From the NCBI GenBank assembly GCA_964412635.1, contig CAYPPQ010000005.1, positions 8,179 to 72,178 on the forward strand: a stretch of 64,000 nt of DNA. The letters run 5' to 3'. Source of the stretch: an uncultured Planctomycetia bacterium. Lineage in GTDB: Bacteria > Planctomycetota > UBA8108 > UBA1146. Under the pieces are notes generated by a model. The model did no database searches. It worked only from the letters and a program-made list of their open reading frames with translations, and was not told where the DNA came from. The position numbers were made by a program, and so were the translations under genes. Shown here one piece after another: positions 1 to 64,000 of the stretch (the first letter of the stretch is position 1; the number at the start of each line of letters is the position of its first letter).

Positions 1-164
1 CTGTACCTGCGCATCGACATCCTTCCGTTTATCGCCTCCAAGCACTAATATTTAGACTATGAGGATGTGTGTATTGGAACGCATTCGCTCATTTCGGGAA
101 ACCGGGAAATGCCTTCTGACATCATTTCAGGGGTCTATTTCCGGGCATTGGGGAGACATTAGCC

Positions 165-1514
165 ATGAAACAGCAACGAGTCCATGCTCAGGCCAGATCC
201 GCAATTCTGGTCGCTAGCATCCTGGTCTTCATTCCAGCCGCTCTCTTTGCAGGGGGTGGTGGATACACCATGTCATTTACCGGTGGCTCCGTCGCGCAAG
301 GCGGGCTCACATCGGTAGACCTCAGTCTCACCCATTCAGCTCCCACCGGAGTTCAGGGCTTCTCCTTCGGTGTCTGTCATGATGACACGATGTTGACCCT
401 CGAGCCGCCTGGCACCTCTGCCGATTTCGATTACATGATCGACTGGTCAACCGCCATGGAGACCATCAAGAACGGCAGTGAGCCTGACTTTTTCCAGCAG
501 AACCTCGAGACGGGGGGCTGGACCGTCGGGTGCGTCATCTGCTTCACCTCCTGTGCCGTCATGGATGCCGGTTCCACCCCGATCGGAACCGCTTTTTATC
601 GGGCTGTCGGACCTGCGGGATCCACCACCAGCGTTGGACTGTGTAATGTTCTGGGACTGCCACCGGTCTCCAGCGTCGCCGTGGTACAGGGAGCCTCGAT
701 GCCGATGTCCAGCGACGATGCCACCGTGCAAATCATCGAACAACCACCCACCCTCTTTCACTTCTCTGCTCCGCAGAAACAGGTGAACTACGATCCCCTC
801 GATGGAATTGGCAACTTCTCGACCAAACTGACCATCACCGAGGATCCAGGGAACTCGACATACCCGACCAATACCCAGGGCTTCTCCATGAGCATCGTCG
901 GTGATTCTACATTCGTCACCCCCACCGCAGCTTCCACCACTGGCCCGGTCGCGGCGGCGAATCCTGCATTCGCCGAGACGATCCTCAGTGCCGAAGGATG
1001 GGCGATCGGTGTCGTCTATGCCTTCCAGGTGCCTGTTTACATCCAGTTTGCCGGAGAGACGGACGCCATGTCGATCTCGGGCTCGACGGTAGCATCGGCG
1101 CTGATCGGCGACGAAGTGGGTGTTTCGGTACCACTGAGCTGGCAGAGTGCCGGTTCTCCTCCCATCTACAACGTGGTGACCTCGAATAACGAGAGTGTCA
1201 TCCCGCTGCTGAGCAATGGTGGCCTCAACCTGAACCCTCAAAGTGTTCTCGACTACCTGCGAGGGGATGCCAACGGCGACGGCATCACCAACGTGGCCGA
1301 TGCAATCTGGGAGCTTCAGGAGATCTTCAACAACGGTCCCCAGGGAACCTGCTTCGACTCCAAGGATACTAACGGCGATAGCCTCTTCGATGTCGCTGAC
1401 CCGATCTGGCTCATCACCTACATCTTCAGCGGCGGAGCGGCCCCTCCGAGTCCCTTCCCGAACTGCGGAAATGTCGGAGATCCTCAGGACTGCAACAGCT
1501 ACAACGGTTGCTGA
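165..1514 (+). CDS. Secreted protein with two cohesin-like beta-sandwich repeats and a C-terminal tandem dockerin-like (EF-hand Ca-binding) module ending in a Cys-rich tail
   Basis: ATG at 165 with GGGAGA about 8 nt upstream. N-terminal signal peptide (ILVASILVFIPAALFA). Two internal repeats carry the cohesin-like motif (GVQGFSFGVCHDDTMLTL; QGFSMSIVGDSTFVTP; GGWTVGCV / EGWAIGVV). The C-terminus carries DANGDGITNVADAIWELQEIF and DTNGDSLFDVADPIWLITYIF dockerin-type repeats followed by PNCGNVGDPQDCNSYNGC-COOH. Confidence 0.7.
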   Translation: MKQQRVHAQARSAILVASILVFIPAALFAGGGGYTMSFTGGSVAQGGLTSVDLSLTHSAPTGVQGFSFGVCHDDTMLTLEPPGTSADFDYMIDWSTAMETIKNGSEPDFFQQNLETGGWTVGCVICFTSCAVMDAGSTPIGTAFYRAVGPAGSTTSVGLCNVLGLPPVSSVAVVQGASMPMSSDDATVQIIEQPPTLFHFSAPQKQVNYDPLDGIGNFSTKLTITEDPGNSTYPTNTQGFSMSIVGDSTFVTPTAASTTGPVAAANPAFAETILSAEGWAIGVVYAFQVPVYIQFAGETDAMSISGSTVASALIGDEVGVSVPLSWQSAGSPPIYNVVTSNNESVIPLLSNGGLNLNPQSVLDYLRGDANGDGITNVADAIWELQEIFNNGPQGTCFDSKDTNGDSLFDVADPIWLITYIFSGGAAPPSPFPNCGNVGDPQDCNSYNGC

Positions 1515-1543
1515 TTGCTCCGCTCAATACGCGGAATCGACCA

Positions 1544-1580
1544 CCCCGGCTGACCGATCGTCAGTCGGGGTGTTTCAATT
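1544..1580 (+). terminator. Putative rho-independent terminator downstream of the 165-1514 gene
   Basis: 11-bp stem (one G·U pair) CCCCGGCTGAC / GTCAGTCGGGG with a 5-nt loop, followed by a U-rich stretch (TGTTTCAATT). Confidence 0.4.
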
Positions 1581-1599
1581 GCAGCGGTTCCCCGGCGAC

Positions 1600-2259
1600 T
1601 CACTTACCATTCTTGCGAGCCTCTTCCCTTATCCTCCTGGCAGTAGCAGCCCACGAGCAGATGGGGCAACTTGAGAGGTCATGCCCTCTCGCCGGGCAGT
1701 GTTCCCTTCCGAAGTAGATGATCTGCAGGTGTAGCCGATTCCACTTCGATTCTGGAAACACCTTCTTCAGATCGGCTTCCGTCTTTTCCACATTCTTGCC
1801 GGAGGAAAGGCCCCACCGTGTAGCGAGGCGATGGATGTGTGTGTCTACAGGAAATGCTGCAACACCGAACGCCTGCGACATCACCACCGAGGCGGTCTTG
1901 TGTCCCACTCCCGGAAGCGCTTCCAGCTTTTCAAAGTCGGCGGGCACGACGCCATCATGCTCCTCCACCAGGATGATGGAGAGGTCACGGATCGCCTTCG
2001 CCTTGCGGGGGGCCAGGCCGCAAGTTCGAATTGCTGCGAGGATCTTCTCCACCGACACCTTCGCCATCTTCTGTGGTGTTGAAGCGAGGCGAAATAGATC
2101 GGGAGTCACGAGGTTTACCCGGGCGTCGGTGGTCTGGGCAGAGAGCAACACTGCCACCAGCAGGGTGAACTCATCGACATGCTGCAGGGGAATCGGCGGG
2201 GCCGGATACAGTTCTTCCAGCATCTTCGCCACTCGATCTGCCTTATCTTGACGCATCAT
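1600..2259 (-). CDS. nth: Endonuclease III (DNA-(apurinic or apyrimidinic site) lyase)
   Basis: HhH-GPD signature (LVAVLLSAQTTDARVN, LPGVGHKTASVVM) and a C-terminal 4Fe-4S cluster loop (CPARGHDLSSCPICSW). The start is moved to the internal ATG-ATG (MMRQDK), which gives a typical length of about 220 aa. The track start at 2376 is an upstream alternative codon. Confidence 0.85.
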   Translation of the reverse strand: MMRQDKADRVAKMLEELYPAPPIPLQHVDEFTLLVAVLLSAQTTDARVNLVTPDLFRLASTPQKMAKVSVEKILAAIRTCGLAPRKAKAIRDLSIILVEEHDGVVPADFEKLEALPGVGHKTASVVMSQAFGVAAFPVDTHIHRLATRWGLSSGKNVEKTEADLKKVFPESKWNRLHLQIIYFGREHCPARGHDLSSCPICSWAATARRIREEARKNGK

Positions 2260-2487
2260 CAGGACACCCCTATCGAAATTTCTCTTCTTCGCCTCGTCCC
2301 GTGGCGAAGAGATCACTACCTGTTCCCTCACCAACGATCCACAGTACCTCACCGGATCGGAGATTCCCTGTTTCAACAGGAATTGACCCGATCATCTCAT
2401 GGGGACAGGAACCCTCGACCCGATTGAATCGTCCAGCGTACAACGATACTTTTTACCCCCTGATGTGACCCGCCCGAAGGAGGAGAA

Positions 2488-3132
2488 ATGAATCGAGCCG
2501 AAGATGATGATGCGCTTCCCGTCGAATCATCGGCGCGGACAGGAAATTCCAGGGTATTTCCTCTCTTCCCCCTTCCCGATGTCATCCTCTTTCCGGGCCA
2601 GGTCATCCCGCTCCACATCTTCGAGGAGCGCTATCGTCAGATGGTGCGAGATCTGCTCGACTCCTCCGGTGAACTGATTCTCGGTACGGTGCTGGGAGAC
2701 GATAAGGAACTCCTCTCCGGGATCGCTCCGGTGCAATCGGTGGCGGGAATCGGCCGCTTACAGCAGTACCAGACACTGGAGGATGGCAGGTTTCTCGTGA
2801 TGATCCAGGGCGAGAGAAGAGTGCGGGTCGCCCCTCACCTCGGTTCCCAGCCCTATCCCCAGGCGCGGATCGAGGAGATCGATGCAGAGGAGACTCCATT
2901 GCCGGTCGAGATGGGATTCTGGCTCCATGAGGCCATCCGCAGATGCTCCGATGATGTGGACATCCCGACCGGAGTCTCGATGGTGCAGCTCTCTGACCTC
3001 CTCACCATGTTGACCCCGATGAGTAGCGAGGAACGCTACCAGCTCTTCGCAAATCCCAATCTAGAGGAGAGAATCGACAAGGTCCTCGCGATGCAAACCA
3101 CTTCAGGCGAAAATCACTCCGAAGATTCCTGA
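2488..3132 (+). CDS. LON N-terminal (substrate-binding, PUA-like) domain protein
   Basis: AGGAGG SD followed by ATG. Motif FPLFPLPDVILFPGQVIPLHIFEERYRQM is characteristic of the Lon protease N-terminal domain. No AAA+ or protease domain is present. Confidence 0.7.
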   Translation: MNRAEDDDALPVESSARTGNSRVFPLFPLPDVILFPGQVIPLHIFEERYRQMVRDLLDSSGELILGTVLGDDKELLSGIAPVQSVAGIGRLQQYQTLEDGRFLVMIQGERRVRVAPHLGSQPYPQARIEEIDAEETPLPVEMGFWLHEAIRRCSDDVDIPTGVSMVQLSDLLTMLTPMSSEERYQLFANPNLEERIDKVLAMQTTSGENHSEDS

Positions 3133-3190
3133 ACCCCAATTCCTGCCGTTGTGATGCAGATCGATTCAATGAGGAGGGAGGGTCTTTCCC

Positions 3191-4057
3191 TTGGATACAC
3201 CGACCCCAAAGTGGCACCTCTGGCTTCTGGTCGCCGTCGTGGCGATCTCCTGTGGCTCCGGCTGCCGCCATGTAGAGAAGGTACACGGGAAGACTGATCT
3301 TCCTCTCCAATCGTGGGATCGTGATCTGTTTCTTTCAGAGGGTGTGTTCGTCTACGCCACCAGTCACGGTGCGGCCCGGGAGATCGCCGAGGTTGCCGAT
3401 CGCACCACCGCTTCCTTTCGCGACCTGACGGGGGAAGAACCGCGTCACCTGGTCTACATCGCCGTCGACGATGGGGATCCCCTCGACTCGAAGATGCTGG
3501 AATCTGGATTGCATGGCCTTGCCCGCATCTCGGGGAAGTCGGTTCCCGAGATCCGCACATCGATGCTCGACGAAGCGAGATCACAGGGCAATTCAGAGTC
3601 CGACGGCGAGCAGGGGGAGGAGGAAGAGGCGGTCTTCAGGGCCCTGCTCGGGATGATTCCTGGAATCGTCCCTGCCCCTGACAACTTCCCCGATCATCTG
3701 TGGCGAGATGCTGTCCTCTTGCCAACCAGAGCCAGAATTAACGGAGGATTCGATGAGATCCTCCGCTTCTACTACAAACGGGAATCGATCGGGATGATGA
3801 AACAACTATTGATCGCACCGGTGATACCCATCATTCGCACCTATCTGCACCGGTTCCTGGAAGCGATCCAGGACTCCATCGTGATCGGGGTGCACGCTCA
3901 AGGTCGAGAAGGCTGGTCCCAGGAACGGATCGATCAACTCTTTCAGAAGTCGCTCAAGGCCTCGGGACTCGACGATTTTCGAATGAAGATTGGCGAGGAG
4001 TCCAATCCAGATTCACCGGAAGAGGCTGACGAAACAACTCCTCCAATAACTTCCTGA
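3191..4057 (+). CDS. Hypothetical lipoprotein
   Basis: TTG start preceded by a strong GAGGAGGGAGG SD. Lipobox AISCGSGC. Acidic Glu/Asp-rich internal segment. No recognisable catalytic motif. Confidence 0.55.
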   Translation: MDTPTPKWHLWLLVAVVAISCGSGCRHVEKVHGKTDLPLQSWDRDLFLSEGVFVYATSHGAAREIAEVADRTTASFRDLTGEEPRHLVYIAVDDGDPLDSKMLESGLHGLARISGKSVPEIRTSMLDEARSQGNSESDGEQGEEEEAVFRALLGMIPGIVPAPDNFPDHLWRDAVLLPTRARINGGFDEILRFYYKRESIGMMKQLLIAPVIPIIRTYLHRFLEAIQDSIVIGVHAQGREGWSQERIDQLFQKSLKASGLDDFRMKIGEESNPDSPEEADETTPPITS

Positions 4058-4087
4058 TAACCGCTGTCGAGCCGATATTGACTGGTG

Positions 4088-4097
4088 TGAAATTTCA
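4088..4097. promoter_or_regulatory. Perfect 10-bp palindrome TGAAATTTCA immediately downstream of a TTGACT -35-like hexamer, upstream of the transglutaminase-like gene
   Basis: Read directly in the 4058-4175 intergenic region. Candidate operator and promoter. Confidence 0.25.
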
Positions 4098-4175
4098 TCG
4101 AAAATCCTGTTCTGTTCAATGGTCCTGTTTCGACGGGAATTTCGAGACGTATACCTGCGAGTTTGAAGGAAAAAA

Positions 4176-5192
4176 ATGAAGTTGATTGGCACCCTCACCA
4201 CATTGCTGACATCGCTGATACTGATCAGTGGCTGCGCCTGGACGGAACTCAAAGTGGGTCCGACCGGAGAAGTTGATCGTAAGTTCCACGTGAGATACGT
4301 CACATCGATGAAGGACTGTCCCGTCGGCGAACCGTTCCAGTTATGGATTCCGGTGCCACACAACGACTTGCACCAGCTGGTCGAGGGAATGAAGGTGAGC
4401 GGCCCCACCGAAGGTCATCTCAAGACCGAATCTCGATTCGGGAACACGATGTACTTCTTCGAGGGAGTCTGCACGTCGAAGCAGATGGACTTCACGATCG
4501 AATACGATGTCACTCGACATGTCTACGACGTAAATCTGGGTTCCATGGCAGATGCCACCATCGAGGAGAACCCAGATGCATCGATGGCAAAGTATCTCGC
4601 TCCTTCGTCTCTATGCTACATCACACCACAGGTGAAGGCGGAAGCAGCGGAACTCGCAGAAGGTAAATCCTCCGTCATCGAGATCACCCGGGCCTTCTAT
4701 GATCACATCCTCGACAAGATGGCCTACGACAAGAACCATCAGGGCTGGGGTAGAGGCGACATCGCTCACGCCTGTGATGTCGGAAAAGGAAACTGCACGG
4801 ACTTCCACACCTACTTCAACGCGTTGTGTCTTTCCAGCGGCATCCCCTCCCGCTTCCAGATTGGAATGTGGGGAAGGTATCAGACTGAACTCGGTGAGTA
4901 CCAGACCGGTGGCTATCACTGCTGGGCCGAATTTCATGTGCCCGGTCATGGCTGGGTTCCAGTGGATATCTCGGAAGCTGACAAGGACACACCGCTCAAC
5001 AAGGATCAATACTTTGGACGGCAAAGTGGAAACCGTGTCACGCTCAGCAGCGGACGGGATATCGTCCTGATGCCCCAGCAGTCCGGTACTCCACTGAACT
5101 ATTTCGTGAATCCCTACGCCGAAATCGCCGGTAAGGCATTTCAACACGTCAACAAGCGGTGCTTCTGGACCGACCTCAGCGGAAGTGAGTAA
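4176..5192 (+). CDS. Transglutaminase-like cysteine protease family lipoprotein
   Basis: Lipobox LISGCAW. Transglutaminase-core Cys/His/Asp motifs (GKGNCTDFHTYFNALCLSSGIPSRF ... GYHCWAEFHVPGHGWVPVDISEA). Confidence 0.75.
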   Translation: MKLIGTLTTLLTSLILISGCAWTELKVGPTGEVDRKFHVRYVTSMKDCPVGEPFQLWIPVPHNDLHQLVEGMKVSGPTEGHLKTESRFGNTMYFFEGVCTSKQMDFTIEYDVTRHVYDVNLGSMADATIEENPDASMAKYLAPSSLCYITPQVKAEAAELAEGKSSVIEITRAFYDHILDKMAYDKNHQGWGRGDIAHACDVGKGNCTDFHTYFNALCLSSGIPSRFQIGMWGRYQTELGEYQTGGYHCWAEFHVPGHGWVPVDISEADKDTPLNKDQYFGRQSGNRVTLSSGRDIVLMPQQSGTPLNYFVNPYAEIAGKAFQHVNKRCFWTDLSGSE

Positions 5193-5195
5193 CAG

Positions 5196-5432
5196 ATGAA
5201 TCAGGAACCGAAATCGGTAGATGACAAGCCTGTCGTGATGGAACTGGAAGCGGGCAAGCACGCCTGGTGCAGTTGTGGGCTCTCTTCCAAACACCCCTTC
5301 TGTGACGGTTCCCATGCGGGCACCGGCAACGCTCCCGTCGTCTTTGAACTGGAGGAATCTCGCAAGGTGGCACTGTGTGCCTGCAAGAAGACCTCCGGTG
5401 CTCCCTTCTGTGACGGCTCTCACTCTTCCTGA
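5196..5432 (+). CDS. CDGSH-type iron-sulfur domain protein (two CDGSH motifs)
   Basis: WCSCGLSSKHPFCDGSH and LCACKKTSGAPFCDGSH, two zf-CDGSH motifs in 78 aa. Starts 3 nt after the stop of the upstream gene, so it is likely co-transcribed. Confidence 0.8.
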   Translation: MNQEPKSVDDKPVVMELEAGKHAWCSCGLSSKHPFCDGSHAGTGNAPVVFELEESRKVALCACKKTSGAPFCDGSHSS

Positions 5433-5576
5433 CGCGCTGCAGGAGAGCCTCTGGACCCGGGGTGGTCGGTAGAAGCGACACCCCGGCCCCCTTATCATCG
5501 CGGTTCTGCTGATTTGCTCCCGGTCCCATCGGACCGCGGCTTCGAACAGATCTCACACGATGATTGGGTGATTCAT

Positions 5577-8207
5577 ATGAAAACGGTTACCGTCCTCGCT
5601 CTCGGTCTCATCGCGGGAATCTGCTACGCTCACGATCCTCACGACGACATCCCACCGCCATTTCTGGCCATCGATAAGATCGAGCAGGAAGATCCCTTCC
5701 GACAGCTCGATGATGTGCTTCCCACCCCCACCGAATCTCGACTCGCATCCGGAGCTCCTGGTCCCGAGTACTGGCAGCAACAGGTCGATATGGATATCGA
5801 CGTCAAGCTCGATGCGGTCAATCACCGACTCGAGGGCAATGAACATGTCACCTACCACAACAACTCACCCCACACCCTCACCTACCTGTGGATGCAACTC
5901 GATCAGAATCGATTCCGTGACAACTCCATAGGAAGGCTCTCCGATGCAGGCGGCATGGAAGATGAACAGAGCATTCGATGGCTAAGAAGGCTCGCATTCC
6001 AGGACCAGTTCGAGGGGGGTTACGAGATCACGAGCGTGCTGGGAGCGAACGGGGCCGAACTTTCACACACCATCGTCGATACCATGATGCGCATCGATCT
6101 ATCCTCTCCACTCAAACCGGGAGAGAGCCTCGAGTTCGATGTTTCGTGGAACAACTCCATCGTCAATGCCGACCTCCTCCGTGCCCGCGGCGGCTACGAG
6201 TGGTTCGAGGAAGCCGGCAACGCCATCTACGAGATCGCTCAGTGGTTTCCGAGGATGTGCGCTTACACCGACTACGCCGGGTGGCAGAACAAACAGTTCA
6301 TCGGCAGTGGCGAGTTCACCCTGGAGTTCGGGAATTACAAGGTTGCCATCACCGTTCCCGACACTTTCGTGGTCAGCGCAACTGGAACCCTGAGCAATCA
6401 GGGAGAGGTACTCACCTCCCTGCAGTCGGAACGTCTGATCGAAGCTTCTACCTCGAATCGTCCCGTCTTCATCATCTCTCCGGAAGAAGCACTCGAAAAC
6501 GAGAAGAAGCAATCCTCCGGAGAGAAGACATGGATCTTCGAGGCGGAAAATGTTCGTGACTTCGCCTGGGCTGCCTCACCCAAGTTCATCTGGGATGCGA
6601 TGGGAGTCACCATCCGTGGAGGACAGACTCCGATGGCGATGTCCTTCTATCCCAATGAAGGGGAACCTCTGTGGAGTCGTTATTCGACCCATGCCGTGGC
6701 ACACACCCTCGAGGTCTACTCGCAGATCAGCATTCCATATCCGTACCCCGTGGCCATCAGTGTCAACGGCCCGGTCGGGGGGATGGAATATCCGATGATC
6801 TGCTTCAACGGCCCTCGCCCTGAAGAGGACGGGACCTACTCGATCAGAACCAAGTATGGACTCATCGGAGTCATCATTCATGAAGTGGGACACAACTGGT
6901 TCCCGATGATCATCAACTCCGATGAAAGACAGTGGACCTGGATGGATGAAGGTCTCAACACCTTCGCGCAATTCGTCACGGAACAACTGTGGGAAGAGAA
7001 GTACCCTTCTCGTCGCGGTGAAGCGCGCAACATCACCGGCTTCACGACCAGTACCGACCAGATGCCGATCATGACCAACAGCGAACAGCTGATTCAGTTC
7101 GGAAATAACGCCTACGCCAAGCCTGCCACGGCATTGAACATCCTGAGGGAAAGCGTACTGGGTCGCGAACTGTTCGACTTCGCCTTCAGGAAGTACTCCG
7201 AGAGATGGGCATTTCGTCGACCTGAACCTGCCGATCTTTTCAGAACACTCGAAGATGCCAGTGGCATCGACCTCGACTGGTTCTGGCGTGGCTGGTTCTA
7301 CACCACTGATCATGCCGACATCGCTGTCGACCGGGTGGTTCGATTTCACCTGGACACCGGAAACCCCGATGTAGAGAAGCCTCTCCAGAAGGCGGAAAGG
7401 GACGCCGATCCCGAGTGGATCAGCCGAACCAGGAACGAAGGAGTGACGCTGCGGTCGCAGCGTTATCCTGAACTGCTCGATTTCTACAACTCATTTGATG
7501 AGATGGAAGTTACCGAGGGCGATCGAAGAGCCTATGAACGCTTCATCGGTCGTCTTGAAGATGGAGATGCCGAGTTACTCCAGCGGCCATGGAACTTCAC
7601 CGTGATTCGCCTCAGGAACTACGGAGGCCTGGTGATGCCAGTTCCTCTGAAGTTGGTCTTCGCCTCGGGAGAAGAGCAGCTGGTACGGCTTCCTGCAGAA
7701 CTGTGGAGATCCAATCCCAGGGTGATCTCTCGCCTGCTCGTCACCGACGAACCGGTGGTCAGGGTAGAGGTTGACCCCCTCCTCGAGATCGCCGACGCCG
7801 ATCGCAGTAACAACATCTTCCCGCAAGAGATCGATCAGCAACGATTCAAGATCCGCCCGGATTCCGATCGATCCAATCCGATGCAACGTCACCGAGACGA
7901 GTTACTTCGCATCGAGGCACAGATCGCCGCCAGTCGATTGGGGCGGGAAATCGCCTCTCGTATTCAAGCTCGAGAGGTTGGTACACCGGTTCCAGCAGCG
8001 GCGAAGTTACTCGGTGATCTCCAGCAAGATACGCTGGTTGATCCATTCGGAGAGCAGCTCTCCGTCTTCGACATCTCTGAAGATGAGGGACTCGCCCGCA
8101 TCGTCAGTGTCGGGCCCGACGGAGAAGCGGGTACAGGAGATGACATCACGTGGATTCTCAGATCGGATGGAAGCATCGAGGAAGTCACCGAGCGGAGTGA
8201 TCGCTAA
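5577..8207 (+). CDS. M1-family (gluzincin) zinc metallopeptidase, secreted
   Basis: GMEYPMI (GxMEN-like exopeptidase motif), HEVGHNWF (HExxH) and WMDEGLNTF (third zinc ligand Glu). Start moved to ATG at MKTVTVLALGLIAGICYA (signal peptide). The track start at 5514 is an upstream alternative codon. Confidence 0.85.
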   Translation: MKTVTVLALGLIAGICYAHDPHDDIPPPFLAIDKIEQEDPFRQLDDVLPTPTESRLASGAPGPEYWQQQVDMDIDVKLDAVNHRLEGNEHVTYHNNSPHTLTYLWMQLDQNRFRDNSIGRLSDAGGMEDEQSIRWLRRLAFQDQFEGGYEITSVLGANGAELSHTIVDTMMRIDLSSPLKPGESLEFDVSWNNSIVNADLLRARGGYEWFEEAGNAIYEIAQWFPRMCAYTDYAGWQNKQFIGSGEFTLEFGNYKVAITVPDTFVVSATGTLSNQGEVLTSLQSERLIEASTSNRPVFIISPEEALENEKKQSSGEKTWIFEAENVRDFAWAASPKFIWDAMGVTIRGGQTPMAMSFYPNEGEPLWSRYSTHAVAHTLEVYSQISIPYPYPVAISVNGPVGGMEYPMICFNGPRPEEDGTYSIRTKYGLIGVIIHEVGHNWFPMIINSDERQWTWMDEGLNTFAQFVTEQLWEEKYPSRRGEARNITGFTTSTDQMPIMTNSEQLIQFGNNAYAKPATALNILRESVLGRELFDFAFRKYSERWAFRRPEPADLFRTLEDASGIDLDWFWRGWFYTTDHADIAVDRVVRFHLDTGNPDVEKPLQKAERDADPEWISRTRNEGVTLRSQRYPELLDFYNSFDEMEVTEGDRRAYERFIGRLEDGDAELLQRPWNFTVIRLRNYGGLVMPVPLKLVFASGEEQLVRLPAELWRSNPRVISRLLVTDEPVVRVEVDPLLEIADADRSNNIFPQEIDQQRFKIRPDSDRSNPMQRHRDELLRIEAQIAASRLGREIASRIQAREVGTPVPAAAKLLGDLQQDTLVDPFGEQLSVFDISEDEGLARIVSVGPDGEAGTGDDITWILRSDGSIEEVTERSDR

Positions 8208-8213
8208 CGAAGA

Positions 8214-10340
8214 TCACTCCGACTGGATCTCCACCACCTCTTCGATCACTTCACCGTCCAGCACCATGGCGGTGAAGGGGTCGACGGGGAGGAATCCATT
8301 CAGATCTGGAATCACTACCAGGTATTGACCGGGTTCACTGACCAGAATGCGATAACCATTGCCGGTCCTTCCTCGAGTGACTACCGCTCCATCGTGGCCG
8401 ATCGCTTCGACCGATGGATGCCAGGCGAGATCCCAGGGAACCGATGTTCCTGCTTCCTCGAGATACAACCTCATCCCCACTGCTGGCTCCAGTTCGAGAA
8501 CGAATTCATTGGGGCCTTGCAAGGTGACTTCGACTTGCTGATGGGTAGGCCGATAGTTCACATCGGAACAGGAAATGATCATGTTTCCGACCGGAGCCTG
8601 GAACATGAACAGGCCATTGACGCCGGATCCGACGGGAACCGCCCCGGCTCCAGGAGTACCTGGTGGTCGAACCGGTGCCCAGCGGATCAAGCTGGGAAAT
8701 GCATTCCCCGATCCATCTTCCAGGACCGCCTGCACCGTGACATCCACTGCCGCAGGCAATTCGATACTGGCATCGAGCAGGCCATCTTCGGTTACCTCGA
8801 AGAGGCCACCGACCCCCACCGGGAGAACCAGGATACTGAAGGTGCCAGGCTTCACCTGGACCGGGCCCCACTCCCACAAGAAACCTCCAGCGACGGAGGT
8901 ACTCTGCATGGTGTTGCTGTACACCTCGATGGTGTCGTTGATCGGATCGGTTCCCGGTCCGGTGGGACGCACTCGCACCGAGAAGTTCTCGAGATCCCAT
9001 CCTTCCGGAATGTAGACGGACCCGGCCAGGTCGACACGCTCCTCGTCATCGAGGGGAATCTCCAGTTCCAGATCGAGAAGACCCTCTGCTTCCAGATCGA
9101 AGGCGACTTCATCAAAGACCTCTGGTTGATGTGCCCAGTGCCCTGATTCCAGCGTGGCGGTCCAGGAGCCCGGGAGCAATCCCTCTAGCAACTTCTCCGT
9201 GACCCCGGTGACGGGGATCTCGGAGTGGGGGGATCCGATTCTTCCTTGCTCGCGAATCCGCAGGACCACACCCTCTCGCTCGACATCTCCAAAGATGCGG
9301 ATCATCGTCGATCCGCTCCTCTCAAGACTCAGTTCCCGCTCACCACCTGCCACCAGGTCCACCGTGATCCGTCGCCACTGATGTCCTGCGGCCCTGGCAT
9401 GAATCGCAACGGCAGAACCGATCGATCCGATTCGACCATCGAGCGCCACTGGACTCTCATCCGTGACGATCTGTGCATCCTGAGGCAAACTCCAGCCGGG
9501 ATGCGGAAGAGAACTCCTCGAATAATCCTGAACCCGGATCACTTCGATGTTGGTGAGGGGCTCCCCCGTTTCTGCAGATCTCAGGTGCAACATCGTCAAG
9601 GCGTCGTATCGAATGATGATTCGCAGATTGCCGGCGGCGCTGGCACGAATCGCACCCGATGGTGCAACCACTCTCGCAGGACGAGTCGCGAGGACCGCCC
9701 CGAAGAACTCGATCGTTCCGTTCTTGTCGATCAGCGTGTTGAACCTGCCGCCAGAGACAGGAATCGACCTCGAGCCTGCTGCGGTGCCGATCTGCAACTG
9801 TCCGGAGACCTGGAGAAGTGATGCAGGAGCCTCCTCCAGCACGAGTTCCCCCATCACCCTGGCCATCCCATCGGGAACCGGTTGCTGGGAACCTCTTCCG
9901 TTCGGATTACTCGATCCCCTGCCGTTTCTGGAACCGGTGGATCCGTTACTTCCGCGGCGATCTCCACCGTCATCCCGTGAAGCGTTTCCTTGCTGGTCGA
10001 TTCCTGGTTCGCTTCTTCCTCCTGAAGATGGATCGTTGGTCCGGGCGGCGTTACCGCTCTCGTCACCGAAGCGTCTCGCATTCCCATCGGGACCGGAGTC
10101 GGAACCACCGCCACTGCGGGCACTACTGCTTCCGTTGCCAGATGTTCCTGAAGTTCGAGATGACCCGGAACCGGGCAGATCGATACCGGGGTCACCACCG
10201 TCGTCGACTCCCGCCACGCCACTGCCCACGCCCTCCGGTATATCGCTGAAGCCAGGTCCATCGTCGGAGAGGAGTATCACCATCACCAGGACGATGATCA
10301 GCATGATAGAGGCGGTGATGATCAGGATGCGCGGATTCAA
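8214..10340 (-). CDS. Hypothetical signal-anchored protein with a long Gly/Ser/Asn/Arg/Asp-rich disordered linker and a beta-rich C-terminal domain
   Basis: TTG start with a GAGGAG SD 8 nt upstream. N-terminal TM helix (ILIITASIMLIIVLVMVILL) followed by about 150 aa of low complexity (SGSSRTSGTSGNGSSSARSGGGSDSGPDGNARR...). Confidence 0.55.
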   Translation of the reverse strand: MNPRILIITASIMLIIVLVMVILLSDDGPGFSDIPEGVGSGVAGVDDGGDPGIDLPGSGSSRTSGTSGNGSSSARSGGGSDSGPDGNARRFGDESGNAARTNDPSSGGRSEPGIDQQGNASRDDGGDRRGSNGSTGSRNGRGSSNPNGRGSQQPVPDGMARVMGELVLEEAPASLLQVSGQLQIGTAAGSRSIPVSGGRFNTLIDKNGTIEFFGAVLATRPARVVAPSGAIRASAAGNLRIIIRYDALTMLHLRSAETGEPLTNIEVIRVQDYSRSSLPHPGWSLPQDAQIVTDESPVALDGRIGSIGSAVAIHARAAGHQWRRITVDLVAGGERELSLERSGSTMIRIFGDVEREGVVLRIREQGRIGSPHSEIPVTGVTEKLLEGLLPGSWTATLESGHWAHQPEVFDEVAFDLEAEGLLDLELEIPLDDEERVDLAGSVYIPEGWDLENFSVRVRPTGPGTDPINDTIEVYSNTMQSTSVAGGFLWEWGPVQVKPGTFSILVLPVGVGGLFEVTEDGLLDASIELPAAVDVTVQAVLEDGSGNAFPSLIRWAPVRPPGTPGAGAVPVGSGVNGLFMFQAPVGNMIISCSDVNYRPTHQQVEVTLQGPNEFVLELEPAVGMRLYLEEAGTSVPWDLAWHPSVEAIGHDGAVVTRGRTGNGYRILVSEPGQYLVVIPDLNGFLPVDPFTAMVLDGEVIEEVVEIQSE

Positions 10341-10392
10341 GGAGATCTCCTCGTGGACGGGTGCGGGGTCATCTTATTGTACCCTTCGACTC

Positions 10393-13305
10393 TCAATTGT
10401 CAGGCCCATGAGATTTGAAGAAATTCAACTGATCACCCTCGCGAATCAACCGGGAAACAATACCTTTTTTCAGGTCAATCGACATCTTCTTTCCCGAATC
10501 CTCCAGCGTCAATGACACATCTCTTTTCGGGTGAAGTGTCAACTCCTGCACCTTGTGATCTTCCCACCGAAGCGAGACCTCGACCCCAAATCGGGTACGG
10601 AGTCCGTGACAAGATCCTTTACTCCAGGCGGGGGGAAGAGCCGGCAGCAGCTGCAGCATCGAGCCATGCGATTGCAGCAGTGCTTCGGCGACGCCAGCGG
10701 TGGCACCGAAATTCCCATCGATCTGGAAGGGAGGATGATCATCGAGAAGATTGGGCAAGGTCGACCTGGCAAGTTGCAGTTGAAGACTCTCCTGAACCTT
10801 CTTCCCATCCCCCAACCTGGCAAAGAAATTTAGCAACCATGCTCGACTCCAACCGGTGTGTCCTCCTCCATGAGAGAGTCGATACTCGATGGAACGGCGT
10901 GCCGCTTCGATCAGATCGGGAGTATCTATCCGGTTCCACTCCTCGCCGGGATACAGGGCGTAAAGGTGGCTGATGTGGCGATGTCCAGGTTCAACCTCCT
11001 GCCACGGTCTTGACCATTCCATGATCCTTCCGTCACTACCGATGCTGGTCGTGGCAAGATTGCCCAGGGCGGCCCTGACCGCAGCGACCACTTCATCGTC
11101 GATCTCGAGGATCTCTGCACTGGAGAGGGTCATGGTGAACAGGTCTCGGATGATTTGCTGGTCCATCGCATTGCCCATGCCCACATCTGCGGTCTGCCCA
11201 TCGGGAGTACGGTAGGAGTTTTCCGGTGAAGATGAGGGACCACTGACCAGTTCACCCGTCACTGGATCCTTCACCAGGTAATCGCAGAAGAACTCGCTTG
11301 CTCCTCGAAGTACCGGCCATGCCCGTTCGCGCAAGAACTCCTCATCGCCACCGTACTGGTAATGCTCCCACAGATGTCTGCACAACCATGCTCCTCCCAG
11401 GGGCCACATCCCCCATACGGTCCTTCCGATGGGAACGGTGAATGCATGAACATCACTGGTATGGTGTGCGACCCAACCGGGAGCATCGTAGAGTTCGCTC
11501 GCCGTCTCTTCTCCTCGTACCACGAGTTTCTCGATGAAGTCGAAGAGCGGTTCATGACACTCCGCCAGATTGGTGACCTCCGCCGGCCAGTAGTTCATCT
11601 GCAAGTTGATGTTGATGTGATAGTCAGCATTCCATGGAGCGGCGATGTGAGGACTCCAGATCCCCTGCAGATTGGCGGGCAATGCTCCCCGCCTCGATGA
11701 CGAGATCAGTAGATATCTCCCGAACTGGAAGAAGGTAGCGATCAGATCCCGGTCCTCATCTCCATTGCGCACCGAGGCCAGCCTGACATCGGTGGGGATC
11801 GACCGTTTCGACTCTCCACCGAGATCGATGGATACTCTCGACATCAACGCCCTGTGATCGGCTCCCTGAACCGTCCTCAACTTCTCGTACATCCCCCGGG
11901 GATCGATGGGATCGGCGCTGGCGAAGTGGAGATTCTGTAACAACTTCTCATCGAGACCCTGATCGGCAGCACTGTCGGCGGTGATGAGGATCAGCACCGA
12001 ATCGGCACCGATCACGGAGATTTTCTGACCGCTCGTCTTCAACAACCCACCTGCAGTGACGACACTCATCTGGCATTCGAAAAACGATCCGGGATGCTCA
12101 TCGCCATGGGAGGCACGGCCACCAAACCTGACCCATGCGCGATTCCCGTCGACACGGATCGGTTCAAGAATCTTTCCATTCACCTGCCGAGACAGTCCCA
12201 CATCGATGGAAATCGACGCTGGCTGATCCGCATCGAGTAGCGTGGCGAGGCACTCATCAGGCTTGCTGGCAATTACCCTTCGGCGATATTGAACACCCTT
12301 CGAGTCATACTCGATGGTGACCTCCGCCTCGTCGAGATCGAGCCAGCGGCGATAATCACGCAACTCGGAGAGACCTGACTGATCGATCTCGAGATCCGCC
12401 AGCGTCTGGTACGAGCGGGTCCAGCGAGGAGACATGAATTCCTTCTGGACCAGTTTCTGCGCCTCCACCACCTCGCCCTCGAAGATCAACTCGCGGGCCC
12501 GATCCAGATGTACGTGAGCCCCCCGACGAACTCTACGGGCGGGAGATCCCGCCCAGATTCCATCTTCGTTGAGCTGGATCTTCCACTTACGGGGTTCGCC
12601 GTAGACCATTCCACCGAGCCGACCATTGCCCACCGGCAGTCCACGAGTCCACTCACTACCGGCAGGATCTCGATACCAGATCAGGTGGTCCCCCTCCGGT
12701 CGCTTCGCCAGTCCCAGCGTACGCAGTGCGCCGCCGGGACCGGTGGCACCCTCCCCTTGCGTCGCAAGGTACTGTCGAGCGAGCAGCGTCGCCTGCAGAG
12801 AACCGACAGGAACTGGCCAGTCCTTCCAGGATGGGTCATCTCCCCTTCGCCCCAGCCAGGTTCCGCCGTCCAGCGGTAGCTTCCCATCGGGACCGAGAAG
12901 AAAGACGCTGCCCGATGTGATGCCGCCATTACCGCCGGTATCGACGACACGGATTGCGATGAGGTTGGCTCCCGGAACGACCAGCTGTCCCGGAATCGTG
13001 TAACGACGATCGTTGTTCCAGCCCTTGCCCTCACCGATCTTTTCGCCGTTGAAATAGGTCTGATCCTGATCATCGATTCCCCCGGCATGGAGGACCAGGT
13101 CCTCTCCCACCCACGTCTCCGGGAGGATCACGTAAGCCTTCAGCCATGCCGTGCCGTCGTAGGCACCGAAGCTCTTCTCCCACGCACCGACCACCTCCAC
13201 CGGGGTCCAGCCCTCTTCCACATCGAGAGATCTGGCGGTGATGTTGTCGACGGGAATGAAGAACGAGAAAGAGAGCAGGACCGAAAGCAGCTTCATCGAT
13301 GACAT
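10393..13305 (-). CDS. Glycoside hydrolase family 95-like (alpha-L-fucosidase family) with an N-terminal galactose-binding-like domain
   Basis: GGAGGA SD followed by ATG (MSSMKLLSVLLSFSFF, signal peptide). N-terminal jelly-roll-like region (WLKAYVILPETWVGEDLVLHAGGIDDQDQTYFNGEKIG). Catalytic-region motif WNADYHININLQMNYWPAEVTNL resembles the GH95 (alpha/alpha)6 domain signature. Confidence 0.65.
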   Translation of the reverse strand: MSSMKLLSVLLSFSFFIPVDNITARSLDVEEGWTPVEVVGAWEKSFGAYDGTAWLKAYVILPETWVGEDLVLHAGGIDDQDQTYFNGEKIGEGKGWNNDRRYTIPGQLVVPGANLIAIRVVDTGGNGGITSGSVFLLGPDGKLPLDGGTWLGRRGDDPSWKDWPVPVGSLQATLLARQYLATQGEGATGPGGALRTLGLAKRPEGDHLIWYRDPAGSEWTRGLPVGNGRLGGMVYGEPRKWKIQLNEDGIWAGSPARRVRRGAHVHLDRARELIFEGEVVEAQKLVQKEFMSPRWTRSYQTLADLEIDQSGLSELRDYRRWLDLDEAEVTIEYDSKGVQYRRRVIASKPDECLATLLDADQPASISIDVGLSRQVNGKILEPIRVDGNRAWVRFGGRASHGDEHPGSFFECQMSVVTAGGLLKTSGQKISVIGADSVLILITADSAADQGLDEKLLQNLHFASADPIDPRGMYEKLRTVQGADHRALMSRVSIDLGGESKRSIPTDVRLASVRNGDEDRDLIATFFQFGRYLLISSSRRGALPANLQGIWSPHIAAPWNADYHININLQMNYWPAEVTNLAECHEPLFDFIEKLVVRGEETASELYDAPGWVAHHTSDVHAFTVPIGRTVWGMWPLGGAWLCRHLWEHYQYGGDEEFLRERAWPVLRGASEFFCDYLVKDPVTGELVSGPSSSPENSYRTPDGQTADVGMGNAMDQQIIRDLFTMTLSSAEILEIDDEVVAAVRAALGNLATTSIGSDGRIMEWSRPWQEVEPGHRHISHLYALYPGEEWNRIDTPDLIEAARRSIEYRLSHGGGHTGWSRAWLLNFFARLGDGKKVQESLQLQLARSTLPNLLDDHPPFQIDGNFGATAGVAEALLQSHGSMLQLLPALPPAWSKGSCHGLRTRFGVEVSLRWEDHKVQELTLHPKRDVSLTLEDSGKKMSIDLKKGIVSRLIREGDQLNFFKSHGPDN

Positions 13306-13391
13306 GATTCCTCCTACGGCTGACAGGATGCACCTCACTGGCGAGGGTTCCAAGCCCCTGTGACGGCATTCTCGAGGAGAAGGTCTTCTTG

Positions 13392-13432
13392 CAAAAAAAG
13401 GAGGTCCAGACACCTCGGTGTCTGGACCTCCT
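13392..13432 (-). terminator. Rho-independent terminator of the thioredoxin-like gene
   Basis: Perfect 15-bp stem GGAGGTCCAGACACC / GGTGTCTGGACCTCC with a 3-nt loop, followed on the minus strand by T7 (A7 on the plus strand at 13393-13399). Confidence 0.75.
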
Positions 13433-13487
13433 CGCTCGATCCGACGAATCAGTTGCGCTTCATAGACTATGAAGCGTACTTGACCGT

Positions 13488-14039
13488 TCAGCCGTACGGC
13501 TTCGTCCGAGGTGTCGACACCTCCTTGTTGGCAAGAATCTCATCGAGAGCCTTCTTGACGTAGTTCTCACCGGATCGACGGTTGTCGAATGCTCCCTGGT
13601 AGAGAATCTTGTCATTCTTCAGGATGAAAACATGAGGAGTTCGCTTGGCTCCAAATTTCTTTCCAACCTTGCCGTTGAAGTCGGTCAGGATCTGATGCTT
13701 GACCTCGTACTGCTTGCTGAACTTCTTGAGTCCCTCGACGGTATTGAACTTGGTCGAGCAGACACCAAACCACTGGACTCCCTTGCCCTTGTACTCCGCC
13801 GCCAGGTTTTGCACTTTTTTCGTCTGGTACAACGGCTTTACCGCCGGGCATCCTGACTCGGTCCATTCCAGTACGATGATCTTGTCCTTCAGACTCTCCG
13901 AGTTCACCGACTTTCCTTCGAGGTCAGTCAACGTGAAGTTGTACTTGGAGGTCTCCTTGGTCTTCTCATCCCCTGCTTGGAGGAAACCTACTGCGGTGAA
14001 ACAGAGGGCAATCGTGAGAATCGTTGCGACGCTCTTCAT
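13488..14039 (-). CDS. Thioredoxin-fold protein (redoxin/TlpA-like), secreted
   Basis: Start at MKSVATILTIALCFTAVGF (signal peptide), with AAGGA 9 nt upstream. Thioredoxin-like core (IIVLEWTESGCPAV ... KRTPHVFIL). Lys-rich, and its GC content is clearly lower than the flanking DNA. Confidence 0.65.
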   Translation of the reverse strand: MKSVATILTIALCFTAVGFLQAGDEKTKETSKYNFTLTDLEGKSVNSESLKDKIIVLEWTESGCPAVKPLYQTKKVQNLAAEYKGKGVQWFGVCSTKFNTVEGLKKFSKQYEVKHQILTDFNGKVGKKFGAKRTPHVFILKNDKILYQGAFDNRRSGENYVKKALDEILANKEVSTPRTKPYG

Positions 14040-14092
14040 CGGCCGCATCCTTTCAGGTTGCAAGATCCTGTGTGGATCCTGATCAGTGGAAA

Positions 14093-15073
14093 CTATTTCT
14101 GTTGTTCAGGCACACCCTTGATGGTGATCGCCGGAAATCCGGGAACCGGCCCCTTGGCCTTTCCTGGACTGGGTACCAGTGTGACACCCAGCATCGATGG
14201 ATGGAACCCCACCCCCAGCTCTGACAGGTCGAATCGCACCTCCCAGCGGGAACTACCCGGGATACTGGAGTCCTGAGTCCCGGTCCTCACCGAAGCCTCG
14301 GAGATCAGACCCGCCTCGATGCCATGAGGGTATGCAAGCCAGCGTACCGGAACCGCAGGGCGACGATCGTCCCCCTTGCGAGACCAGCGAACCACCCAGG
14401 TCCCCGAGCGCACCACTCCATCGGTCTCGGCGGGAATCCACTGCTGGGTCGATTGGAAGCCCCTCGCCCTGTGGAGAGGGATGGGATAACGGTCGGACCA
14501 TCTCTTCAAGATGGCTGCGCCCTTGCCGCGGATCGATGTCGTTCCACGGTTCACCTTCACGGTCGCTTCACTCTCACCGTAGATGCAGGTGCTCTTGCAA
14601 ACCTGCCAGATCACCTTCAATGCCAGTTCGACAGCAGCCGATTCTGAAGAGCTCTCCTTTGCCGGATGAATTCGATAGCGAAGCAAGAACGGTTCCTTGT
14701 AACCGATCGCCACCAGGTTTCCCGCTTCCACCATTCGCTGCGGCACCGGAAAGTCGGGACCGGTCACCGTCCACCTGTCTGGAAGGGTCCAGATCGCCTC
14801 CGGCGCATCGCCGCCATCTCGAGAAGAATGCCAGTACCCGTGCCAACCCTCCACCGGTCGGATCATCACTCCGACCTCGAAAGCAGTTCCCGGCTGGAAG
14901 GTCGTGACCTCGCTGAAGATCTCGATGGAGCAGGGATCTTGCTCCTCCAGTTCATCGAGAATTCCACCCTGCCCCGTCACCGGAACTGCCATCAGCATCA
15001 GGGAAAAGAGAAGTGCCCAGTGGAGGAACTTCGCCTCCGGCGAGGCATCGGTTTGGCAGGTTTCCATCTTCAT
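14093..15073 (-). CDS. Secreted protein, possibly DsbD N-terminal-domain-like (thiol:disulfide interchange partner of the downstream thioredoxin-fold gene)
   Basis: GGAG SD followed by ATG (MKMETCQ...). Signal peptide (HWALLFSLMLMAVPVTG). Motifs GWHGYWHSS and WQVCKSTCIYGE. Lies 30 bp upstream of the thioredoxin-fold gene on the same strand. Confidence 0.4.
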   Translation of the reverse strand: MKMETCQTDASPEAKFLHWALLFSLMLMAVPVTGQGGILDELEEQDPCSIEIFSEVTTFQPGTAFEVGVMIRPVEGWHGYWHSSRDGGDAPEAIWTLPDRWTVTGPDFPVPQRMVEAGNLVAIGYKEPFLLRYRIHPAKESSSESAAVELALKVIWQVCKSTCIYGESEATVKVNRGTTSIRGKGAAILKRWSDRYPIPLHRARGFQSTQQWIPAETDGVVRSGTWVVRWSRKGDDRRPAVPVRWLAYPHGIEAGLISEASVRTGTQDSSIPGSSRWEVRFDLSELGVGFHPSMLGVTLVPSPGKAKGPVPGFPAITIKGVPEQQK

Positions 15074-15186
15074 CTTGGAACTCCATCGGATATCGGATCT
15101 TTGGCGGCGCGAACTGCTCACACGAACTCCCGTACTGTAGCATGATCTGAAGATACTGGCTGTATCGTTGCCACGGTGGAGGATTG

Positions 15187-16002
15187 ATGTCACAAACCAG
15201 TTCCAGGCCACCAGCGATTCGCTGGCTCATCAAGTTGATCAGCCTCGGCTGTTTCTTGCTGGTGAGTGGCTGGGTACTGGAACAACGGATGATCTTCGTC
15301 CCCTGGCAAGAGTGGGCCACCCCCGCTCCCGCCGGTGCCCAGGTGGTCGAGTTCGAGAACGACCGGGGACAGCGCCTGTCCGCAACCTGGTTCCCTGCCG
15401 ACAGATCCTCTCCTGTCATCCTGTTGTGCCACGGCAACGGTGGAAACATCTCGCACCGTTTTTCCTTCGCCACCTTCTGGCAATCGCAGGGGTACTCGGT
15501 CCTGCTCTTTGACTACCGCGGCTTCGGCAAGTCGGAGGGATTCCCGACCGAGTCTGGCATCATCTCCGATTCACGTCATGCGCTGGGGATGGCTCGACAG
15601 CTGTCAGAAGGATCGATCATCGTCTACGGAAGAAGTCTCGGTTCGGTACCCGCCTGCGTACTGGCGGTCGAGGAGGATGTACAGGGACTCATCCTCGACT
15701 CGCCCCTACTCGACGGACCTTCCATCGCCAACGCCATGATGCCAGTGAAGGGACTGGGACAGTTGATGCGGTATCGACTCGACAACTCGGGAAGGATCGC
15801 CTCGATCACCTGTCCCCTGCTGATCATTCATGGCGATGCCGATCAACTCGTGCCCCATCAGCAGGGTGAAAGACTCCACCAACTGGCACCGCAACCGAAG
15901 CGTCTGGTGACGGTCCCCGGCGGCAGGCACAACGACTCCCGCAACATAGGAGTCGCACGCCAAGCCATCGGTGAATTCCTCACCGACCTCTCATCCAGGT
16001 GA
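15187..16002 (+). CDS. Alpha/beta-fold hydrolase (S9/BEM46-like)
   Basis: GGAGG SD followed by ATG. N-terminal TM segment. HGNGGN, nucleophile elbow GRSLGS and C-terminal HGDAD motifs. Confidence 0.8.
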   Translation: MSQTSSRPPAIRWLIKLISLGCFLLVSGWVLEQRMIFVPWQEWATPAPAGAQVVEFENDRGQRLSATWFPADRSSPVILLCHGNGGNISHRFSFATFWQSQGYSVLLFDYRGFGKSEGFPTESGIISDSRHALGMARQLSEGSIIVYGRSLGSVPACVLAVEEDVQGLILDSPLLDGPSIANAMMPVKGLGQLMRYRLDNSGRIASITCPLLIIHGDADQLVPHQQGERLHQLAPQPKRLVTVPGGRHNDSRNIGVARQAIGEFLTDLSSR

Positions 16003-16012
16003 CCGCAGTCCA

Positions 16013-16909
16013 CTACCAGACGTCCGCCGCCTTGACCCGCTCCGTCGCCCTCTGCTCATTGCCGCTCGGAGAGCATTCCAGCCCGATGTAATCGCGGTAG
16101 CCCAGATCCCATGCTTCCTTGAAGACCCGTGCATAGTTGATCTCGCCGGTGCCTGGCTCACGACGGCCCGGATTGTCCGCGAGTTGCAGGTAACCCACCT
16201 GGTCCCAACCCTCTCTCAATCGACGACACAGATCTCCCTCGGTGATCTGCATGTGATAGAGATCCCAGTTGATCTTCACCATCGGTGAGTTCACTTCACG
16301 GCAGATGCGAACGGTCGGCGCACTACCGTAGAGACAGTGGCCCTGGTGGTCGACACGGATATTCATCGGTTCGAGGATCAACATCACTCCTGCATCCTCC
16401 GCCATCGGAGCGACACGCTTGAGTCCAGTGATGATGTTCTCGTGCATCTGTTCCTGGGTCATGCCTGGCTGATCATTGCCGCCGATCACCGTCATCTTGC
16501 GAGCCTTGATCTTCTTGGCGGTCTCGATGGAGGCGGCGATCTCCTTCTCCATCCGGTCATGATTCTTCGGGTCATTCATCCCCGGGGTGAACCCCCAGGC
16601 GGTGAACTGGGCCACCTCGACGCCGGTTTCATCACACGCCTTGACGATCTCGTCGAGGTTCTTCCCCCTCCACGGCCACATCTCGACCGCCGGATAACCC
16701 AGCTTCGCTGCGGCACGGATGCGATCCTGGTGCGGGCCACCTCCCAGTCCCCACATCTCGATGTTGACCGCAAAGCGAGTCTTGCCCCACGGCAGGGGAA
16801 TCGCCCCGTCATCGCCATCGCTCGAGGTTGCTGCTCGGGCAGCCCCTGTCGTACTCAGTGCTGCAAGAGCAGCGGCGGATGTGAGAAAGTTGCGTCGATC
16901 GATGCTCAT
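16013..16909 (-). CDS. Sugar phosphate isomerase/epimerase (xylose isomerase-like TIM barrel) with Tat signal
   Basis: GGAAAGGA SD followed by ATG. Tat motif SIDRRNFLTSAAALAALS. TIM-barrel family motifs (VEMWPW..., HMQITEGDL). Confidence 0.75.
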   Translation of the reverse strand: MSIDRRNFLTSAAALAALSTTGAARAATSSDGDDGAIPLPWGKTRFAVNIEMWGLGGGPHQDRIRAAAKLGYPAVEMWPWRGKNLDEIVKACDETGVEVAQFTAWGFTPGMNDPKNHDRMEKEIAASIETAKKIKARKMTVIGGNDQPGMTQEQMHENIITGLKRVAPMAEDAGVMLILEPMNIRVDHQGHCLYGSAPTVRICREVNSPMVKINWDLYHMQITEGDLCRRLREGWDQVGYLQLADNPGRREPGTGEINYARVFKEAWDLGYRDYIGLECSPSGNEQRATERVKAADVW

Positions 16910-17005
16910 CGAAATATCCTTTCCGATCGCCTCAAAGACCTGCCGCTCTTGCGATCGTTCCATGGAAGTGATTCACGGTCCCGATCGGGGGCGGAAGCTC
17001 TCCGA

Positions 17006-17788
17006 TCAGAACTGGTAGTCGCGCCCAGGCTCCATCACCTCGACACCTGGAAGTTCCATCGCTGCCAGTTCCTTCACCGTTTCTTCACGCTGATTCGGCT
17101 TGAGATGCACGGCGAGAAACTTCAGACGATCGGGATCGGCTGCCTTGGCACGATCGGCCCGGAACGTCTCCGGAGTCAGATGTTTCGAAACATCAGCGAG
17201 CCACTGCAGGCGATTGGGAAAGGACGCTTCCAGCACCACCGTCGTCAGATTTTTTGTCTCGTCACATCGTTTCCAGATCTCCTCGGTAGGTCCGGTATCG
17301 GTAACGATGGCACAGGAACTGCCATCCCCCTCGACGATGTAGGCCACCGTATCGACGATGTGGTCGACGGGGATCGGCGTGATCCGCATTCCATCCACTT
17401 CGATGGCAACTCGCTCCTCGATCTCCTGCAGTTCCAGCAGATCGAGACCGGTCTCTGCGCTGATCCGGAAGAAGTCAGGCCAGTGTCGATCGTTGAAGAT
17501 GTCCTCACGAAGGCTCGTGGCCGTCGCTCTGGTCGCGTAGATGGTCACCTTTTGCTTCGATGTGGAGTCCTCTCCGAAGTGTGCATCGAGAAACATAGGC
17601 AAGCTCGCCACGTGATCGCTATGAGAATGGGTGATGAAAACATGCTTCACCTGCAGTTGCTGCTGGAGAGCAGCATGGAATCCGATGCTCCCTGCATCGA
17701 TGCAGATGTTGTCGCCGATCAGGTAGGAACTGAGTAGTTGATCGGGGGTATCTCCCGCCACTGTCGATGGAACTAGCTGGAGTCGCAA
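17006..17788 (-). CDS. MBL-fold class II 3',5'-cyclic-nucleotide phosphodiesterase (CpdP-like)
   Basis: ITHSHSDHVASLPMFLDAH matches the class II cAMP-PDE signature HxHxDH[LIVM]x[GS]. TTG start 4 nt after the stop of the upstream cNMP-binding gene. Confidence 0.6.
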   Translation of the reverse strand: MRLQLVPSTVAGDTPDQLLSSYLIGDNICIDAGSIGFHAALQQQLQVKHVFITHSHSDHVASLPMFLDAHFGEDSTSKQKVTIYATRATATSLREDIFNDRHWPDFFRISAETGLDLLELQEIEERVAIEVDGMRITPIPVDHIVDTVAYIVEGDGSSCAIVTDTGPTEEIWKRCDETKNLTTVVLEASFPNRLQWLADVSKHLTPETFRADRAKAADPDRLKFLAVHLKPNQREETVKELAAMELPGVEVMEPGRDYQF

Positions 17789-17792
17789 GGTA

Positions 17793-18236
17793 TCAGCTCA
17801 CCCTTCTGTCATCGCTCGATTGCAACCGCATGGCGATGAGCCGCGCCAACGCCAGGACCATTCGATATACGGTGCGATCACCCATGTCGAGGAGTTCCCT
17901 GAAGCGAGCGATGGAAAAGGAGCGGAGTCGAGATCGAGAAACCGCCACGACGCTGGCGCTGTGAGGAGTATCGGAGACGAGGCTCATCTCTCCGAAGGAA
18001 CTGAGGTCGGAGAGTCGTGCCAGCACGGTAGGGTTTTCACCTTCCGTCTTGATCACATCGAGAGTCCCCTGGGCAACGATGAAGAAGTGTCCTGGAATAT
18101 CCCCTTCACCGATGACGACATCTCCCGCCTCGACGATTCTCTCCTCGGAGTAGCCGAGCAAGGCACCGATCTCTTCCGGTTGAAGGCCATCGAAGAGGGG
18201 CACCGATGAATAGCGTTCATATCTCAGTGCATCCAT
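17793..18236 (-). CDS. Cyclic nucleotide-binding (CAP effector-domain) protein, no DNA-binding domain
   Basis: cNMP-binding beta-roll with the FGEMSL...RSASVVA phosphate-binding cassette. 147 aa. No HTH domain. Confidence 0.8.
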   Translation of the reverse strand: MDALRYERYSSVPLFDGLQPEEIGALLGYSEERIVEAGDVVIGEGDIPGHFFIVAQGTLDVIKTEGENPTVLARLSDLSSFGEMSLVSDTPHSASVVAVSRSRLRSFSIARFRELLDMGDRTVYRMVLALARLIAMRLQSSDDRRVS

Positions 18237-18379
18237 GGTCGCTCATCCTTCCGCCGCACCCCCTGGAGAAAACTACTCGTGCAACAGGAATACGCTACAC
18301 CGCTCCCTCCTCCCCGACAACGGGGAGGGAAGGAGGAGCTGGTTCAACAGCAGAGCAGGAGGTTCCCGGACCGATCGAT

Positions 18380-19264
18380 TCAGGGACACCCGGGAAAAAC
18401 GACACAATCGAGGGCGTCGCCGGTGGGATCGAATCCACACGCCGGATAGGGAGGCGCTGGTGACGGAGTCCCGGCACAGAAAATTGTACACAACACCGTC
18501 ACCGCATCGGTGATGTTGATGGTGCCCGTGTCGTTGGCGTCGAGGGCATCGAGGCAATCGGATGGGGTGGCATTGAAGAGGTAATCGAGGACCTGGATTC
18601 CATCGACGAGGTCGAGGGATCCGTCTCCACTGGCATCCCCGCGGATCAGCATCGGGCCGTCGTGGGGGATGAGGGTCACAGTTCCATCGACGGTGGTAGG
18701 CACGAAACTGGCCCCGTCGAGGACCAGCACGTTCTCCACCGGTGGTTCTCCAAGAGTGTTGATGAAGGAGAGGCTGGTGACGGTGGCCGTGGTAGCTCCG
18801 GTGAGAGGACCATCCAGAAGCTGATAATCGACGGTACACATCGGCGTCTCCACCTCGAAGGTCACGGTCCAGCCTCCGACGAAACTCAGTACCACGCCCT
18901 GGGTAACGCCCTCCGGGTAGAAATTCACCTGATCGAAATCGATCTCTTCCCCCATCGGCTCCGGCATCGTCGTCGTCAAATCGGTTGCTAGCATCAGGGT
19001 CGGGTCATTTCCAAGATCGATGGAATACCCGGCACAGGGAGCAAATGTCGCCCCGGAGATCTGCTGCACCGTCACATCGGCACTGAAGCCGAAGGCAGCG
19101 GGGTTCGCCGCCGCATAGTCGACACTCGCTCCGGTGACACGCAGTTCGAAGTCGGAGCCAACCTGGCCATTCAAGTGGTTACCTGGAAGCCCCAGGATCA
19201 CCATCAAGGCCACCAGCGGAACCAACTGGAGAGAACTGTAAACGCTGAATTTCTTGTTCATCAT
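18380..19264 (-). CDS. Secreted protein with a cohesin-like module and a C-terminal dockerin-like module
   Basis: AAGGGAG SD followed by ATG-ATG (MMNKKF...), 14 nt after the stop of the upstream gene. Signal peptide. Cohesin-like motifs (AAFGFSADVTV, GGWTVTFEV). C-terminus carries RGDASGDGSLDLVDGIQVLDYLF and DANDTGTINITDAVTVLCTIF followed by the tail ACGFDPTGDALDCVVFPGCP-COOH. Confidence 0.65.
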   Translation of the reverse strand: MMNKKFSVYSSLQLVPLVALMVILGLPGNHLNGQVGSDFELRVTGASVDYAAANPAAFGFSADVTVQQISGATFAPCAGYSIDLGNDPTLMLATDLTTTMPEPMGEEIDFDQVNFYPEGVTQGVVLSFVGGWTVTFEVETPMCTVDYQLLDGPLTGATTATVTSLSFINTLGEPPVENVLVLDGASFVPTTVDGTVTLIPHDGPMLIRGDASGDGSLDLVDGIQVLDYLFNATPSDCLDALDANDTGTINITDAVTVLCTIFCAGTPSPAPPYPACGFDPTGDALDCVVFPGCP

Positions 19265-19278
19265 GCTCAGCTCCCTTT

Positions 19279-22272
19279 CTATGGACACGGGGTATTACTC
19301 GACGGAGTCGGGTCTCCACCTGCCACATCGAAGGGTGGAGGAGGTGGCGGCGAATCGTCGATGAAGAGGTAGTTCAACACGAAGATCGGATCTCCGATAT
19401 CGATCAGGTTGTCGTCGTTGGCATCGAGGCGCGCCTCGCACTCCGGCCTCTCCAGTGGAGGCTGTCCGGCGGGGGTGATCACCATGCCGAGGATCGAGAT
19501 GGCATCGCCGATGTCGATCAGGTTGTCTTCATTGGCATCGGCCCGGATGAAGGAACCGGTGGCCTGGATCTCGTACACCGTGCCATCGGTGTTTCCAGCC
19601 ACCACGAAGTTCTCCCCATCGAAGAGGATTCCCCCGGGGTCGTCGATGGCCGCCAGGCTGATCCCCTCGCCGACCTGGGTCGCCACTCCGCCGGAGACGG
19701 TCACCTCGATGATCTCGAGGCTGCCATCCGGCTTGACGCTGGTGATGTAGAGCGGCAACGGCCCGCAGCCAACGAAACCGGTGGTGGGACAGCGTCCAGA
19801 GGTGCATCCCTTCTGCTGCGCTCCCTCATTGGGGTGCTCGAAGGAACTACCGGAATCGATGCCACCATCCCCTTCATGGGCTATGCCGTAGATCTCACAG
19901 GTGTCGGGACCGGTGACATACAGCGTCTCCGTCTCGGGATTGAAGCCCATCCCCCCCGACTTCCCCTCGATGGCACCGGGGAGGAACTTGTTGCCGCCAC
20001 CGGGTGCCCACGGAGATGGGTTGTAGACAAAGTAATTGCGGAGGAATTCACCCTGACGTGTCATCTCCATCAGGTGCATCTGGCCACCGGAATTGCCGTT
20101 GCCCACCACCAGCGAACCGTTGCCCGCATCTCCGTCAGGGATGTAGGCGATGCCGGTCACCGGCACGTTCTCCTCGAAGGGACTCGGCACCACCGCCAGC
20201 ACCTGGAAATCCTCGCCGAGGGCGTAGATCTGCCCGTTGAGTGAATCGGTGGCGTAGTAGAACACCTCTCCGCTGCCCTCGGGAGGCTCTGGAAACACCG
20301 CGGTGATGTCGTAGATCTCCGTCAACATGCCAACGCTGCCGGGGATCTCGATGGGGGTCTCCGTCTCCGTCTCGCCACTTCCCACGACGATGGTGGTCTG
20401 CAGACAGCCACTGCCACCGCCATCCAGGATGACGATACCAGTGTAGGTGTGAGTCCCCTCCGGCACATCGGTATCGATCCAGGAGAACTCGCCGGCAGGA
20501 ACCTCCACGGGATTCCCCTCGACCCCGTCGCTGGTGCGGGTGAGCTGGTAGAAATCGGGGACATTCCCCGCCGGGTCACTCCAGGTCCATGACACCTCGA
20601 CGAAGTGATTGTCGTCGATGATCACGCTGGAGAGACTGTTCATCGGCGGGATGTAGAGGGGATCCACATCGGATGGGTCACTACTGGCATCGTAGGGATT
20701 CGATCCCTGCGCCAGTTCATCGATGTTGGAGTACTGGTCGCCGTCGTCATCGTCATCGGGGAAGGCGTGGGCCACCGGCACCGCGGCGGAGTGCTCCGTC
20801 AGCAGGATCGTCTCGCCGGGGAAGGTGAGGTCGACCCCGGTGGCGCTGCCATCGGCGTTGTAGGATGTGAGGGTACCGTCGCCGCTTCCCGGCTCCTGGC
20901 CGGCGATCCACAGCTGTCGATCTCCATCCCAGGCGATGTCATCGACACCGCGGGGGTGGGTGATGACGGGTCCCAGGAGCAGCGCATCATTGAAATCGTA
21001 ATCGCCCATCAATACCTGGTTGGCGGAGGGATTGAGGATGGCCAGACGATCGACGCGGAACTCCCCCCCCCCGATGATGGTTCCCACCATGCGGGTCGGG
21101 GCGATGGCGGGCGGCAGTTCGCAGCTCGAGGCCATCGATCCATCGGCCATGCGCCTCTCGATGCGATCGGTGAAGAGCAGGAACACCGATCCGTCCGGAC
21201 CCGCTACCAGGTCGCGAATGGTATTTCCCGAACCCATGCTGACGATCACCACCGGACTGCCATCGGACTGGATGCGAGCCAGGGTGGTGCCCACGGCAAT
21301 CCAGCTGGTGTTTCCGGTTCCGACCGCATAGTGGAAGGAATCGCCCGGATTCCCCACCGAGATTCCCAACGGCTGCGCCCCTCCCAGGACTCCATCTTCG
21401 GGAGAATCACCGGCACCATCTCCGCCGTACAGCACCGTTCCATCGGGGTGCAGTACCTGGATGCCGTCAGGGGCGATGACGAAGACCCCATCCCCTCCCA
21501 GCGGTCCGAGTCCGATGGGATTCGGTCCGGTCGAGCAGACGATCTTCGGCTGGGGGTTGATCCCGACGCGGCACAGCGTCTGGGTTTCCGCCATCAGGAT
21601 CCACGTCTCACCACGGGCGTTGACCAGCAGATCGGTCGGGGCACCATCGGCGGTAACCTCCGATTCGACCAGTACTCCATCGGGACTGAAGAAGGAAGCG
21701 GAGCCATCGAAGGCGACGCGCACCCGGTTGGTCGGAGTTCCGTCGTTGATCGGGGTCAAGATGGCCACTCCCCCGGAAATGACATCGGGGATGATCTCCG
21801 AAGCATCGGGGAGGGCGAACACCACATCGGTCACCGGGTCGCCAACGCTTCCGGGAGTCACGGTGGCAAAGGTTCCCTGCGCCGAGGAGTTCGCCTCGTA
21901 ACCGGCCACTGCCACCAGACGCGGGCCACCGGCAGCGATCACTCCCTGCAGTTCGAAGTCGACCAGGACGCCCATCGCCAGCCCTTCGGGGCCAGAGCTG
22001 GTGCCGACGAAATCCGCCACCACAGGTCCTGCATACTCGATGAAGATGGGGGTCAGGCCCCCGGGAGCGTGAATCAGCCCGAAGGAGAACGCCACGATGT
22101 CGACATCGTTCTGGATCAGTACCGCAAGGGGTACCGTCGATCCGGCGACCGCTGCTGCGCTCTCCACCGAGACACTATTTTGAGCCGTCGCGGGGGAACC
22201 GAGACAGACCATCCACAGGAACAGAAGAATCGCGCAAGTCCGACGACTTCGGCGTTGTCTCTGCACATTCAT
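19279..22272 (-). CDS. Large secreted protein with a cohesin-like N-terminus, beta-propeller (NHL/YVTN-like) and FN3-like modules, and a C-terminal dockerin-like module
   Basis: ATG with GGGGAGGG SD. Signal peptide (ILLFLWMVCLGSPATA). Cohesin-like AGSTVPLAVLIQNDVDIVAFSFGLIHAPGGL. Repeated propeller blades. C-terminus carries DANEDNLIDIGDAISIL and DANDDNLIDIGDPIFVLNYLF followed by a poly-Pro stretch and ...GGDPTPSSNTPCP-COOH. Confidence 0.7.
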   Translation of the reverse strand: MNVQRQRRSRRTCAILLFLWMVCLGSPATAQNSVSVESAAAVAGSTVPLAVLIQNDVDIVAFSFGLIHAPGGLTPIFIEYAGPVVADFVGTSSGPEGLAMGVLVDFELQGVIAAGGPRLVAVAGYEANSSAQGTFATVTPGSVGDPVTDVVFALPDASEIIPDVISGGVAILTPINDGTPTNRVRVAFDGSASFFSPDGVLVESEVTADGAPTDLLVNARGETWILMAETQTLCRVGINPQPKIVCSTGPNPIGLGPLGGDGVFVIAPDGIQVLHPDGTVLYGGDGAGDSPEDGVLGGAQPLGISVGNPGDSFHYAVGTGNTSWIAVGTTLARIQSDGSPVVIVSMGSGNTIRDLVAGPDGSVFLLFTDRIERRMADGSMASSCELPPAIAPTRMVGTIIGGGEFRVDRLAILNPSANQVLMGDYDFNDALLLGPVITHPRGVDDIAWDGDRQLWIAGQEPGSGDGTLTSYNADGSATGVDLTFPGETILLTEHSAAVPVAHAFPDDDDDGDQYSNIDELAQGSNPYDASSDPSDVDPLYIPPMNSLSSVIIDDNHFVEVSWTWSDPAGNVPDFYQLTRTSDGVEGNPVEVPAGEFSWIDTDVPEGTHTYTGIVILDGGGSGCLQTTIVVGSGETETETPIEIPGSVGMLTEIYDITAVFPEPPEGSGEVFYYATDSLNGQIYALGEDFQVLAVVPSPFEENVPVTGIAYIPDGDAGNGSLVVGNGNSGGQMHLMEMTRQGEFLRNYFVYNPSPWAPGGGNKFLPGAIEGKSGGMGFNPETETLYVTGPDTCEIYGIAHEGDGGIDSGSSFEHPNEGAQQKGCTSGRCPTTGFVGCGPLPLYITSVKPDGSLEIIEVTVSGGVATQVGEGISLAAIDDPGGILFDGENFVVAGNTDGTVYEIQATGSFIRADANEDNLIDIGDAISILGMVITPAGQPPLERPECEARLDANDDNLIDIGDPIFVLNYLFIDDSPPPPPPFDVAGGDPTPSSNTPCP

Positions 22273-22516
22273 CTTTGCACCCTCCCCGGGGTCTCCGACC
22301 CCGATTCAAGAGTTCTTGTATCCACGTTTTCCGAGGGTGAATTTCCGGGAATCTGGCGACATCCACGCACGATCAAGCGCGCCAGGATCATGGAAATCCA
22401 GCGTTCACAACGGTTTGGCGGAAATACCCTCAACACTTCATTGTACGGTGAGATCCGGATCGAGAAAGGACCCGGACCGATAACCCGATATTCCCTGCAA
22501 AATTGCCGGAAAAAGG

Positions 22517-25500
22517 CTATTCCTCGTCGATTCTGCCCAGCCGCGCCCGCAGGAATCGCCGGCGATCTACCGACCTCTCGATCCGATTGGCCCGCTCCTC
22601 CACCGCCTCCATCGCCCTTTCCTCCCACACCTCCCTCTCCTTCGACCCCTCAGCCTCGAGGGAGGCGCGGGCGCTGAGGACCATGTCGAGGGGAGCCCCC
22701 AGCGGCAGATCGGTTTCCTCGAGGCGAGGCATCAGCAGGGCCAGGGCCCGATCACGATCGCTGCACACCACGGCGATGGAGGCGCACAGGAGGCATCGTT
22801 TCCGCGAGAAGGCGAGCCCGCCCAGCTTGCTGATCAGTTGCTGCCCCTGGTCGATCTCCTCTTCCTCCAGATTGTTGCCGAGCAGATGGGTATGGCGCGC
22901 TCGCAGGGTGTACCACAGTGCATCGAGGTCGGGGTCACGCTCCTGCTCCGATTCGACCTCTTCCTTCAGTGACAACAGATCGATGCTTCTGGGATCCTCC
23001 CCCGTCGAAAGCCGGTTCATCTCGTGGCGGATCCGCCCCTCCCGCAGCAGGAGCTCATCGCCGATCTCCTTCGCCACCTTCAGAGCCTGGTCGTTGGCGC
23101 GGCTCGCCTCCTGCCAGTCCCCCATGACGGCGTGAATCTCCACCAGGTCGAGATGACAGCGAGTCACCCCTCCCAGGTCGCCGATGGCCTGGCGCACCTC
23201 CACCGAACGCTGCAGTGCATCGACCGCCACATCGAAACGCCCCAGCAGCACCTCCACCTCCGCCAGGTTTCGATAATTTCGACCGAGACCGCGACGGTTC
23301 TGCAGCAAGCGGAAGGTCTCGATGGCCTGGCGGTACATCTGTGCAGCATCTTCCAGCTTTCCGTGGAAGAAACCTACATTGGCGAGTCCAACGCGACAGA
23401 TCGTTTCCATGTCGAGATGGCCGAACTGGTGAAAGATCTCGATGGCCTTCTCGAAGCAATCTTGAGCGGTGTCGATCTCCCCGAAGGGATCGATGCGGGT
23501 GTAGAGATTTCCCAGATTGCCGAGGATTCGCGCCTCCCACAGTTCATCCTCTCGCTCCTCGGCGATGGCGATGCCTCGCTGGTACTCCGCCACCGCCTCG
23601 GGACCTCGTCCCTGCTTCTGTAATCCCAGTGCCAGAAGGATCTGGAAATGCTGGGCCAGTTCGCTGGCCCCGGATTGTTCGACGGCACCTCGCAGCTGCT
23701 CGAGGATCGCCAGGGAGCCGTGGGCATCTCCCCGTCGATCCGAGATTTGGGCAAGCAGCAATTGGCGCTGCAGGTGCACCTCTTCCTGGGCTGCATCCAC
23801 CTGCTCCAGGTACTTCTCGCAGGCGTCCTGATCGCCCAGCTTGATGCAGACACGAGCGGCAGAGATGAGGTACTGCCCCAGCTCTGACGCCTCCAGGGTC
23901 GCCCCCCCCTCGAGCACCGCATCGATTTCTTCGACCAGCTGCCGCCCCTCGACGTAGCGACCTTGCGATTCCCTCCGGCTCAGTGCCCGGAGCAGATGGG
24001 GGAGTGCTTCCTGCCCCTGTCCCGCATCCCGCAGTAATCGACCGATGGGGCCCGCCCGCTCCGGCACTTCCCCTTCCAGTTCGATGAGGACCCTTGCCAG
24101 CTCCCGGCGGCGGCGCAGTGCCGCACGACGGCCTCGCCCCTCGAAGATGGAGAGGACCGCTGCCCGGGCCGGTTCGGTACGGAAGCGGTAGTGGGTCAGA
24201 TCGGTTCCCACCGCCTCGCCGAGCCCATCGGTCTCGAAACGATCGAGGGTGTCATCGAGCAGGTCCGCATCGTCGAAGAGACGCTCCAGCACCTCCACCG
24301 GGATGTCCCCCTCGATGAGGGCGGCGGTCTCGAGGATCTGCGCCTGGTCTTCGGAGAAGCGGCCGATCGCCTCCTCGTACAGATCACTTCTTCGCGCCGG
24401 CAACTGCTCGGAGAAATGCTCGCTGGCAGGGAGCGGTTCCTTCAGCTGCCACTTCCCCTCCGCCACCGGATCGAAGATGCCGTGGCCGGTGGGACCGAGG
24501 GTTCTGACCAGGTCGATGGCGAAACCGATGTTGCCGGCGGCTCGCTCCGCCAGAACCGCCGCCAGCCACGGAAGATCGTCGAGGTGGGGGGCACCGGGGT
24601 AAGCGAGATCGAGCATCCGTTCCACCGAGGTGCGCTCGGTGGCGGGCACGTCCACCACCAGCACCGGGATCTCCGAGCCGAAGCCTTCGGGGCGGTCGGT
24701 GGATTTCTGCTCCTCCCGCAGGCTGCACACCGCAAAGAGCACACCGGCACGATCCTGGACGCAGCGGGCGATCAAACCGGAGAGCAACCGCGCCGACTGG
24801 GCATCCGCCTGTTCCAGATCATCGATGGCGATGAGCAGTGGAGCTTCCCGCGCCGCCGAGGTGACCAGCCGATACCACCAGTAGGAGCGCATCTGATCGG
24901 AGGTCTGTTCCAGCGAACCCTCCCCCGACAGCTCTTCGAGGAAGAAGGTGATGGCCGCGGCATCTTCCCCCAGCAACTCCTCCAGCACCTGCGAGGCGTG
25001 CTCGCGCACATCGGCAGCATCGGTCTCGATGAAGGAGACCCCCAGCAGATCCCTGAGCAGGTCGTGGAAACCCTTGTACGGCTGACCGGCGGCACCGCGG
25101 AAGGTGCCGTGCAGATCTCGCACCCCTTGCAGACGCTTGCTCGCCGCCAGCGCCGCCAGCAGGGCACCGGTTCGTTGCCCCTCGGCACCGCCGATGACGA
25201 CGGTCGCCCCCGGTCGCTGGAGCGGATCGAGATGGGTGGCCATGTCGGCGACCAGATCTTCCCGCTCCACCAGCGGCAACGGATCCGCCGCACGGATGCG
25301 GATCGGTCCCTCCGGCTCGACGGGAATCGGTTTCGGATCGAAGGAGGCGATCGTCTCCACCATCGGTGGGGCGATGGTGCCGGGGTGGAGCGGTTCTGCT
25401 CCCACAAGCCAGACACGGTGATCGCCGGGATCGACCTGGTACTCCTTGAAATCGGGATTGACCCAGTTCCAGCCGGTCGCCTCCGGTAACGACAATCGAC

Positions 25501-26530
25501 AGGAGGTCGCCACCGGCGATCTGTTCGACAGCACCACGCGGATCCACAGGATCTCTCCCATCGAGATCTCGCTGCGGACCGCCTCGCCCCGCACCGACAG
25601 CCGGCCGGTGACCACCTCGGCACTGCTGCCATCGGTCGCCTCGATACTCAGGTTCTCGGTGAAGATCGAATCGAGCAGTGCGCTGCCATCGCGTCGGGTG
25701 CGCTCCCCCGATGCAAAATCGAGGAACTCGGTACGACGCTCCCGGGGAGTTCGATCGAAGAGGTACGCATTGCCGTCGTGGAAGTGCAGCATCTCCGGCA
25801 ACATCACCAGCATCTCACCGCTGGAGCGGGCCAGGTAACACTCCCCCGGATCCAGATCCGGATCGTCGATGACCGGCGACGTGCTGCTGCCGCTGACACC
25901 GCTGAGCGATAGTGCGACTCCCTCCTCCTCGAGGGAACTCACGAACAGCTGCTGATCGAGCTGAGCCAGCTGCTCCATCAAGGCCACGGTGGAGGCCTCG
26001 AACAGCGGAGCGACCTTCTGGTAGTGATCGTCGGCGAGAAATCCTGCGTGGCCGATGAAATCGTTTCGATAGGGCGGGAGATGCTCGATGGCATCCTTCC
26101 ACGCCAGTTCCTTGCCGCTGCCGCGGCCGGCGATTTCACGGACCAGTTGGCCGTGTTCGAGGCGCGGTGTGCACAGCAACTCTCGCAGGTCCTCGAGAAC
26201 TCCGAGAGCCCCCGCCCCGGATGACAGCATGTCGATCTCCCGGGAGCCGTGACGCAGAAGCACCTCGACCCATGAACCGAAGGAGGGTCGCTTCATGAAG
26301 TTCTGGACCCGCTTGAGCCGGTCCACCGGCAGTCTCATGCGCGACCGAGCGGTCAGCAGCAGGATCCCCTGCCAGCGGGTGATCGCCTCGAGGCTGGCGA
26401 ATGCTGCGGCGTGGCGTGAGCGGGGGTCGTCGCCGGTGGAATGGAGTGCTTCCAGGACCCGTGCCAGAGGACGGGGAAGGAGCTCATTACTGCAATCTGA
26501 TTCGGGGCGATCCACCGACACCCCCTCCAA
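22517..26530 (-). CDS. Giant STAND-like NTPase (degenerate Walker A) with an uncharacterised about 430-aa N-terminal domain and a C-terminal TPR array (Avs/NLR-like layout)
   Basis: AAA_16/STAND-like core. P-loop position reads VVIGGAEGQRTGA, where Lys is replaced by Arg and one Gly is missing. Canonical Walker B LLIAIDDLEQAD. Followed by about 600 aa of TPR repeats (e.g. GNLGNLYTRIDPFGEIDTAQDCFEKAIEIF). Start uncertain: the track TTG is at 26530, and a GTG 15 nt downstream has a GGAGG SD. Confidence 0.65.
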   Translation of the reverse strand: MEGVSVDRPESDCSNELLPRPLARVLEALHSTGDDPRSRHAAAFASLEAITRWQGILLLTARSRMRLPVDRLKRVQNFMKRPSFGSWVEVLLRHGSREIDMLSSGAGALGVLEDLRELLCTPRLEHGQLVREIAGRGSGKELAWKDAIEHLPPYRNDFIGHAGFLADDHYQKVAPLFEASTVALMEQLAQLDQQLFVSSLEEEGVALSLSGVSGSSTSPVIDDPDLDPGECYLARSSGEMLVMLPEMLHFHDGNAYLFDRTPRERRTEFLDFASGERTRRDGSALLDSIFTENLSIEATDGSSAEVVTGRLSVRGEAVRSEISMGEILWIRVVLSNRSPVATSCRLSLPEATGWNWVNPDFKEYQVDPGDHRVWLVGAEPLHPGTIAPPMVETIASFDPKPIPVEPEGPIRIRAADPLPLVEREDLVADMATHLDPLQRPGATVVIGGAEGQRTGALLAALAASKRLQGVRDLHGTFRGAAGQPYKGFHDLLRDLLGVSFIETDAADVREHASQVLEELLGEDAAAITFFLEELSGEGSLEQTSDQMRSYWWYRLVTSAAREAPLLIAIDDLEQADAQSARLLSGLIARCVQDRAGVLFAVCSLREEQKSTDRPEGFGSEIPVLVVDVPATERTSVERMLDLAYPGAPHLDDLPWLAAVLAERAAGNIGFAIDLVRTLGPTGHGIFDPVAEGKWQLKEPLPASEHFSEQLPARRSDLYEEAIGRFSEDQAQILETAALIEGDIPVEVLERLFDDADLLDDTLDRFETDGLGEAVGTDLTHYRFRTEPARAAVLSIFEGRGRRAALRRRRELARVLIELEGEVPERAGPIGRLLRDAGQGQEALPHLLRALSRRESQGRYVEGRQLVEEIDAVLEGGATLEASELGQYLISAARVCIKLGDQDACEKYLEQVDAAQEEVHLQRQLLLAQISDRRGDAHGSLAILEQLRGAVEQSGASELAQHFQILLALGLQKQGRGPEAVAEYQRGIAIAEEREDELWEARILGNLGNLYTRIDPFGEIDTAQDCFEKAIEIFHQFGHLDMETICRVGLANVGFFHGKLEDAAQMYRQAIETFRLLQNRRGLGRNYRNLAEVEVLLGRFDVAVDALQRSVEVRQAIGDLGGVTRCHLDLVEIHAVMGDWQEASRANDQALKVAKEIGDELLLREGRIRHEMNRLSTGEDPRSIDLLSLKEEVESEQERDPDLDALWYTLRARHTHLLGNNLEEEEIDQGQQLISKLGGLAFSRKRCLLCASIAVVCSDRDRALALLMPRLEETDLPLGAPLDMVLSARASLEAEGSKEREVWEERAMEAVEERANRIERSVDRRRFLRARLGRIDEE

Positions 26531-26674
26531 TCAGGTAGACCAGGTTCAAGAACAGTCCGTAGAGGAGATCATAGGCTCCAGAAGGGCTGGATGGATCCTC
26601 TTGCCTCCGATGGATCCCCCCATCAAGATGAAATTCTACGGATCGGAGTAGATTTCCGGTCGATGGAGGCACCG

Positions 26675-27088
26675 ATGTTCGGAGACGGAAGAAAGTTGCT
26701 GGTGGTCGGGGACCGTGTGCTGGTCTCCCCCACCCAGGGTGAGGAGCGCACCCGCGAGGGTCTCATCCTCCCCGCCAGTGCGGTGGAGAAGAATGAAGTT
26801 CAGAGCGGTCGAGTCGTCGAGGTGGGTCCCGGCACTCCGATGCCACCTCCTGCGGACGTCAGTGATGAGCCGTGGAAGATGTCCGATCCTCCCTCCCCCA
26901 ACTTCCTGCCACTGGAAGCTCGAGTCGGCGACCAGGTTCTGTTTCTGCGAAAAACTGCCATCGAGATCGAGTTCGCAGGGGATGCATTTCTCATCGTGCC
27001 CCACGGCGCCATCCTGGTTCTCGCTCGGGATGAGATGAAGGAAGAGACGGAGCCCACCGAGTTTCGCGTCGAGGACTTCGAACTGTAG
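26675..27088 (+). CDS. Divergent GroES/Cpn10-fold protein (orphan co-chaperonin paralog with a Pro-rich roof-loop insertion)
   Basis: GGAGG SD 6 nt before ATG (MFGDGRKLLVVGDRVLV). Aligns by eye to GroES: LxxGDRVLV, EGLILPASAVEKNEVQSGRVVEVGPG, ARVGDQVLF, EFAGDAFLIVPHGAILVL. Contains an insertion of about 29 aa (TPMPPPADVSDEPWKMSDPPSPNFLPLEA). No groEL is adjacent. An alternative ATG at 26591 would add 28 aa. Confidence 0.55.
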   Translation: MFGDGRKLLVVGDRVLVSPTQGEERTREGLILPASAVEKNEVQSGRVVEVGPGTPMPPPADVSDEPWKMSDPPSPNFLPLEARVGDQVLFLRKTAIEIEFAGDAFLIVPHGAILVLARDEMKEETEPTEFRVEDFEL

Positions 27089-27145
27089 AAGCGCTGGAGG
27101 CTCGGGGTTTGACCGGGGCAGCGACAGATCTCGCCAGTGATCGTG

Positions 27146-28969
27146 TTATGGCATCTTCTCTACATCGATTCTCAGCAGTGGTACCGGTGCGCTGAATCCC
27201 TTCATCTCGTGATCCTCCAGCAGATCTCCCGAATAGTCGTAGCCGACCTGCTCGGCGATCTCTGGCAGCGTCACCACCTCGCCGATCTCCCCCTTCGATT
27301 GCAGCCTCGCCGCCAGGTTGGTGGTCTTGCCGATGGCGAGCCACTCCTGCTTGAAACTGGAGCCGAGCAGTCCAAACACCACCGGACCGGAGTTGACTCC
27401 CGCCCGCAGGTCGAGACCCCACTCCTCACCCTGGGCCCGTCGGATGCGACTGGCCACCGAGGTTCTGCGCACCAGGTCGAGGGCGAATCGAAAACCGCGG
27501 CGCCGGTGATCATCTCCCTGACACGCTGCCAGCAATCCATCGCCGAGATGCTGCAGCGGGCGCACCTTGTGCAGGGCCAGCAGTGGCACTGCGAGTTCAA
27601 AGACACTGCGCACCGTCTCCATCACCTCTTCCGCCTCGAGTTCGGTGGAACGCTTGGTAAAGCCCGCCAGGTCGGCAAAGATGATGGTGGCATCCTCGGT
27701 GGTGGTCTTCTCCATCTCCTCGGCGGGGCGACCGCTGAAGCGTTCGATGGTGCGACGGGAGTGAAGCCCCGGATCGATGTCGCTGAAGAGGCGTCCCACC
27801 TGCTCCTGCCAGCCGGGATGGTTGGCCTGCACCGCCCTCGAATAGGCGTCGTCGAGGTGCTGTACAGCCGCCGGACGGTTGCCCTCCTGCATCTCTTCCT
27901 CGGCAAAGAGCAATCGACAGAGGATCTCGCTCTCGCTGACCTTGTCGATCTTCTCGATGGCCGCAGTCATCGAGTCCATCCAGCCGTCACCTCGCTGCTG
28001 CCGTGGTAACAGTTTGATGCGCCAGTAATCGATCAGCAGTGCCAGTTCTGGATGCTGAAGTCGATCGGAGGCGAGATCGAAATCGCTGAGGGCACCGTCA
28101 CCATCCCCCTCCATCACCCGGGCACGGGCGCGGGCCAGGTGAGCGAATCCCATCAGGTAGTGCTCGACCCCCTGACACTCATCGATGATTCCATCGAGTC
28201 GTTCTCTCCTGGCACCCACCTCCTGCACATCTTCCAGGTCGAGAGCTGCTTGCAACTGGAAGGTGGTCAGCCGTAATCGTGAAAGAGCCACCAGTGACGA
28301 GCTTCTTCGCTTCCACGTCTCGTCGAGAACCTCCAGCGCCTTGCGCGGATTTCCACCCTGCAACTCGGAGAGAGCCAGATGGCCGGTGGAGATGGCGATC
28401 CCCAGATGATCGTCGACCTTGTCCTTGGCGAGAATCGAACTTCTCAGGGTACGGCGTCCCTCGCTCCAGGCACCCAGCGACAGGTACGCCTGGGCGATGC
28501 TATCGAGGAACCAGAATCGAGCGGGCCCCTCCTGAAGTTCTTCCAGAGCAGAGGCCATCTGTTCCAGCGCATCTCCGGCGCAGTTCATCTGCAACAGGAT
28601 CGCTGCCCCGAGGTGTCGAGCTCTTGCGCGGGTGGCCAGCTGGTCCTCCGGCAATTGAGAGATCAGATCCTCTACGGCGGACTGCAACTGCTCCAGCGAG
28701 TCGCGGTCGCCACGGCTCCCTCGAAATTGCAACTTGAGCTCGATCAGCCGGGCAACCTGATCCCACGGAGTCGAGAGTTCCCCCGTCGAGGCGAGAGCGG
28801 TTGTGGCTCCATCCAGATCGAAGCGAACCTCCGCCACCGCCGCATCGGCCAGCGATGAGGCCTCTTCCGGCGCGCCCTCGAGACGCACGGAAACGGTGGT
28901 ATCGTCAGACTGGATCGTCGCTTCTTCCACGGCGATCCACCAGCGGGCGAGGAGGTCTGCCGTCTTCAC
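27146..28969 (-). CDS. TPR-like helical sensor domain fused to a C-terminal class III adenylate/guanylate cyclase (CHD) domain
   Basis: C-terminal CHD motifs ATIIFADLAGFT, LGDGLLAAC, GVNSGPVVFGLLGS and GKTTNLAARLQ. N-terminal about 400 aa are TPR-like helical. GTG start overlaps the TGA of the upstream DUF1080 gene (GTGA). Confidence 0.8.
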   Translation of the reverse strand: MKTADLLARWWIAVEEATIQSDDTTVSVRLEGAPEEASSLADAAVAEVRFDLDGATTALASTGELSTPWDQVARLIELKLQFRGSRGDRDSLEQLQSAVEDLISQLPEDQLATRARARHLGAAILLQMNCAGDALEQMASALEELQEGPARFWFLDSIAQAYLSLGAWSEGRRTLRSSILAKDKVDDHLGIAISTGHLALSELQGGNPRKALEVLDETWKRRSSSLVALSRLRLTTFQLQAALDLEDVQEVGARRERLDGIIDECQGVEHYLMGFAHLARARARVMEGDGDGALSDFDLASDRLQHPELALLIDYWRIKLLPRQQRGDGWMDSMTAAIEKIDKVSESEILCRLLFAEEEMQEGNRPAAVQHLDDAYSRAVQANHPGWQEQVGRLFSDIDPGLHSRRTIERFSGRPAEEMEKTTTEDATIIFADLAGFTKRSTELEAEEVMETVRSVFELAVPLLALHKVRPLQHLGDGLLAACQGDDHRRRGFRFALDLVRRTSVASRIRRAQGEEWGLDLRAGVNSGPVVFGLLGSSFKQEWLAIGKTTNLAARLQSKGEIGEVVTLPEIAEQVGYDYSGDLLEDHEMKGFSAPVPLLRIDVEKMP

Positions 28970-29793
28970 CTGACTTCGCTCTCCTTCGAATCATTTTTCG
29001 AGTCGAGTCGACGCAGCCAGATGTTGCGAAAGCGCATCGGATTTCCGTGATCCTGCAGGCTGATCCTGCCGGTCGGGCCATGTTTCGAGTAGGACGGCTT
29101 CGACCGGTGCGAAGTGGGCCCGAGGAATACACGATCGTTGTGCACGAGGATGCCGTTGTGAAGAACCGTCGCCCTCGCCGGCGAGAGCAGTGATCCGTCA
29201 TCGGAAAACCGTGGAGCGGTGAAGACGATGTCATAACTCTGCCACTGCCCCGGCCCACGGCAGGCATTGACCAGCGGCGGCCACTGGCCGTAGAAAGCAG
29301 CACACTGACCATCGGGATAGGTCGGATTCTGGTAGGAGTCGAGCAACTGGATCTCGTACTTCTCCATCAGGAAGACACCGGAGTTTCCTCGCCCCTGCGA
29401 TTCACCGACCACCGTCGGGGGAGTTCTGAATTCGAGGTGTAACTGGATGTCTCCGAACGATTCGCGGGTCACGATGCTTCCCGATCCCCTCGTCACCTCG
29501 ACGGCTCCATCGACAGGCTTCCAGCTCGCCACTCCGCCACGGCCAGTCCACGACGACAGGTCTCCTGACTTGTCGAGCAACACCACCGCATCGGCAGGAT
29601 GACCGTTGCTGAAGATTCCTGGACCCGGATCGACAACCTCGGGATGAGGCCGATCCGCATCGTGAACACGCCACTTCTGACCGGGAATGATCGGTGTGTC
29701 CCGGTAACCGGGACGAGGACCGTCATCGCTGGCGATCACGGTAAGGGTGGTGCATAGCAGCAATACGATGGAAAGCAGTCGTTTCAAATGCAT
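28966..29793 (-). CDS. DUF1080 (3-keto-disaccharide hydrolase-like, LamG-fold) secreted protein
   Basis: Start moved to ATG at MHLKRLLSIVLLLCTTLTVIAS (signal peptide). Motifs NSGVFLMEKYEIQLLDS and HGNPMRFRNIWLRRL are typical of the DUF1080 family. Confidence 0.75.
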   Translation of the reverse strand: MHLKRLLSIVLLLCTTLTVIASDDGPRPGYRDTPIIPGQKWRVHDADRPHPEVVDPGPGIFSNGHPADAVVLLDKSGDLSSWTGRGGVASWKPVDGAVEVTRGSGSIVTRESFGDIQLHLEFRTPPTVVGESQGRGNSGVFLMEKYEIQLLDSYQNPTYPDGQCAAFYGQWPPLVNACRGPGQWQSYDIVFTAPRFSDDGSLLSPARATVLHNGILVHNDRVFLGPTSHRSKPSYSKHGPTGRISLQDHGNPMRFRNIWLRRLDSKNDSKESEVR

Positions 29794-30063
29794 CTGGATC
29801 TCTCCTCGGGAAATACGAGCGTGGAACCGTTCCGTTGATCTCACCCGCTCTTGTTGATCTTTCGTTCCACAGGATACGACACCCTCGGGGAGGTCGGAAC
29901 CCGCCCACAGCGGTCCTGTCTCGAGACCACTTGCCACGTGCCGATGGCTATCTTGGCCCCCCTACCATTGCGTGTGATAATCGACTGACTATCGTCATGG
30001 GGATGGTTCAGCCGCCGTCAGCGGCATCTCGACCATCGCCACGACAACTTCCAGGAGGTCTCG

Positions 30064-33000
30064 ATGCCGCAGGGTTACTTGCTCCTATCCTCGATTCTGC
30101 TGCTGTCTCTGGCAGCGGTCCCCGGTGCAACTGCCGGGAACGAGTCGAGTGAGGAAGAGAATGCCCCCATCTCCTACAACCAGCACATCCGACCGATCCT
30201 CTCGGCGAAGTGCTTCGTCTGCCACGGCCCCGATTCCTCATCTCGCAAAGCAGGTCTCCGTCTCGACAATGCACAAGATGCCTACCGCGATCGAGACGGC
30301 TTCTCCGCCATCTCTCCCGGCAAGAGCGATTCGAGCCTGCTGATCGAGCGGATCTTTGCCGACGACCCCGATGACATCATGCCACCGCCAGAGACTCACA
30401 AGTCCCTCGACGGGGAGGAGCGTTCGATCCTGCGCCGCTGGATCGAACAGGGTGCCAAGTACGAACCACACTGGTCATGGACCCGACCGGAGCGTCCCGT
30501 TCCTCCTTCGGTGGAGGGAGTGGAGGCGACCACCCCCATCGATGTCTTCATCCGAAATCGCCTGCACCAGGAACAGTTACCGTGGAAACCACGGGCATCC
30601 CGGGAGACTCTGATTCGCCGTGCCACCTTCGACCTGACCGGACTTCCCCCCACCGTCGAGGAGATTGATATCTTCCTGGCCGATACCGAAGCGGGGGCAT
30701 GGGAGCGTCTGCTCGATCGACTGCTGTCGTCGAATCGATTCGGTGAACACTGGGGTCGACAGTGGCTCGATGCCGCACGTTATGCCGACACCCATGGCCT
30801 TCACCTCGACAACTACCGCGAGATGTGGCCCTACCGCGATCGGGTGATCGAACTCTTCAACGACAATCCTCCCTTCGATGAATTCGTGATCCGACAGCTG
30901 GCAGGAGACCTGCTCCCCGAGGCGAACCTGGACGATCAGATCGACAGCGGCTTCGTGCGCTCCCATCCGACCACCAGCGAGGGTGGAGCCATCAACGAGG
31001 AATACCGGATGATCTACTCGGTCGATCGCACCAACACCTTCGGAACGGTGTTCCTGGGACTCACCGTCGGCTGTGCCCAGTGCCACGACCACAAGTTCGA
31101 CCCGGTGACTCAGAAGGAATACTTCGGCCTGTACGCCTTCTTCAACAACACATCCGAAGCGGAGATGGACGGCAACGCCAAGGCCCATCCACCGGTGGTG
31201 AAAGTTCCGACGATGGAACAGTCATCGCGACTCGATGTCATCGGTCAGGAGTTGACTCGAAGCCTCGAGAAACGGGACGCTCCCGACGAGCAGATGGATG
31301 CGGCACAACTCTCCTTCGAGACGCGCTGGACGGAGGGATCGAATCGCTGGCAGCAGCCGATCCCGGAATCGATGACCTCCTCTGCCGGATCGACCGTCGA
31401 GGCGTTGCCGGACGGTTCTCATCGGTTCACCGGAACCAATGCAGCCAAGGACATCTACACCTTCACGACGCTGGTCGAGGCCGCACAGTTTCGCGCCATC
31501 CGCCTGGAGGGATTGCTCGATCCCTCGATGCCAGCGAATGGGCCCGGTCGTTCGGCGAACTCCAACGTGGTACTGACCGAGATCGAGGCGCAGGTGGTTG
31601 CCGTCGATGGCGAGTTGAATCCTGTCGGGGATCCGACGGCGATCTCCTTCACCGATGCATGGGCCGATCACGAGCAACCAAAGTTCCCCGTCGCTGATGC
31701 CATCGACGGAGACATCAGCACCGGCGACAAGGGGTGGGCGGTTTCTGGCTTTGATCGCAAGGAAGCTCGCACCGCCATCTTCTCCAGCGAAGAACCGTTC
31801 GGCACCGAAGGAATGGTGCGGTTGACGGTGAATCTTCGCTTCGAGAGCCAGTTCACCCAGCACGCCTTCGGCAGGGTGCGACTCTCCCTGGCAGCCGATC
31901 CGTACCCGCTAGCAGAGGAACAGCCGTGGATCGATGACCACCAGGGCAACGGCGGTACCACCCTGGTCGATGGAGTGACACGCGACTGGAACTGGGTGGA
32001 GGGTAGCGATCACCCGATTCATTCGGGAAGCCGAAGCAGACTGCAGCAGACCGATGGGGATCGCATCACCCAGCATTACTTCCACAACGCCACCGACACG
32101 GTGACGGTGAGGGGAGGGGATCTCCTGTACGGCTGGGTGTGGATCGATGAGAAGCAGCCAACCCGTACCGTGATGCTTCAGTTCAACAGCAACGGCAGCT
32201 GGGATCACCGTGCCTTCTGGGGAGAAGATCTGATCTCCTTCGGAGACATCGGTTCGGATGTCATCGCCCACCGACCGATGGGAGATCTCCCCCCCAGTGG
32301 AGGCTGGGTTCGACTGGAGGTCTCTGCCGATCATGTCGGCCTTCCCCCCGGGAGTGTCATCAACGGCATGGCGTTCACCCAGTTCGGCGGCAAGGCTTAC
32401 TGGGATGATGCGGGCATCCTCGGATTCCGTGATCTCCTCGAGATGGAAGCGGTACTGGCCATCGATCCCTCCAGTAGAAGTGAAGAGGATAGCACCCGGT
32501 TACGACGCTGGTTCCGGCAGCGGCACAGTCCTGCCTTCGCCCAGTTGCTCGACGAGATCGACAAGTACCAGCAGGAGAAGAACTCCATCCAGCAGACGCT
32601 TCCGACCACCCTGGTGGCGGCGGAGCGGATGGATCGACGAGAGACTCGCCTCCTCAACAGAGGACAGTACGACGACCCCGTCGGCGATCCCATCGAGCCG
32701 GGAATCCCGAGCTTCCTGCCGCCACTGCCCGAGGATGCACCAAAGAATCGCATGGGACTGGCGAGGTGGCTGACCGACCCCGATCACCCGCTACTGGCGA
32801 GGGTCACCGTCAACCGGATCTGGCAATCACTGTTCGGTGTCGGACTGGTGCAGACCTCCGAGGATTTCGGTTCGCAGGGAGCGTTGCCGAGTCATCCCGA
32901 ACTGCTCGACTGGCTGGCCAGGGAATTTGTCGACGAGGGATGGGATCTGAAGAAGTTGATCCGCTCGCTGATGCAAACCGATAGCTATTGCCAGCAAGCT

Positions 33001-33699
33001 CTCATCACCGAACTGGATCTACAGAAGGATCCAGAAAATCGCCTGCTGTCGCGGGGTCCTCGATTCCGACTCGATGCGGAGATGATCCGTGATCAGGCGC
33101 TGCTCCTGTCGGGATTGCTGGTCGAGAAGTTCGGCGGTCCAAGCGTCAAACCGTATCAGCCAGCGGGACTGTGGAAGGCGGTGGGATACAGCGACAGCAA
33201 CACCGTCAAGTTCAGCAAGGACTCGGGGGAAGCTCTCTACCGACGAAGTCTCTACACCTTCTGGAAGCGAACCAGCCCACCGCCGTACCTGGCGATCCTC
33301 GACGCACCCAATCGAGAAACCTGTGTGGTGCGGCGCGAGCGCACCAACACGCCGATGCAGGCACTACTGCTCCTCAACGACATCCAGTACGTCGAGTGCT
33401 CGCGCCAGATGGCATCTCGTATCCATCGAGAACAAGCACAGTTGAACGATGAGCAGAAGTTGCAGCACCTGTGGCGAATGGCCACCGGCCGACAACCTCA
33501 GCAAGTCGAGAAGGACGATCTTCTCGAGTTCCTGAACGAGATGCTGGAGTACTACCGGGCCAACCCGGAAGCCGCTGCACGGTTACTGGAGGTGGGCGAC
33601 TCCCCCGCTGGCGATGCGCTGGCTGTAGAGGTGCACGCCGCCTGGACGATGGTGTGCAGCTTGATTCTCAATCTCGATGAAGTGGTGACGAAAGGGTGA
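30064..33699 (+). CDS. PSD1-type protein (planctomycete cytochrome c domain + DUF1549 + DUF1553)
   Basis: AGGAGG SD followed by ATG. Signal peptide. PSCyt motif SAKCFVCHGPD. Length 1211 aa. Canonical partner DUF1501 gene 4 nt downstream. Confidence 0.85.
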   Translation: MPQGYLLLSSILLLSLAAVPGATAGNESSEEENAPISYNQHIRPILSAKCFVCHGPDSSSRKAGLRLDNAQDAYRDRDGFSAISPGKSDSSLLIERIFADDPDDIMPPPETHKSLDGEERSILRRWIEQGAKYEPHWSWTRPERPVPPSVEGVEATTPIDVFIRNRLHQEQLPWKPRASRETLIRRATFDLTGLPPTVEEIDIFLADTEAGAWERLLDRLLSSNRFGEHWGRQWLDAARYADTHGLHLDNYREMWPYRDRVIELFNDNPPFDEFVIRQLAGDLLPEANLDDQIDSGFVRSHPTTSEGGAINEEYRMIYSVDRTNTFGTVFLGLTVGCAQCHDHKFDPVTQKEYFGLYAFFNNTSEAEMDGNAKAHPPVVKVPTMEQSSRLDVIGQELTRSLEKRDAPDEQMDAAQLSFETRWTEGSNRWQQPIPESMTSSAGSTVEALPDGSHRFTGTNAAKDIYTFTTLVEAAQFRAIRLEGLLDPSMPANGPGRSANSNVVLTEIEAQVVAVDGELNPVGDPTAISFTDAWADHEQPKFPVADAIDGDISTGDKGWAVSGFDRKEARTAIFSSEEPFGTEGMVRLTVNLRFESQFTQHAFGRVRLSLAADPYPLAEEQPWIDDHQGNGGTTLVDGVTRDWNWVEGSDHPIHSGSRSRLQQTDGDRITQHYFHNATDTVTVRGGDLLYGWVWIDEKQPTRTVMLQFNSNGSWDHRAFWGEDLISFGDIGSDVIAHRPMGDLPPSGGWVRLEVSADHVGLPPGSVINGMAFTQFGGKAYWDDAGILGFRDLLEMEAVLAIDPSSRSEEDSTRLRRWFRQRHSPAFAQLLDEIDKYQQEKNSIQQTLPTTLVAAERMDRRETRLLNRGQYDDPVGDPIEPGIPSFLPPLPEDAPKNRMGLARWLTDPDHPLLARVTVNRIWQSLFGVGLVQTSEDFGSQGALPSHPELLDWLAREFVDEGWDLKKLIRSLMQTDSYCQQALITELDLQKDPENRLLSRGPRFRLDAEMIRDQALLLSGLLVEKFGGPSVKPYQPAGLWKAVGYSDSNTVKFSKDSGEALYRRSLYTFWKRTSPPPYLAILDAPNRETCVVRRERTNTPMQALLLLNDIQYVECSRQMASRIHREQAQLNDEQKLQHLWRMATGRQPQQVEKDDLLEFLNEMLEYYRANPEAAARLLEVGDSPAGDALAVEVHAAWTMVCSLILNLDEVVTKG

Positions 33700-33702
33700 T
33701 CG

Positions 33703-35178
33703 ATGGATCCTGAACTGGAACTGAACATCCAGGAGACTCGTCGGCAGTTCTTCGGACGCTCCTTGAACACCGTCGGATCGACCCTCGGCATGGCGGCACT
33801 TTCGCAACTGGGTGGACTCCCGTTACTGGGTTCCGATGCAACCCAGACCCTCGGCACGCCCGGTGCGTTGCTGAAGCCTCACTTCAAGCCGAAGGTGAAG
33901 CGAATCATCTACCTGTTCATGTCGGGTGCGCCATCGCAGATCGACCTCTTCGATCACAAGCCGAAGATGAAGGAGTACTTCGACAAGGACCTCCCCGAAT
34001 CGATTCGTGACGGTCAGCGACTGACCACCATGACCAGCGGTCAGAGTCGCTTCCCCATCGCCCCCAGTATCTTCTCCTTCGATCGCTACGGTGCCGGCGG
34101 CGCAGAGATGAGCGAGTTGATCCCCAACATCGCTTCCCTCGCCGACAAGCTCTGCATCGTCAAATCGATGTACACCGAGGCGATCAACCACGATCCCGCC
34201 ATGACCTTCATGCAGACGGGTGTGCAGCAACCGGGCAGGCCCAGCCTCGGATCGTGGCTCAGTTACGGACTCGGGTCGCTGAATGCCAGCTTGCCCGCCT
34301 TCATGGTGATGCACGCGACCTGGACCGGCCGTGCTTCCGCTCAGGCACTCTTCGAGAGGTTGTGGGGAGCGGGGATGTTGCCGTCGGAATATCAGGGCGT
34401 TTCGCTGAGATCGGTCGGCGATCCGGTGCTGTACCTGTCCGATCCTCCCGGTGTCGAACGCACCACTCGAAGAACGATGCTCGACCGCCTCGCGCGCCTC
34501 AACCAGGGGGTCGCCGACACCATCGGAGATCCGGAGACGGTGGCCCGCATCGCCCAGTACGAGATGGCGTACCGGATGCAAGCTTCGGTGCCAGAACTGG
34601 TCGACACCTCCGATGAACCGCAGCACGTCAAGGATCTCTACGGTCCCGAGGTCGATCAGGCGGGGACCTTTGCATCCTGCTGCCTGCTGGCACGAAGGAT
34701 GGCGGAGAGAGATGTGCGCTTCGTCCAGATCTATCACCGCGGCTGGGACCAGCATGGTGCCCTCCCCTCGACGATCCGTCGCCAGTGCTCCGACGTCGAC
34801 CAACCCACCGCCGGGCTGATCAAGGATCTCGAGATGCGAGGGCTACTCGATGACACCCTGGTGATCTGGGGCGGTGAGTTCGGCAGAACCATCTACTGCC
34901 AGGGAGGTCTCACCAAGGAAGACTACGGACGCGATCACCATCCTCGCTGCTTCACCATCTTCCTCGCCGGCGGTGGGATCAAGCAGGGCTACGTGCACGG
35001 CGAAACCGACGACTTCTCCTACAACATCACTCGAGATCCGGTTCATGTTCACGATCTGAATGCCACCATCTTGCATCTTCTCGGCATCGATCATGAGCAA
35101 TTGATCTATCCCTACCAGGGAAGAGATGTTCGACTGACGGACGTGCATGGACAGGTCGCACACGACCTGCTGACCTGA
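33703..35178 (+). CDS. DUF1501 domain protein (sulfatase-like fold) with Tat-like signal
   Basis: RRQFFGRSL Tat-like motif. DUF1501 hallmarks (GGEFGRT, HHPRCF). ATG 4 nt after the PSD1 stop. Confidence 0.85.
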
Positions 35179-35203
35179 TCGATCACGCCGCAAGGATTCA
35201 ACG

Positions 35204-36271
35204 ATGAGTAACAACTCGAACTCAATTCCAGGCACCCCGGCTCTGGAGTACCGGCAGTTTCCAGCACCTCACTGGCGAGTGACTCCTGCCCGTGGCGCTG
35301 GCCACTCCGAGGTGATCCTGGTGCACGGACTGGGAGAACACGCCGGTCGCATGATGCCGCTGGCGAGGAAACTCGCTGAACTGGGATATCGCTGTCGCCT
35401 CCCCGATCTGCCGGGACACGGCGGCGATGGGGAAGAGGCTCATCGGGCCATCGTCGAGATCTATCTGCGGCAGCGTGACGCCGCTGGCATCCTCGATGCC
35501 CTCCATCAACTTCCCGCTCCCCTCCAGCAGCAAGCGAAGACGATCGCCGCCGACATGCACCGGAAACTGCTGCGAGTCTCCTTCGAATCGATCATCGAAC
35601 GGATCGCTGAGCTGGCGTCATGGAGTGCCATCGATGGCAACGAGTCCGCGGTTCCACACTTCATCTGGGGACACAGTCTCGGGGGCCTGGCTTCGTTTCA
35701 TGCCACCGATCGCATCCAGCTGGAGGCAGGATTCTCCCCCACCGGGTTGATCCTCGGATCCCCTGCGTTCTCTCCGCCCGCTGCGAAAAATCCTGCCGAA
35801 GCCGTGGTGGTGCAATCCGCCCTGCTCTTCTCGTCGGTAACGCTGCTGCGTCCATTCGCCGCCGGCCTGCGCGGGATCGTGCAAGTGCTCGCCCTCGATG
35901 GGGACGGCACTTTTGCCAATGAAGCGGTCAGTGATCTCCCCTCGGAACGACTGGTTCACTCCCTCGATCCACTGCAAAACCACCGCATCCCGCTCTGCTT
36001 CGCCGCACGGCTGTTGCCGTGGATGGCGAGAGCGAAGCAACGGGCATCGCAGATGCGGATCCCGGTGATGATCTACTGTCCCGCTTCCGATCCCATCGTC
36101 GACACCTCCGGATCGCATCGCATCGCAGCTCGATTGAAGCCACCCCTCGACCCACAGCGGTCGCATCGCTTCGACGTGCACGAACAGATGCACGTTCACG
36201 ACCTGGCTCGATCGAGTTGTGGAGACGCCATCGTTCGCTGTGCAAACCACTGGATGCGCGCAACAGAATAA
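35204..36271 (+). CDS. Alpha/beta hydrolase (lysophospholipase/monoacylglycerol-lipase-like)
   Basis: AAGGA SD followed by ATG. HGLGEHAGR oxyanion region and GHSLGG nucleophile elbow. Confidence 0.75.
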   Translation: MSNNSNSIPGTPALEYRQFPAPHWRVTPARGAGHSEVILVHGLGEHAGRMMPLARKLAELGYRCRLPDLPGHGGDGEEAHRAIVEIYLRQRDAAGILDALHQLPAPLQQQAKTIAADMHRKLLRVSFESIIERIAELASWSAIDGNESAVPHFIWGHSLGGLASFHATDRIQLEAGFSPTGLILGSPAFSPPAAKNPAEAVVVQSALLFSSVTLLRPFAAGLRGIVQVLALDGDGTFANEAVSDLPSERLVHSLDPLQNHRIPLCFAARLLPWMARAKQRASQMRIPVMIYCPASDPIVDTSGSHRIAARLKPPLDPQRSHRFDVHEQMHVHDLARSSCGDAIVRCANHWMRATE

Positions 36272-36273
36272 CC

Positions 36274-39264
36274 CTAGCCGTGATGACGCTGGAACATGTT
36301 GCGGACCAGTTCGGTGTGATATTCGATCTCATCTCGTAACCGCTCTTCCGGTTTCCCCGCCGGAGTCGCATGAAATCCGATGCGGATCGCCAGTTGCCGC
36401 AGGCTTGCATCATCTTCCGAGATCGCCTTCACCGAAGCGCGATGCATCATCGCCAGACGATTCTCGACCATCCTGAGGAACTGGTAGGCGTTGTAGAGAG
36501 TCGTCGCCTCGCCACCAGCGAGCAGTTGAACCGATTCGAGGGCAGCGATGGCATCGCGGGTGCGCGACTTGAAGATCTCGGGATGTTTGTCCTGATGGAG
36601 CAGGATCAGGCTCTGCACCAGGAACTCGATGTCGATGAGTCCGCCACTGCCGTTGCGGAAATCGATGCCTTCCTTGTGACCGGATGCCTTCCTGCGCTGG
36701 TGCATCTGTCGCAGTTCGGTGACGATCTCGGTCGGCTCCACCCCGCGTCCGAGATTCTGATGGGTCCACTCCATCACCTCGTCACCGAGAGAGCTGTCGC
36801 CACAGATCGGTTGCATCCGCACCAGCGCCTGGTGTTCCCACAGCTGCGATCGATTGCCGAGGAAGTACTCCTGGAACTCGTCGAGATGGGTGACCAGCGC
36901 GCCACCCGCTCCGTCTGGACGCAGCCGCAGATCGACACTGTAGAGCGGCCCCCCCGTCCCCGACTGTGCGAGCATCTCCACCACGTGCTTGAGGTGTTCG
37001 GTCCAGAAGTGTCTCGCCTCGTGACCCCCACCGGTGACCCCGACCCCGTCGTGTACCACCATCATGTCGACATCGCTGGCAAAGCCCATCTCCCGGCCAC
37101 CGAGTCGTCCCAGCGCCAGCAGGCAGTGGCGGGTGTTTCCCTTCGCATCGTCGGTGACCAGCGAACCGAGTAACTGCTCGGTTTTCTTCAGGGCCAGTTC
37201 GTCGATGACGCTCAGGATCGCCGTGGCGATGCTGGAGAGTCCCTGAAGAACCCGGTCGTGGGGCATCCGACCGCTCAGATCGAGGATTCCGATGTGTACC
37301 GTGTGTAACGCCCGGAACTCGTGGAGTCGCTGGAAGATCAGCTTCTGGTCATCGACACCGTCGAGGGTAGAGCGCAGTTCCTCCACCAGCAACTGGTCGG
37401 AAGCGATGCGCCCGGTACGCACTCGATCGACCACCTCGTCGAGCACTCCTGGATGATTCAGCAACAACTCCGACAGGTAACGACTCTGACCGAACAGGTC
37501 GACGAAGATCTTGCAGGTCTCGGGGTTCTCCGTCAGCTGCTGGTAAAAGACCGCCGGTGCTCCCAGCGTCTCCACGCAGTGGACGAACATCAGCACCGCC
37601 TGATCGGGGTCGGGACTCGATCGAAAGGCATCGAGCAGTACCGGAAAGAGCGCCGCAAGGTGATGCCTTGCCCGTGGCGATCGCAGCCCTCTATGGCGTG
37701 GAAACGCCAGTCTTCGCAACAACCGGTACGCCTTCTCCGGATCACGGAAGGAGAAACCTCCGAATACCCGCTCGATCACCTCCGGCTCGGGTCGGAAGGC
37801 GAGAACGACGTGAACCTCACCGGCCTGTTCGTCGCCGTAGCCACGGAACAGGTCGTGGAAGAGACGATCGAGGATCTCGCGGATCCGATCGCGCCGACCA
37901 TCGAGGGCGCTCTTCAGCTGGTCACTTCCTTCGAAACCGAGAGAGCGAGCCAGCGCGCGGTAGAGGGACGGATCATCGGGGAGGCTGAAGGACTGACGTC
38001 GATGTTGCAGCATCCGGTGATGCTCCACTTTTCTCAGAAAGCGATAGCCGTCGAGGACCCGCGCCGCCTCGGTGGAGGTGAGGGCCCCGATCACTCCCAG
38101 TCTCTTGAGTGCGTGGTAGACGTTGCCGCCACGAATCGACTCGTGCACCTGGCCATGGAGCAGTTGCAGGAACTGCACCAGGTACTCGACGTCGCGAATT
38201 CCACCCCAACCCACCTTCAACTCGGCGGCATCCTGACCGGCGGGGCTGCTCTCCAGCACCTCTTTCCACCCCTGAAGGCGACGGATCTCATCGAGATCGA
38301 AGGGACGCTGGTAGACGAAGTGTTCCACCTCCGCCAGCAGCCTGGGCAACCCCTTGGTGGCGTCGTGCACTGCACGGCTACGGATGTGAACGATTCGCTC
38401 CCAGGTACCCGCCACCGCATGAAACTCGTTGCGCGCCTGACTCACCGTCGGCACCAGTGGCCCGGTGATGCCACCGGGACGCAATCGAAGATCGGTGCGA
38501 TAGATCGGTACCGAACCGGTATTGCCCGCAAACATCCGCAGGATCCCCCGGGCCACCGCCTCACAGGGACCCGCCGGGGTACCGTCGTCGCGGATGAAGT
38601 ACAGGTCGATGTCGCTGGAGAAGTTCAGTTCCCGGCCACCCCACTTGCCGAGGGCGACGACTCCCATCGCCAGATCCTTGCCCCCCAGTACATCGATGGC
38701 GCAGCGGATGGTGTGATCCGCCAGGTCGCTGAGTGCAAAGCCGGTTTGATCCACATCGAGAACACCCTCCAGCTCGCAACAGACGATGCGAAGCTGTTCC
38801 TTGCGGTGCCATCGATGCAGCGCCCTGGCACGGGCGGTCTCATCGGCGCCGCCGATCTTGGGAGGGTGCGGGATGTGATCGGGGGATTCGATGAAATCAG
38901 CAGAGGTCGCATCGAGCAGGTGTCCCTGGGCGAGGTCCGCCATCGGTTCTCCGGCACCGAGGATCTTCACCAGTCTCTGGAATCGATCCTGTTCGAGGAT
39001 CGCCGGCGGAAAACCGAGGGAAGAGCACAGCAGTCTCTCCAGCCCCCCCAGCGCCGCATCGGCATCGGATGCGACCTCGAGAGCCTCGAAGATACGAGGC
39101 TCCATCTCCTCGCCGATCTCCCTCAGGACCGATCGCAGGTTCCACATCGCCCGGTCTGCGGTCTCGATGCCGAGGTTGGCAAACGCCTGCCGGCGAATCT
39201 GCTCCGGATCCAGATGAGAGGAAGAGGGTGGCTCAGGGCCGGTTCCTGGTAGATTTCCCGTCAC
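36274..39264 (-). CDS. glnE: Bifunctional glutamine synthetase adenylyltransferase/adenylyl-removing enzyme
   Basis: Two nucleotidyltransferase cores (GKWGGRELNFSSDIDLYFI and LGRLGGREMGFASDVDMMVV) in a 996-aa protein. GTG start per the ORF track. Confidence 0.85.
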   Translation of the reverse strand: MTGNLPGTGPEPPSSSHLDPEQIRRQAFANLGIETADRAMWNLRSVLREIGEEMEPRIFEALEVASDADAALGGLERLLCSSLGFPPAILEQDRFQRLVKILGAGEPMADLAQGHLLDATSADFIESPDHIPHPPKIGGADETARARALHRWHRKEQLRIVCCELEGVLDVDQTGFALSDLADHTIRCAIDVLGGKDLAMGVVALGKWGGRELNFSSDIDLYFIRDDGTPAGPCEAVARGILRMFAGNTGSVPIYRTDLRLRPGGITGPLVPTVSQARNEFHAVAGTWERIVHIRSRAVHDATKGLPRLLAEVEHFVYQRPFDLDEIRRLQGWKEVLESSPAGQDAAELKVGWGGIRDVEYLVQFLQLLHGQVHESIRGGNVYHALKRLGVIGALTSTEAARVLDGYRFLRKVEHHRMLQHRRQSFSLPDDPSLYRALARSLGFEGSDQLKSALDGRRDRIREILDRLFHDLFRGYGDEQAGEVHVVLAFRPEPEVIERVFGGFSFRDPEKAYRLLRRLAFPRHRGLRSPRARHHLAALFPVLLDAFRSSPDPDQAVLMFVHCVETLGAPAVFYQQLTENPETCKIFVDLFGQSRYLSELLLNHPGVLDEVVDRVRTGRIASDQLLVEELRSTLDGVDDQKLIFQRLHEFRALHTVHIGILDLSGRMPHDRVLQGLSSIATAILSVIDELALKKTEQLLGSLVTDDAKGNTRHCLLALGRLGGREMGFASDVDMMVVHDGVGVTGGGHEARHFWTEHLKHVVEMLAQSGTGGPLYSVDLRLRPDGAGGALVTHLDEFQEYFLGNRSQLWEHQALVRMQPICGDSSLGDEVMEWTHQNLGRGVEPTEIVTELRQMHQRRKASGHKEGIDFRNGSGGLIDIEFLVQSLILLHQDKHPEIFKSRTRDAIAALESVQLLAGGEATTLYNAYQFLRMVENRLAMMHRASVKAISEDDASLRQLAIRIGFHATPAGKPEERLRDEIEYHTELVRNMFQRHHG

Positions 39265-39463
39265 CGGCGACTCCCCTCGATCCCGGGCCAGGAGGCGGAT
39301 CTCCGTCGATCTCGCCCCGTATCATGCCGCTGCCAGTCAGCGATTGCAGGCCACATCCTGCTCCCGGATGGCCCCTCATGGAACCCTTCACTCCGGTTTG
39401 CGTGATCTCCCCCGGCGACCCCGGTATCCTGACGGCGATCCGGCACGATCCTGAGTTCGTCGG

Positions 39464-40462
39464 ATGAGGAGGGACACCTTGAGTTCCACGACTGCCACCA
39501 GTCAACCGAGATTCGGACCCCGCAGCGGCAACAAGCCGGTGGGAGGCCATGTCGATGCTCCCCTGTCGACCCGTCGCCAGGATTTCTGGCAGATGGGCCC
39601 GCTGTTGACGCTACTCGGCTTCGGTACCTTCGTCGTCTACGTCACCTTCCGTGCCTTCCACGGACTCGACTACTACGCCGCCCCCTACCTCTCTCCCTTT
39701 TACTCGCCACTGGTCTACGCCAACCCCGAGTACTTCGCCGGCTCCCCCACATTTCATTCCCTGATGGGGAACCTGCCCGAAGGTGCCCTCGGCATCTGGG
39801 ATCAGATGGTGTCGTGGCTGCCGGTGGCGTTACCCCTCTCCCCTGCCTTCTTCATCCTGATGTTCCCGGCATCGTTTCGTGGCACCTGCTACTACTACCG
39901 CAAGGCGTATTACCGCAGTGTCGTCGGATCCCCCGCCGGCTGTACCGTCTGCCCGCTGGCGCAGGGAACCTACCACGGAGAGACGAAGTTGCTGCTGATC
40001 CAGAACCTGCATCGCTATGCGATGTACGGTGCCGTCGCCTTCATCTTCATCCTCGGTTACGACTTCTGGCTGTCGATGTGGATGCCGGTCGATGGCAGCG
40101 GAGCGATGTGGATCTCCAACGAGGCCTCCGGGAATGTGCCCGCCGACTACCAGTTCGGATTCGGGGTCGGTTCGCTGGTGATGCTGCTCAACGTCGTATT
40201 CCTGGGGGGCTACACCTTCGGCTGCCACTCGTGGCGGCACGTGGTGGGAGGCCGTCTCAATCGCTTCGCCAGTGGAGATGGCTCCACCGGACTCTCCTAC
40301 CTGGTGTGGAAGGGTTCCACCTGGCTCAACGAACGCCACATGCCGTTCGCCTGGATCAGCTTGTTCTGGGTGATGTTCACCGATCTCTACGTACTCGCAG
40401 TCTGTAACGGCTGGATCACCGATCTCAACAGCTGGTCGATGTCACCGGTGACCGGGCAGTAA
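39464..40462 (+). CDS. Polytopic membrane protein, putative haem-b membrane anchor of the downstream succinate dehydrogenase/fumarate reductase
   Basis: Five predicted TM helices with conserved His residues (FHGL, HRYAMYG, CHSWRH). Immediately upstream of sdhA/sdhB. Unusually long at 332 aa, and an internal ATG at MGPLLTLLGF is possible. No direct family motif recognised. Confidence 0.4.
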   Translation: MRRDTLSSTTATSQPRFGPRSGNKPVGGHVDAPLSTRRQDFWQMGPLLTLLGFGTFVVYVTFRAFHGLDYYAAPYLSPFYSPLVYANPEYFAGSPTFHSLMGNLPEGALGIWDQMVSWLPVALPLSPAFFILMFPASFRGTCYYYRKAYYRSVVGSPAGCTVCPLAQGTYHGETKLLLIQNLHRYAMYGAVAFIFILGYDFWLSMWMPVDGSGAMWISNEASGNVPADYQFGFGVGSLVMLLNVVFLGGYTFGCHSWRHVVGGRLNRFASGDGSTGLSYLVWKGSTWLNERHMPFAWISLFWVMFTDLYVLAVCNGWITDLNSWSMSPVTGQ

Positions 40463-40478
40463 CAGGGAGGAAACCACC

Positions 40479-42305
40479 ATGATCGAACTCGACGAGATTC
40501 AAACGATTGAACACGATGTGCTGGTGGTCGGTGCCGGCGGTGCGGGACTGCGTGCCGCCATCGAGACTTCGAACCTGGGACTGAGTACCGGAGTCATCAC
40601 CAAGAGTCTGCTGGGCAAGGCCCATACCGTCATGGCCGAAGGTGGCATGGCCGCGGCACTCGGCAATGTCGACTCCCGCGACAGCTGGAAGATCCACTTC
40701 CGCGACACGATGCGTGGCGGCAAGTTTCTCAACAAGTGGGAGATGGCAGAGATCCACGCCAAGGAAGCTCCCGATCGGGTACGAGAACTGGAGGACTGGG
40801 GCGCCGTGTTCGATCGCACCCGCACCGGTCTGATCAACCAGAGAAACTTCGGCGGCCATCGCTATCCTCGCCTCGCCCACGTCGGCGACCGCACCGGCCT
40901 CGAGTTGATCCGTACCCTGCAAGACCACGGCATCCATCAGGGAATGGATGTGCACATGGAGTGCATCGGCATCGATCTGCTGCAGGACGGCGGAAAGATC
41001 AGCGGCATGCTCGCCTACTGGCGAGAGACGGGTCGCTTCGTGGTGTTCCGTGCCCCGGTGGTGATCTTCGCCACCGGTGGTGCCGGCAAGGCGTGGCGCG
41101 TCACCTCCAACTCGTGGGAATACTCGGGAGATGGTTACGGCATGGCCGCTCGCGCCGGCGCCGAACTGCTCGACATGGAGTTCACCCAGTTCCACCCCAC
41201 CGGCATGGTGTGGCCCCCTTCGGTACGAGGCACCCTCGTCACCGAGGGAGTGCGTGGTGAAGGGGGAATCCTCACCAACTCCGAGGGTGTCCGCTTCATG
41301 TTCGACAACATCCCCGAACGATTCGCACCGGAGACCGCCGACACCAGGGAAGAAGCGCAACTGTGGCTCGACGGCGACCGCGAGGCGCGTCGCCCACCCG
41401 AACTGCTGACCCGCGATGTGGTGGCCCGCGCCATCATGCGCGAGGTGAAGGCGGGACGCGGCTCCGAGCATGGCGGTGCCTACCTCGACATCAGCCATCG
41501 CGACAGCGACTTCGTGAAGCGCAAGCTGCCGTCGATGTACCACCAGTTCAAGGAGCTGGCTGAGGTCGACATCACCGCCCAGCCGATGGAGGTGGGTCCG
41601 ACACTGCACTACTACATGGGTGGCATCCGTGTCGACGCAGAAAGCCAGATGACCAACGTGCCGGGGCTCTTCGCCGCCGGCGAGTGTGGAGCGGGCCTGC
41701 ACGGGGCCAACCGTCTCGGCGGCAACAGCCTCTCCGACCTGATCGTCTTCGGTGCCCGCGCCGGTCTCGGTGCCAAGGCCTACCTCGACGCCCTCTCTGG
41801 TACCCCGACCGTGCAACAGGAACAGGTCCACGAGCAGATGCGCTCGGTGATCGACTTCCTCAACCGCGAGGATGGAGAGAACCCCTACGTCGTCGTCGAC
41901 GACCTGCAGACGACGATGGAACAGCATGTCGGCATCGTTCGAGAGGGCGCCGAGCTGGAGGAGGGGATCGAAAAGTTGCAGAAACTGAAGGCGCGTGCCG
42001 CCAAGGTGAAGGCGCATGCCACCAGCCAGTACAACCCCGGCTGGAACACCTGCATCGACCTGCGCAACATGATCCTCTCTGCCGAGGCCACCGCCCGCTG
42101 CGCCCTGCAGCGGGAGGAGAGTCGCGGTGCCCACACCCGTCTCGATTTCGAGGGAGAACGGGAAGAGGGACTCACCTTCAACAGTGTCGTCAAGCTGGTC
42201 GACGGCAAGGTCGAGGCGCGCAAGGATCCACGACCCACTCCCCCCGAGGAGCTGGCGAAGATCGCCAACGCATCGCTGGAAGATCTGGAGGGTAGCCGTG
42301 TCTGA
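40479..42305 (+). CDS. sdhA: Succinate dehydrogenase/fumarate reductase flavoprotein subunit
   Basis: FAD-binding VLVVGAGGAGLRAAIE. RSHTV-equivalent region HFRDTMRGG. Active-site region HYYMGGIRVD. ECGAGLHGANRLGGNSL. Confidence 0.9.
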   Translation: MIELDEIQTIEHDVLVVGAGGAGLRAAIETSNLGLSTGVITKSLLGKAHTVMAEGGMAAALGNVDSRDSWKIHFRDTMRGGKFLNKWEMAEIHAKEAPDRVRELEDWGAVFDRTRTGLINQRNFGGHRYPRLAHVGDRTGLELIRTLQDHGIHQGMDVHMECIGIDLLQDGGKISGMLAYWRETGRFVVFRAPVVIFATGGAGKAWRVTSNSWEYSGDGYGMAARAGAELLDMEFTQFHPTGMVWPPSVRGTLVTEGVRGEGGILTNSEGVRFMFDNIPERFAPETADTREEAQLWLDGDREARRPPELLTRDVVARAIMREVKAGRGSEHGGAYLDISHRDSDFVKRKLPSMYHQFKELAEVDITAQPMEVGPTLHYYMGGIRVDAESQMTNVPGLFAAGECGAGLHGANRLGGNSLSDLIVFGARAGLGAKAYLDALSGTPTVQQEQVHEQMRSVIDFLNREDGENPYVVVDDLQTTMEQHVGIVREGAELEEGIEKLQKLKARAAKVKAHATSQYNPGWNTCIDLRNMILSAEATARCALQREESRGAHTRLDFEGEREEGLTFNSVVKLVDGKVEARKDPRPTPPEELAKIANASLEDLEGSRV

Positions 42306-43062
42306 AAGAACGTTCCGGGTGTGGCGCGGCAATCAAGACGATGGAGGCGACTTCGTCGACTACACCATCGATGTCCAGCCTGGCATGGTGGTCCTCGATT
42401 GCATCCACGAGATCCAGAAGCAACACGCCCCCGATCTCGCCTGCCGCTGGAACTGCAAGGCGGGCAAGTGCGGAAGTTGCAGCATGGAGATCAACGGCAA
42501 GCCGGGACTCTCCTGCATGACCCGCATGAACACCTTCGAGGAGGACGAGACCATCACGGTGCAGCCGCTGAAGACCTTCCCGGTGATCCGCGACCTGACC
42601 AATGATGTCTCCTGGAACTACCAGCAGAACAAACGGATCCGCCCCTTCGCCCCGCGACCGAGAGATCCCGACGGCGAGCACCGCATGATGCAGGAGGATG
42701 TCGACCGGGTGCAGGAGTTCCGCAAGTGCATCGAGTGCTTCCTGTGCCAGGATGTGTGTCACATCCTGCGTGACCGCGAGACAGAGCAGAACTTCGCCGG
42801 TCCCAGATTCATGGTGCGCCTCGCCAGCCTCGACATGCATCCCCTCGATACCGACGACCGAATCCAGGAGGTCAAGGACGAGAGCGGCTCCGGCCTCTGT
42901 AACATCACCCGCTGCTGCACCGAAGCGTGCCCCGAACACATCAACATCACCGACAACGCCATCATCCCGCTGAAGGAAAGAGTGGTCGACCGCTTCTACG
43001 ACCCCCTCATGTGGCTGATGCGCAAACTCCGCCCAGGGAAGAAAGAAACCGTGAAGAACTGA
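42298..43062 (+). CDS. sdhB: Succinate dehydrogenase/fumarate reductase iron-sulfur subunit
   Basis: GTG start overlapping the sdhA stop by 8 nt. 2Fe-2S CRWNCKAGKCGSCSMEING. 4Fe-4S/3Fe-4S CIECFLCQDVC and CTEACP. The track start at 42127 lies inside sdhA and is rejected. Confidence 0.85.
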   Translation: MSERTFRVWRGNQDDGGDFVDYTIDVQPGMVVLDCIHEIQKQHAPDLACRWNCKAGKCGSCSMEINGKPGLSCMTRMNTFEEDETITVQPLKTFPVIRDLTNDVSWNYQQNKRIRPFAPRPRDPDGEHRMMQEDVDRVQEFRKCIECFLCQDVCHILRDRETEQNFAGPRFMVRLASLDMHPLDTDDRIQEVKDESGSGLCNITRCCTEACPEHINITDNAIIPLKERVVDRFYDPLMWLMRKLRPGKKETVKN

Positions 43063-43076
43063 TCGGTTCTTTCCTC

Positions 43077-43122
43077 AAACAAAAACCCCCGGGCTGGAGA
43101 TCGCTCCAGCCCGGGGGTTTTT
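43077..43122. terminator. Strong bidirectional rho-independent terminator
   Basis: Perfect 13-bp GC-rich stem CCCCCGGGCTGGA / TCCAGCCCGGGGG flanked by an A-run upstream and a T5 run downstream. Lies between convergent sdhB (+) and the 43141-44043 gene (-). Confidence 0.8.
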
Positions 43123-43140
43123 CATGGGCTTCTCACCATC

Positions 43141-44043
43141 CTACCGTTGCTTCTGCAGCTCTTTCTCCACCCACCGAGTCACCGGGGTGTCCGGTTTCAA
43201 GACAGGTGCCAACAGATCCCACGAAACGTAAGCCACAGGAAATCCATGGATGCCAGAAGAGAACGCATAATTTTGAAAGATAATCTTTAGCCCCTCTTCG
43301 ATGACGAGAAACTGGTCAAAATGAAACTGCTCGAAGGGAAGATACTCGTCGAAGGGCGCGTAACCCTGCCTCCGAAGATCTGCTTCCACCTCCTTCGCAA
43401 GCACCGCAAACCAATCTCCTCCCGATGAATCGTCAAAAAGATCTTTAAGCTCAATTTCCTGCATGGCTGAACCGTTCAAGACAAAGTTACGACCCTTAAT
43501 CGAAATACCCTCATGAGACGCCGCATCGTCATAAAAGCACCAATAATCCTTCAGGCTCACCACTTCCGAGGTACAGAGTCCTTTTTGAAAGGTGCGAATA
43601 AGAGTGCTGTCGTGGACAATGAAGTGTTGTGCAGAGTACAATAAGTACAACTGACGTGGCTCCAGAGAAGTGTCTCGTATCCTTTTGGCAACGGCCCGGA
43701 TCTCCTCCTGAAGAAATTTGAAGACCTCCTCATAAAGTGGCTCGTTACAGTCGAGCTGGGGAATCTCTGCTTTAAAGAAATCTTCCTTGCCCTTGGTAAA
43801 GACAGAGAAGCCCGTTTTTTGCCAAAAGGCCCAGACTTTTTGGTCCACGCTTGAAACCGGCAATCGGAATTCGATGCCGCGATGGCCATAATAGGATTCG
43901 CCAGCTTTTCGGGTGTCCCAACGCTCATTAAAGGAAGGGGCCGCTGCAAGTCTCACGCACTCCACTGCAAGCGGCATCAAGAATGCCGCGACGATCAACA
44001 ACTTGTTCAAGAGAACCTCTACATCGATCAATGCGGCGTGCAT
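43141..44043 (-). CDS. Hypothetical secreted protein in a low-GC island (weak resemblance to DUF3298/RsiV-like C-terminal domains)
   Basis: ATG start. N-terminal hydrophobic signal-like segment. Gene GC is roughly 48% against roughly 62% in the flanks. Lys/Phe/Tyr-rich composition. AT-rich promoter region upstream (44044-44191). Confidence 0.55.
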   Translation of the reverse strand: MHAALIDVEVLLNKLLIVAAFLMPLAVECVRLAAAPSFNERWDTRKAGESYYGHRGIEFRLPVSSVDQKVWAFWQKTGFSVFTKGKEDFFKAEIPQLDCNEPLYEEVFKFLQEEIRAVAKRIRDTSLEPRQLYLLYSAQHFIVHDSTLIRTFQKGLCTSEVVSLKDYWCFYDDAASHEGISIKGRNFVLNGSAMQEIELKDLFDDSSGGDWFAVLAKEVEADLRRQGYAPFDEYLPFEQFHFDQFLVIEEGLKIIFQNYAFSSGIHGFPVAYVSWDLLAPVLKPDTPVTRWVEKELQKQR

Positions 44044-44191
44044 CGGACAGAGTCCCGATCCTCACTGTAGCAAAAATAATAAATATGTCGGCAACTATTT
44101 TCCGTCGCACTGGATGGCCTTCGAAGGAGAGTCTCATTTCTCAGCGCCACGACAAATCGATGGGATGTCGCCGGTGGCTGCGGAGTTGCGA

Positions 44192-46156
44192 TCAGCCCTG
44201 GCCCAGGGCGAGCAGTTTCCTGACTCGATCGTTCAGTTCATCGGCGGTGAAGGGTTTCTGCAGGAACAGGGTCGGGCAGGTTGCGCTGGGGTTTTCCGTC
44301 ATCACCTGGTTGCCCGAGATGAAGAGCACTGGCAGCGCTCTGCGGCGATTTCGGAATCGCTCCACCACCTTGTCTCCATCCATCCCTGGCATGCGGATAT
44401 CGGAGATCACCGCATCGAAGTGAGAGAGCTGGTGCTCGTGCTCCTCCAGTGCCAGCAGTCCGTTGCTGGCAGATGTGACCTTGTATCCCTCGTCGAGGAG
44501 GGCCTGTTCGATGATCTCCCGGATCATCTCCTCGTCCTCGATCAACAACAGGCTGGGGATCTTGGAGGATTCGCTGCTTGGTTTCGATACCTGTGGTAAC
44601 CACACCTTGAAGGTGGTGCCGACACCCTGTTTCGTCGTGAAATCGATCCAGCCCCCTGCTGCCCGGACCATGTTATGGACGATGGCGAGGCCCAGGCCGT
44701 TGCCGAGTCCCCTCTCCTTGCTCGTCTCGTACGGTTGAAAGAGCTTCTCGACCATCTCCCGGGGGATGCCGGTTCCCTCGTCAGAGACCTCGATCACCGA
44801 GTAGTGATGGGCAGGATCGAGGGCATCGGGAATCGAAGCGGCGTCGAAGGAAGAAGCGTTTTCCACCAGGATCTCGATCTTGCCACCATCCGGCATCGCA
44901 TCTCTGGAGTTGGTAACCAGGTTCATGACGATCTGCGAGATGATGTGTTCCTCGACGGCAATCTCCGAGATGGCACCGTGCGACCGCACCGTCATGTCGA
45001 TCCCGGGACCGAGCAGCGGTTCCCACAACGGCTCCATCTCCTCGATGAAACGGGGCAGCGCGACGGAACCGGGGCGAGAGGGATCGAGGGATCTGCGACT
45101 GAGTTTGAGGAGTTGCTCGGTGACCCCCTTGCCCAGTTGTGCGGCGTTGAAGATCTGCTCCAGATTCTTGTGCAGATCCTCAGTCAGTTCCGGTTTCTTC
45201 AGCGACACCTCTGCGTAGCCGATGATGATGGTCAGCAAGTTGGAGAAATCATGGGCAACATTTCCTGCGATGACGCCGAGTTGGTCCATGCCATTGAGGG
45301 CAGCCAGCGCAGCATCCTTGCGAGAAACCTTCTCCTCCAGATCCTGCGCCTCCTCGTTGCGTGCTTCCACCAGCGCACCGATGGCACGGGCGAGCACCAT
45401 CTCCTCGAGGATCCACAGTTCCTCCGCCTCCACCTCGAACTCCCCACCCGGTTTATGCGCCGATTCGGAGGCTGCGCTGAGACGCTCCAGGGGAGTGGCG
45501 ATGGCGTTACTGACGCCATAGCCGAAGGCGACGATCATCGTCAGAGCCAGCAGCGCCAGCAGACTCAGTGTCCACATCGTGCTCTTCAGCTCCTCCTGGA
45601 TCCTCTCCCGACCTCGATCGGTATAGGTCGCCATCGAGGAGTCGAAGGTTGCACTCTTCTCGACCACCTGATCACTCATCTGCATCAAGGTCTGTACATC
45701 GATCCCCTCCGATGCATCGAGGTAGAGATCGTACGCATACAGGTACAACACGATCTCGTCCTGGAAGGATGAGAAGTGTTCTCTCGCCCCCTCAAAAGCG
45801 ACCGGATCCAGTTCCTGGTACTCCAGCGTGAACTCCTTCTCGAACTGATCGAGGGAACTCTTCAGAAGTTGTTTCGTCTCGTCGATCTTCTTTCGAAGGA
45901 GGGGGCCGGCCACATCGACATGGATCTCGATCAGGTCGGTGACGACATGGAACTGGTCCAGATCCCTGTCGATCTTCTTGTGCAGGAAGGAAAAGTGATC
46001 GAGTCCACGCTCGAGACGATTGCCGTGCTTCAACTGCTGGAAGTAATTTCCCGTCACCAATGCCGTCAGGATCATGGTGATTCCGATGGCAGAGGTGAGA
46101 CTGAGGAGGAGCATCGAACGAACGGACATCGTCCATCGATGTTGAGCTTTCTTCAC
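44192..46156 (-). CDS. Hybrid sensor histidine kinase/response regulator with a periplasmic sensor domain
   Basis: GGGAGG SD followed by GTG. Two TM helices bracketing a sensor domain. HisKA (VAHDFSNLLTII). HATPase_c (NLVTNSRDAM, DEGTGIP, GLGLAIV). C-terminal receiver (LLLIEDEEMIR...DAVISDIRMPGMDG). Confidence 0.85.
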   Translation of the reverse strand: MKKAQHRWTMSVRSMLLLSLTSAIGITMILTALVTGNYFQQLKHGNRLERGLDHFSFLHKKIDRDLDQFHVVTDLIEIHVDVAGPLLRKKIDETKQLLKSSLDQFEKEFTLEYQELDPVAFEGAREHFSSFQDEIVLYLYAYDLYLDASEGIDVQTLMQMSDQVVEKSATFDSSMATYTDRGRERIQEELKSTMWTLSLLALLALTMIVAFGYGVSNAIATPLERLSAASESAHKPGGEFEVEAEELWILEEMVLARAIGALVEARNEEAQDLEEKVSRKDAALAALNGMDQLGVIAGNVAHDFSNLLTIIIGYAEVSLKKPELTEDLHKNLEQIFNAAQLGKGVTEQLLKLSRRSLDPSRPGSVALPRFIEEMEPLWEPLLGPGIDMTVRSHGAISEIAVEEHIISQIVMNLVTNSRDAMPDGGKIEILVENASSFDAASIPDALDPAHHYSVIEVSDEGTGIPREMVEKLFQPYETSKERGLGNGLGLAIVHNMVRAAGGWIDFTTKQGVGTTFKVWLPQVSKPSSESSKIPSLLLIEDEEMIREIIEQALLDEGYKVTSASNGLLALEEHEHQLSHFDAVISDIRMPGMDGDKVVERFRNRRRALPVLFISGNQVMTENPSATCPTLFLQKPFTADELNDRVRKLLALGQG

Positions 46157-46387
46157 GAAGCACCTCCCACGACGGCCGCTCTACTGGAGTTCACATCTTC
46201 GGCTAACGAACAAACCATCCGGGCATAACGAGTCAACGTGGCTTCCCGTTCCCCACGGCACTCCATTCTCCACGATCCCTTCCGCTGCATCTCCCTGTTT
46301 CTTCCTAAACTGTTATATTATTGAATCTTATGGATTTCTCCGTGGGCCGGAAAGTGGGCCGATTCTTCCCTCTTCGTCAACCCGGGG

Positions 46388-46421
46388 CACCCCTCGAGAC
46401 TGACTTTGCACCCCTCGAGAC
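46388..46421. promoter_or_regulatory. Tandem 14-bp direct repeat GCACCCCTCGAGAC (x2, 20-bp period) upstream of the FAD-oxidoreductase gene
   Basis: Exact repeat read in the sequence at 46388-46401 and 46408-46421, about 90 bp upstream of the ATG at 46508. Consistent with a direct-repeat transcription-factor site. Confidence 0.3.
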
Positions 46422-46507
46422 AGGCTTTCCAATCGTACCCTCCCGACCGCTGCGCCGCTGGTGGATGGTATCCTCAGTCCCGAGACACACCTCGGCGAAG
46501 GGAATTG

Positions 46508-48577
46508 ATGCTCAACTCGACATGGATCCTACCCTTCATCCTGTCCTTCATCGTCAGCGACGCTGAGGTGCTGGAAGCAGATGTGGTGATCTACGATGCC
46601 ACTCCTGCGGGGATCTCCGCCGCCATCTCGGCGCGCCGAGCTGGAGTCAGTGTTCTCCTCATCTCTCCTCACCATCACATCGGTGGACTCACCACCAGTG
46701 GACTCGGCGCCACCGATGTGGGAGCGGCGAAAAGTGTCGGAGGTATCGGCCGTCAGTTTTACCGTGCCGTACGAGATCACTACCATCAGGATTCCCACTG
46801 GACACGACAGAAGAGAACGGAGTTCCGGGGAAGAGGTCATGCCCGTGGAGAAACGGTGGCGTGGACCTTTGAACCGCACGTCGCCGAACAGATCCTCGAA
46901 TCGATGCTCTCCGATGCGGGAGTGCGGGTGATCCGAGGCGTCGGTATCGATCGATCACACGCGATGAAAACCCGGTCGATCCCATGGCGACTGATGGGCC
47001 TGAAACTGAAGGATGGACGGTCGGTCAGGGGAAAGATCTTCATCGATGCTTCCTACGAGGGGGACCTGCTTCCCATGGCAGGGGTGCCCTTCACCGTCGG
47101 ACGCGAGGCCAATGATCAATACGATGAGACCCTCGACGGCGTGCAGCTGGCCCGTGCCACCAAGCACCAGTTCGCCACTCCGATCAGTGCCCATGTCGAT
47201 GCCGATGATCGAGGATCGCCGCTGCTACCAGGCATCGTCGCAGAGCCTCACCCAGCCGACGGCAGTGCTGACGACGGCATCCAGGCGTACTGCTTCCGCA
47301 TGTGCCTCACCGACGATGGTGCCAACCAGCTGCCCTGGACTGCCCCGGAGGGTTACGACCCCGGCCGTTACGAACTGCTGCTGCGCACCTTTGACAGCGG
47401 TGCCAACCGGGTGCCGTGGCACATCGTCGCCATGCCGAACCGCAAGTCCGACGTCAACAACAACGGAGCGGTATCCACCGACTTCATCGGCGGCAATCAC
47501 GACTACATCGAAGCCACCGATGAAGTCCGGCTGCAGATCATCAACGAGCATCGAAGGTGGCAGCAGGGTTTGATCTGGACGCTGGCAACACACCCACGAG
47601 TTCCCGAACAGGTGCGCAAGGAGACCAACCGCTGGCGACCAGCCGCCGATGAGTTCACCGATAACGACGGCTGGCCGTGGCGAATCTACGTTCGCGAAGG
47701 TCGTCGAATGCTCTCGACGGTGGTGATGAACGAGAACCATGTCCGGGGCGAGATCACCGTCGACGATTCGATCGGCCTCGCCTCCTACGGGATGGACAGT
47801 CATCATGTCCATCGCAGGGCAGTCGATGGCTTGGTTCGAAATGAGGGAGATGTTCAGGTCGGAGGCTTCTCTCCCTGGGCCATCTCCTACCGAGCCATCG
47901 TTCCGCCACCGAGGAGTTGCTCCAACCTCATCGTTCCGGTTGCGATCTCCTCCACGCACATCGCCTTCGGCTCTGCCCGCATGGAACCGGTTTTCTTCAT
48001 GCTGGGGGAATCCGCCGGGATCGCCGCCGCCCTCTCCATCGAAAACGGAATTCCCGTACAGGGGATCGACTACTCCCTGCTCAGGAGTCGATTGGAGGAA
48101 GCGGGCCAGGTGCTGTCTTGGAAGCCACCGCAGGAGGTCGAACAGCCCATCATCGAAGCAGATGATCTGGAGGGGATCGTCATCGACGAACTGGATGCCA
48201 CCCTCGGGAACTACTGGTCCATCTCCACCTCGGTGCCAGGATTCGTCGGAGTTTGCTACCATCATTCGGAACGCAACACCCGTGCCGCCTACACTTTCGA
48301 GCAGTTGCCCGCGGGGCGCTGGAAGTTGCGGTTACGCGCCTCCCCCCACGAAAACCGCTGTCCTCAGACCGCCATCCGGGTGCGCGGTAGTGGCGATCCG
48401 ACCCTCTTCACCTGGAAGATCATCGACCAGAGGGAAGCAGGCGAGGAAGACGGTTGGCACGTCGTCTCCGAGTTCTCCATCGAGGAACCCCGTGACGTAC
48501 ATGTCAGCCTGCACAGGATCTCCCCCCAGGGACACATCATCGCCGATGCCGTGCAGGCGATCCCGGTCGACAGGTGA
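46508..48577 (+). CDS. FAD-dependent oxidoreductase family protein (PF12831-like), secreted
   Basis: Start moved to ATG (MLNSTWILPFILSFIVS, signal) with GAAGGGA SD. Rossmann motif VVIYDATPAGISAAISARRAGVSVLLI. Long C-terminal beta-rich region. Confidence 0.7.
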   Translation: MLNSTWILPFILSFIVSDAEVLEADVVIYDATPAGISAAISARRAGVSVLLISPHHHIGGLTTSGLGATDVGAAKSVGGIGRQFYRAVRDHYHQDSHWTRQKRTEFRGRGHARGETVAWTFEPHVAEQILESMLSDAGVRVIRGVGIDRSHAMKTRSIPWRLMGLKLKDGRSVRGKIFIDASYEGDLLPMAGVPFTVGREANDQYDETLDGVQLARATKHQFATPISAHVDADDRGSPLLPGIVAEPHPADGSADDGIQAYCFRMCLTDDGANQLPWTAPEGYDPGRYELLLRTFDSGANRVPWHIVAMPNRKSDVNNNGAVSTDFIGGNHDYIEATDEVRLQIINEHRRWQQGLIWTLATHPRVPEQVRKETNRWRPAADEFTDNDGWPWRIYVREGRRMLSTVVMNENHVRGEITVDDSIGLASYGMDSHHVHRRAVDGLVRNEGDVQVGGFSPWAISYRAIVPPPRSCSNLIVPVAISSTHIAFGSARMEPVFFMLGESAGIAAALSIENGIPVQGIDYSLLRSRLEEAGQVLSWKPPQEVEQPIIEADDLEGIVIDELDATLGNYWSISTSVPGFVGVCYHHSERNTRAAYTFEQLPAGRWKLRLRASPHENRCPQTAIRVRGSGDPTLFTWKIIDQREAGEEDGWHVVSEFSIEEPRDVHVSLHRISPQGHIIADAVQAIPVDR

Positions 48578-48659
48578 ACTACCACATCTCCCTTGCGGGT
48601 GATGTACTCGTTGAATGTTGAGTCCATCGACTCTTCTTCTATACTCATGAAACAATGGC

Positions 48660-50525
48660 ATGCGGTGGAATGGGGTGGCGATGACCACCTCTGCACGAGC
48701 CACCCCTGTATCAGGAGGATTCTTGCAATCGAGTCGGTCCCGTCGCTCCCGAATCCATCCCTTCCCCTCCGTGGCAGGACTGCTGCTCCTCTCGCTGATC
48801 TCCTGTTCGCTGACCTCCTGCACCGGCGAAAAAGGTGTACCCGCCCCACAGAAACCGACCGTCGTACCGCAGATCACCGCCACCGACCCGGAGGCAAACA
48901 GCAGCGCTCCCGATGATGAAATCGATCCCTGGTTCATCGATGTGACTCACTCCAGTGGTGTCGATTTCGTCTATCGATCCTTCGAGGATGGGGAGCGACA
49001 GATGCCGGCGATCATGGGAGCTGGAGTGGCACTCTTCGATGCCGATGCAGATGGGGATCTCGATCTGTACCTGGTGCAGGGCAACGACCAGTTGCCTGCA
49101 ACAACGAAGCAAGCAGACAACCCCAATCGATTCTTCCGTCAGGAAGCCCCGTGGTCCTTCGTCGATGCCACCGCCAGTAGCGGACTGGGAGATGGTGGCT
49201 ACGGCATCGGAGCCACCACCGGAGATTTCGACGGAGATGGTTACACCGATCTCTATGTCAGCAACTACGGCCCCGATGTGCTGTACAGAAATCTCGGCGA
49301 TGGAACCTTTGAAGATGTGACCGCCTCTGCAGGAATCGACATCGACGGCTTCACCGTCTCCTGCGCCTTCGCAGATATCGATCGGGATGGCGATCTCGAC
49401 CTGTGGGTCACCCAGTACGTCGAGTTTCTCGCCGATCTCGAGTGCTTCAGTGCGTCGGGCCAACCGGAGTTCTGTGGCCCCGAGACGTTCAAACCGAGTC
49501 ACGACATCCTGCTGAGAAACGATGGCGACGGCACCTTCACCGACATCTCTGAAGCGGCGGGACTTCATGCCGTTGCTGCGGCGAGTCTCGGCATCTGCTG
49601 TGTCGACTACAACGAGGACGGTTGGATCGATTTCTACATCGCCAACGACGCCTACGAGAACAACCTGTGGATCAACCAGAAGGATGGCACCTTCGTCGAT
49701 GATGCAGCAATCCTCGGCGCGTCTCTCAATCTCAACGGCCAGGAAGAAGCGGGTATGGGAGTGGTTGCTTCCGACCTCGACGGCGATGGATCAAACGATC
49801 TGCTGGTGACTCACCTCGACATGGAGAGCAATACCTTTTATCGCAACCTCGGTTCCCAGATGGGATTCGTCGACGCCTCGGGTCAAAGTGGCCTCGGCCC
49901 CAGCAGCATGAAGTACACCGGGTTCGGTGTGGTCGCTTTCGACATCGAACTGGATGGAGATAACGACATCCTCATCGCCAATGGTCGGGTTCGGATCGGG
50001 GACGAACACCCCGGAACCACTTCCCCACCACCGTGGAATCAGTATTCCGAACCGAACCTGTGCTACCTCAACGACGGAAGTGGCCGATTCGAGGACGGCA
50101 AGTCGCGCGGGGGAGATTTCTGCACCGCCATCGATTCGAGCCGAGGACTCACCAGCGGCGACATCGATGGAGATGGCGATCTCGATGTGGTCGTCTCCAA
50201 CATCGAAGGAGCCGCACGACTGTACAGAAATGACGCCGAGCGTAAGGGCTCGTGGTTGAAGGTGCGGGCACTCGACGGAGAGAAGAAACGGGTTCTCCAG
50301 GGAGCCATCCTCGGTACTCACGATGGGGATCGCCCGCTGATCGCCACCGTTTCCACCGCATCGAGCTACGCTTCAGCGGTTCCCGAGGAGGTGCACTTCG
50401 GAGCTGTCCAGCCATCCGACACCTTGACGGTCCTGTGGCCCAGCGGATTGCAGGAAGAATTCGAGATCGGGGGATGGAACCGCACCATCGAAGTGCATCA
50501 TGGTGGCGGAAAGAAGGTTGAGTGA
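48660..50525 (+). CDS. ASPIC/UnbV domain protein with FG-GAP/VCBS repeats (CRTAC1-like lipoprotein)
   Basis: Lipobox region LISCSLTSCTG. Repeated DxDGDGxxDL motifs (FDGDGYTDLYV, IDRDGDLDLWV, LDGDGSNDLLV, IDGDGDLDVVV). C-terminal UnbV_ASPIC-like region. Confidence 0.8.
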   Translation: MRWNGVAMTTSARATPVSGGFLQSSRSRRSRIHPFPSVAGLLLLSLISCSLTSCTGEKGVPAPQKPTVVPQITATDPEANSSAPDDEIDPWFIDVTHSSGVDFVYRSFEDGERQMPAIMGAGVALFDADADGDLDLYLVQGNDQLPATTKQADNPNRFFRQEAPWSFVDATASSGLGDGGYGIGATTGDFDGDGYTDLYVSNYGPDVLYRNLGDGTFEDVTASAGIDIDGFTVSCAFADIDRDGDLDLWVTQYVEFLADLECFSASGQPEFCGPETFKPSHDILLRNDGDGTFTDISEAAGLHAVAAASLGICCVDYNEDGWIDFYIANDAYENNLWINQKDGTFVDDAAILGASLNLNGQEEAGMGVVASDLDGDGSNDLLVTHLDMESNTFYRNLGSQMGFVDASGQSGLGPSSMKYTGFGVVAFDIELDGDNDILIANGRVRIGDEHPGTTSPPPWNQYSEPNLCYLNDGSGRFEDGKSRGGDFCTAIDSSRGLTSGDIDGDGDLDVVVSNIEGAARLYRNDAERKGSWLKVRALDGEKKRVLQGAILGTHDGDRPLIATVSTASSYASAVPEEVHFGAVQPSDTLTVLWPSGLQEEFEIGGWNRTIEVHHGGGKKVE

Positions 50526-51628
50526 TGACCACTGCCCTCGATTCAACCCTGAGATGGGGATTCGTTCTTCTCATCCTCTCGATGGGATTCACCTTTTCAT
50601 CGGTGCACGCCCAACCCATCGACAAGAGTGAGTTCATCGTCGAAGGAATGGAGAGCCCGGTGGTACGGGTGATCGAAGGTGCCATCCGCAGGGTCGAGCG
50701 TGAACCCGGCTCCTTCCAGCGCTGGTACGATCTGGGGGCCACTCTCGATGCCCACGAGATTCTCGAAGGTGCTTCACGGTATTACAAGAAGGCGATCGAG
50801 CTGAACCCCAAGCACATCCCCTCCCTCTACAATGGTGGACTGGTCCTCGAATATCTTGGCAACTCTAGCGCTGCCAAGGAGACGTGGGATGTGATCCTCG
50901 CCTTGCAACCGGACCACACCCTCACCAACTTCAGGGTGGGAGAGTACTACTTCCGCAACGGAGAACTGGAACCGTCCCTCGCCTGTTTCCAGATCTTCAT
51001 GCAGGGCCAACCCAACAGTTCGATGGGGTTTTCTCGCCTCGGTAGCGTGCTGCTCCAGTTACAGAAACCCGCCGAAGCGCTGGAGATGTTGAAGAAGGCA
51101 CTGGCGAGCACACCCGGTGACCGACCCACCATGATCGCACTCTCTCAAGCGTATCTGCGCAGCGGCGATCGAGAGAAGGCCACCGAGGTTCAGACACAAC
51201 TGGCAGAAGATGAGAGCATCGGTGAGAAGTTGATCCTCATCGACCCGCTGCGCGCCGAGATCTCCAGCAGGGCCATCAACTCCAACACCTGCATCGCCCG
51301 GGCAGAATCGCTCGAGGACCGGGGGCTGCTGGCGAGCGCACTCGTCGAGTACAGCACCGCTGCCATCGGCCAGCCCAACAACTCGGTTCTTCACAACCGG
51401 ATCGGCAAGCTCTACGTCCGCCTCGGCATCTATCCAGACGCGGAAGAATACTTCACCAGGGCGATCCAGATCAATTCTGAATACATCGACGCATTCCATA
51501 ACCGGGGTGTTGCCAGGGAACACCTCAACAAACTCGAGAAGGCGATCGAGGACTATCGCAAGGTGCTCGAGATGGAGCCAGAACATCCACTCTCCAGTGC
51601 ACGGATGAAACTCCTGGGGGAACAATGA
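50525..51628 (+). CDS. TPR repeat protein, secreted
   Basis: ATG overlapping the TGA of the upstream gene (TGATG). Signal peptide. Multiple 34-aa TPR units. Confidence 0.75.
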   Translation: MTTALDSTLRWGFVLLILSMGFTFSSVHAQPIDKSEFIVEGMESPVVRVIEGAIRRVEREPGSFQRWYDLGATLDAHEILEGASRYYKKAIELNPKHIPSLYNGGLVLEYLGNSSAAKETWDVILALQPDHTLTNFRVGEYYFRNGELEPSLACFQIFMQGQPNSSMGFSRLGSVLLQLQKPAEALEMLKKALASTPGDRPTMIALSQAYLRSGDREKATEVQTQLAEDESIGEKLILIDPLRAEISSRAINSNTCIARAESLEDRGLLASALVEYSTAAIGQPNNSVLHNRIGKLYVRLGIYPDAEEYFTRAIQINSEYIDAFHNRGVAREHLNKLEKAIEDYRKVLEMEPEHPLSSARMKLLGEQ

Positions 51629-53088
51629 TGCGTGATACTCATCACTCCCCATCCAGGTGGCGACTTGTGCTGCTGCTATCGATCTTCGCCATCGCCAGTT
51701 GTGTCGAAGCTCCGCCACCACCTCCTGTCGTGCAGTTGAAGAACCTACCGGTGGATACGCTGCAGCTGCGAGTCATCTCCAAGCAACGAAAAGAAGTGAC
51801 CGCCGACATCTCTGACCCGACGGGGAGGGGCTACCTGGCCATGGCGCTCGAGGCAAACGGCCTCGGTGACCTGGCGGTCCAGGAGTACCAGGCAGCAAAC
51901 ATCCTCGATGGAACCGATCCACTGTGGAGATATCGAGAAGCTTGTGTCCGGATCGATCAGGGCAGTACCCCGCAAGGCATCGACCTTCTCGTCGGAATCA
52001 CCCGAGAGTTCCCCTCCTTCGTTCCTGCCTGGCATCGTCTCGCCGGCGCCCGCCTCCAGCTCCATCAGGACGAACAGGCGCAACAGGACCTGGAGAAACT
52101 GCTGTCACTGGTCCCCACCTCCATCCGGGCCCGAACCACCAAGGCACAGTTTCTTCTCGACAGTGGCGATGCCCTGGCGGCCCTGAAGGAACTGGAACAG
52201 GTCACCCAACAGGATCGAAATTACGAGTGGGCCTATCGTCTTCTCGGCAGAACCTACCTCAAGCTTGGCGAGACGGGACCAACGGTGGAGAACTTCCTCA
52301 AGCAAACCCTCGGGTCGAGTCCCAAGTACGAAGAGGATCCCCGAGAAAAGAAACTTCAGGAGTTCCGGGCCGGTCGAGATTTCGAGAAACGACTGTGCCG
52401 TGAGTTGATCCGCCAATCCCGTGGCGCCGTGGCAGCTACCCGTCTACGACAGGCCATCCGCGATTTTCCCGGGGACCTGTCCCTCAGGCTGATTCTCGCC
52501 CAGGCATACCAGTCATCCGGTGACGACCAGGCGGCGATGAAGGAGATCGCCGAGATCATCAAGATGGACTCCAAGCACGTACCTGCCTACCTGATGAAGA
52601 TCGACATGAAGATCCAGCGAGGCGATCAGATGTCTGCTGCTGGAACTTCATCCCAGCAGGATATCCGGGCCCAGTACGGGGTCGCAGCGATGACCGCAAG
52701 AGCTGCGCTGACCCATGCCCCGGGAGACTGGCGCGTTCAATTCGCCCGGGGACGTGCGGAGACGAAACTGGGCAATGACTCGGTAGCCCTGACCCACCTC
52801 AAGAAAGCGAGGGAACTCGAGCAGTCCTCGGCAGAGGTGTGCATGTGGCTGTTCGAGGTGGCGTGGCGTACCGGAGCGCAGGATGTCGCCAGGAGTAGCA
52901 TCGAGGCCGCCTCGCAACTGAACCCGGGTAACATCTTCGCCTGGGTAAACCTCGGCATGCTACATGCCAGGAATCAGGAACTGGAGTCGGCACGAAATGC
53001 GCTGGAACGGGCACGAGCCATCGATCCCAACCATGCTGCGGTGCAGGCGCTGCAACAGAGAATCAACACGGCGCAGAGCAAGCCCTGA
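51625..53088 (+). CDS. TPR repeat lipoprotein
   Basis: ATGA start/stop overlap with the upstream TPR gene. Lipobox IASC. TPR units throughout. Confidence 0.75.
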   Translation: MMRDTHHSPSRWRLVLLLSIFAIASCVEAPPPPPVVQLKNLPVDTLQLRVISKQRKEVTADISDPTGRGYLAMALEANGLGDLAVQEYQAANILDGTDPLWRYREACVRIDQGSTPQGIDLLVGITREFPSFVPAWHRLAGARLQLHQDEQAQQDLEKLLSLVPTSIRARTTKAQFLLDSGDALAALKELEQVTQQDRNYEWAYRLLGRTYLKLGETGPTVENFLKQTLGSSPKYEEDPREKKLQEFRAGRDFEKRLCRELIRQSRGAVAATRLRQAIRDFPGDLSLRLILAQAYQSSGDDQAAMKEIAEIIKMDSKHVPAYLMKIDMKIQRGDQMSAAGTSSQQDIRAQYGVAAMTARAALTHAPGDWRVQFARGRAETKLGNDSVALTHLKKARELEQSSAEVCMWLFEVAWRTGAQDVARSSIEAASQLNPGNIFAWVNLGMLHARNQELESARNALERARAIDPNHAAVQALQQRINTAQSKP

Positions 53089-53113
53089 GCGCAGTCGACT
53101 CCCTTACGCGTGG

Positions 53114-54523
53114 TCACGACAGTTCCAGCGATGACCTCAACAATCCGTTGAGGTCGGTGTTCCGAATCCAGTAGGGAAGCGTTTCGCTTCCCGGACCCCA
53201 AGTACTGACCTCGACAAATTCGCCGGTGTGATTGCCGCTGGTCCAGTTGACCCCTGTTCGGGTGTAGGATTCGTGCCACTTTCTGAGTAGATTTGCCACG
53301 GCATAGCCGCCGGCAGGCTTTGCCTCACCGAGCAGGCGAATCCGTTCGGCATCCAGGGTCAACTGCAAGTGATCGCCTACCAGGGCCTGGAACTGCTCGC
53401 TGTCGGGAGAGGTCATCCGGGACTGCAGGTATTCGTAACTGGCTCCGATTTTCTCCACTCCGCTGAAGAAGGTCGTATCGGTGTCGCCGTAGGCTGCGCC
53501 CATGCCGTTCAATTGACACCCTCCACAGCCGTGGTCGGTGGTCACCACCACCAGAGTCTCTGGATTCTCGCTGGAGAATGCCCTCGCCACCGCAACGCAC
53601 TCATCGAAGGCGAGCTGATCGTGGACGATCGCTCCCACATCATTGGCGTGGCCTGCGTGATCGACACGGCCACCCTCCACCTGTAACAGGAAGCCAGCGG
53701 GGTTCTTTTGCAGCGTCGCCAGCGCTCTCTTCATCATCTCCGCAAGGGTCGGAACCTGTTTGGCGATGGCGGCATCGCGCTGTCGATCGATGGAATAGGG
53801 CAGATGCGATGACGAGAAGAGACCCAGTTGCCGGCGCGCATCCCCCGAATCTTCCGAGAGTAACTGATCTCGCGATTCCATCAGATGATAACCCGCGGCC
53901 TGGTAGCGACTCTTGAGATCGACACCGTCTGCACGGATGGTCGCATCGAAGTGCTTCGATCCTCCGCCCATCAGCACATCGACTCCTCGATCGAGATACT
54001 GCTGAGCGATGCTGTCTTCCTGACCACGAGCGGTCACGCACGAGGCGAAGGCTGCAGGTGTCGCATGGGTGATGCGGGTGGTCGTCACCAGGCCAGTGCT
54101 CCGTCCACTTCCTTGCACCTGTTCATGAATCGGTACCAGAGCCTCCCCTTCCGGGGTGTAGTTGATGGCTCCATTGGCGATCCGTGTGCCACTCGACCAT
54201 GCACTGGCTGCCGCCGCCGAGTCGGTGACATGGGAATTGCTGGAGCAGGTCTCCATCAGAGCCCGATGCACTTCTCGCTCCTGGTAGAGCTTGACCCACT
54301 CGGTGCGCTGCTGAGATGTGTGCTGCAGGTAGTAATCTGCGATGGTCCAGGTTCCGGTGTTCATGCCATCCGCCACCAGGAAGATGACGTTGCGTGCCTG
54401 TGCCGCGGGACTGCGGCCGATGGGCAATGCCGCACAACCTGCCAGCAAGGGGCTCCATAACAGCCCCGCGCTCGCTGTCCCCTTCAAAAAGTCTCGACGG
54501 TGGATGGGGGAAGGCACGCTCAT
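53114..54523 (-). CDS. Alkaline phosphatase (PhoA family) with Tat signal
   Basis: Tat motif HRRDFLKGTASAGLL. Active-site region DSAAAASAWSSG (D-S-A with nucleophilic Ser). Metal-ligand motifs (DHAGHAN, TTDHG). Start set at the ATG giving MSVPSPIHRRDFL. The GTG at 54577 is an alternative. Confidence 0.8.
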   Translation of the reverse strand: MSVPSPIHRRDFLKGTASAGLLWSPLLAGCAALPIGRSPAAQARNVIFLVADGMNTGTWTIADYYLQHTSQQRTEWVKLYQEREVHRALMETCSSNSHVTDSAAAASAWSSGTRIANGAINYTPEGEALVPIHEQVQGSGRSTGLVTTTRITHATPAAFASCVTARGQEDSIAQQYLDRGVDVLMGGGSKHFDATIRADGVDLKSRYQAAGYHLMESRDQLLSEDSGDARRQLGLFSSSHLPYSIDRQRDAAIAKQVPTLAEMMKRALATLQKNPAGFLLQVEGGRVDHAGHANDVGAIVHDQLAFDECVAVARAFSSENPETLVVVTTDHGCGGCQLNGMGAAYGDTDTTFFSGVEKIGASYEYLQSRMTSPDSEQFQALVGDHLQLTLDAERIRLLGEAKPAGGYAVANLLRKWHESYTRTGVNWTSGNHTGEFVEVSTWGPGSETLPYWIRNTDLNGLLRSSLELS

Positions 54524-54820
54524 CGTTTCCTGTTCTGAAGGGGCCAGTGGCGGGGATTGCGACCTAAACATCGACACCGTGCGGACGAGAGATCACGACT
54601 CGAGAGCACGATTCCCCGAGACACTGTATGGCGGCGGATGACACCCATCCAGACCCCAACTTCCGCCACTCCAGAAATCTCAAATTTGATTGAATCATCG
54701 GCAACGCCCGACCGTATACACTCGTACACCCGCGGAAAGGTGACCGAAATGGAGAGTTGCACTGAATCTTCTGGAGTGAATCTTCGGGAAACTCGACCCC
54801 CATGCGGCTGGCCACGGCTG

Positions 54821-55717
54821 ATGGCGGATCGCTGGCGAAGCGGTCGCCGGTTTCACCACTCCTTGACCCTGCTGCTGCTGGTGTCCCTGCTGACCGGCTG
54901 TGGCACCCTCAAGACCCTCACCATGGGTGAGCTGGAGATCCCCGTATCGATCGGGGGAGATCGAGAAAGCTCCGAGGGTCTCTCCTTCCTCGACAGCACG
55001 ATTGGGCTCGACGGAGTCGAGGGAGATGCACAGGCGTGGGCACTGCACTCCCGCAGCGCTTCCTGGGCTACCGCCAAGGTGCCCGGCACCCACCTGGCCA
55101 ACTTCAGGTATGGCGAATCGGAGTTCACCTTCGGCTCGGATGGCTCTGGCAACGTCCCCGACGGAGGAGTCCGCTACAGGGGAGCCCGAGGGCGCGAACT
55201 GATCCTGGTCGGTAGCAATGGAGCGTTTCCCTGGGTTCCCGATCCGGATGACACCATCGACGATCACTACCAGGACAGCCCTCCCCGCCTGACGATGTTG
55301 CTCGGGACCAGTTTCACCACCTCGACCATCGGCGCCGGTGAGTTTCACGGGCTGGGACTGGAGACAGGTCTTCGCTGGCGACAACCGTTGATGACCGGCG
55401 CGGTGTCCGATTCCGACAGCACATCATCCGCCCTGCACCTGACCGCCGAGTACACCCGTGGAGCCGCTCGTAGTTTTCGATCCTCCGCTGGTGCCCGGGG
55501 AGAACAGACGGAACGGGGTCAGCTGCTCCTTGGATTCACTCCCGTCGACTCATCTCGCTTCTTCCACGTTGGCTGGAAATTCGATCGGATTCATCAGTAC
55601 GGGGGGCTCGACCAGGATCTCGATTTCAGCGGACCCATCATCCAGATGGGGTGGGAACTGGGACCCAAGCGTCGTGCCGAGGACTCCCAGGAGCCCCCCG
55701 AGGATGACGATTCCTGA
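54821..55717 (+). CDS. Hypothetical lipoprotein
   Basis: ATG at MADRWRSGRRFHHSLTLLLLVSLLTGCG (classical lipobox). The track start at 54557 overlaps the divergent phoA-like start. No recognisable domain. Confidence 0.5.
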   Translation: MADRWRSGRRFHHSLTLLLLVSLLTGCGTLKTLTMGELEIPVSIGGDRESSEGLSFLDSTIGLDGVEGDAQAWALHSRSASWATAKVPGTHLANFRYGESEFTFGSDGSGNVPDGGVRYRGARGRELILVGSNGAFPWVPDPDDTIDDHYQDSPPRLTMLLGTSFTTSTIGAGEFHGLGLETGLRWRQPLMTGAVSDSDSTSSALHLTAEYTRGAARSFRSSAGARGEQTERGQLLLGFTPVDSSRFFHVGWKFDRIHQYGGLDQDLDFSGPIIQMGWELGPKRRAEDSQEPPEDDDS

Positions 55718-55796
55718 GTCATAAGTTCTTTTATATTCAATGCTTAGGCTTGCTCCATGAAGCCCCTGGATGCAACCACCCCGTTCGTATATCATA

Positions 55797-55806
55797 GTGA
55801 TATCAC
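55797..55806. promoter_or_regulatory. Perfect 10-bp palindrome GTGATATCAC within an AT-rich putative promoter of the SPFH gene
   Basis: Sequence tatatcatagtGATATCACattgatatact lies about 35 bp upstream of the ATG at 55840. TATACT -10-like hexamer follows. Confidence 0.25.
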
Positions 55807-55839
55807 ATTGATATACTGGTTCCCAGGAACGGGGGTTTC

Positions 55840-56724
55840 ATGATCGAAACGGAAGAGAAAATCATCCGGGTTGGCAACGGCTGGAGCCGACTGTTTCTAC
55901 ACCTGGTCTTGCTGGTGATCGCCATCCTCGGCGCCATCGTCCTCCCCGTTCCGTTGACGAAGATACTGATGGTCATCTCGATCCCGATCATCCTGTTCCT
56001 CTTCGTCGGTCACTTCACCGTGCAGCCCAACGAAGCGATGGTTCTGCTCCTGTTCGGATCCTACCGCGGCACCGAACATCGAAGCGGTTTTTTCTGGGCA
56101 AACCCGTTTCTCTCCAAGAAGCGGATCTCCAGGAGAGCCCGTAACTTCGACAGCGAGAAGTTGAAGGTCAACGACAAGAAAGGAAACCCCATCGAGATCT
56201 CTGCGGTGGTGGTGTGGCGTGTCGAGAACACTGCCAAGGCCGCTTTCGATGTCGATGACTACAGCCACTTCGTGCGGGTACAGAGTGAATCGGCACTACG
56301 TCACCTCGCCAACGATTACTCCTACGATCACGGGGAGGAGACCGATGACGCCTCCGACGAGATCACTCTCCGTAGCTCCACCGAAGAGGTCAGCGAATCG
56401 CTGAAGCAGCAGCTTGTCGATCGCCTCTCCAAGGCGGGAGTCGTGGTGGAAGAGGCTCGACTCAATCACCTCGCCTATGCTCCGGAGATCGCCAGCGCCA
56501 TGCTGCGACGTCAACAGGCGGAAGCGATCATCTCGGCTCGCCAGAAGATCGTTCATGGAGCGGTGAGCATGGTCGACATGGCGATCCAGGGGCTTGAATC
56601 GAACAATGTCGTCACCCTCGATGAGGAGCGAAAAGCGGCGATGATCAGCAATTTACTGGTGGTTCTGTGCAGCGATCACGACGCCCAGCCGGTGATCAAC
56701 TCGGGAAGCCTGTACACCGGTTGA
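55840..56724 (+). CDS. SPFH domain / band 7 family membrane protein
   Basis: Two N-terminal TM helices followed by an SPFH core ([30 protein letters not shown] ... ISAVVVWRV). Confidence 0.8.
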
Positions 56725-56824
56725 AGCAACAAGCAGCGAGGAGAGCACCTTGAAGCAGAAACTTTCACGAGGATGGAAATGTCAGCGGGACACCCCGAGT
56801 GGTGGATTGGGATCGCCGTAACCG

Positions 56825-57019
56825 ATGGCCAGAAAATCGATTCTCCTCCGCATGCAGGATGATCTACACCGCGAACTCCGTGGCTGGGCCGAGCACGAGA
56901 TGCGAAGCCTCAACGCCCAGATCGAATTCCTGTTGAAACAGGCACTGGTGCAACGCAAGGGTGGCGCGTCTTCCGCCGCTCAGAAGGATGACGATTCGGA
57001 CAACCCGGGCAGCCGATGA
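56825..57019 (+). CDS. Arc/MetJ-type ribbon-helix-helix DNA-binding protein
   Basis: ARKSILLRMQDDLHRELRGWAEHEMRSLNAQIEFLLKQAL matches the Arc-family RHH pattern (beta strand, helix A, SMNAEI-like helix B). Weak RBS. Confidence 0.45.
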   Translation: MARKSILLRMQDDLHRELRGWAEHEMRSLNAQIEFLLKQALVQRKGGASSAAQKDDDSDNPGSR

Positions 57020-57376
57020 CAAGCAGCAGTGATCGCTGCGACTCTTCACGATGATGCCACCGATCGATCGGATTGAACAAGAAGAATGGACTACCGCCGG
57101 AAGGCTACCGTGCGGAAACGGATGTAGAGGGGGCCGGCCTGACCTTTCCCCTGGGAGCGGATGCCTGGCGAAAGTACGCGATCACCCGCATCTCCCCCGG
57201 CCAGGATCGCCGTTGAAGCTCCTTGGCTCCGCGAGCGCCCCGACCCCCTCGATCCTGATGCGCTTTCATCTTGTAGGGTTTTAAAACGAACTGCAAGCAT
57301 CCACTCGAAGTTGCTCGTTGTAGATTCGCTTTTCATCGTTGGATCTAACTTCTGTCGAAGACGATTTGCAGTCGAG

Positions 57377-57391
57377 TTTCACGACGTGAAA
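57377..57391. promoter_or_regulatory. Perfect 7-1-7 inverted repeat TTTCACG-A-CGTGAAA in a 700-bp AT-rich non-coding region
   Basis: Read directly in the sequence. Lies within the unusually long 57020-57724 intergenic region upstream of the sialate-O-acetylesterase-like gene. Confidence 0.3.
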
Positions 57392-57724
57392 TCGATCAAA
57401 CTTGTAGATGAGAAAACCCACGAATTTCGCCATGAAACTGCGGATGTCCGCCACAATTCGCAACATCCATGATCTTCATTCATCCCGCTCCATTTTGTTA
57501 TCGATGTGATAAAAAAACCTGCTGATCCATGTCGATCAATCACCGTTGTTTGTTTTTCAGTCCTGCAAAGTTTTTTTCCATTTCACGCGAATATCTCCCC
57601 GAAATTGCAACTCGATGCAGTTCCTGCACCTCGCGTTGTCACTGAAAACAACATTGCCTCAACCATTCATCCGCCGGAAGATGCATCCGGTCATCCAGAA
57701 AAGAACCTGCGGAAAGGTGTCGCA

Positions 57725-58894
57725 ATGCATCCCATCCTTATCTCCACACTGTTGCTTGCAACTCTCTTCTCTCCACACTCGATTCAGGACGATGATGCAG
57801 CCGCACCATCTCAGGAAGCAAAGAAGGTGAAGGTCTTCATCCTGGCGGGTCAGTCGAACATGGAGGGACACGGACAGATTCGTAGTCTCGACATCCTCGG
57901 CAACGATCCCAAGCATGGAAATTTGCTCTCGCTGCTGAAGGCAGATGATGGATCGTGGAAGAGTCGCGACGATGTGACCATCTCGTGGCAAGCCAAGGGC
58001 AAGAAGCACGGTCCGTTGACGGTGGGCTGGGGCTACGGCGACAAGGAGATCGGTCCCGAGTTACTGTTCGGTGCCATCGTCGGTGAGCATTTCGATGAAC
58101 CGGTACTGCTCATCAAGACCGCATGGGGTGGTAAGGATGTGTACTGCGATTTCCGTTCCCCCTCCGCCGGAAAACCGACCGGTGCCGATGCCGCCATGCT
58201 GGAACGACAGGCAGGGGAGGGAAATGAACGCAAGGTGGGTCACTACTACCGGCAGATGATCTCGGAGATTCGCCAGTGCCTCGAGCAGATCGACGAGGTG
58301 GTCCCCGGCTACCAGGGTCAGGGCTACGAGCTGGCGGGGATGGCTTGGTTCCAGGGGTGGAATGATTTCTGCCAGTGGCACGTGCAGATCGATGGCAAAC
58401 GAATCGGTGACCAGCTGATCGCCAACTATCCGAACAACCTGGCGGCGATGTTCCAGGATGTTCGCAAGGACCTGGATGCACCACGGATGCCGATCGTCAT
58501 CGGAGAGATGGGGGTCGGCGGACACGAGATGACACGGCGAGCGGAGAAGAATGGCAATGATGGGGAAGCGGTGGCGATGGTGAACTTCCGTCGTGCCCAG
58601 AAGGCGGTCGCCAGCAATCCTGACCTCGATCGGGTCTATTTCGTACCGACCTGTGATTACTGGGATGTTCGATTGCAGCAGCTACGACGCATCAGCGACG
58701 ACTGGTGGAACGAAAAGCGTGAGAAGGGCATCGCCGACACCGAGGAGAATCACCTGCCCACTCCAGAACTGAACCGTGAGTTCCAGAGTCGTGGAGGTCA
58801 CTGGTACTGCCACTACAACGGATCCGCCTCCAACTACTCGCTGGTCGGCTATGCCCTCGCCCAGATGCTGTTGAAGGAGTCGGCGGGGCCGTGA
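57725..58894 (+). CDS. Sialate O-acetylesterase-like (SASA/DUF303) carbohydrate esterase, secreted
   Basis: GGAAAGG SD followed by ATG (MHPILISTLLLATLF, signal). VKVFILAGQSNMEGHG is the SASA-family active-site block. Confidence 0.75.
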   Translation: MHPILISTLLLATLFSPHSIQDDDAAAPSQEAKKVKVFILAGQSNMEGHGQIRSLDILGNDPKHGNLLSLLKADDGSWKSRDDVTISWQAKGKKHGPLTVGWGYGDKEIGPELLFGAIVGEHFDEPVLLIKTAWGGKDVYCDFRSPSAGKPTGADAAMLERQAGEGNERKVGHYYRQMISEIRQCLEQIDEVVPGYQGQGYELAGMAWFQGWNDFCQWHVQIDGKRIGDQLIANYPNNLAAMFQDVRKDLDAPRMPIVIGEMGVGGHEMTRRAEKNGNDGEAVAMVNFRRAQKAVASNPDLDRVYFVPTCDYWDVRLQQLRRISDDWWNEKREKGIADTEENHLPTPELNREFQSRGGHWYCHYNGSASNYSLVGYALAQMLLKESAGP

Positions 58895-58903
58895 GCTGTG
58901 CCC

Positions 58904-59911
58904 TCATCGTTTCAAACGGGAATAGATCTTCAACTGTTGCTCCCTCGGCAGCGCCATGAACTCGTTGAAGGCAGCGTAAAACTCTTCCTTGCTATCCATC
59001 CCCACGAAGCGGCACAGAGCATCTTCCCAGCCCAGTTTCTTCACCATGGGGAAGAAGCGATCACGCAGGGATGAGACCCTTTGATCTGATGAGTTGTGCA
59101 CCATGAACACCGTTGCCCACGCCCCCGCGTCATAGGCCAGCTCGCGGTGATAGCGAGCCACCTCTTCGGGGGCGGTCTCGATCTCTTCCATGTCGGCGAT
59201 GGTGAGATCGGGATCGTCGATGCGAAGGGCACTCTCCATCACCCATTCCATCCGTTGAAGCGGATCCCATCCATCCTGCTGCGGAGGCAACCACGCCTCG
59301 CAGAAGACCGCTCCCCCCTCTGCCATCCAGGTCGGGATCTCCCCCACCGATTGCTGAAAAACATGGGTGTACTCGTGGATGCCGCGAAGCACCGGATCGG
59401 CGATGGGGTCATTCTTGAAGTACCACTGGTGGACATTGATGAAGATCAGCTCTGCCAGGTAGGGATCCCCATCACGAATCTCCGACAGGTACGCTTCTGC
59501 ATCTCCCCTGCTGGTAACCTCCTGAAACTGTCGCTTGCCGTGGGGGATGCATTCGGCGATCGACCGTGTCGAGGTACTGGTGCGCCATTCACAGTACTCC
59601 TCGATGAAGTCACTCCACTGCTCCTCGGTGCTGGAACTCTCATCCTCGCTGCCGGCGATCCACACATGCGGAGGACCAAAACTACCCCAGTAGCTTCGGG
59701 CCACTTCGACCCCTTCCTCGATCTGCTCCAGCCACTTCCGGTCGTAACCCTCCAGCAGATGATAGACCGGCGCCTCATCGGTGGCATCGAGGGGCCTGAA
59801 GCCGATCCATCGACTGTTCCCTCCATCGTCTCTCTCGGCAGGTCCGTGACAACTCAGCAAGGGAAGGAGTAGTGGCACCATCAGGATCAGCCATCGCCAT
59901 GTAGATTTCAT
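58904..59911 (-). CDS. Lipoprotein with a HExxH zincin-like motif (putative metallopeptidase)
   Basis: Lipobox LLSCHG. GIHEYTHVFQQSVGEIPTWMAEGGAVF contains HExxH with downstream Glu candidates. Confidence 0.5.
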   Translation of the reverse strand: MKSTWRWLILMVPLLLPLLSCHGPAERDDGGNSRWIGFRPLDATDEAPVYHLLEGYDRKWLEQIEEGVEVARSYWGSFGPPHVWIAGSEDESSSTEEQWSDFIEEYCEWRTSTSTRSIAECIPHGKRQFQEVTSRGDAEAYLSEIRDGDPYLAELIFINVHQWYFKNDPIADPVLRGIHEYTHVFQQSVGEIPTWMAEGGAVFCEAWLPPQQDGWDPLQRMEWVMESALRIDDPDLTIADMEEIETAPEEVARYHRELAYDAGAWATVFMVHNSSDQRVSSLRDRFFPMVKKLGWEDALCRFVGMDSKEEFYAAFNEFMALPREQQLKIYSRLKR

Positions 59912-60034
59912 ATCGATTCACCTCCGTCACCACAACTGCAGCGGTCTTCACATCTGTTCGATACTGAAGTGTTCGGGAGCACTAACAATGGCAAATGGTG
60001 CGACCCATCGGTGCTGATCATCGGAACACGTTGT

Positions 60035-61606
60035 TCAGGGGCAGTCGGTGTAGGTCAAGCACTCCAGCGGCTCCGCTGTGGTTGGATCGGTTCCACAACT
60101 GGTGGGTGCCGGCAACGGACTTGCCGGAGATCCGAACATCCAGGAGAGCACTGCGACGGCATCCGCAACATCGATGACCCCATCGTCGTTCCCGTCGCAG
60201 GCGTCCTCGCATTCCAGCGTCGGCGGTACCGGAACGGGAAACAGTGAGATCAACAAGTTGACCGCGTCGGCGAGGTTGATCACTCCGTCGGTGTTGCAAT
60301 CACCACGTACGAACTGCGCCGCAGCGGGCAATTCGCTCCGCAGCGTCGGTCGATCAAAGGGAAAGGTCTCGTTGGCCACCCGTGGATCGGTCAGCCCGTT
60401 GGTGAGGAACTCGACCACGGCCGGTTGCCACTGCAAAGGTAAAGACATGTCGCTGTAGACGGTAGATGCGCCTGGAGAACCTCCGGAGCTGGGGATCGGA
60501 GACTGATCGGCGCTGAACTGGGTGTGGCCGCTTAGCGGATCAAGAAGGGGCCATGCAGGGGCGTTGTAGTAATCGATGGCATCCTGCACACCGGTCACCC
60601 ATCCCACATGCATCTGGGCCGGTCGCAGACTCGCATTCCTGAGAGTTGGCGTCTTGAAACTGCCCCGGTGTGCCACATCACCGGTGACATTGTATCTCCC
60701 GAGGTCATCAGAGGACGGGCGAAGGCCGATGTTGTAGAACTCGTTGTCGGTGAAGAGCGGCAAGGTGTGGCAACTGAAACACGCAGTACTTCCCTCCAGA
60801 ACATTGAACCCCGCCTGTTGTTGCTGGGTCATCGTACCGAGGTCGAAGGGCGTCTGGTCGGGGATCAGCGTCCGTTCGTAGGTGGCGATGGCAAAGGCGA
60901 TTCGCTCGGCGGTGATCTCCGCAGATCCGAAGGCAGCTTCGAACAGGTCGGGGTAGTCGATGCTCCCCACCAGGGTTGCAGCAACATCCGCAGGCAAGTC
61001 GGTGCCGAGTGCAAGCGGTACCACAAGCTCCATCTTCGCCACCAGATCATCCCAGGTGCGACCTTCGAAGGCCATCTCCACGTCGCTGAGAAGTGGTCCG
61101 ACCGCCTGACTCTCCAGAGCTCCTCCGCTGGCGATGCTCACCTCTCCCGTCTGTGGATTGATGAATGTGCCGCTGGCGCGGCCATCCCAGAACATCTCCG
61201 GAGCCCATTGCGATCCGATGACAGGCTGAGCAGAGCGGCCTGTCACCTGAACCTCGAAGTCGAAGAGAGGATCCAGGAGCGGATTGCCCAGTAGATCTGC
61301 ACGGGCGACCCCCGGGGAACCGACGATGTCATCGTCGGTCCCGAACAACCCATCGGGACCGGGGTGCGTACCGAGCCTGGGATCAGCCCCGCCGGCGTTC
61401 GGCCGATGACAGGTACCGCAGGCGACGGTGTCATCGCTCGAGAGCTGTTCATCCCAGAACAGGATCTTGCCGAGGATACGCTTCTCTTCCGTCGGAGGAT
61501 TCTCTGCGGGAAAGGGAACGGGAGGGAGTTGCCCTACGACCGCTGTCGAGCAAATCAGACATTGGACTACAACCAGGATGGCTACAAACCTCGCACTCAA
61601 TTGCAT
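60035..61606 (-). CDS. Di-haem cytochrome c peroxidase (CCP/MauG family) fused to a C-terminal dockerin-like module
   Basis: GAGGGAGAG SD followed by ATG (MQLSARFVAILVV, signal). ILGKILFWDEQLSSDDTVACGTCHRP (haem 1) and ACFSCHTLPLFTDNEFYNIGLRP (haem 2). C-terminus carries RGDCNTDGVINLADAVNLLISLF and DGNDDGVIDVADAVAVLSWMF followed by SCGTDPTTAEPLECLTYTDCP-COOH. Confidence 0.85.
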   Translation of the reverse strand: MQLSARFVAILVVVQCLICSTAVVGQLPPVPFPAENPPTEEKRILGKILFWDEQLSSDDTVACGTCHRPNAGGADPRLGTHPGPDGLFGTDDDIVGSPGVARADLLGNPLLDPLFDFEVQVTGRSAQPVIGSQWAPEMFWDGRASGTFINPQTGEVSIASGGALESQAVGPLLSDVEMAFEGRTWDDLVAKMELVVPLALGTDLPADVAATLVGSIDYPDLFEAAFGSAEITAERIAFAIATYERTLIPDQTPFDLGTMTQQQQAGFNVLEGSTACFSCHTLPLFTDNEFYNIGLRPSSDDLGRYNVTGDVAHRGSFKTPTLRNASLRPAQMHVGWVTGVQDAIDYYNAPAWPLLDPLSGHTQFSADQSPIPSSGGSPGASTVYSDMSLPLQWQPAVVEFLTNGLTDPRVANETFPFDRPTLRSELPAAAQFVRGDCNTDGVINLADAVNLLISLFPVPVPPTLECEDACDGNDDGVIDVADAVAVLSWMFGSPASPLPAPTSCGTDPTTAEPLECLTYTDCP

Positions 61607-61833
61607 CGATACTCTCCCTCGAAAACAATCTGGCTGGATCGGACGTGTGTAGAACATTGAAGTGTAGTCGCAAGCGCACGATCTGCGCAGGAAAAACAGC
61701 AGGAGTTCCAGTATTGCACATGTTCAATACAATTGATTACCCGGTAACCCTGTATAGTCCCAGAGATCCCAGCGTGGGGATCGGAGATTTTTTCGGACGA
61801 TGAGTTCAGCGATATACTCGGGATGAGGTAGCG

Positions 61834-63417
61834 ATGCACGAGCAACTTCGACTGGTTCTCGGCCTATCCTTCGTAGTTGTACTCTTCGTCGGATCTTCAT
61901 ATCCCGGCACCGATCATCCTGCCCCGCTGCCCAACATTCTCTTCATCCTCGCCGACGATCTCGGCTACGGAGATGTTGGTTGCTACAACTCCCAATCAAA
62001 GGTGGCGACCCCGTATCTCGATCAACTTGCCAGCGAGGGGATGCGATTCACCGATGCTCATTCTCCGGCGACCGTTTGTACTCCCACTCGCTACAGCCTG
62101 ATGACGGGCCGCATGGCGTTTCGTAGCGGCTACCGCGGTGTCTTCACCGGAGTTGGAGGTCCCTGCCTCATCGAGAAGGAACGGCTGACACTTCCGCAGA
62201 TGTTACGAAACCAGGGCTACACCACCGCCTGTTTCGGCAAGTGGCACATCGGCTTGACCTTTCTCGACAACGACGGAAATCGCATCGAGAAGCGGGGGGT
62301 CGAGGGTGTCGAACTGATCGACTACACCAGGGCGATCCCCGACGCACCGATCCATCGTGGCTTCGATCACTTCTACGGCACCGCCTGCTGCCCCACCACC
62401 GACTGGCTCTACGCCTACATCGACGGCGATCGAATCCCGGTTCCTCCCAGCCGACTGATCGACAAGAGCAAGTTACCGAAACACCCCTACGGCAACGACT
62501 GTCGCCGTGGCAGGATCGCAGACAACTTCGACCTCGAGCAGGTCGACCTGGTGTTCCTCGAGAAGAGCCAGCAGTTTCTCGAGAAGCACGTCAAGTCGAC
62601 CCCGGACACCCCCTTCTTTCTCTTCCACTCGATGCAGGCGGTACACCTGCCTTCCTTCGCTGCCGAACGGTTCCAGGGCAAGAGTGGTGCTGGGCCCCAC
62701 GGAGACTTCCTCTTCGAGATGGATACCATCGTCGGCGAACTGCTGAAGACCCTCGAAGATCTCGGTGTCGCCGACAACACGCTGGTGATCTTTGCCAGCG
62801 ACAACGGTCCGGAAGTTCCCACCGTCCTCGACATGCGCAAGACCCACCAGCACGACGGCGCCCGGCCATGGCGTGGGGTCAAACGCGATCAGTGGGAAGG
62901 GGGCCACCGCACGCCGTTCATCGTCCGCTGGCCCGGCAAGATCAAGGCGGGCAGCAGCAGCGATCAGTTGCTGAGCCTCACCGATGTGATGGCGACGCTG
63001 GCGCAGATCAGTGGAGCGACCCTGCCACATGATGCCGGGGAAGACAGCTACAACATGCTGCCGGTGCTTCTTGGAACCCAGGGAGAGAAACCTGTGCGCC
63101 GTTTCCTGTTGCAGCAGACGATGTCACTGGCGATGTCGATTCGCGATGGCCAGTGGAAGTACCTCGACCACAAGGGATCGGGGGGCAACAACTACCAGCG
63201 AGGTGGGGCCTGGGGGATGAAACCCTACGCCCTGGAGAACAACGATCCCGATGCCCCCGGGCAACTCTACAATCTCGAGACTGACCTCGGCGAGAGGGAG
63301 AACCTCTTCAGCCAGCAGCCGCAAAGGGTCAAGGAGATGAAGGCAAGGTTACAGCACTTCATGAAGAGTGGACGGAGCGCTCCGACTCGAACCGTCGAGG
63401 GCGTGCGGCAGCAGTAG
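61834..63417 (+). CDS. Sulfatase (formylglycine-dependent arylsulfatase family)
   Basis: Signal peptide. ILFILADDLGYGD and the CTPTR (C-x-P-x-R) formylglycine motif followed by SLMTGR. Confidence 0.85.
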   Translation: MHEQLRLVLGLSFVVVLFVGSSYPGTDHPAPLPNILFILADDLGYGDVGCYNSQSKVATPYLDQLASEGMRFTDAHSPATVCTPTRYSLMTGRMAFRSGYRGVFTGVGGPCLIEKERLTLPQMLRNQGYTTACFGKWHIGLTFLDNDGNRIEKRGVEGVELIDYTRAIPDAPIHRGFDHFYGTACCPTTDWLYAYIDGDRIPVPPSRLIDKSKLPKHPYGNDCRRGRIADNFDLEQVDLVFLEKSQQFLEKHVKSTPDTPFFLFHSMQAVHLPSFAAERFQGKSGAGPHGDFLFEMDTIVGELLKTLEDLGVADNTLVIFASDNGPEVPTVLDMRKTHQHDGARPWRGVKRDQWEGGHRTPFIVRWPGKIKAGSSSDQLLSLTDVMATLAQISGATLPHDAGEDSYNMLPVLLGTQGEKPVRRFLLQQTMSLAMSIRDGQWKYLDHKGSGGNNYQRGGAWGMKPYALENNDPDAPGQLYNLETDLGERENLFSQQPQRVKEMKARLQHFMKSGRSAPTRTVEGVRQQ

Positions 63418-63477
63418 CAAGACCGTTGTCGAAACCTGCGACACCTTCTGATCACTGGCGAGAGAAGTGAAGTTCAT

Positions 63478-63516
63478 GCCGGAGCGGGCAAATCTACCCG
63501 CTCCGGCATTTCAGTT
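63478..63516 (+). terminator. Possible terminator hairpin downstream of the sulfatase gene
   Basis: 11-bp stem GCCGGAGCGGG / CCCGCTCCGGC with an 8-nt loop followed by ATTTCAGTTG (weak U-tract). Confidence 0.3.
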
Positions 63517-63803
63517 GCGCAAACTGATCCTGTTCATGAAGACACCAACTCATCTTGACGACGGTGAAGAAAACTCGGTTCCCTACTCCTGAAAAATATT
63601 CGTTCCCTTTCATCAGTTGCGTAAGTTCCGACACAGTCACATCGAAGTTGTAATCTCGATTTCACAATTCCTGTCGTTACATTGCGCCAATATGAAACAC
63701 TCGCGAAAGATCTGTTCACTCGATGAAATAACCGGAGTGATTTCTTCGTTTGCTCCGTCCTTCATCTTGATCCCGCCACGGATTTCTCGAGAAAGGAGAA
63801 CCC

Positions 63804-64000
63804 ATGCGTAGAGAACCAGGACCCGAACGGTTCGTTCTTCAACACATCGGTGCTCTCATCTTCGGATTGTTCTTGTGGGCGGGAATTTCAGGCAGCGCGA
63901 CTGTTGCCACCGCTCAAGACTCTCCGGATGGGAACATCAACAACCAGCCCAGGATGACTATGGATCTTCCAGCAGGGGGAGGAGATCTCGTTGAAGGAGT
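63804..64000 (+). CDS. Secreted hypothetical protein, 5' part only (runs off the window)
   Basis: AAGGAG SD 6 nt before ATG. N-terminal signal-like segment (HIGALIFGLFLWAGISGSATVATA). ORF is open to the window end. Confidence 0.4.
   Translation, partial: MRREPGPERFVLQHIGALIFGLFLWAGISGSATVATAQDSPDGNINNQPRMTMDLPAGGGDLVEG

Follow-up and report, generated by a model that had tools for sequence, protein, structure and literature searches.

Four proteins encoded in one stretch of DNA from an uncultured Planctomycetia bacterium (the window, 64,000 nucleotides in length) end in the same way, with two dockerin-like repeats, a proline-rich stretch and a short cysteine-containing tail, and the question raised by this locus is what that tail is. 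An earlier note on the same DNA described it as a short C-terminal cassette with a possible sorting, processing or disulfide/metal-clamp function. Our analysis indicates that the tail is the C-terminal ~30 residues, or last third, of a dockerin-type module of about 88 residues, and not a separate sorting signal. The best overall explanation, which we regard as probable, is a dockerin-type module with a disulfide-clasped tail in a non-cellulosomal cohesin-dockerin assembly.

Four dockerin-type modules in the window

The genes and their translated products are as follows.

165..1514, plus strand: P1, 449 aa; a signal peptide, then two cohesin-like domains and, at the C-terminus, a dockerin-type module
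18380..19264, minus strand: P2, 294 aa from MMNKKF (the ORF reaches 19288); signal peptide, cohesin-fold domain, dockerin-type module
19279..22272, minus strand: P3, 997 aa; signal peptide, large N-terminal region, dockerin-type module
60035..61657, minus strand: P4, 540 aa (M18, at 61606, is a possible start); a signal peptide precedes a di-haem cytochrome c peroxidase/MauG-like enzyme and a dockerin-type module

The gene coordinates in the earlier note were correct; it left the strand unstated, and three of the four genes (P2, P3 and P4) lie on the minus strand. P3 and P2 share the minus strand, with P3 upstream at a distance of 14 bp. P2 is identical to P0210, which occurs on 21 metagenome contigs, and the P3 gene is likewise called on metagenome contigs. 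A hydrophobic N-terminal leader is visible by inspection in all four proteins. The enzyme part of P4 matches PF03150 in Pfam (E 5.6e-34) and the NCBIfam model TIGR03791 at E 4.9e-33, under that model's cutoff; P4 orthologues are present in eight Planctomycetota MAGs. Genes for thiol-disulfide proteins of the DsbD_N and Redoxin types lie 3-5 kb from P2.

A module HMM built without window sequences was searched against 916 stop-to-stop segments of the window and matched exactly P1, P2, P3 and P4, with the next best segment at E>2. Paired F-hand repeats are confined to the same four ORFs in a six-frame regular-expression search of the window. The shared arrangement of two dockerin-type repeats, proline-rich stretch and Cys tail is therefore real, as judged from the translations and from this independent HMM. 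The modules are located as follows.

1254..1511, plus strand: P1 module, residues 364-449, four-Cys form (C396 in the linker, C434 of 'CG', C443 and the terminal C449); E 1.9e-23 over hmm positions 1-86
18383..18649, minus strand: P2 module, four-Cys form with an extra VLCxxFC pair (Cys at module positions 32, 54, 58, 71, 82 and 88); E 3e-30
19282..19551, minus strand: P3 module, two-Cys form (C945 in the linker, and C996); E 1.4e-23 over hmm positions 1-82
60038..60313, minus strand: P4 module, six-Cys form (module C6, C35, C39, C73, C85 and C91, which are C454, C483, C487, C521, C533 and C539 of the protein); E 1e-28, also supported by AF2 and Foldseek

In each module both F-hand repeats follow the Ca-ligand pattern D-x-[NS]-x-[DT]...[DN]..D (in P4, DCNTDGVINLAD and DGNDDGVIDVAD; in P2, DASGDGSLDLVD and DANDTGTINITD), and the Ca ligands fall at loop positions 1, 3, 5, 9 and 12 of the tandem repeats, as expected of a type I dockerin. 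The pairwise identity of the four window modules is only 36-43%, yet all of them match a profile from which they were left out; on this basis we reject both chance similarity and recent duplication. All six module cysteines of P4 are conserved across orthologues L005-L012, and once the leader and the two CxxCH haem motifs are discounted they are the only cysteines remaining in the P4 sequence. In the P2 alignment the four canonical cysteines are invariant and the extra VLCxxFC pair is kept in close orthologues.

The dockerin-like nature proposed for the repeats is upheld by structure prediction and by profile comparison. The AF2 model of the P4 module (pLDDT 88.7, pTM 0.81) places helices at residues 14-24, 36-39 and 49-60, giving the three-helix dockerin fold, and in a Foldseek search of the PDB 31 of the 31 top matches are dockerins (5m2s_B, 4uyp_B, 4fl4_A and 2ccl_B among them), with probabilities of 0.63-1.0, TM scores on target of 0.56-0.82 and modest E-values of 0.015-1. 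Against Pfam Dockerin_1 (PF00404; cutoff 22.9) the family consensus reaches 41.1 bits, over residues 4-57 only, and the multi-module homologue P0061 scores 98.3 bits. The window proteins themselves fall below the cutoff (P2, 14.0 bits; P4, 14.3 bits) or give no match (P1 and P3). This places the family inside Dockerin_1 with the window copies as divergent members. Sequence and model together show a predicted type I dockerin core of two putative Ca-binding F-hand repeats, followed by a proline-rich segment and the motif x-G-x-D-P-T-x-D-x-L-x-C.

The tail as part of a repeatable domain

The tail was also examined separately, with a tail-only HMM of 31 positions from whose build the window sequences were left out. 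The four window tails rank first in this search.

1440..1511, plus strand: P1 proline-rich stretch and divergent Cys tail, APPSPFPNCGNVGDPQDCNSYNGC; E 7.6e-4
18383..18466, minus strand: P2 proline-rich stretch and canonical tail, PSPAPPYPACGFDPTGDALDCVVFPGCP; E 3.2e-11
19282..19353, minus strand: P3 proline-rich stretch and reduced tail, SPPPPPPFDVAGGDPTPSSNTPCP; E 8.6e-3
60038..60121, minus strand: P4 proline-rich stretch and canonical tail, SPLPAPTSCGTDPTTAEPLECLTYTDCP; E 1.3e-5

On these E-values the tails of P2 and P4 are canonical and those of P1 and P3 divergent; the P1 alignment covers only the proline-rich/CG part. The final 'CP' of P3 had been read as the counterpart of the last cysteine of the other proteins; it aligns instead with the Cys of 'DxLxC', making P3 a two-Cys form, and its orthologues P0010 and P0029 retain '...DPTP...PCP'.

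Beyond the window the module is very widespread. A search with a profile of 43 modules recovered 44,615 cluster representatives at E<=1e-3, and still 25,866 when the threshold was set to E<=1e-10. The absence of the motif elsewhere, which the earlier note had named as grounds for rejecting it, is thus not what we find, and the carrier proteins are very diverse. The module is typical of uncultured Planctomycetota. The 150 best proteins contain 449 modules, of which 326 are complete, tail included, and 199 of these 326 are internal; a free C-terminus is thus not required. In P0061 and P0066 the next 'FxRGD' starts directly after '...C[PA]', and 339 of 340 matches to the tail-only HMM fall inside a module. 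The general ending Cys-Pro-COOH is not borne out either, as family members end in C, CP, CR, CE, CAP, CPSP, CPPPDRR and others, and the pair formed by the 'CG' and terminal cysteines is found in only about 30% of modules. The more constant features are an invariant Cys between the two repeats, which the earlier note overlooked, a nearly invariant F three residues ahead of the G in FxRGD, and an invariant Pro after helix 3.

These observations bear directly on the suggestion of a C-terminal signal for sorting or processing, with the Cys-Pro end read by a dedicated protease or transpeptidase that would cleave the protein or anchor it in the envelope. Like the PEP-CTERM/exosortase, LPXTG/sortase and GlyGly-CTERM signals, the module sits at the extreme C-terminus of many unrelated secreted proteins: in 137 of the 150 best proteins, and in all four window proteins, no more than 12 residues separate the last module from the C-terminus, and the diversity of the carriers counts in favour of such a signal. 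Sorting signals also fill the module's slot in some P4 orthologues. Those of other phyla hold hydrophobic and basic tails in this position, and among the alternative C-termini of P4 orthologues compared with sorting-signal models L068 alone passed one, a generic model of C-terminal anchors that matches its hydrophobic and basic part; other orthologues bear in this slot a GC-type dockerin that is named 'anchored'. However, each of the known signals is built from a short motif with a TM helix and a basic tail, and is removed, while the Cys tail is internal in tandem arrays, is predicted to be folded, and ends in ...CP or ...C without a hydrophobic or basic segment. The earlier note was right that no TM helix or basic tail follows the motif and that it is not PEP-CTERM- or LPXTG-like, and the four proteins match none of the NCBIfam sorting-domain models. 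Further evidence against a signal is that the terminal residues vary, that the final Cys is missing from most modules, that the tail is essentially never seen without a dockerin core, that its cysteines covary with a cysteine of the core, and that no candidate sorting enzyme was found adjoining any of the four genes. We therefore consider a sorting function highly improbable; the tail belongs to a repeatable domain, and a candidate 'new sorting signal' is thereby removed.

The GC-type dockerin (NCBIfam NF041540, 'GC-type dockerin domain-anchored protein') deserves separate comparison, as it is also a C-terminal variant bracketed by cysteines ('CPAD...GCP'), ends in Cys-Pro, and occupies the module's slot on the Phycisphaerales P4 orthologues L036, L038, L042 and L052. 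It differs in being shorter, with 67 positions, and in having neither the proline-rich stretch nor the GxDPTxDxLxC tail. The P4 module does not match this model, and the family consensus reaches 17.5 bits against a cutoff of 29, aligned over the core alone (model positions 12-62); L036, used as a positive control, scores 50.5 bits.

Cysteine co-occurrence and a predicted covalent clasp

The linker Cys is invariant, and the Cys of 'LxC' is present in at least 90% of the A2 set. Co-occurrence of cysteines was assessed over 387 modules with statistics that ignore sequence relatedness and are hence inflated. On this measure the 'CG' Cys is associated with the terminal Cys (c71-cterm; phi 0.73, p=2e-45), the linker Cys with that of 'DxLxC' (c33-c82; phi 0.51, p=3e-14), and c6 with c37 (phi 0.63, p=3e-17). 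Tabulated against an extra later Cys, the 'CG' Cys gives counts of 27/1/0/10 (Fisher p=2e-8), and 39 of the 117 modules with a 'CG' Cys in the trimmed set have no terminal Cys. The number of cysteines is even in 75% of modules, most commonly two (202 of 387), and odd in 25%, partly as a result of trimming. Different Cys forms adjoin within a single protein (P0061), a sign that cysteines may have been gained or lost repeatedly, two at a time. This pattern of sequence variation indicates that the cysteines are paired, the linker Cys with the 'DxLxC' Cys and the 'CG' Cys with the terminal Cys.

The AF2 model of the P4 module is consistent with this assignment. Residues 35 and 85 are the only two in a strand or bridge state, and the tail blocks have pLDDT values of 83, 78 and 72, that is, they are predicted to be ordered; the tail of a full-length P2 model, built on a shallow alignment, has a pLDDT of 45-52. 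Cysteine invariance, co-occurrence and the AlphaFold model together suggest that disulfides probably fasten the tail to the core of the domain, so that of the functions first offered for it the disulfide clamp fits best with our data. We propose that the tail folds back on the core, where the 'LxC' Cys would form a disulfide with the invariant linker Cys (C35-C85 in P4). A second disulfide, from the 'CG' Cys to the final Cys (C73-C91), would close a terminal loop in the ~30% of modules, including those of P1, P2 and P4, that carry the pair. The third co-occurring pair is present in P4 as C6 and C39. If the Ca loops sit at the two opposite ends, as is the arrangement in dockerins, a direct C6-C39 bond may be geometrically implausible.

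The same cysteines might instead bind a metal such as Zn or Fe through four Cys, with the tail as a metal clamp. P1, P2 and P4 do have four Cys in about 60 residues, the P4 carrier is a redox enzyme, and the DsbD_N and Redoxin genes near P2 could be seen in this light, though they are equally consistent with disulfide handling. Most modules, however, have only two Cys, which makes a metal clamp unlikely; the cysteines come in pairs and not as a tetrad, the spacing in the four-Cys forms is not that of a CxxC...CxxC knuckle, and the export leaders favour disulfides. We rate a metal site as highly improbable.

A disulfide-clasped tail has a counterpart in known dockerins, for which an intramolecular clasp is established (Slutzki et al., 2013; PMC3821032). 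In both cases contact between the ends of the module would stabilize the Ca-bound fold and support cohesin binding, and the conserved F1 and P70 of the planctomycete module resemble the aromatic and Pro residues of the clasp. They are candidates for the stabilising contact that a clasp makes between positions -1 to -3 ahead of the first Gly and residues beyond helix 3. The known clasps are non-covalent, formed by stacking or salt bridges, and join the N- and C-termini, whereas the link proposed here would be covalent and would join a C-terminal extension to the inter-repeat linker. By analogy, the tail may be a covalent version of the canonical clasp, which would lock the fold after export to an oxidising compartment.

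The planctomycete module agrees with the type I dockerins (PF00404) of cellulosomal and non-cellulosomal proteins in its duplicated F-hand Ca-binding loop-helix repeats and three helices, in its usual position at the C-terminus of diverse secreted enzymes, and in having predicted cohesin-fold partners encoded nearby. It differs in length and in cysteine content: the Pfam model and all solved dockerins span only about 57-65 residues, and in the alignments compared the linker Cys has no counterpart in the solved dockerins, while the planctomycete module adds the invariant linker Cys and a ~30-residue proline-rich/GxDPTxDxLxC tail that brings one to three Cys pairs. In the databases and literature searched, the tail is covered by none of the Pfam and NCBIfam models, solved structures and papers, and the literature search returned nothing relevant on a Cys-stapled planctomycete dockerin or 'GC-type dockerin'. 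The carriers in the window are not cellulases.

Cohesin-like domains and a candidate assembly

Predicted partners for these modules lie in the window itself.

18644..19153, minus strand: P2 cohesin-fold domain (residues 38-207 of P0210); AF2 blocks with pLDDT of about 80-94, Foldseek
255..1241, plus strand: two tandem cohesin-like domains of P1 (approximately residues 31-192 and 195-359); BLASTP to the P2 domain

The N-terminal domain of P2 has, in the AF2 model, the fold of a cohesin, which is a nine-stranded beta-sandwich. Its top ~30 PDB matches by Foldseek are all cohesins, with TM scores on target of 0.6-0.76 (5lxv_A at E 1.6e-9, 2vn6_A, 1g1k_A, 1aoh_A and 1ohz_A). The two P1 domains are homologous to it by BLASTP (E 3e-9 and 1e-7), from which we infer that they share the modelled fold. 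The cohesin-like domains of P1 and P2 match no Pfam or NCBIfam model even at E<=10. Comparison of the P3 N-terminus with the cohesin-like domain gave weak results by both methods (BLASTP E 0.05; hhalign probability 4.5%). Given the predicted fold of P2 and the homology of P1 to it, both docking partners appear to be encoded in the window. From this context we suggest that the module docks its carrier onto cohesin-like domains such as those of P1 and P2, which would act as adaptors in a cell-surface assembly with P4, the di-haem peroxidase, and P3 as cargo.

The passages on which we draw in Andrei et al. (2019; PMC6461901) propose a planctomycete cohesin-dockerin assembly, the 'Planctosome'. 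As presented there, it too places cohesin and dockerin modules on non-cellulolytic Planctomycetota proteins and has adaptors that bear both cohesin and dockerin, an architecture shared by P1 and P2. Those passages concern freshwater Nemodlikiaceae and peptidases and do not describe a Cys tail; the lineage of the window, set against that account, appears to be marine, and one of its proposed cargoes is a di-haem peroxidase.

A function of the tail in recognition is compatible with the clasp explanation and has to be weighed beside it. Here the tail would be mainly a determinant of binding or specificity, its disulfide-closed loop contacting the cohesin-like domain or another envelope partner, and the two-, four- and six-Cys forms would represent different docking specificities and not simply fold stabilisers. 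Within P4 orthologues the linker and tail (residues 509-540) are 72-75% identical and the dockerin core 63-73%; the tail is thus as conserved as the core within orthologues, yet it differs between the window paralogues, and discrete tail classes coexist in one genome and even in one protein. The identity values also point to constraint on the tail, which favours the clasp. Furthermore, Pfam does not recognise the cohesin-like domains of the window, which have diverged too far, and they may thus bind through an interface unlike the canonical one. In solved complexes, however, helices 1 and 3 make the cohesin contact, and the tail is probably tied to the inter-repeat linker. On balance we think it unlikely that the tail serves mainly in specificity.

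Work on dockerins has centred on anaerobic cellulosome producers, in which Ca2+ and a non-covalent clasp keep the module stable. The planctomycete variant, with its tens of thousands of sequence clusters, appears to add disulfides and a ~30-residue extension beyond any curated model or solved structure. Current annotation therefore cuts the domain short and overlooks its Cys pattern, and the partner cohesins escape it entirely. Use of the full ~88-residue unit would sharpen domain boundaries in Planctomycetota proteomes. In a wider reading, which we think less likely than not, these modules would form a distinct and very abundant class of disulfide-clasped dockerins with optional extra Cys pairs, which together with sequence-invisible cohesins would build extracellular assemblies in aerobic aquatic Planctomycetota and carry redox enzymes such as the di-haem peroxidase. 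On that reading the discrete two-, four- and six-Cys tail classes could encode docking specificity, or could tie assembly to oxidative folding. The P4 or P3 module with the cohesin-like domains of P1 or P2 offers a concrete candidate pair for a 'planctosome'-type surface assembly, and the family is a possible source of disulfide-stabilised cohesin-dockerin pairs for protein engineering.

A common C-terminal module in four proteins

Four proteins of the window end in the same order of elements: two F-hand-type Ca-binding repeats (the core), a Pro-rich stretch and a tail.

P1, 165-1514, + strand: leader, two cohesin-like domains and the module; 4-Cys form
P2, 18380-19264 (ORF to 19288), - strand: leader, one cohesin-like domain and the module; 4-Cys form plus a VLCxxFC pair
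P3, 19279-22272, - strand: leader, unassigned N-terminal region and the module; 2-Cys form
P4, 60035-61657, - strand: leader, di-haem peroxidase (PF03150, E 5.6e-34) and the module; 6-Cys form

Translation confirmed the proteins named in the earlier note and the C-termini quoted there; its coordinates hold, and the strand, which it left unstated, is minus for P2, P3 and P4. A six-frame regular-expression search of the whole window found paired F-hand repeats in P1-P4 only. The tail cysteines it described are real. It overlooked a Cys between the two repeats (the linker Cys), which the alignment places in all four proteins. Nor is the ending common to all: the 'PCP' Cys of P3 aligns with the LxC position of the tail, and is not equivalent to the final Cys of P1, P2 and P4. 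The last 100 residues of P1, P2, P3 and P4 hold 4, 6, 2 and 6 Cys, an even number each time; with the leader Cys and the two CxxCH haem motifs set aside, P4 has its six module Cys and none other. The additional VLCxxFC pair of the P2 module (18383-18649, - strand) has an i/i+4 spacing in core helix 3 and is conserved in close orthologues (P0210-P0220).

Searching with an alignment of the four modules gave 59 relatives, mostly metagenome fragments, with those that are named coming from Planctomycetota MAGs; they share the tail, which reads roughly PPxP[FY]PxCGxDPTxDxLxCx(3-6)C[P]. Across a 43-sequence module alignment every sequence has the linker Cys, and at least 90% have the LxC Cys. An HMM of this alignment, built without the window sequences, matched the four modules at E 3e-30 to 1.9e-23, with the next of 916 stop-to-stop segments at E>2; as this profile picks exactly P1-P4, the arrangement is not a chance similarity. 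The four tails also rank first with a 31-position HMM of the tail only, again without window sequences (E 3.2e-11 for P2, 1.3e-5 for P4, 8.6e-3 for P3, and 7.6e-4 for P1, where the alignment is limited to the Pro-rich/CG part). On sequence grounds, the tails of P2 and P4 are canonical and those of P1 and P3 divergent. An exhaustive profile search over 1.84 billion cluster representatives returned 44,615 proteins at E<=1e-3; of these, 25,866 reach E<=1e-10 and 710 reach E<=1e-30. Proteins with 2-12 module copies are numerous.

A 143-codon ORF in another frame (1243-1674, + strand) overlaps the module-coding region of P1, and is probably spurious, of a type common in 59% GC DNA. P3 carries an acidic, Asp-rich segment at residues ~504-539 (20650-20770, - strand; DDDDDGDQYSNIDELAQGSNPYDASSDPSDVD), which matches NF041762 and NF042425 weakly and resembles thrombospondin type 3-like Ca-binding repeats.

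The tail within a repeatable dockerin-type unit

The earlier note considered the tail a C-terminal cassette, perhaps for sorting or processing. We mapped module copies in the best 150 proteins, a sample skewed to multi-copy proteins, and counted 449 modules, of which 326 are complete, tail included; among the complete ones, 199 are separated from the C-terminus by over 12 residues. In the homologue P0061 the next module starts directly after the tail ('...CGPDPTPLLSCATYACP' followed by 'FIRGDANGDG...'), as it does in P0066. All but one of 340 tail-model matches fall inside a module match, and the final residues vary among the family (C, CP, CR, CE, CAP, CPSP, CPPPDRR). The last module does sit at the C-terminus in 137 of the best 150 proteins, a placement that is usual for dockerins. 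Given the internal copies, the position of the tail inside modules and the variable ends, a free Cys-Pro carboxy-terminus is therefore no requirement, and the sequences place the tail within the domain: core and conserved extension belong to the same repeatable unit. Four homologues (P0060, P0061, P0062 and P0066) consist almost entirely of 4-7 tandem full modules, with 2-Cys and 4-Cys tails mixed within one chain.

The AlphaFold2 model of the P4 module, computed with the 43-sequence alignment (mean pLDDT 88.7, pTM 0.81), has helices at residues 14-24, 36-39 and 49-60 and an ordered tail (block mean pLDDT 83, 78 and 72). All 31 top Foldseek matches in the PDB are dockerins, many in cohesin complexes, and include 5m2s_B, 4uyp_B, 4fl4_A and 2ccl_B (probability 0.63-1.0, TM on target 0.56-0.82, 54-73 columns, with modest E of 0.015-1). 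In a profile search of PDB sequences, dockerins align over profile positions 1-65 and none spans positions 66-89; at the linker-Cys position the solved dockerins in the alignments shown have residues other than Cys, whereas the module has Cys. Pfam Dockerin_1 scores the window proteins individually at ~14 bits, below its cutoff of 22.9, the family consensus at 41.1 and P0061 at 98.3, always over residues 4-57 only, and neither Pfam nor NCBIfam has a model covering the tail. NCBI names one 4-module homologue 'dockerin type I domain-containing protein'. The GC-type dockerin NF041540 is another Cys-bracketed variant, distinct from the module; a Phycisphaerales orthologue of P4 reaches 50.5 bits against its model and our family consensus 17.5 (cutoff 29), and the P4 module does not match it. 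A 'planctosome' has been proposed for planctomycetes (PMC6461901), and our literature searches returned nothing on a Cys tail of a planctomycete dockerin module. The module is an extended dockerin, probably stapled by disulfides, and is abundant in Planctomycetota.

Paired cysteine patterns and a proposed staple

In the 43-sequence alignment, two later Cys are present in 27 of the 28 modules with a 'CG' Cys, versus 0 of 10 with 'xG' (Fisher p=2e-8). An all-against-all test of Cys-bearing columns in 387 non-identical modules, with statistics that, like the Fisher test, ignore phylogeny, gave three strong associations: column 71 ('CG') with the terminal Cys (phi 0.73, p=2e-45), column 6 with column 37 (phi 0.63, p=3e-17), and column 33 (linker) with column 82 ('LxC'; phi 0.51, p=3e-14). 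Two Cys per module is the most frequent count (202/387), followed by four (69/387), and the number is even in 75%. The cysteines thus occur as pairs. In the 2-Cys form the sequence leaves only the linker and LxC Cys to pair with each other, and by parsimony the 4-Cys form would add a CG-terminal pair. The only residues assigned a strand/bridge state in the P4 model are 35 and 85, the linker and LxC Cys, which are probably mutual bridge partners. Differing Cys forms are found adjacent in one protein (P0061) and among orthologues of one enzyme, and so Cys have been gained and lost repeatedly, in pairs.

These patterns bear on the alternatives raised by the earlier note, whose interpretation is partly supported. 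Its disulfide-clamp option gains support from the paired Cys and the modelled bridge residues. A Cys4 metal site is disfavoured by the predominance of the 2-Cys form and the export of the carrier proteins. A sorting or processing signal is likewise disfavoured: besides the internal copies and variable ends, the tail is predicted to be ordered and its Cys covary with the core.

We propose that, following export, the tail would fold back and become tied to the inter-repeat linker via C35-C85 (P4 module numbering), and that in the 4- and 6-Cys forms C73-C91 would close the end loop. In dockerins the two Ca loops are at opposite module ends; if this arrangement holds here, the third pair, C6/C39, may be too distant to bond. 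Canonical dockerins are stabilized by a non-covalent 'intramolecular clasp', which aids cohesin binding (PMC3821032), and by analogy the stapled tail would be its covalent counterpart. A contribution of the tail to binding specificity is possible, and is compatible with such a clasp.

Cohesin-like domains, gene neighborhoods and carriers

The window also encodes cohesin-fold domains. The full-length model of P2 (pLDDT 73.8 overall) has an N-terminal beta-sandwich at pLDDT ~80-94 (18644-19153, - strand), and cohesins make up all of its ~30 top PDB matches (5lxv_A, E 1.6e-9; TM on target 0.6-0.76). The two N-terminal domains of P1 (255-1241, + strand) each show homology to this domain of P2 (E 3e-9 and 1e-7). 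None of these domains has a Pfam or NCBIfam match even at E<=10, and such 'cryptic' cohesins would escape standard annotation. The module would dock its carrier onto cohesin-like domains, with P1 and P2 as adaptors.

P2 is identical to P0210, and is found on 21 metagenome contigs with the same neighbors. P3 and P2 are co-directional, 14 bp apart and directly downstream of a gene for a 1337-residue AAA_16/TPR (MalT-like) protein (22517-26530, - strand); this order (18380-26530, - strand) is kept on independent metagenome contigs (L001-L004). The regions 4176-13413 and 57506-63417 are rich in genes for likely exported degradative enzymes, and the module is absent from the five proteins listed first below. 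Two genes for thiol-disulfide handling are located 3-5 kb from P2; their closeness to genes that encode disulfide-rich exported modules may be coincidence.

4176-5192, + strand: transglutaminase-like protein, likely exported degradative enzyme
5514-8207, + strand: M1 peptidase, likely exported degradative enzyme
10393-13413, - strand: GH95, likely exported degradative enzyme
57506-58894, + strand: SASA-family esterase, likely exported degradative enzyme
61834-63417, + strand: sulfatase, likely exported degradative enzyme
13488-14063, - strand: Redoxin/AhpC-TSA protein, thiol-disulfide handling
14093-15211, - strand: DsbD_N-domain protein, thiol-disulfide handling

P4 shares 92% identity with a protein of the Planctomycetota MAG Co_bin_687 and 73-79% with those of seven further MAGs, and the window is therefore assigned to an uncultured Planctomycetota lineage. 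All eight orthologues keep the six module Cys; identity is 72-75% in linker and tail (100% in the closest), 63-73% in the core and ~80% in the peroxidase. In other Planctomycetota (L062, L065), P4-type peroxidases carry the module in its 2-Cys form; in Phycisphaerales they carry the GC-type dockerin (NF041540), and in other phyla hydrophobic and basic tails, with one of these tails passing a generic anchor model. Some orthologues in the set of loci L005-L084 have no C-terminal appendage. The same peroxidase bears lineage-dependent appendages, and the C-terminal slot therefore serves interchangeable tethering devices. One orthologue, 78% identical and with the full 6-Cys module, comes from a 'Bacillota bacterium' MAG (L009, QNYK01000091.1; P0001); it groups with Planctomycetota MAGs, so this MAG is probably mis-assigned or contaminated.

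Follow-up and report, generated by a model that had tools for sequence, protein, structure and literature searches.

A conserved gene pair for secreted proteins with cohesin- and dockerin-type modules in marine Planctomycetota: a candidate non-cellulosomal assembly

Introduction

Can secreted proteins that each carry both a cohesin-like and a dockerin-like module clip together outside a cellulosome? Plant-fiber degraders assemble their cellulosomes from these plug-and-socket modules. The pairing of cohesins with dockerins is among the strongest and most widely engineered of protein-protein interactions, and it is understood almost only in the cellulosomes of anaerobic Firmicutes. The envelope and exoproteome of planctomycetes are poorly understood. 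The question is raised by a locus in a 64-kb window, by which we mean the whole stretch of DNA analyzed, whose host belongs to an abundant, uncultured, marine planctomycete clade.

Results

Layout and conservation of the gene pair

Two ORFs lie side by side at the coordinates given in the preliminary description of this DNA, but on the minus strand. The first, g2 (19279..22272), encodes a 997-aa secreted multidomain protein with a cohesin-like module, a propeller-like region, a thrombospondin-type-3 (TSP3)-like motif, an Fn3-like module, a second propeller-like region and a dockerin-type module; it carries no name in any source. The second, g1 (18380..19264), encodes a 294-aa secreted, adaptor-like protein with one cohesin and one dockerin. 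Between the TAG stop of g2 (19279-19281) and the ATG-ATG that starts g1 at 19264 is a 14-nt spacer (19265..19278, minus strand), in which a Shine-Dalgarno-like motif, GGGAG, precedes the start. This gap amounts to tight spacing, with comparably short gaps of 19-22 nt in loci L001 and L002, and translational coupling of the genes is putative. The two are probably co-transcribed; in a promoter and terminator scan, hairpins and terminator-like sites bracket the pair at a frequency no higher than in shuffled sequence.

We identified 27 relatives of g1 and 15 full-length relatives of g2, every one of the latter from marine Planctomycetota MAGs. A survey of gene-pair conservation, proposed in the preliminary description, found a g1-type gene directly downstream of g2 in 19/19 informative species-representative genomes, all of them marine Planctomycetota MAGs. 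Synteny extends over the whole block in which the pair sits, so the conservation of the pair may owe as much to common descent within a single clade as to a functional link. Cyclic-nucleotide signaling genes (cyclase, cNMP-binding and PDE neighbors) always flank the pair. We considered and discarded a defense-system reading of these neighbors: PADLOC returned generic PycC and cNMP-domain matches, and none for g1 or g2.

Two further genes of the window belong with the pair. On the plus strand, g3 (165..1514) encodes a 449-aa secreted protein with cohesin-like modules at nt 252-749 and 750-1250 and a dockerin-type module at nt 1251-1511 (HMM E 1e-37). On the minus strand, g4 (60035..61606) encodes a di-haem cytochrome c peroxidase/MauG-like protein with a C-terminal dockerin-type module at nt 60038-60313 (HMM E 3e-42); it is the redox enzyme noted earlier at this position, as the Pfam CCP_MauG match confirms (E 5.6e-34). 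A profile search found no cohesin-like module in g4, which is a candidate for dockerin-tagged enzyme cargo. Signal-peptide-like N-termini can be read in all four proteins, in which we found neither an anchor nor a signal for the cell surface. Each cohesin-bearing protein of the window also carries a dockerin; within the 64 kb we detected neither an anchor to the membrane or cell wall nor an anchoring cohesin protein or scaffoldin that lacks a dockerin, and the GH95, sulfatase and SASA esterase genes of the window are without a dockerin.

A dockerin variant with a Cys-containing tail

The C-terminal dockerin-type module comprises about 90 residues, with two Ca-loop/helix repeats followed by a Pro-rich, Cys-containing tail. 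By a custom HMM, it occurs in exactly four of the 609 six-frame ORFs of the window, g1 to g4 (E 1e-37 to 3e-42), the best non-member reaching E 0.29, which bears out the tandem module ascribed earlier to the C-termini of g1, g2 and g3. In g1 it occupies aa 206-294 (18383..18649, minus strand) and has a 4-Cys Pro-rich tail; in g2 it occupies aa 908-997 (19282..19551, minus strand; HMM E 2.3e-38) and has a 2-Cys tail. In hhalign, the comparison of the two scores 99.3%. Tandem segments of ~22 residues with 12-residue EF-hand-like loops are present in g1-g4 (alignment A4), and all eight loops, read from the sequence, match D-x-[NSD]-x-D-[GNS]-x-x-x-x-x-D; they are predicted to bind Ca.

The AlphaFold model of g1 (pLDDT 69.6) places helices at residues 219-231 and 251-262 of the module, whose fold is similar to that of solved dockerins. 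Profile A1 matches solved PDB dockerins at E 3.6e-5, and the top PDB match of profile A2, built on g2, is the dockerin 4dh2_B (E 0.015). Against Pfam Dockerin_1 (PF00404, gathering score 22.9), g1 and g4 reach a sub-threshold 14.0 and 14.3 bits (E 0.048 for g4), and g2 and g3 have no match; the same model matches 12/13 homologues of g1. Some relatives are named 'dockerin type I domain-containing protein' by NCBI, and in an NCBIfam scan no cohesin or dockerin model matched any of g1-g4 above threshold.

Across 360 copies of the module, D16 and D49 are ~100% conserved, and Cys33 and Cys82 occur in 100% and 96%, respectively. An invariant Cys between the two Ca-binding loop-helix repeats and a tail of the form PPxPFPxCGxDPTxDxLxC..CP mark a variant that is Planctomycetota-typical and very common; it counts 47,008 cluster representatives and often alternates with cohesins in Doc-Coh-Doc arrays. 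It has tens of thousands of metagenome relatives, and the PDB matches include no solved structure of it. In the wider family, many proteins have 2-7 copies, and the domains joined to the module are numerous and unrelated, IPT/TIG, LamG, PKD and FG-GAP among them. The tail is part of the domain, since 163 of the 360 copies lie at internal or N-terminal positions and include it; one or two disulfide bonds between its Cys residues probably clasp it to the module.

Cohesin-like modules

The cohesin-fold module of g1 spans aa 38-201 (18662..19153, minus strand). In the model, it has the fold of solved cohesins, a nine-stranded β-sandwich (jelly roll) of ~140-170 aa, and the fold matches are specific, generic Ig-like adhesin domains falling clearly behind; the window copies are 8-15% identical to characterized cohesins in structural alignments. 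As modeled, g1 is a cohesin fold and a dockerin fold on one secreted polypeptide. The two modules of g3 score 98.4% and 97.4% in hhalign with the g1 cohesin (HMM 4e-15 and 3e-14), and 7/8 PDB matches of profile A6, of g3/g1 type, are cohesins, the best being ScaC (E 0.017).

The N-terminal cohesin-like module of g2, aa 32-182 (21727..22179, minus strand), scores 93.6% in hhalign with the g1 cohesin profile. All eight PDB matches of its profile, A3, are cohesins (E 0.022-0.27), and Pfam Cohesin is the sole family matched in the N-termini of g2 orthologues (7/11, best E 3.8e-4); the g2 N-terminus of the window itself has no such match. AlphaFold returned a low-confidence model of this module with 11 orthologues (pLDDT 34). 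Cohesin-like modules had been proposed for all three proteins, and this stands for g1 by structure and for both modules of g3 by profile homology to g1; for g2 the evidence comes from profiles and is weaker.

Pfam Cohesin (PF00963, gathering score 24.1 bits) matches no window copy; it is cleared at 37.6 bits by a relative from the Doc-Coh family, P0057. Among 72 multi-dockerin relatives, 66 match Dockerin_1 (best 8.9e-18) and 27 match Cohesin (best 8.1e-8). The window copies themselves stay below the gathering scores, for which, in the case of the dockerin, the matches across the family compensate.

The most conserved cohesin-like motif, QG[FWY]S[FL]G..HD..L, falls on strand 3 of cohesins in the alignments, which would make it part of the dockerin-binding 8-3-6-5 strand face. 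The g1 motif picked out earlier, AAFGFSADVTV, has to be replaced: it aligns with the preceding strand, and the true g1 equivalent of 'FSFGLIHAPGGL' / 'QGFSFGVCHDD' is 'CAGYSIDLGNDPTLML'. Cohesins of the g1/g3 type and the g2 type are only ~21% identical, suggesting more than one specificity. A link within proteins between cohesin subtype (g1- or g2-like) and dockerin tail (4- or 2-Cys) was set aside, the counts (5/6 vs 2/13 independent representatives) being suggestive, not significant.

Other regions of g2

A putative signal peptide, read from the sequence, covers aa 1-31 (22180..22272, minus strand; ...SPATA|QN), and g2 orthologues retain its hydrophobic core and, after it, an A-x-A-type site. 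The first propeller-like region, aa 183-505 (20758..21726, minus strand), has blade-like motifs and weak internal repeats. The second, aa 637-907 (19552..20364, minus strand), contains the motif H..G.G...F.HP..G..QKGCT..C, invariant in alignment A2. Internal-repeat detection in the central regions gave weak signals, and orthologues match TEN_NHL/NHL, SGL and Reg_prop weakly; the large β-propeller proposed for g2 is plausible.

Between these regions lie two smaller elements. An Asp-rich, thrombospondin-type-3-like Ca-binding motif, DDDDDGDQYSNIDELAQGSNPYD, is found at aa 506-540 (20653..20757, minus strand), with weak NCBIfam matches on aa 504-539 and with residues D508, D510, D512, Y514, N516 and E519 invariant in g2 orthologues. 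Further downstream is a putative Fn3-like module, aa 545-636 (20365..20640, minus strand), with a W..W, Y.Y.V pattern; Fn3_arc is weakly matched in two g2 orthologues.

Discussion

Proposed assembly and alternatives

The reading we favor, and consider reasonably probable, is a non-cellulosomal cohesin-dockerin assembly in which g1 is a ScaC-like adaptor. Modules of this kind on non-cellulase parts suggest that these proteins probably join up in a complex outside the cell, and the systematic co-occurrence of cohesin and dockerin in relatives is the pattern expected of partner modules. Each of the Sec-exported proteins g1, g2 and g3 would join one or two divergent yet genuine cohesin-family β-sandwiches with one dockerin-family module. 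Once the proteins are exported and oxidatively folded, their Ca-loaded dockerins would plug into the cohesins of partners to form a multiprotein complex, with g2 as its large functional subunit, bearing two propeller-like regions. The small adaptor g1, which shares its signal peptide-Coh-Doc layout with R. flavefaciens ScaC, may link g2 to another cohesin-bearing protein or recruit further dockerin-tagged cargo such as g4. That the modules pair, and which binds which, we infer, as we do the location (surface, extracellular or periplasm) and the biological role.

The strongest alternative, which we nevertheless think unlikely, is a scaffoldin-less self-polymer: were the cohesin and dockerin of the same or paired polypeptides cognate, g1, g2 and g3 could daisy-chain head to tail, or g2 and g1 alternate in a copolymer, to give fibers or a lattice on the cell. 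The absence of a dockerin-free scaffoldin within 64 kb, the presence of a dockerin on all cohesin-bearing window proteins and the frequency of Doc-Coh-Doc-Coh-Doc arrays in the family fit such chaining. The ~21% identity of the two cohesin types speaks against it, and the characterized adaptors with both modules (ScaA, ScaB and R. flavefaciens ScaC) have non-self specificities and are not known to bind themselves.

Somewhat less probable again is that the modules do not pair, the dockerin being a Ca-dependent, disulfide-stabilized anchor or stabilizer that binds another envelope component (glycan or protein) and the cohesin-like modules being Ig-like spacers or ligand-binding domains. The low identity of the window copies to characterized cohesins, the sub-threshold sequence matches and the many unrelated domains joined to the dockerin module are in keeping with this. 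The two modules are, however, systematically found together in single proteins, the cohesin fold matches are set clearly apart from Ig-like adhesin domains, and the non-cellulosomal pairs studied so far, from C. perfringens and A. fulgidus, do bind.

We rate as equally doubtful a bolder extension, in which a phylum-wide kit of disulfide-clasped dockerins and cohesins, most parts carrying both, would assemble itself, with no scaffoldin, into a protein lattice outside the cell or in the periplasm; here g2-g1 would be a two-component block, and the lattice would display propellers and redox enzymes (g4), possibly under control of the flanking cyclic-nucleotide genes.

It is very improbable that the C-terminal module serves as a signal for sorting or secretion, in the manner of PEP-CTERM or T9SS C-terminal domains, instead of as an interaction module. 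Its place at the extreme C-terminus of 4/4 window proteins, with a conserved Cys-Pro end, invites the idea, which we reject because 163/360 complete copies are internal or N-terminal; many proteins also have several copies, the module has a dockerin fold, and no NCBIfam sorting-domain model matches. Chance resemblance of low-complexity Asp/Gly-rich motifs and generic β-rich sequence, to which the lack of above-threshold Pfam matches in the window might point, is scarcely credible and is refuted by the profile, structure, conservation and family evidence.

If the modules of the favored assembly bind, they would provide new orthogonal, disulfide-stabilized cohesin-dockerin pairs that work in oxic seawater, and a handle on how planctomycetes organize their envelope and exoproteome.

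Comparison with known systems

The classical cellulosome (Clostridium/Acetivibrio/Ruminococcus, types I-III) has the same two folds, the duplicated Ca-binding F-hand of the dockerin and a modular assembly logic. Its multi-cohesin scaffoldin with a CBM, its dockerins on plant-cell-wall CAZymes and its SLH or sortase anchor are missing here: there were no CBM or SLH matches, and the dockerin carriers are a di-haem peroxidase and other non-CAZyme proteins. The non-cellulosomal cohesin/dockerin proteins of Archaeoglobus fulgidus (PDB 2xdh) and the toxin and glycosidase complexes of Clostridium perfringens (2vo8, 2w1n, 2jh2, 2o4e) come from other phyla and have other partner domains, and their relationship to g1-g4 is detectable in fold only, not in sequence. 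Closest in architecture is R. flavefaciens ScaC, which like g1 has a signal peptide, one cohesin and one dockerin; identity is only ~7-10%, however, a Firmicute is compared with a Gram-negative-type planctomycete, the context of g1 is not a cellulosome, and none of the solved dockerins matched has the Cys/Pro-rich tail of the g1 dockerin.

The preliminary description was right that no function is established for such assemblies in Planctomycetota, though for freshwater Planctomycetes (Nemodlikiaceae; Andrei et al. 2019, PMC6461901) there is an earlier hypothesis of a non-cellulosomal 'planctosome' that includes Doc+Coh adaptors. As proposed, it comprises an LTD/P-domain anchoring protein with a cohesin, a Doc-HYR-Coh adaptor and dockerin-tagged M12B/M14 peptidases (PMC6461901). 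Shared with the g1-g4 system are planctomycete, non-cellulosomal cohesins and dockerins, an adaptor with both modules, thrombospondin-type-3 repeats or a TSP3-like motif, and non-CAZyme dockerin cargo, and both proposals are purely computational. The two differ in lineage, marine against freshwater, and in cargo, here a di-haem peroxidase and propeller-like regions; Pfam found no lamin-tail, P-domain, hyaline-repeat or M12B/M14 peptidase domain in g1-g4. Since non-cellulosomal cohesin-dockerin systems, including a planctomycete one, are already published, the g1-g4 locus is a new variant and no new principle; what it adds is a conserved pair of unannotated two-module proteins and a dockerin variant with a Cys pair and a Pro-rich tail.

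Domain architecture of the g2-g1 pair and its relatives

Two adjacent open reading frames on the minus strand, g2 (19279-22272, 997 aa) and g1 (18380-19264, 294 aa), were found as the preliminary description had placed them, with the ATG-ATG start of g1 coming 14 nt after the TAG stop of g2 and a GGGAG motif inside the spacer. Their C-terminal dockerin-type module recurs in g3 (165-1514, 449 aa) and g4 (60035-61606, 523 aa), the latter being the redox enzyme that had been claimed, a di-haem peroxidase matching Pfam CCP_MauG with an E value of 5.6e-34. No source gives a name for any of the four. Each begins with a basic and a hydrophobic stretch resembling a Sec signal peptide.

An HMM made from the final ~90 residues of g1-g4 picks out only these proteins among the 609 six-frame ORFs of the window (E values 1e-37 to 3e-42, runner-up 0.29). 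Each module has two D-x-N-x-D-G-x-x-x-x-x-D loops, with a hydrophobic helix after every loop. In a direct Pfam scan for Dockerin_1, g1 and g4 scored 14 bits against a gathering threshold of 22.9, and g2 and g3 gave no match. Though these scores are sub-threshold, a profile combining g1 with 12 homologues revealed homology to the solved dockerins 2y3n_B (E 3.6e-5) and 5m2o_B (E 7.5e-5), bearing out the earlier assignment of dockerin-like C-termini. The g2 dockerin aligns with that of g1 at an hhalign probability of 99.3%. A 20-sequence profile of the module, run against 1.84 billion proteins, matched 47,008 cluster-50 representatives with E≤1e-3, of which 26,362 had E≤1e-10. Because some are classical multi-copy dockerins, these counts set an upper limit for the tailed variant described below. 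In a set of 5.8 billion proteins, the named dockerin matches, several called 'dockerin type I domain-containing protein', were all from Planctomycetes/Planctomycetota bar one, labelled as a Poseidoniia archaeon MAG.

The g1 model forms a β-sandwich over residues 38-201, with pLDDT mostly 70-92, and an independent Foldseek search places cohesins in all of the first 45 ranks (E 1.3e-9, target TM-score reaching 0.82). Both g3 modules align globally with the g1 cohesin profile, at hhalign probabilities of 98.4% and 97.4%, and an HMM search of the window recovered them at 4e-15 and 3e-14. Against the PDB, a profile of g3/g1-type modules matched eight chains, seven of them cohesins, with ScaC of R. 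flavefaciens at the top (E 0.017). The cohesin-like modules proposed earlier thus stand for g1, by model fold and Foldseek, and for g3, by profile homology; the evidence for g2 comes from profiles and is weaker, its N-terminal module being modelled poorly (pLDDT 34). This candidate module aligns with the g1 cohesin profile at an hhalign probability of 93.6%, and a profile of the g2 N-terminus gave eight PDB matches, every one a cohesin (E 0.022-0.27), with alignments falling exactly on the motif flagged in the preliminary description. Pfam Cohesin was the sole family matched by the N-termini of g2 orthologues (7/11, best E 3.8e-4). No window ORF other than g1-g3 carried a cohesin-like module in the HMM search, giving four cohesin-like and four dockerin modules across four proteins. 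The g1/g3-type and g2-type cohesins share ~21% identity, and this low value hints at more than one specificity. The two subtypes are connected by the metagenomic relative P0188, in which a single region is matched by both HMMs at ~1e-13.

In the centre of g2, a region with NHL/SGL-like blade motifs (aa ~183-505) is followed by a thrombospondin-type-3-like motif rich in Asp (aa 506-540), by an Fn3-like module (aa 545-636) and then by another blade-like region (aa 637-907), in which the motif H..G.G...F.HP..G..QKGCT..C is invariant. Both blade-like regions are plausible candidates for β-propeller folds.

Across the family, many of the best 149 representatives of the dockerin profile alternate dockerins with ~165-aa spacers, some with extra cohesin-dockerin units, and these spacers match our cohesin HMMs. 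Among 72 alternating-array proteins, 66 match Pfam Dockerin_1 (best 8.9e-18) and 27 match Pfam Cohesin (best 8.1e-8). P0057, for example, scores above the gathering thresholds of both families. Such systematic co-occurrence is the pattern that partner modules would show. Many metagenomic relatives within P0043-P0191 (for example P0068, P0118 and P0043) are Doc-Coh-Doc-Coh-Doc chains or carry up to seven tailed dockerins per chain, and P0014 and P0015 begin and end with a dockerin.

A cysteine-containing, tailed dockerin variant

Over 360 complete module copies, a cysteine at position 33, between the two repeats, is 100% conserved and a tail cysteine at position 82 is 96% conserved, with a second pair at positions 71 and 88 in about half. 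The tail follows the consensus LFxGGxxPPxPFPx(C)GxDPTxDxLxC(xxxxxCP). Of the 360 copies, 163 lie inside the chain or at its N-terminus, which makes the tail a component of the dockerin domain rather than a C-terminal sorting signal. We infer one or two disulfide clasps, the predicted pairs being Cys33-Cys82 and, optionally, Cys71-Cys88; such clasps would fit an exported protein, and the g1 model is of low confidence for the tail. A DsbD_N-domain protein (14093-15211, minus strand) is encoded near g1 and g2, within the region of conserved synteny, and in the related locus L001 a redoxin gene comes after it, which places a thiol-disulfide exchange function close to the genes for these modules.

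Conservation and genomic context

We found 27 relatives of g1 and 15 of g2, whose sources are without exception marine metagenomes or Planctomycetota MAGs, and a scan of GTDB species representatives gave 20 g2 loci. A g1-type gene lies directly downstream of g2 in 19/19 loci reaching far enough, and likewise in L001-L004; this partner has a single cohesin in close relatives and two in more distant ones. At 42-53% g2 identity, it comprises two tandem cohesin-like modules and a dockerin (L002, 11207-12859; L014, L017, L018, L022 and L023), with an extra 128-aa ORF called between the two genes in L002.

The pair resides in a minus-strand block (16013-28969) that is syntenic in L001-L024. Its order is a class III nucleotide cyclase with TPRs (27146-28969), Cpn10, a 1337-aa AAA_16/TPR_MalT STAND-like protein (22517-26530), g2, g1, a stand-alone 147-aa cNMP-binding protein (17793-18236), an MBL/class-II-PDE-like protein (17006-17788) and an AP_endonuc_2 protein (16013-16963). 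Since synteny extends over the whole block, the pair's conservation, though real, cannot count as independent evidence that the two genes are functionally coupled. Cyclic-nucleotide signalling is a possible role for the block, for which PADLOC returned only generic PycC/cNMP matches. The L003 copy of the MBL/PDE-like protein has an Apyc1-like Pfam match. One locus, L007 (QNYK01000027.1), is titled 'Bacillota bacterium MAG 7' yet holds the full planctomycete block, and P0206, a dockerin fragment, bears the label 'Candidatus Poseidoniia archaeon'; the two cases probably reflect errors of binning or labelling.

Adjoining g4, a 335-aa protein (58904-59911, minus strand) with a signal-peptide-like N-terminus and an HExxH-like HEYTH motif matched no Pfam family and may be an uncharacterised secreted metallopeptidase, judging by these motifs. 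A 708-aa ORF (8214-10340, minus strand) had no Pfam family at E≤1e-5. The remaining window has the usual planctomycete content, including GH95, sulfatase, PSCyt/DUF1501, FG-GAP/ASPIC and SASA esterase genes.

Proposed assembly and comparison with known systems

In the proposed mechanism, g1-g4 would be exported and oxidatively folded, whereupon dockerins would plug into cohesins in a Ca-dependent manner, forming a multiprotein complex in which g1 would act as adaptor to both g2 and cargo that bears a dockerin, such as g4. By analogy, we favour this adaptor role since g1 shares the architecture of the R. flavefaciens ScaC adaptor, which ranks high among its matches in both structure and sequence. 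The assembly may instead be a scaffoldin-less polymer, as first proposed, rather than a hierarchical complex; adaptors carrying both cohesin and dockerin are not known to bind themselves. No anchor was detected within the window.

The system is not a cellulosome, because its cargo are not CAZymes, the CBM and SLH modules of cellulosomes are both absent, and the CAZyme-like genes of the window lack dockerins. Dockerin expansion has been reported in kelp-associated Planctomycetes (PMC5264255). Conceptually, the nearest system is the hypothetical 'planctosome' of freshwater Nemodlikiaceae, which already includes TSP3 repeats and an adaptor bearing both modules (PMC6461901); its domains and cargo differ from those described here. 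The g2-g1 pair conserved in a marine clade, the Pro-tailed dockerin variant with its putative Cys clasps, the scale on which that variant occurs, and the prevalence of dockerin-cohesin alternation all appear to be new.
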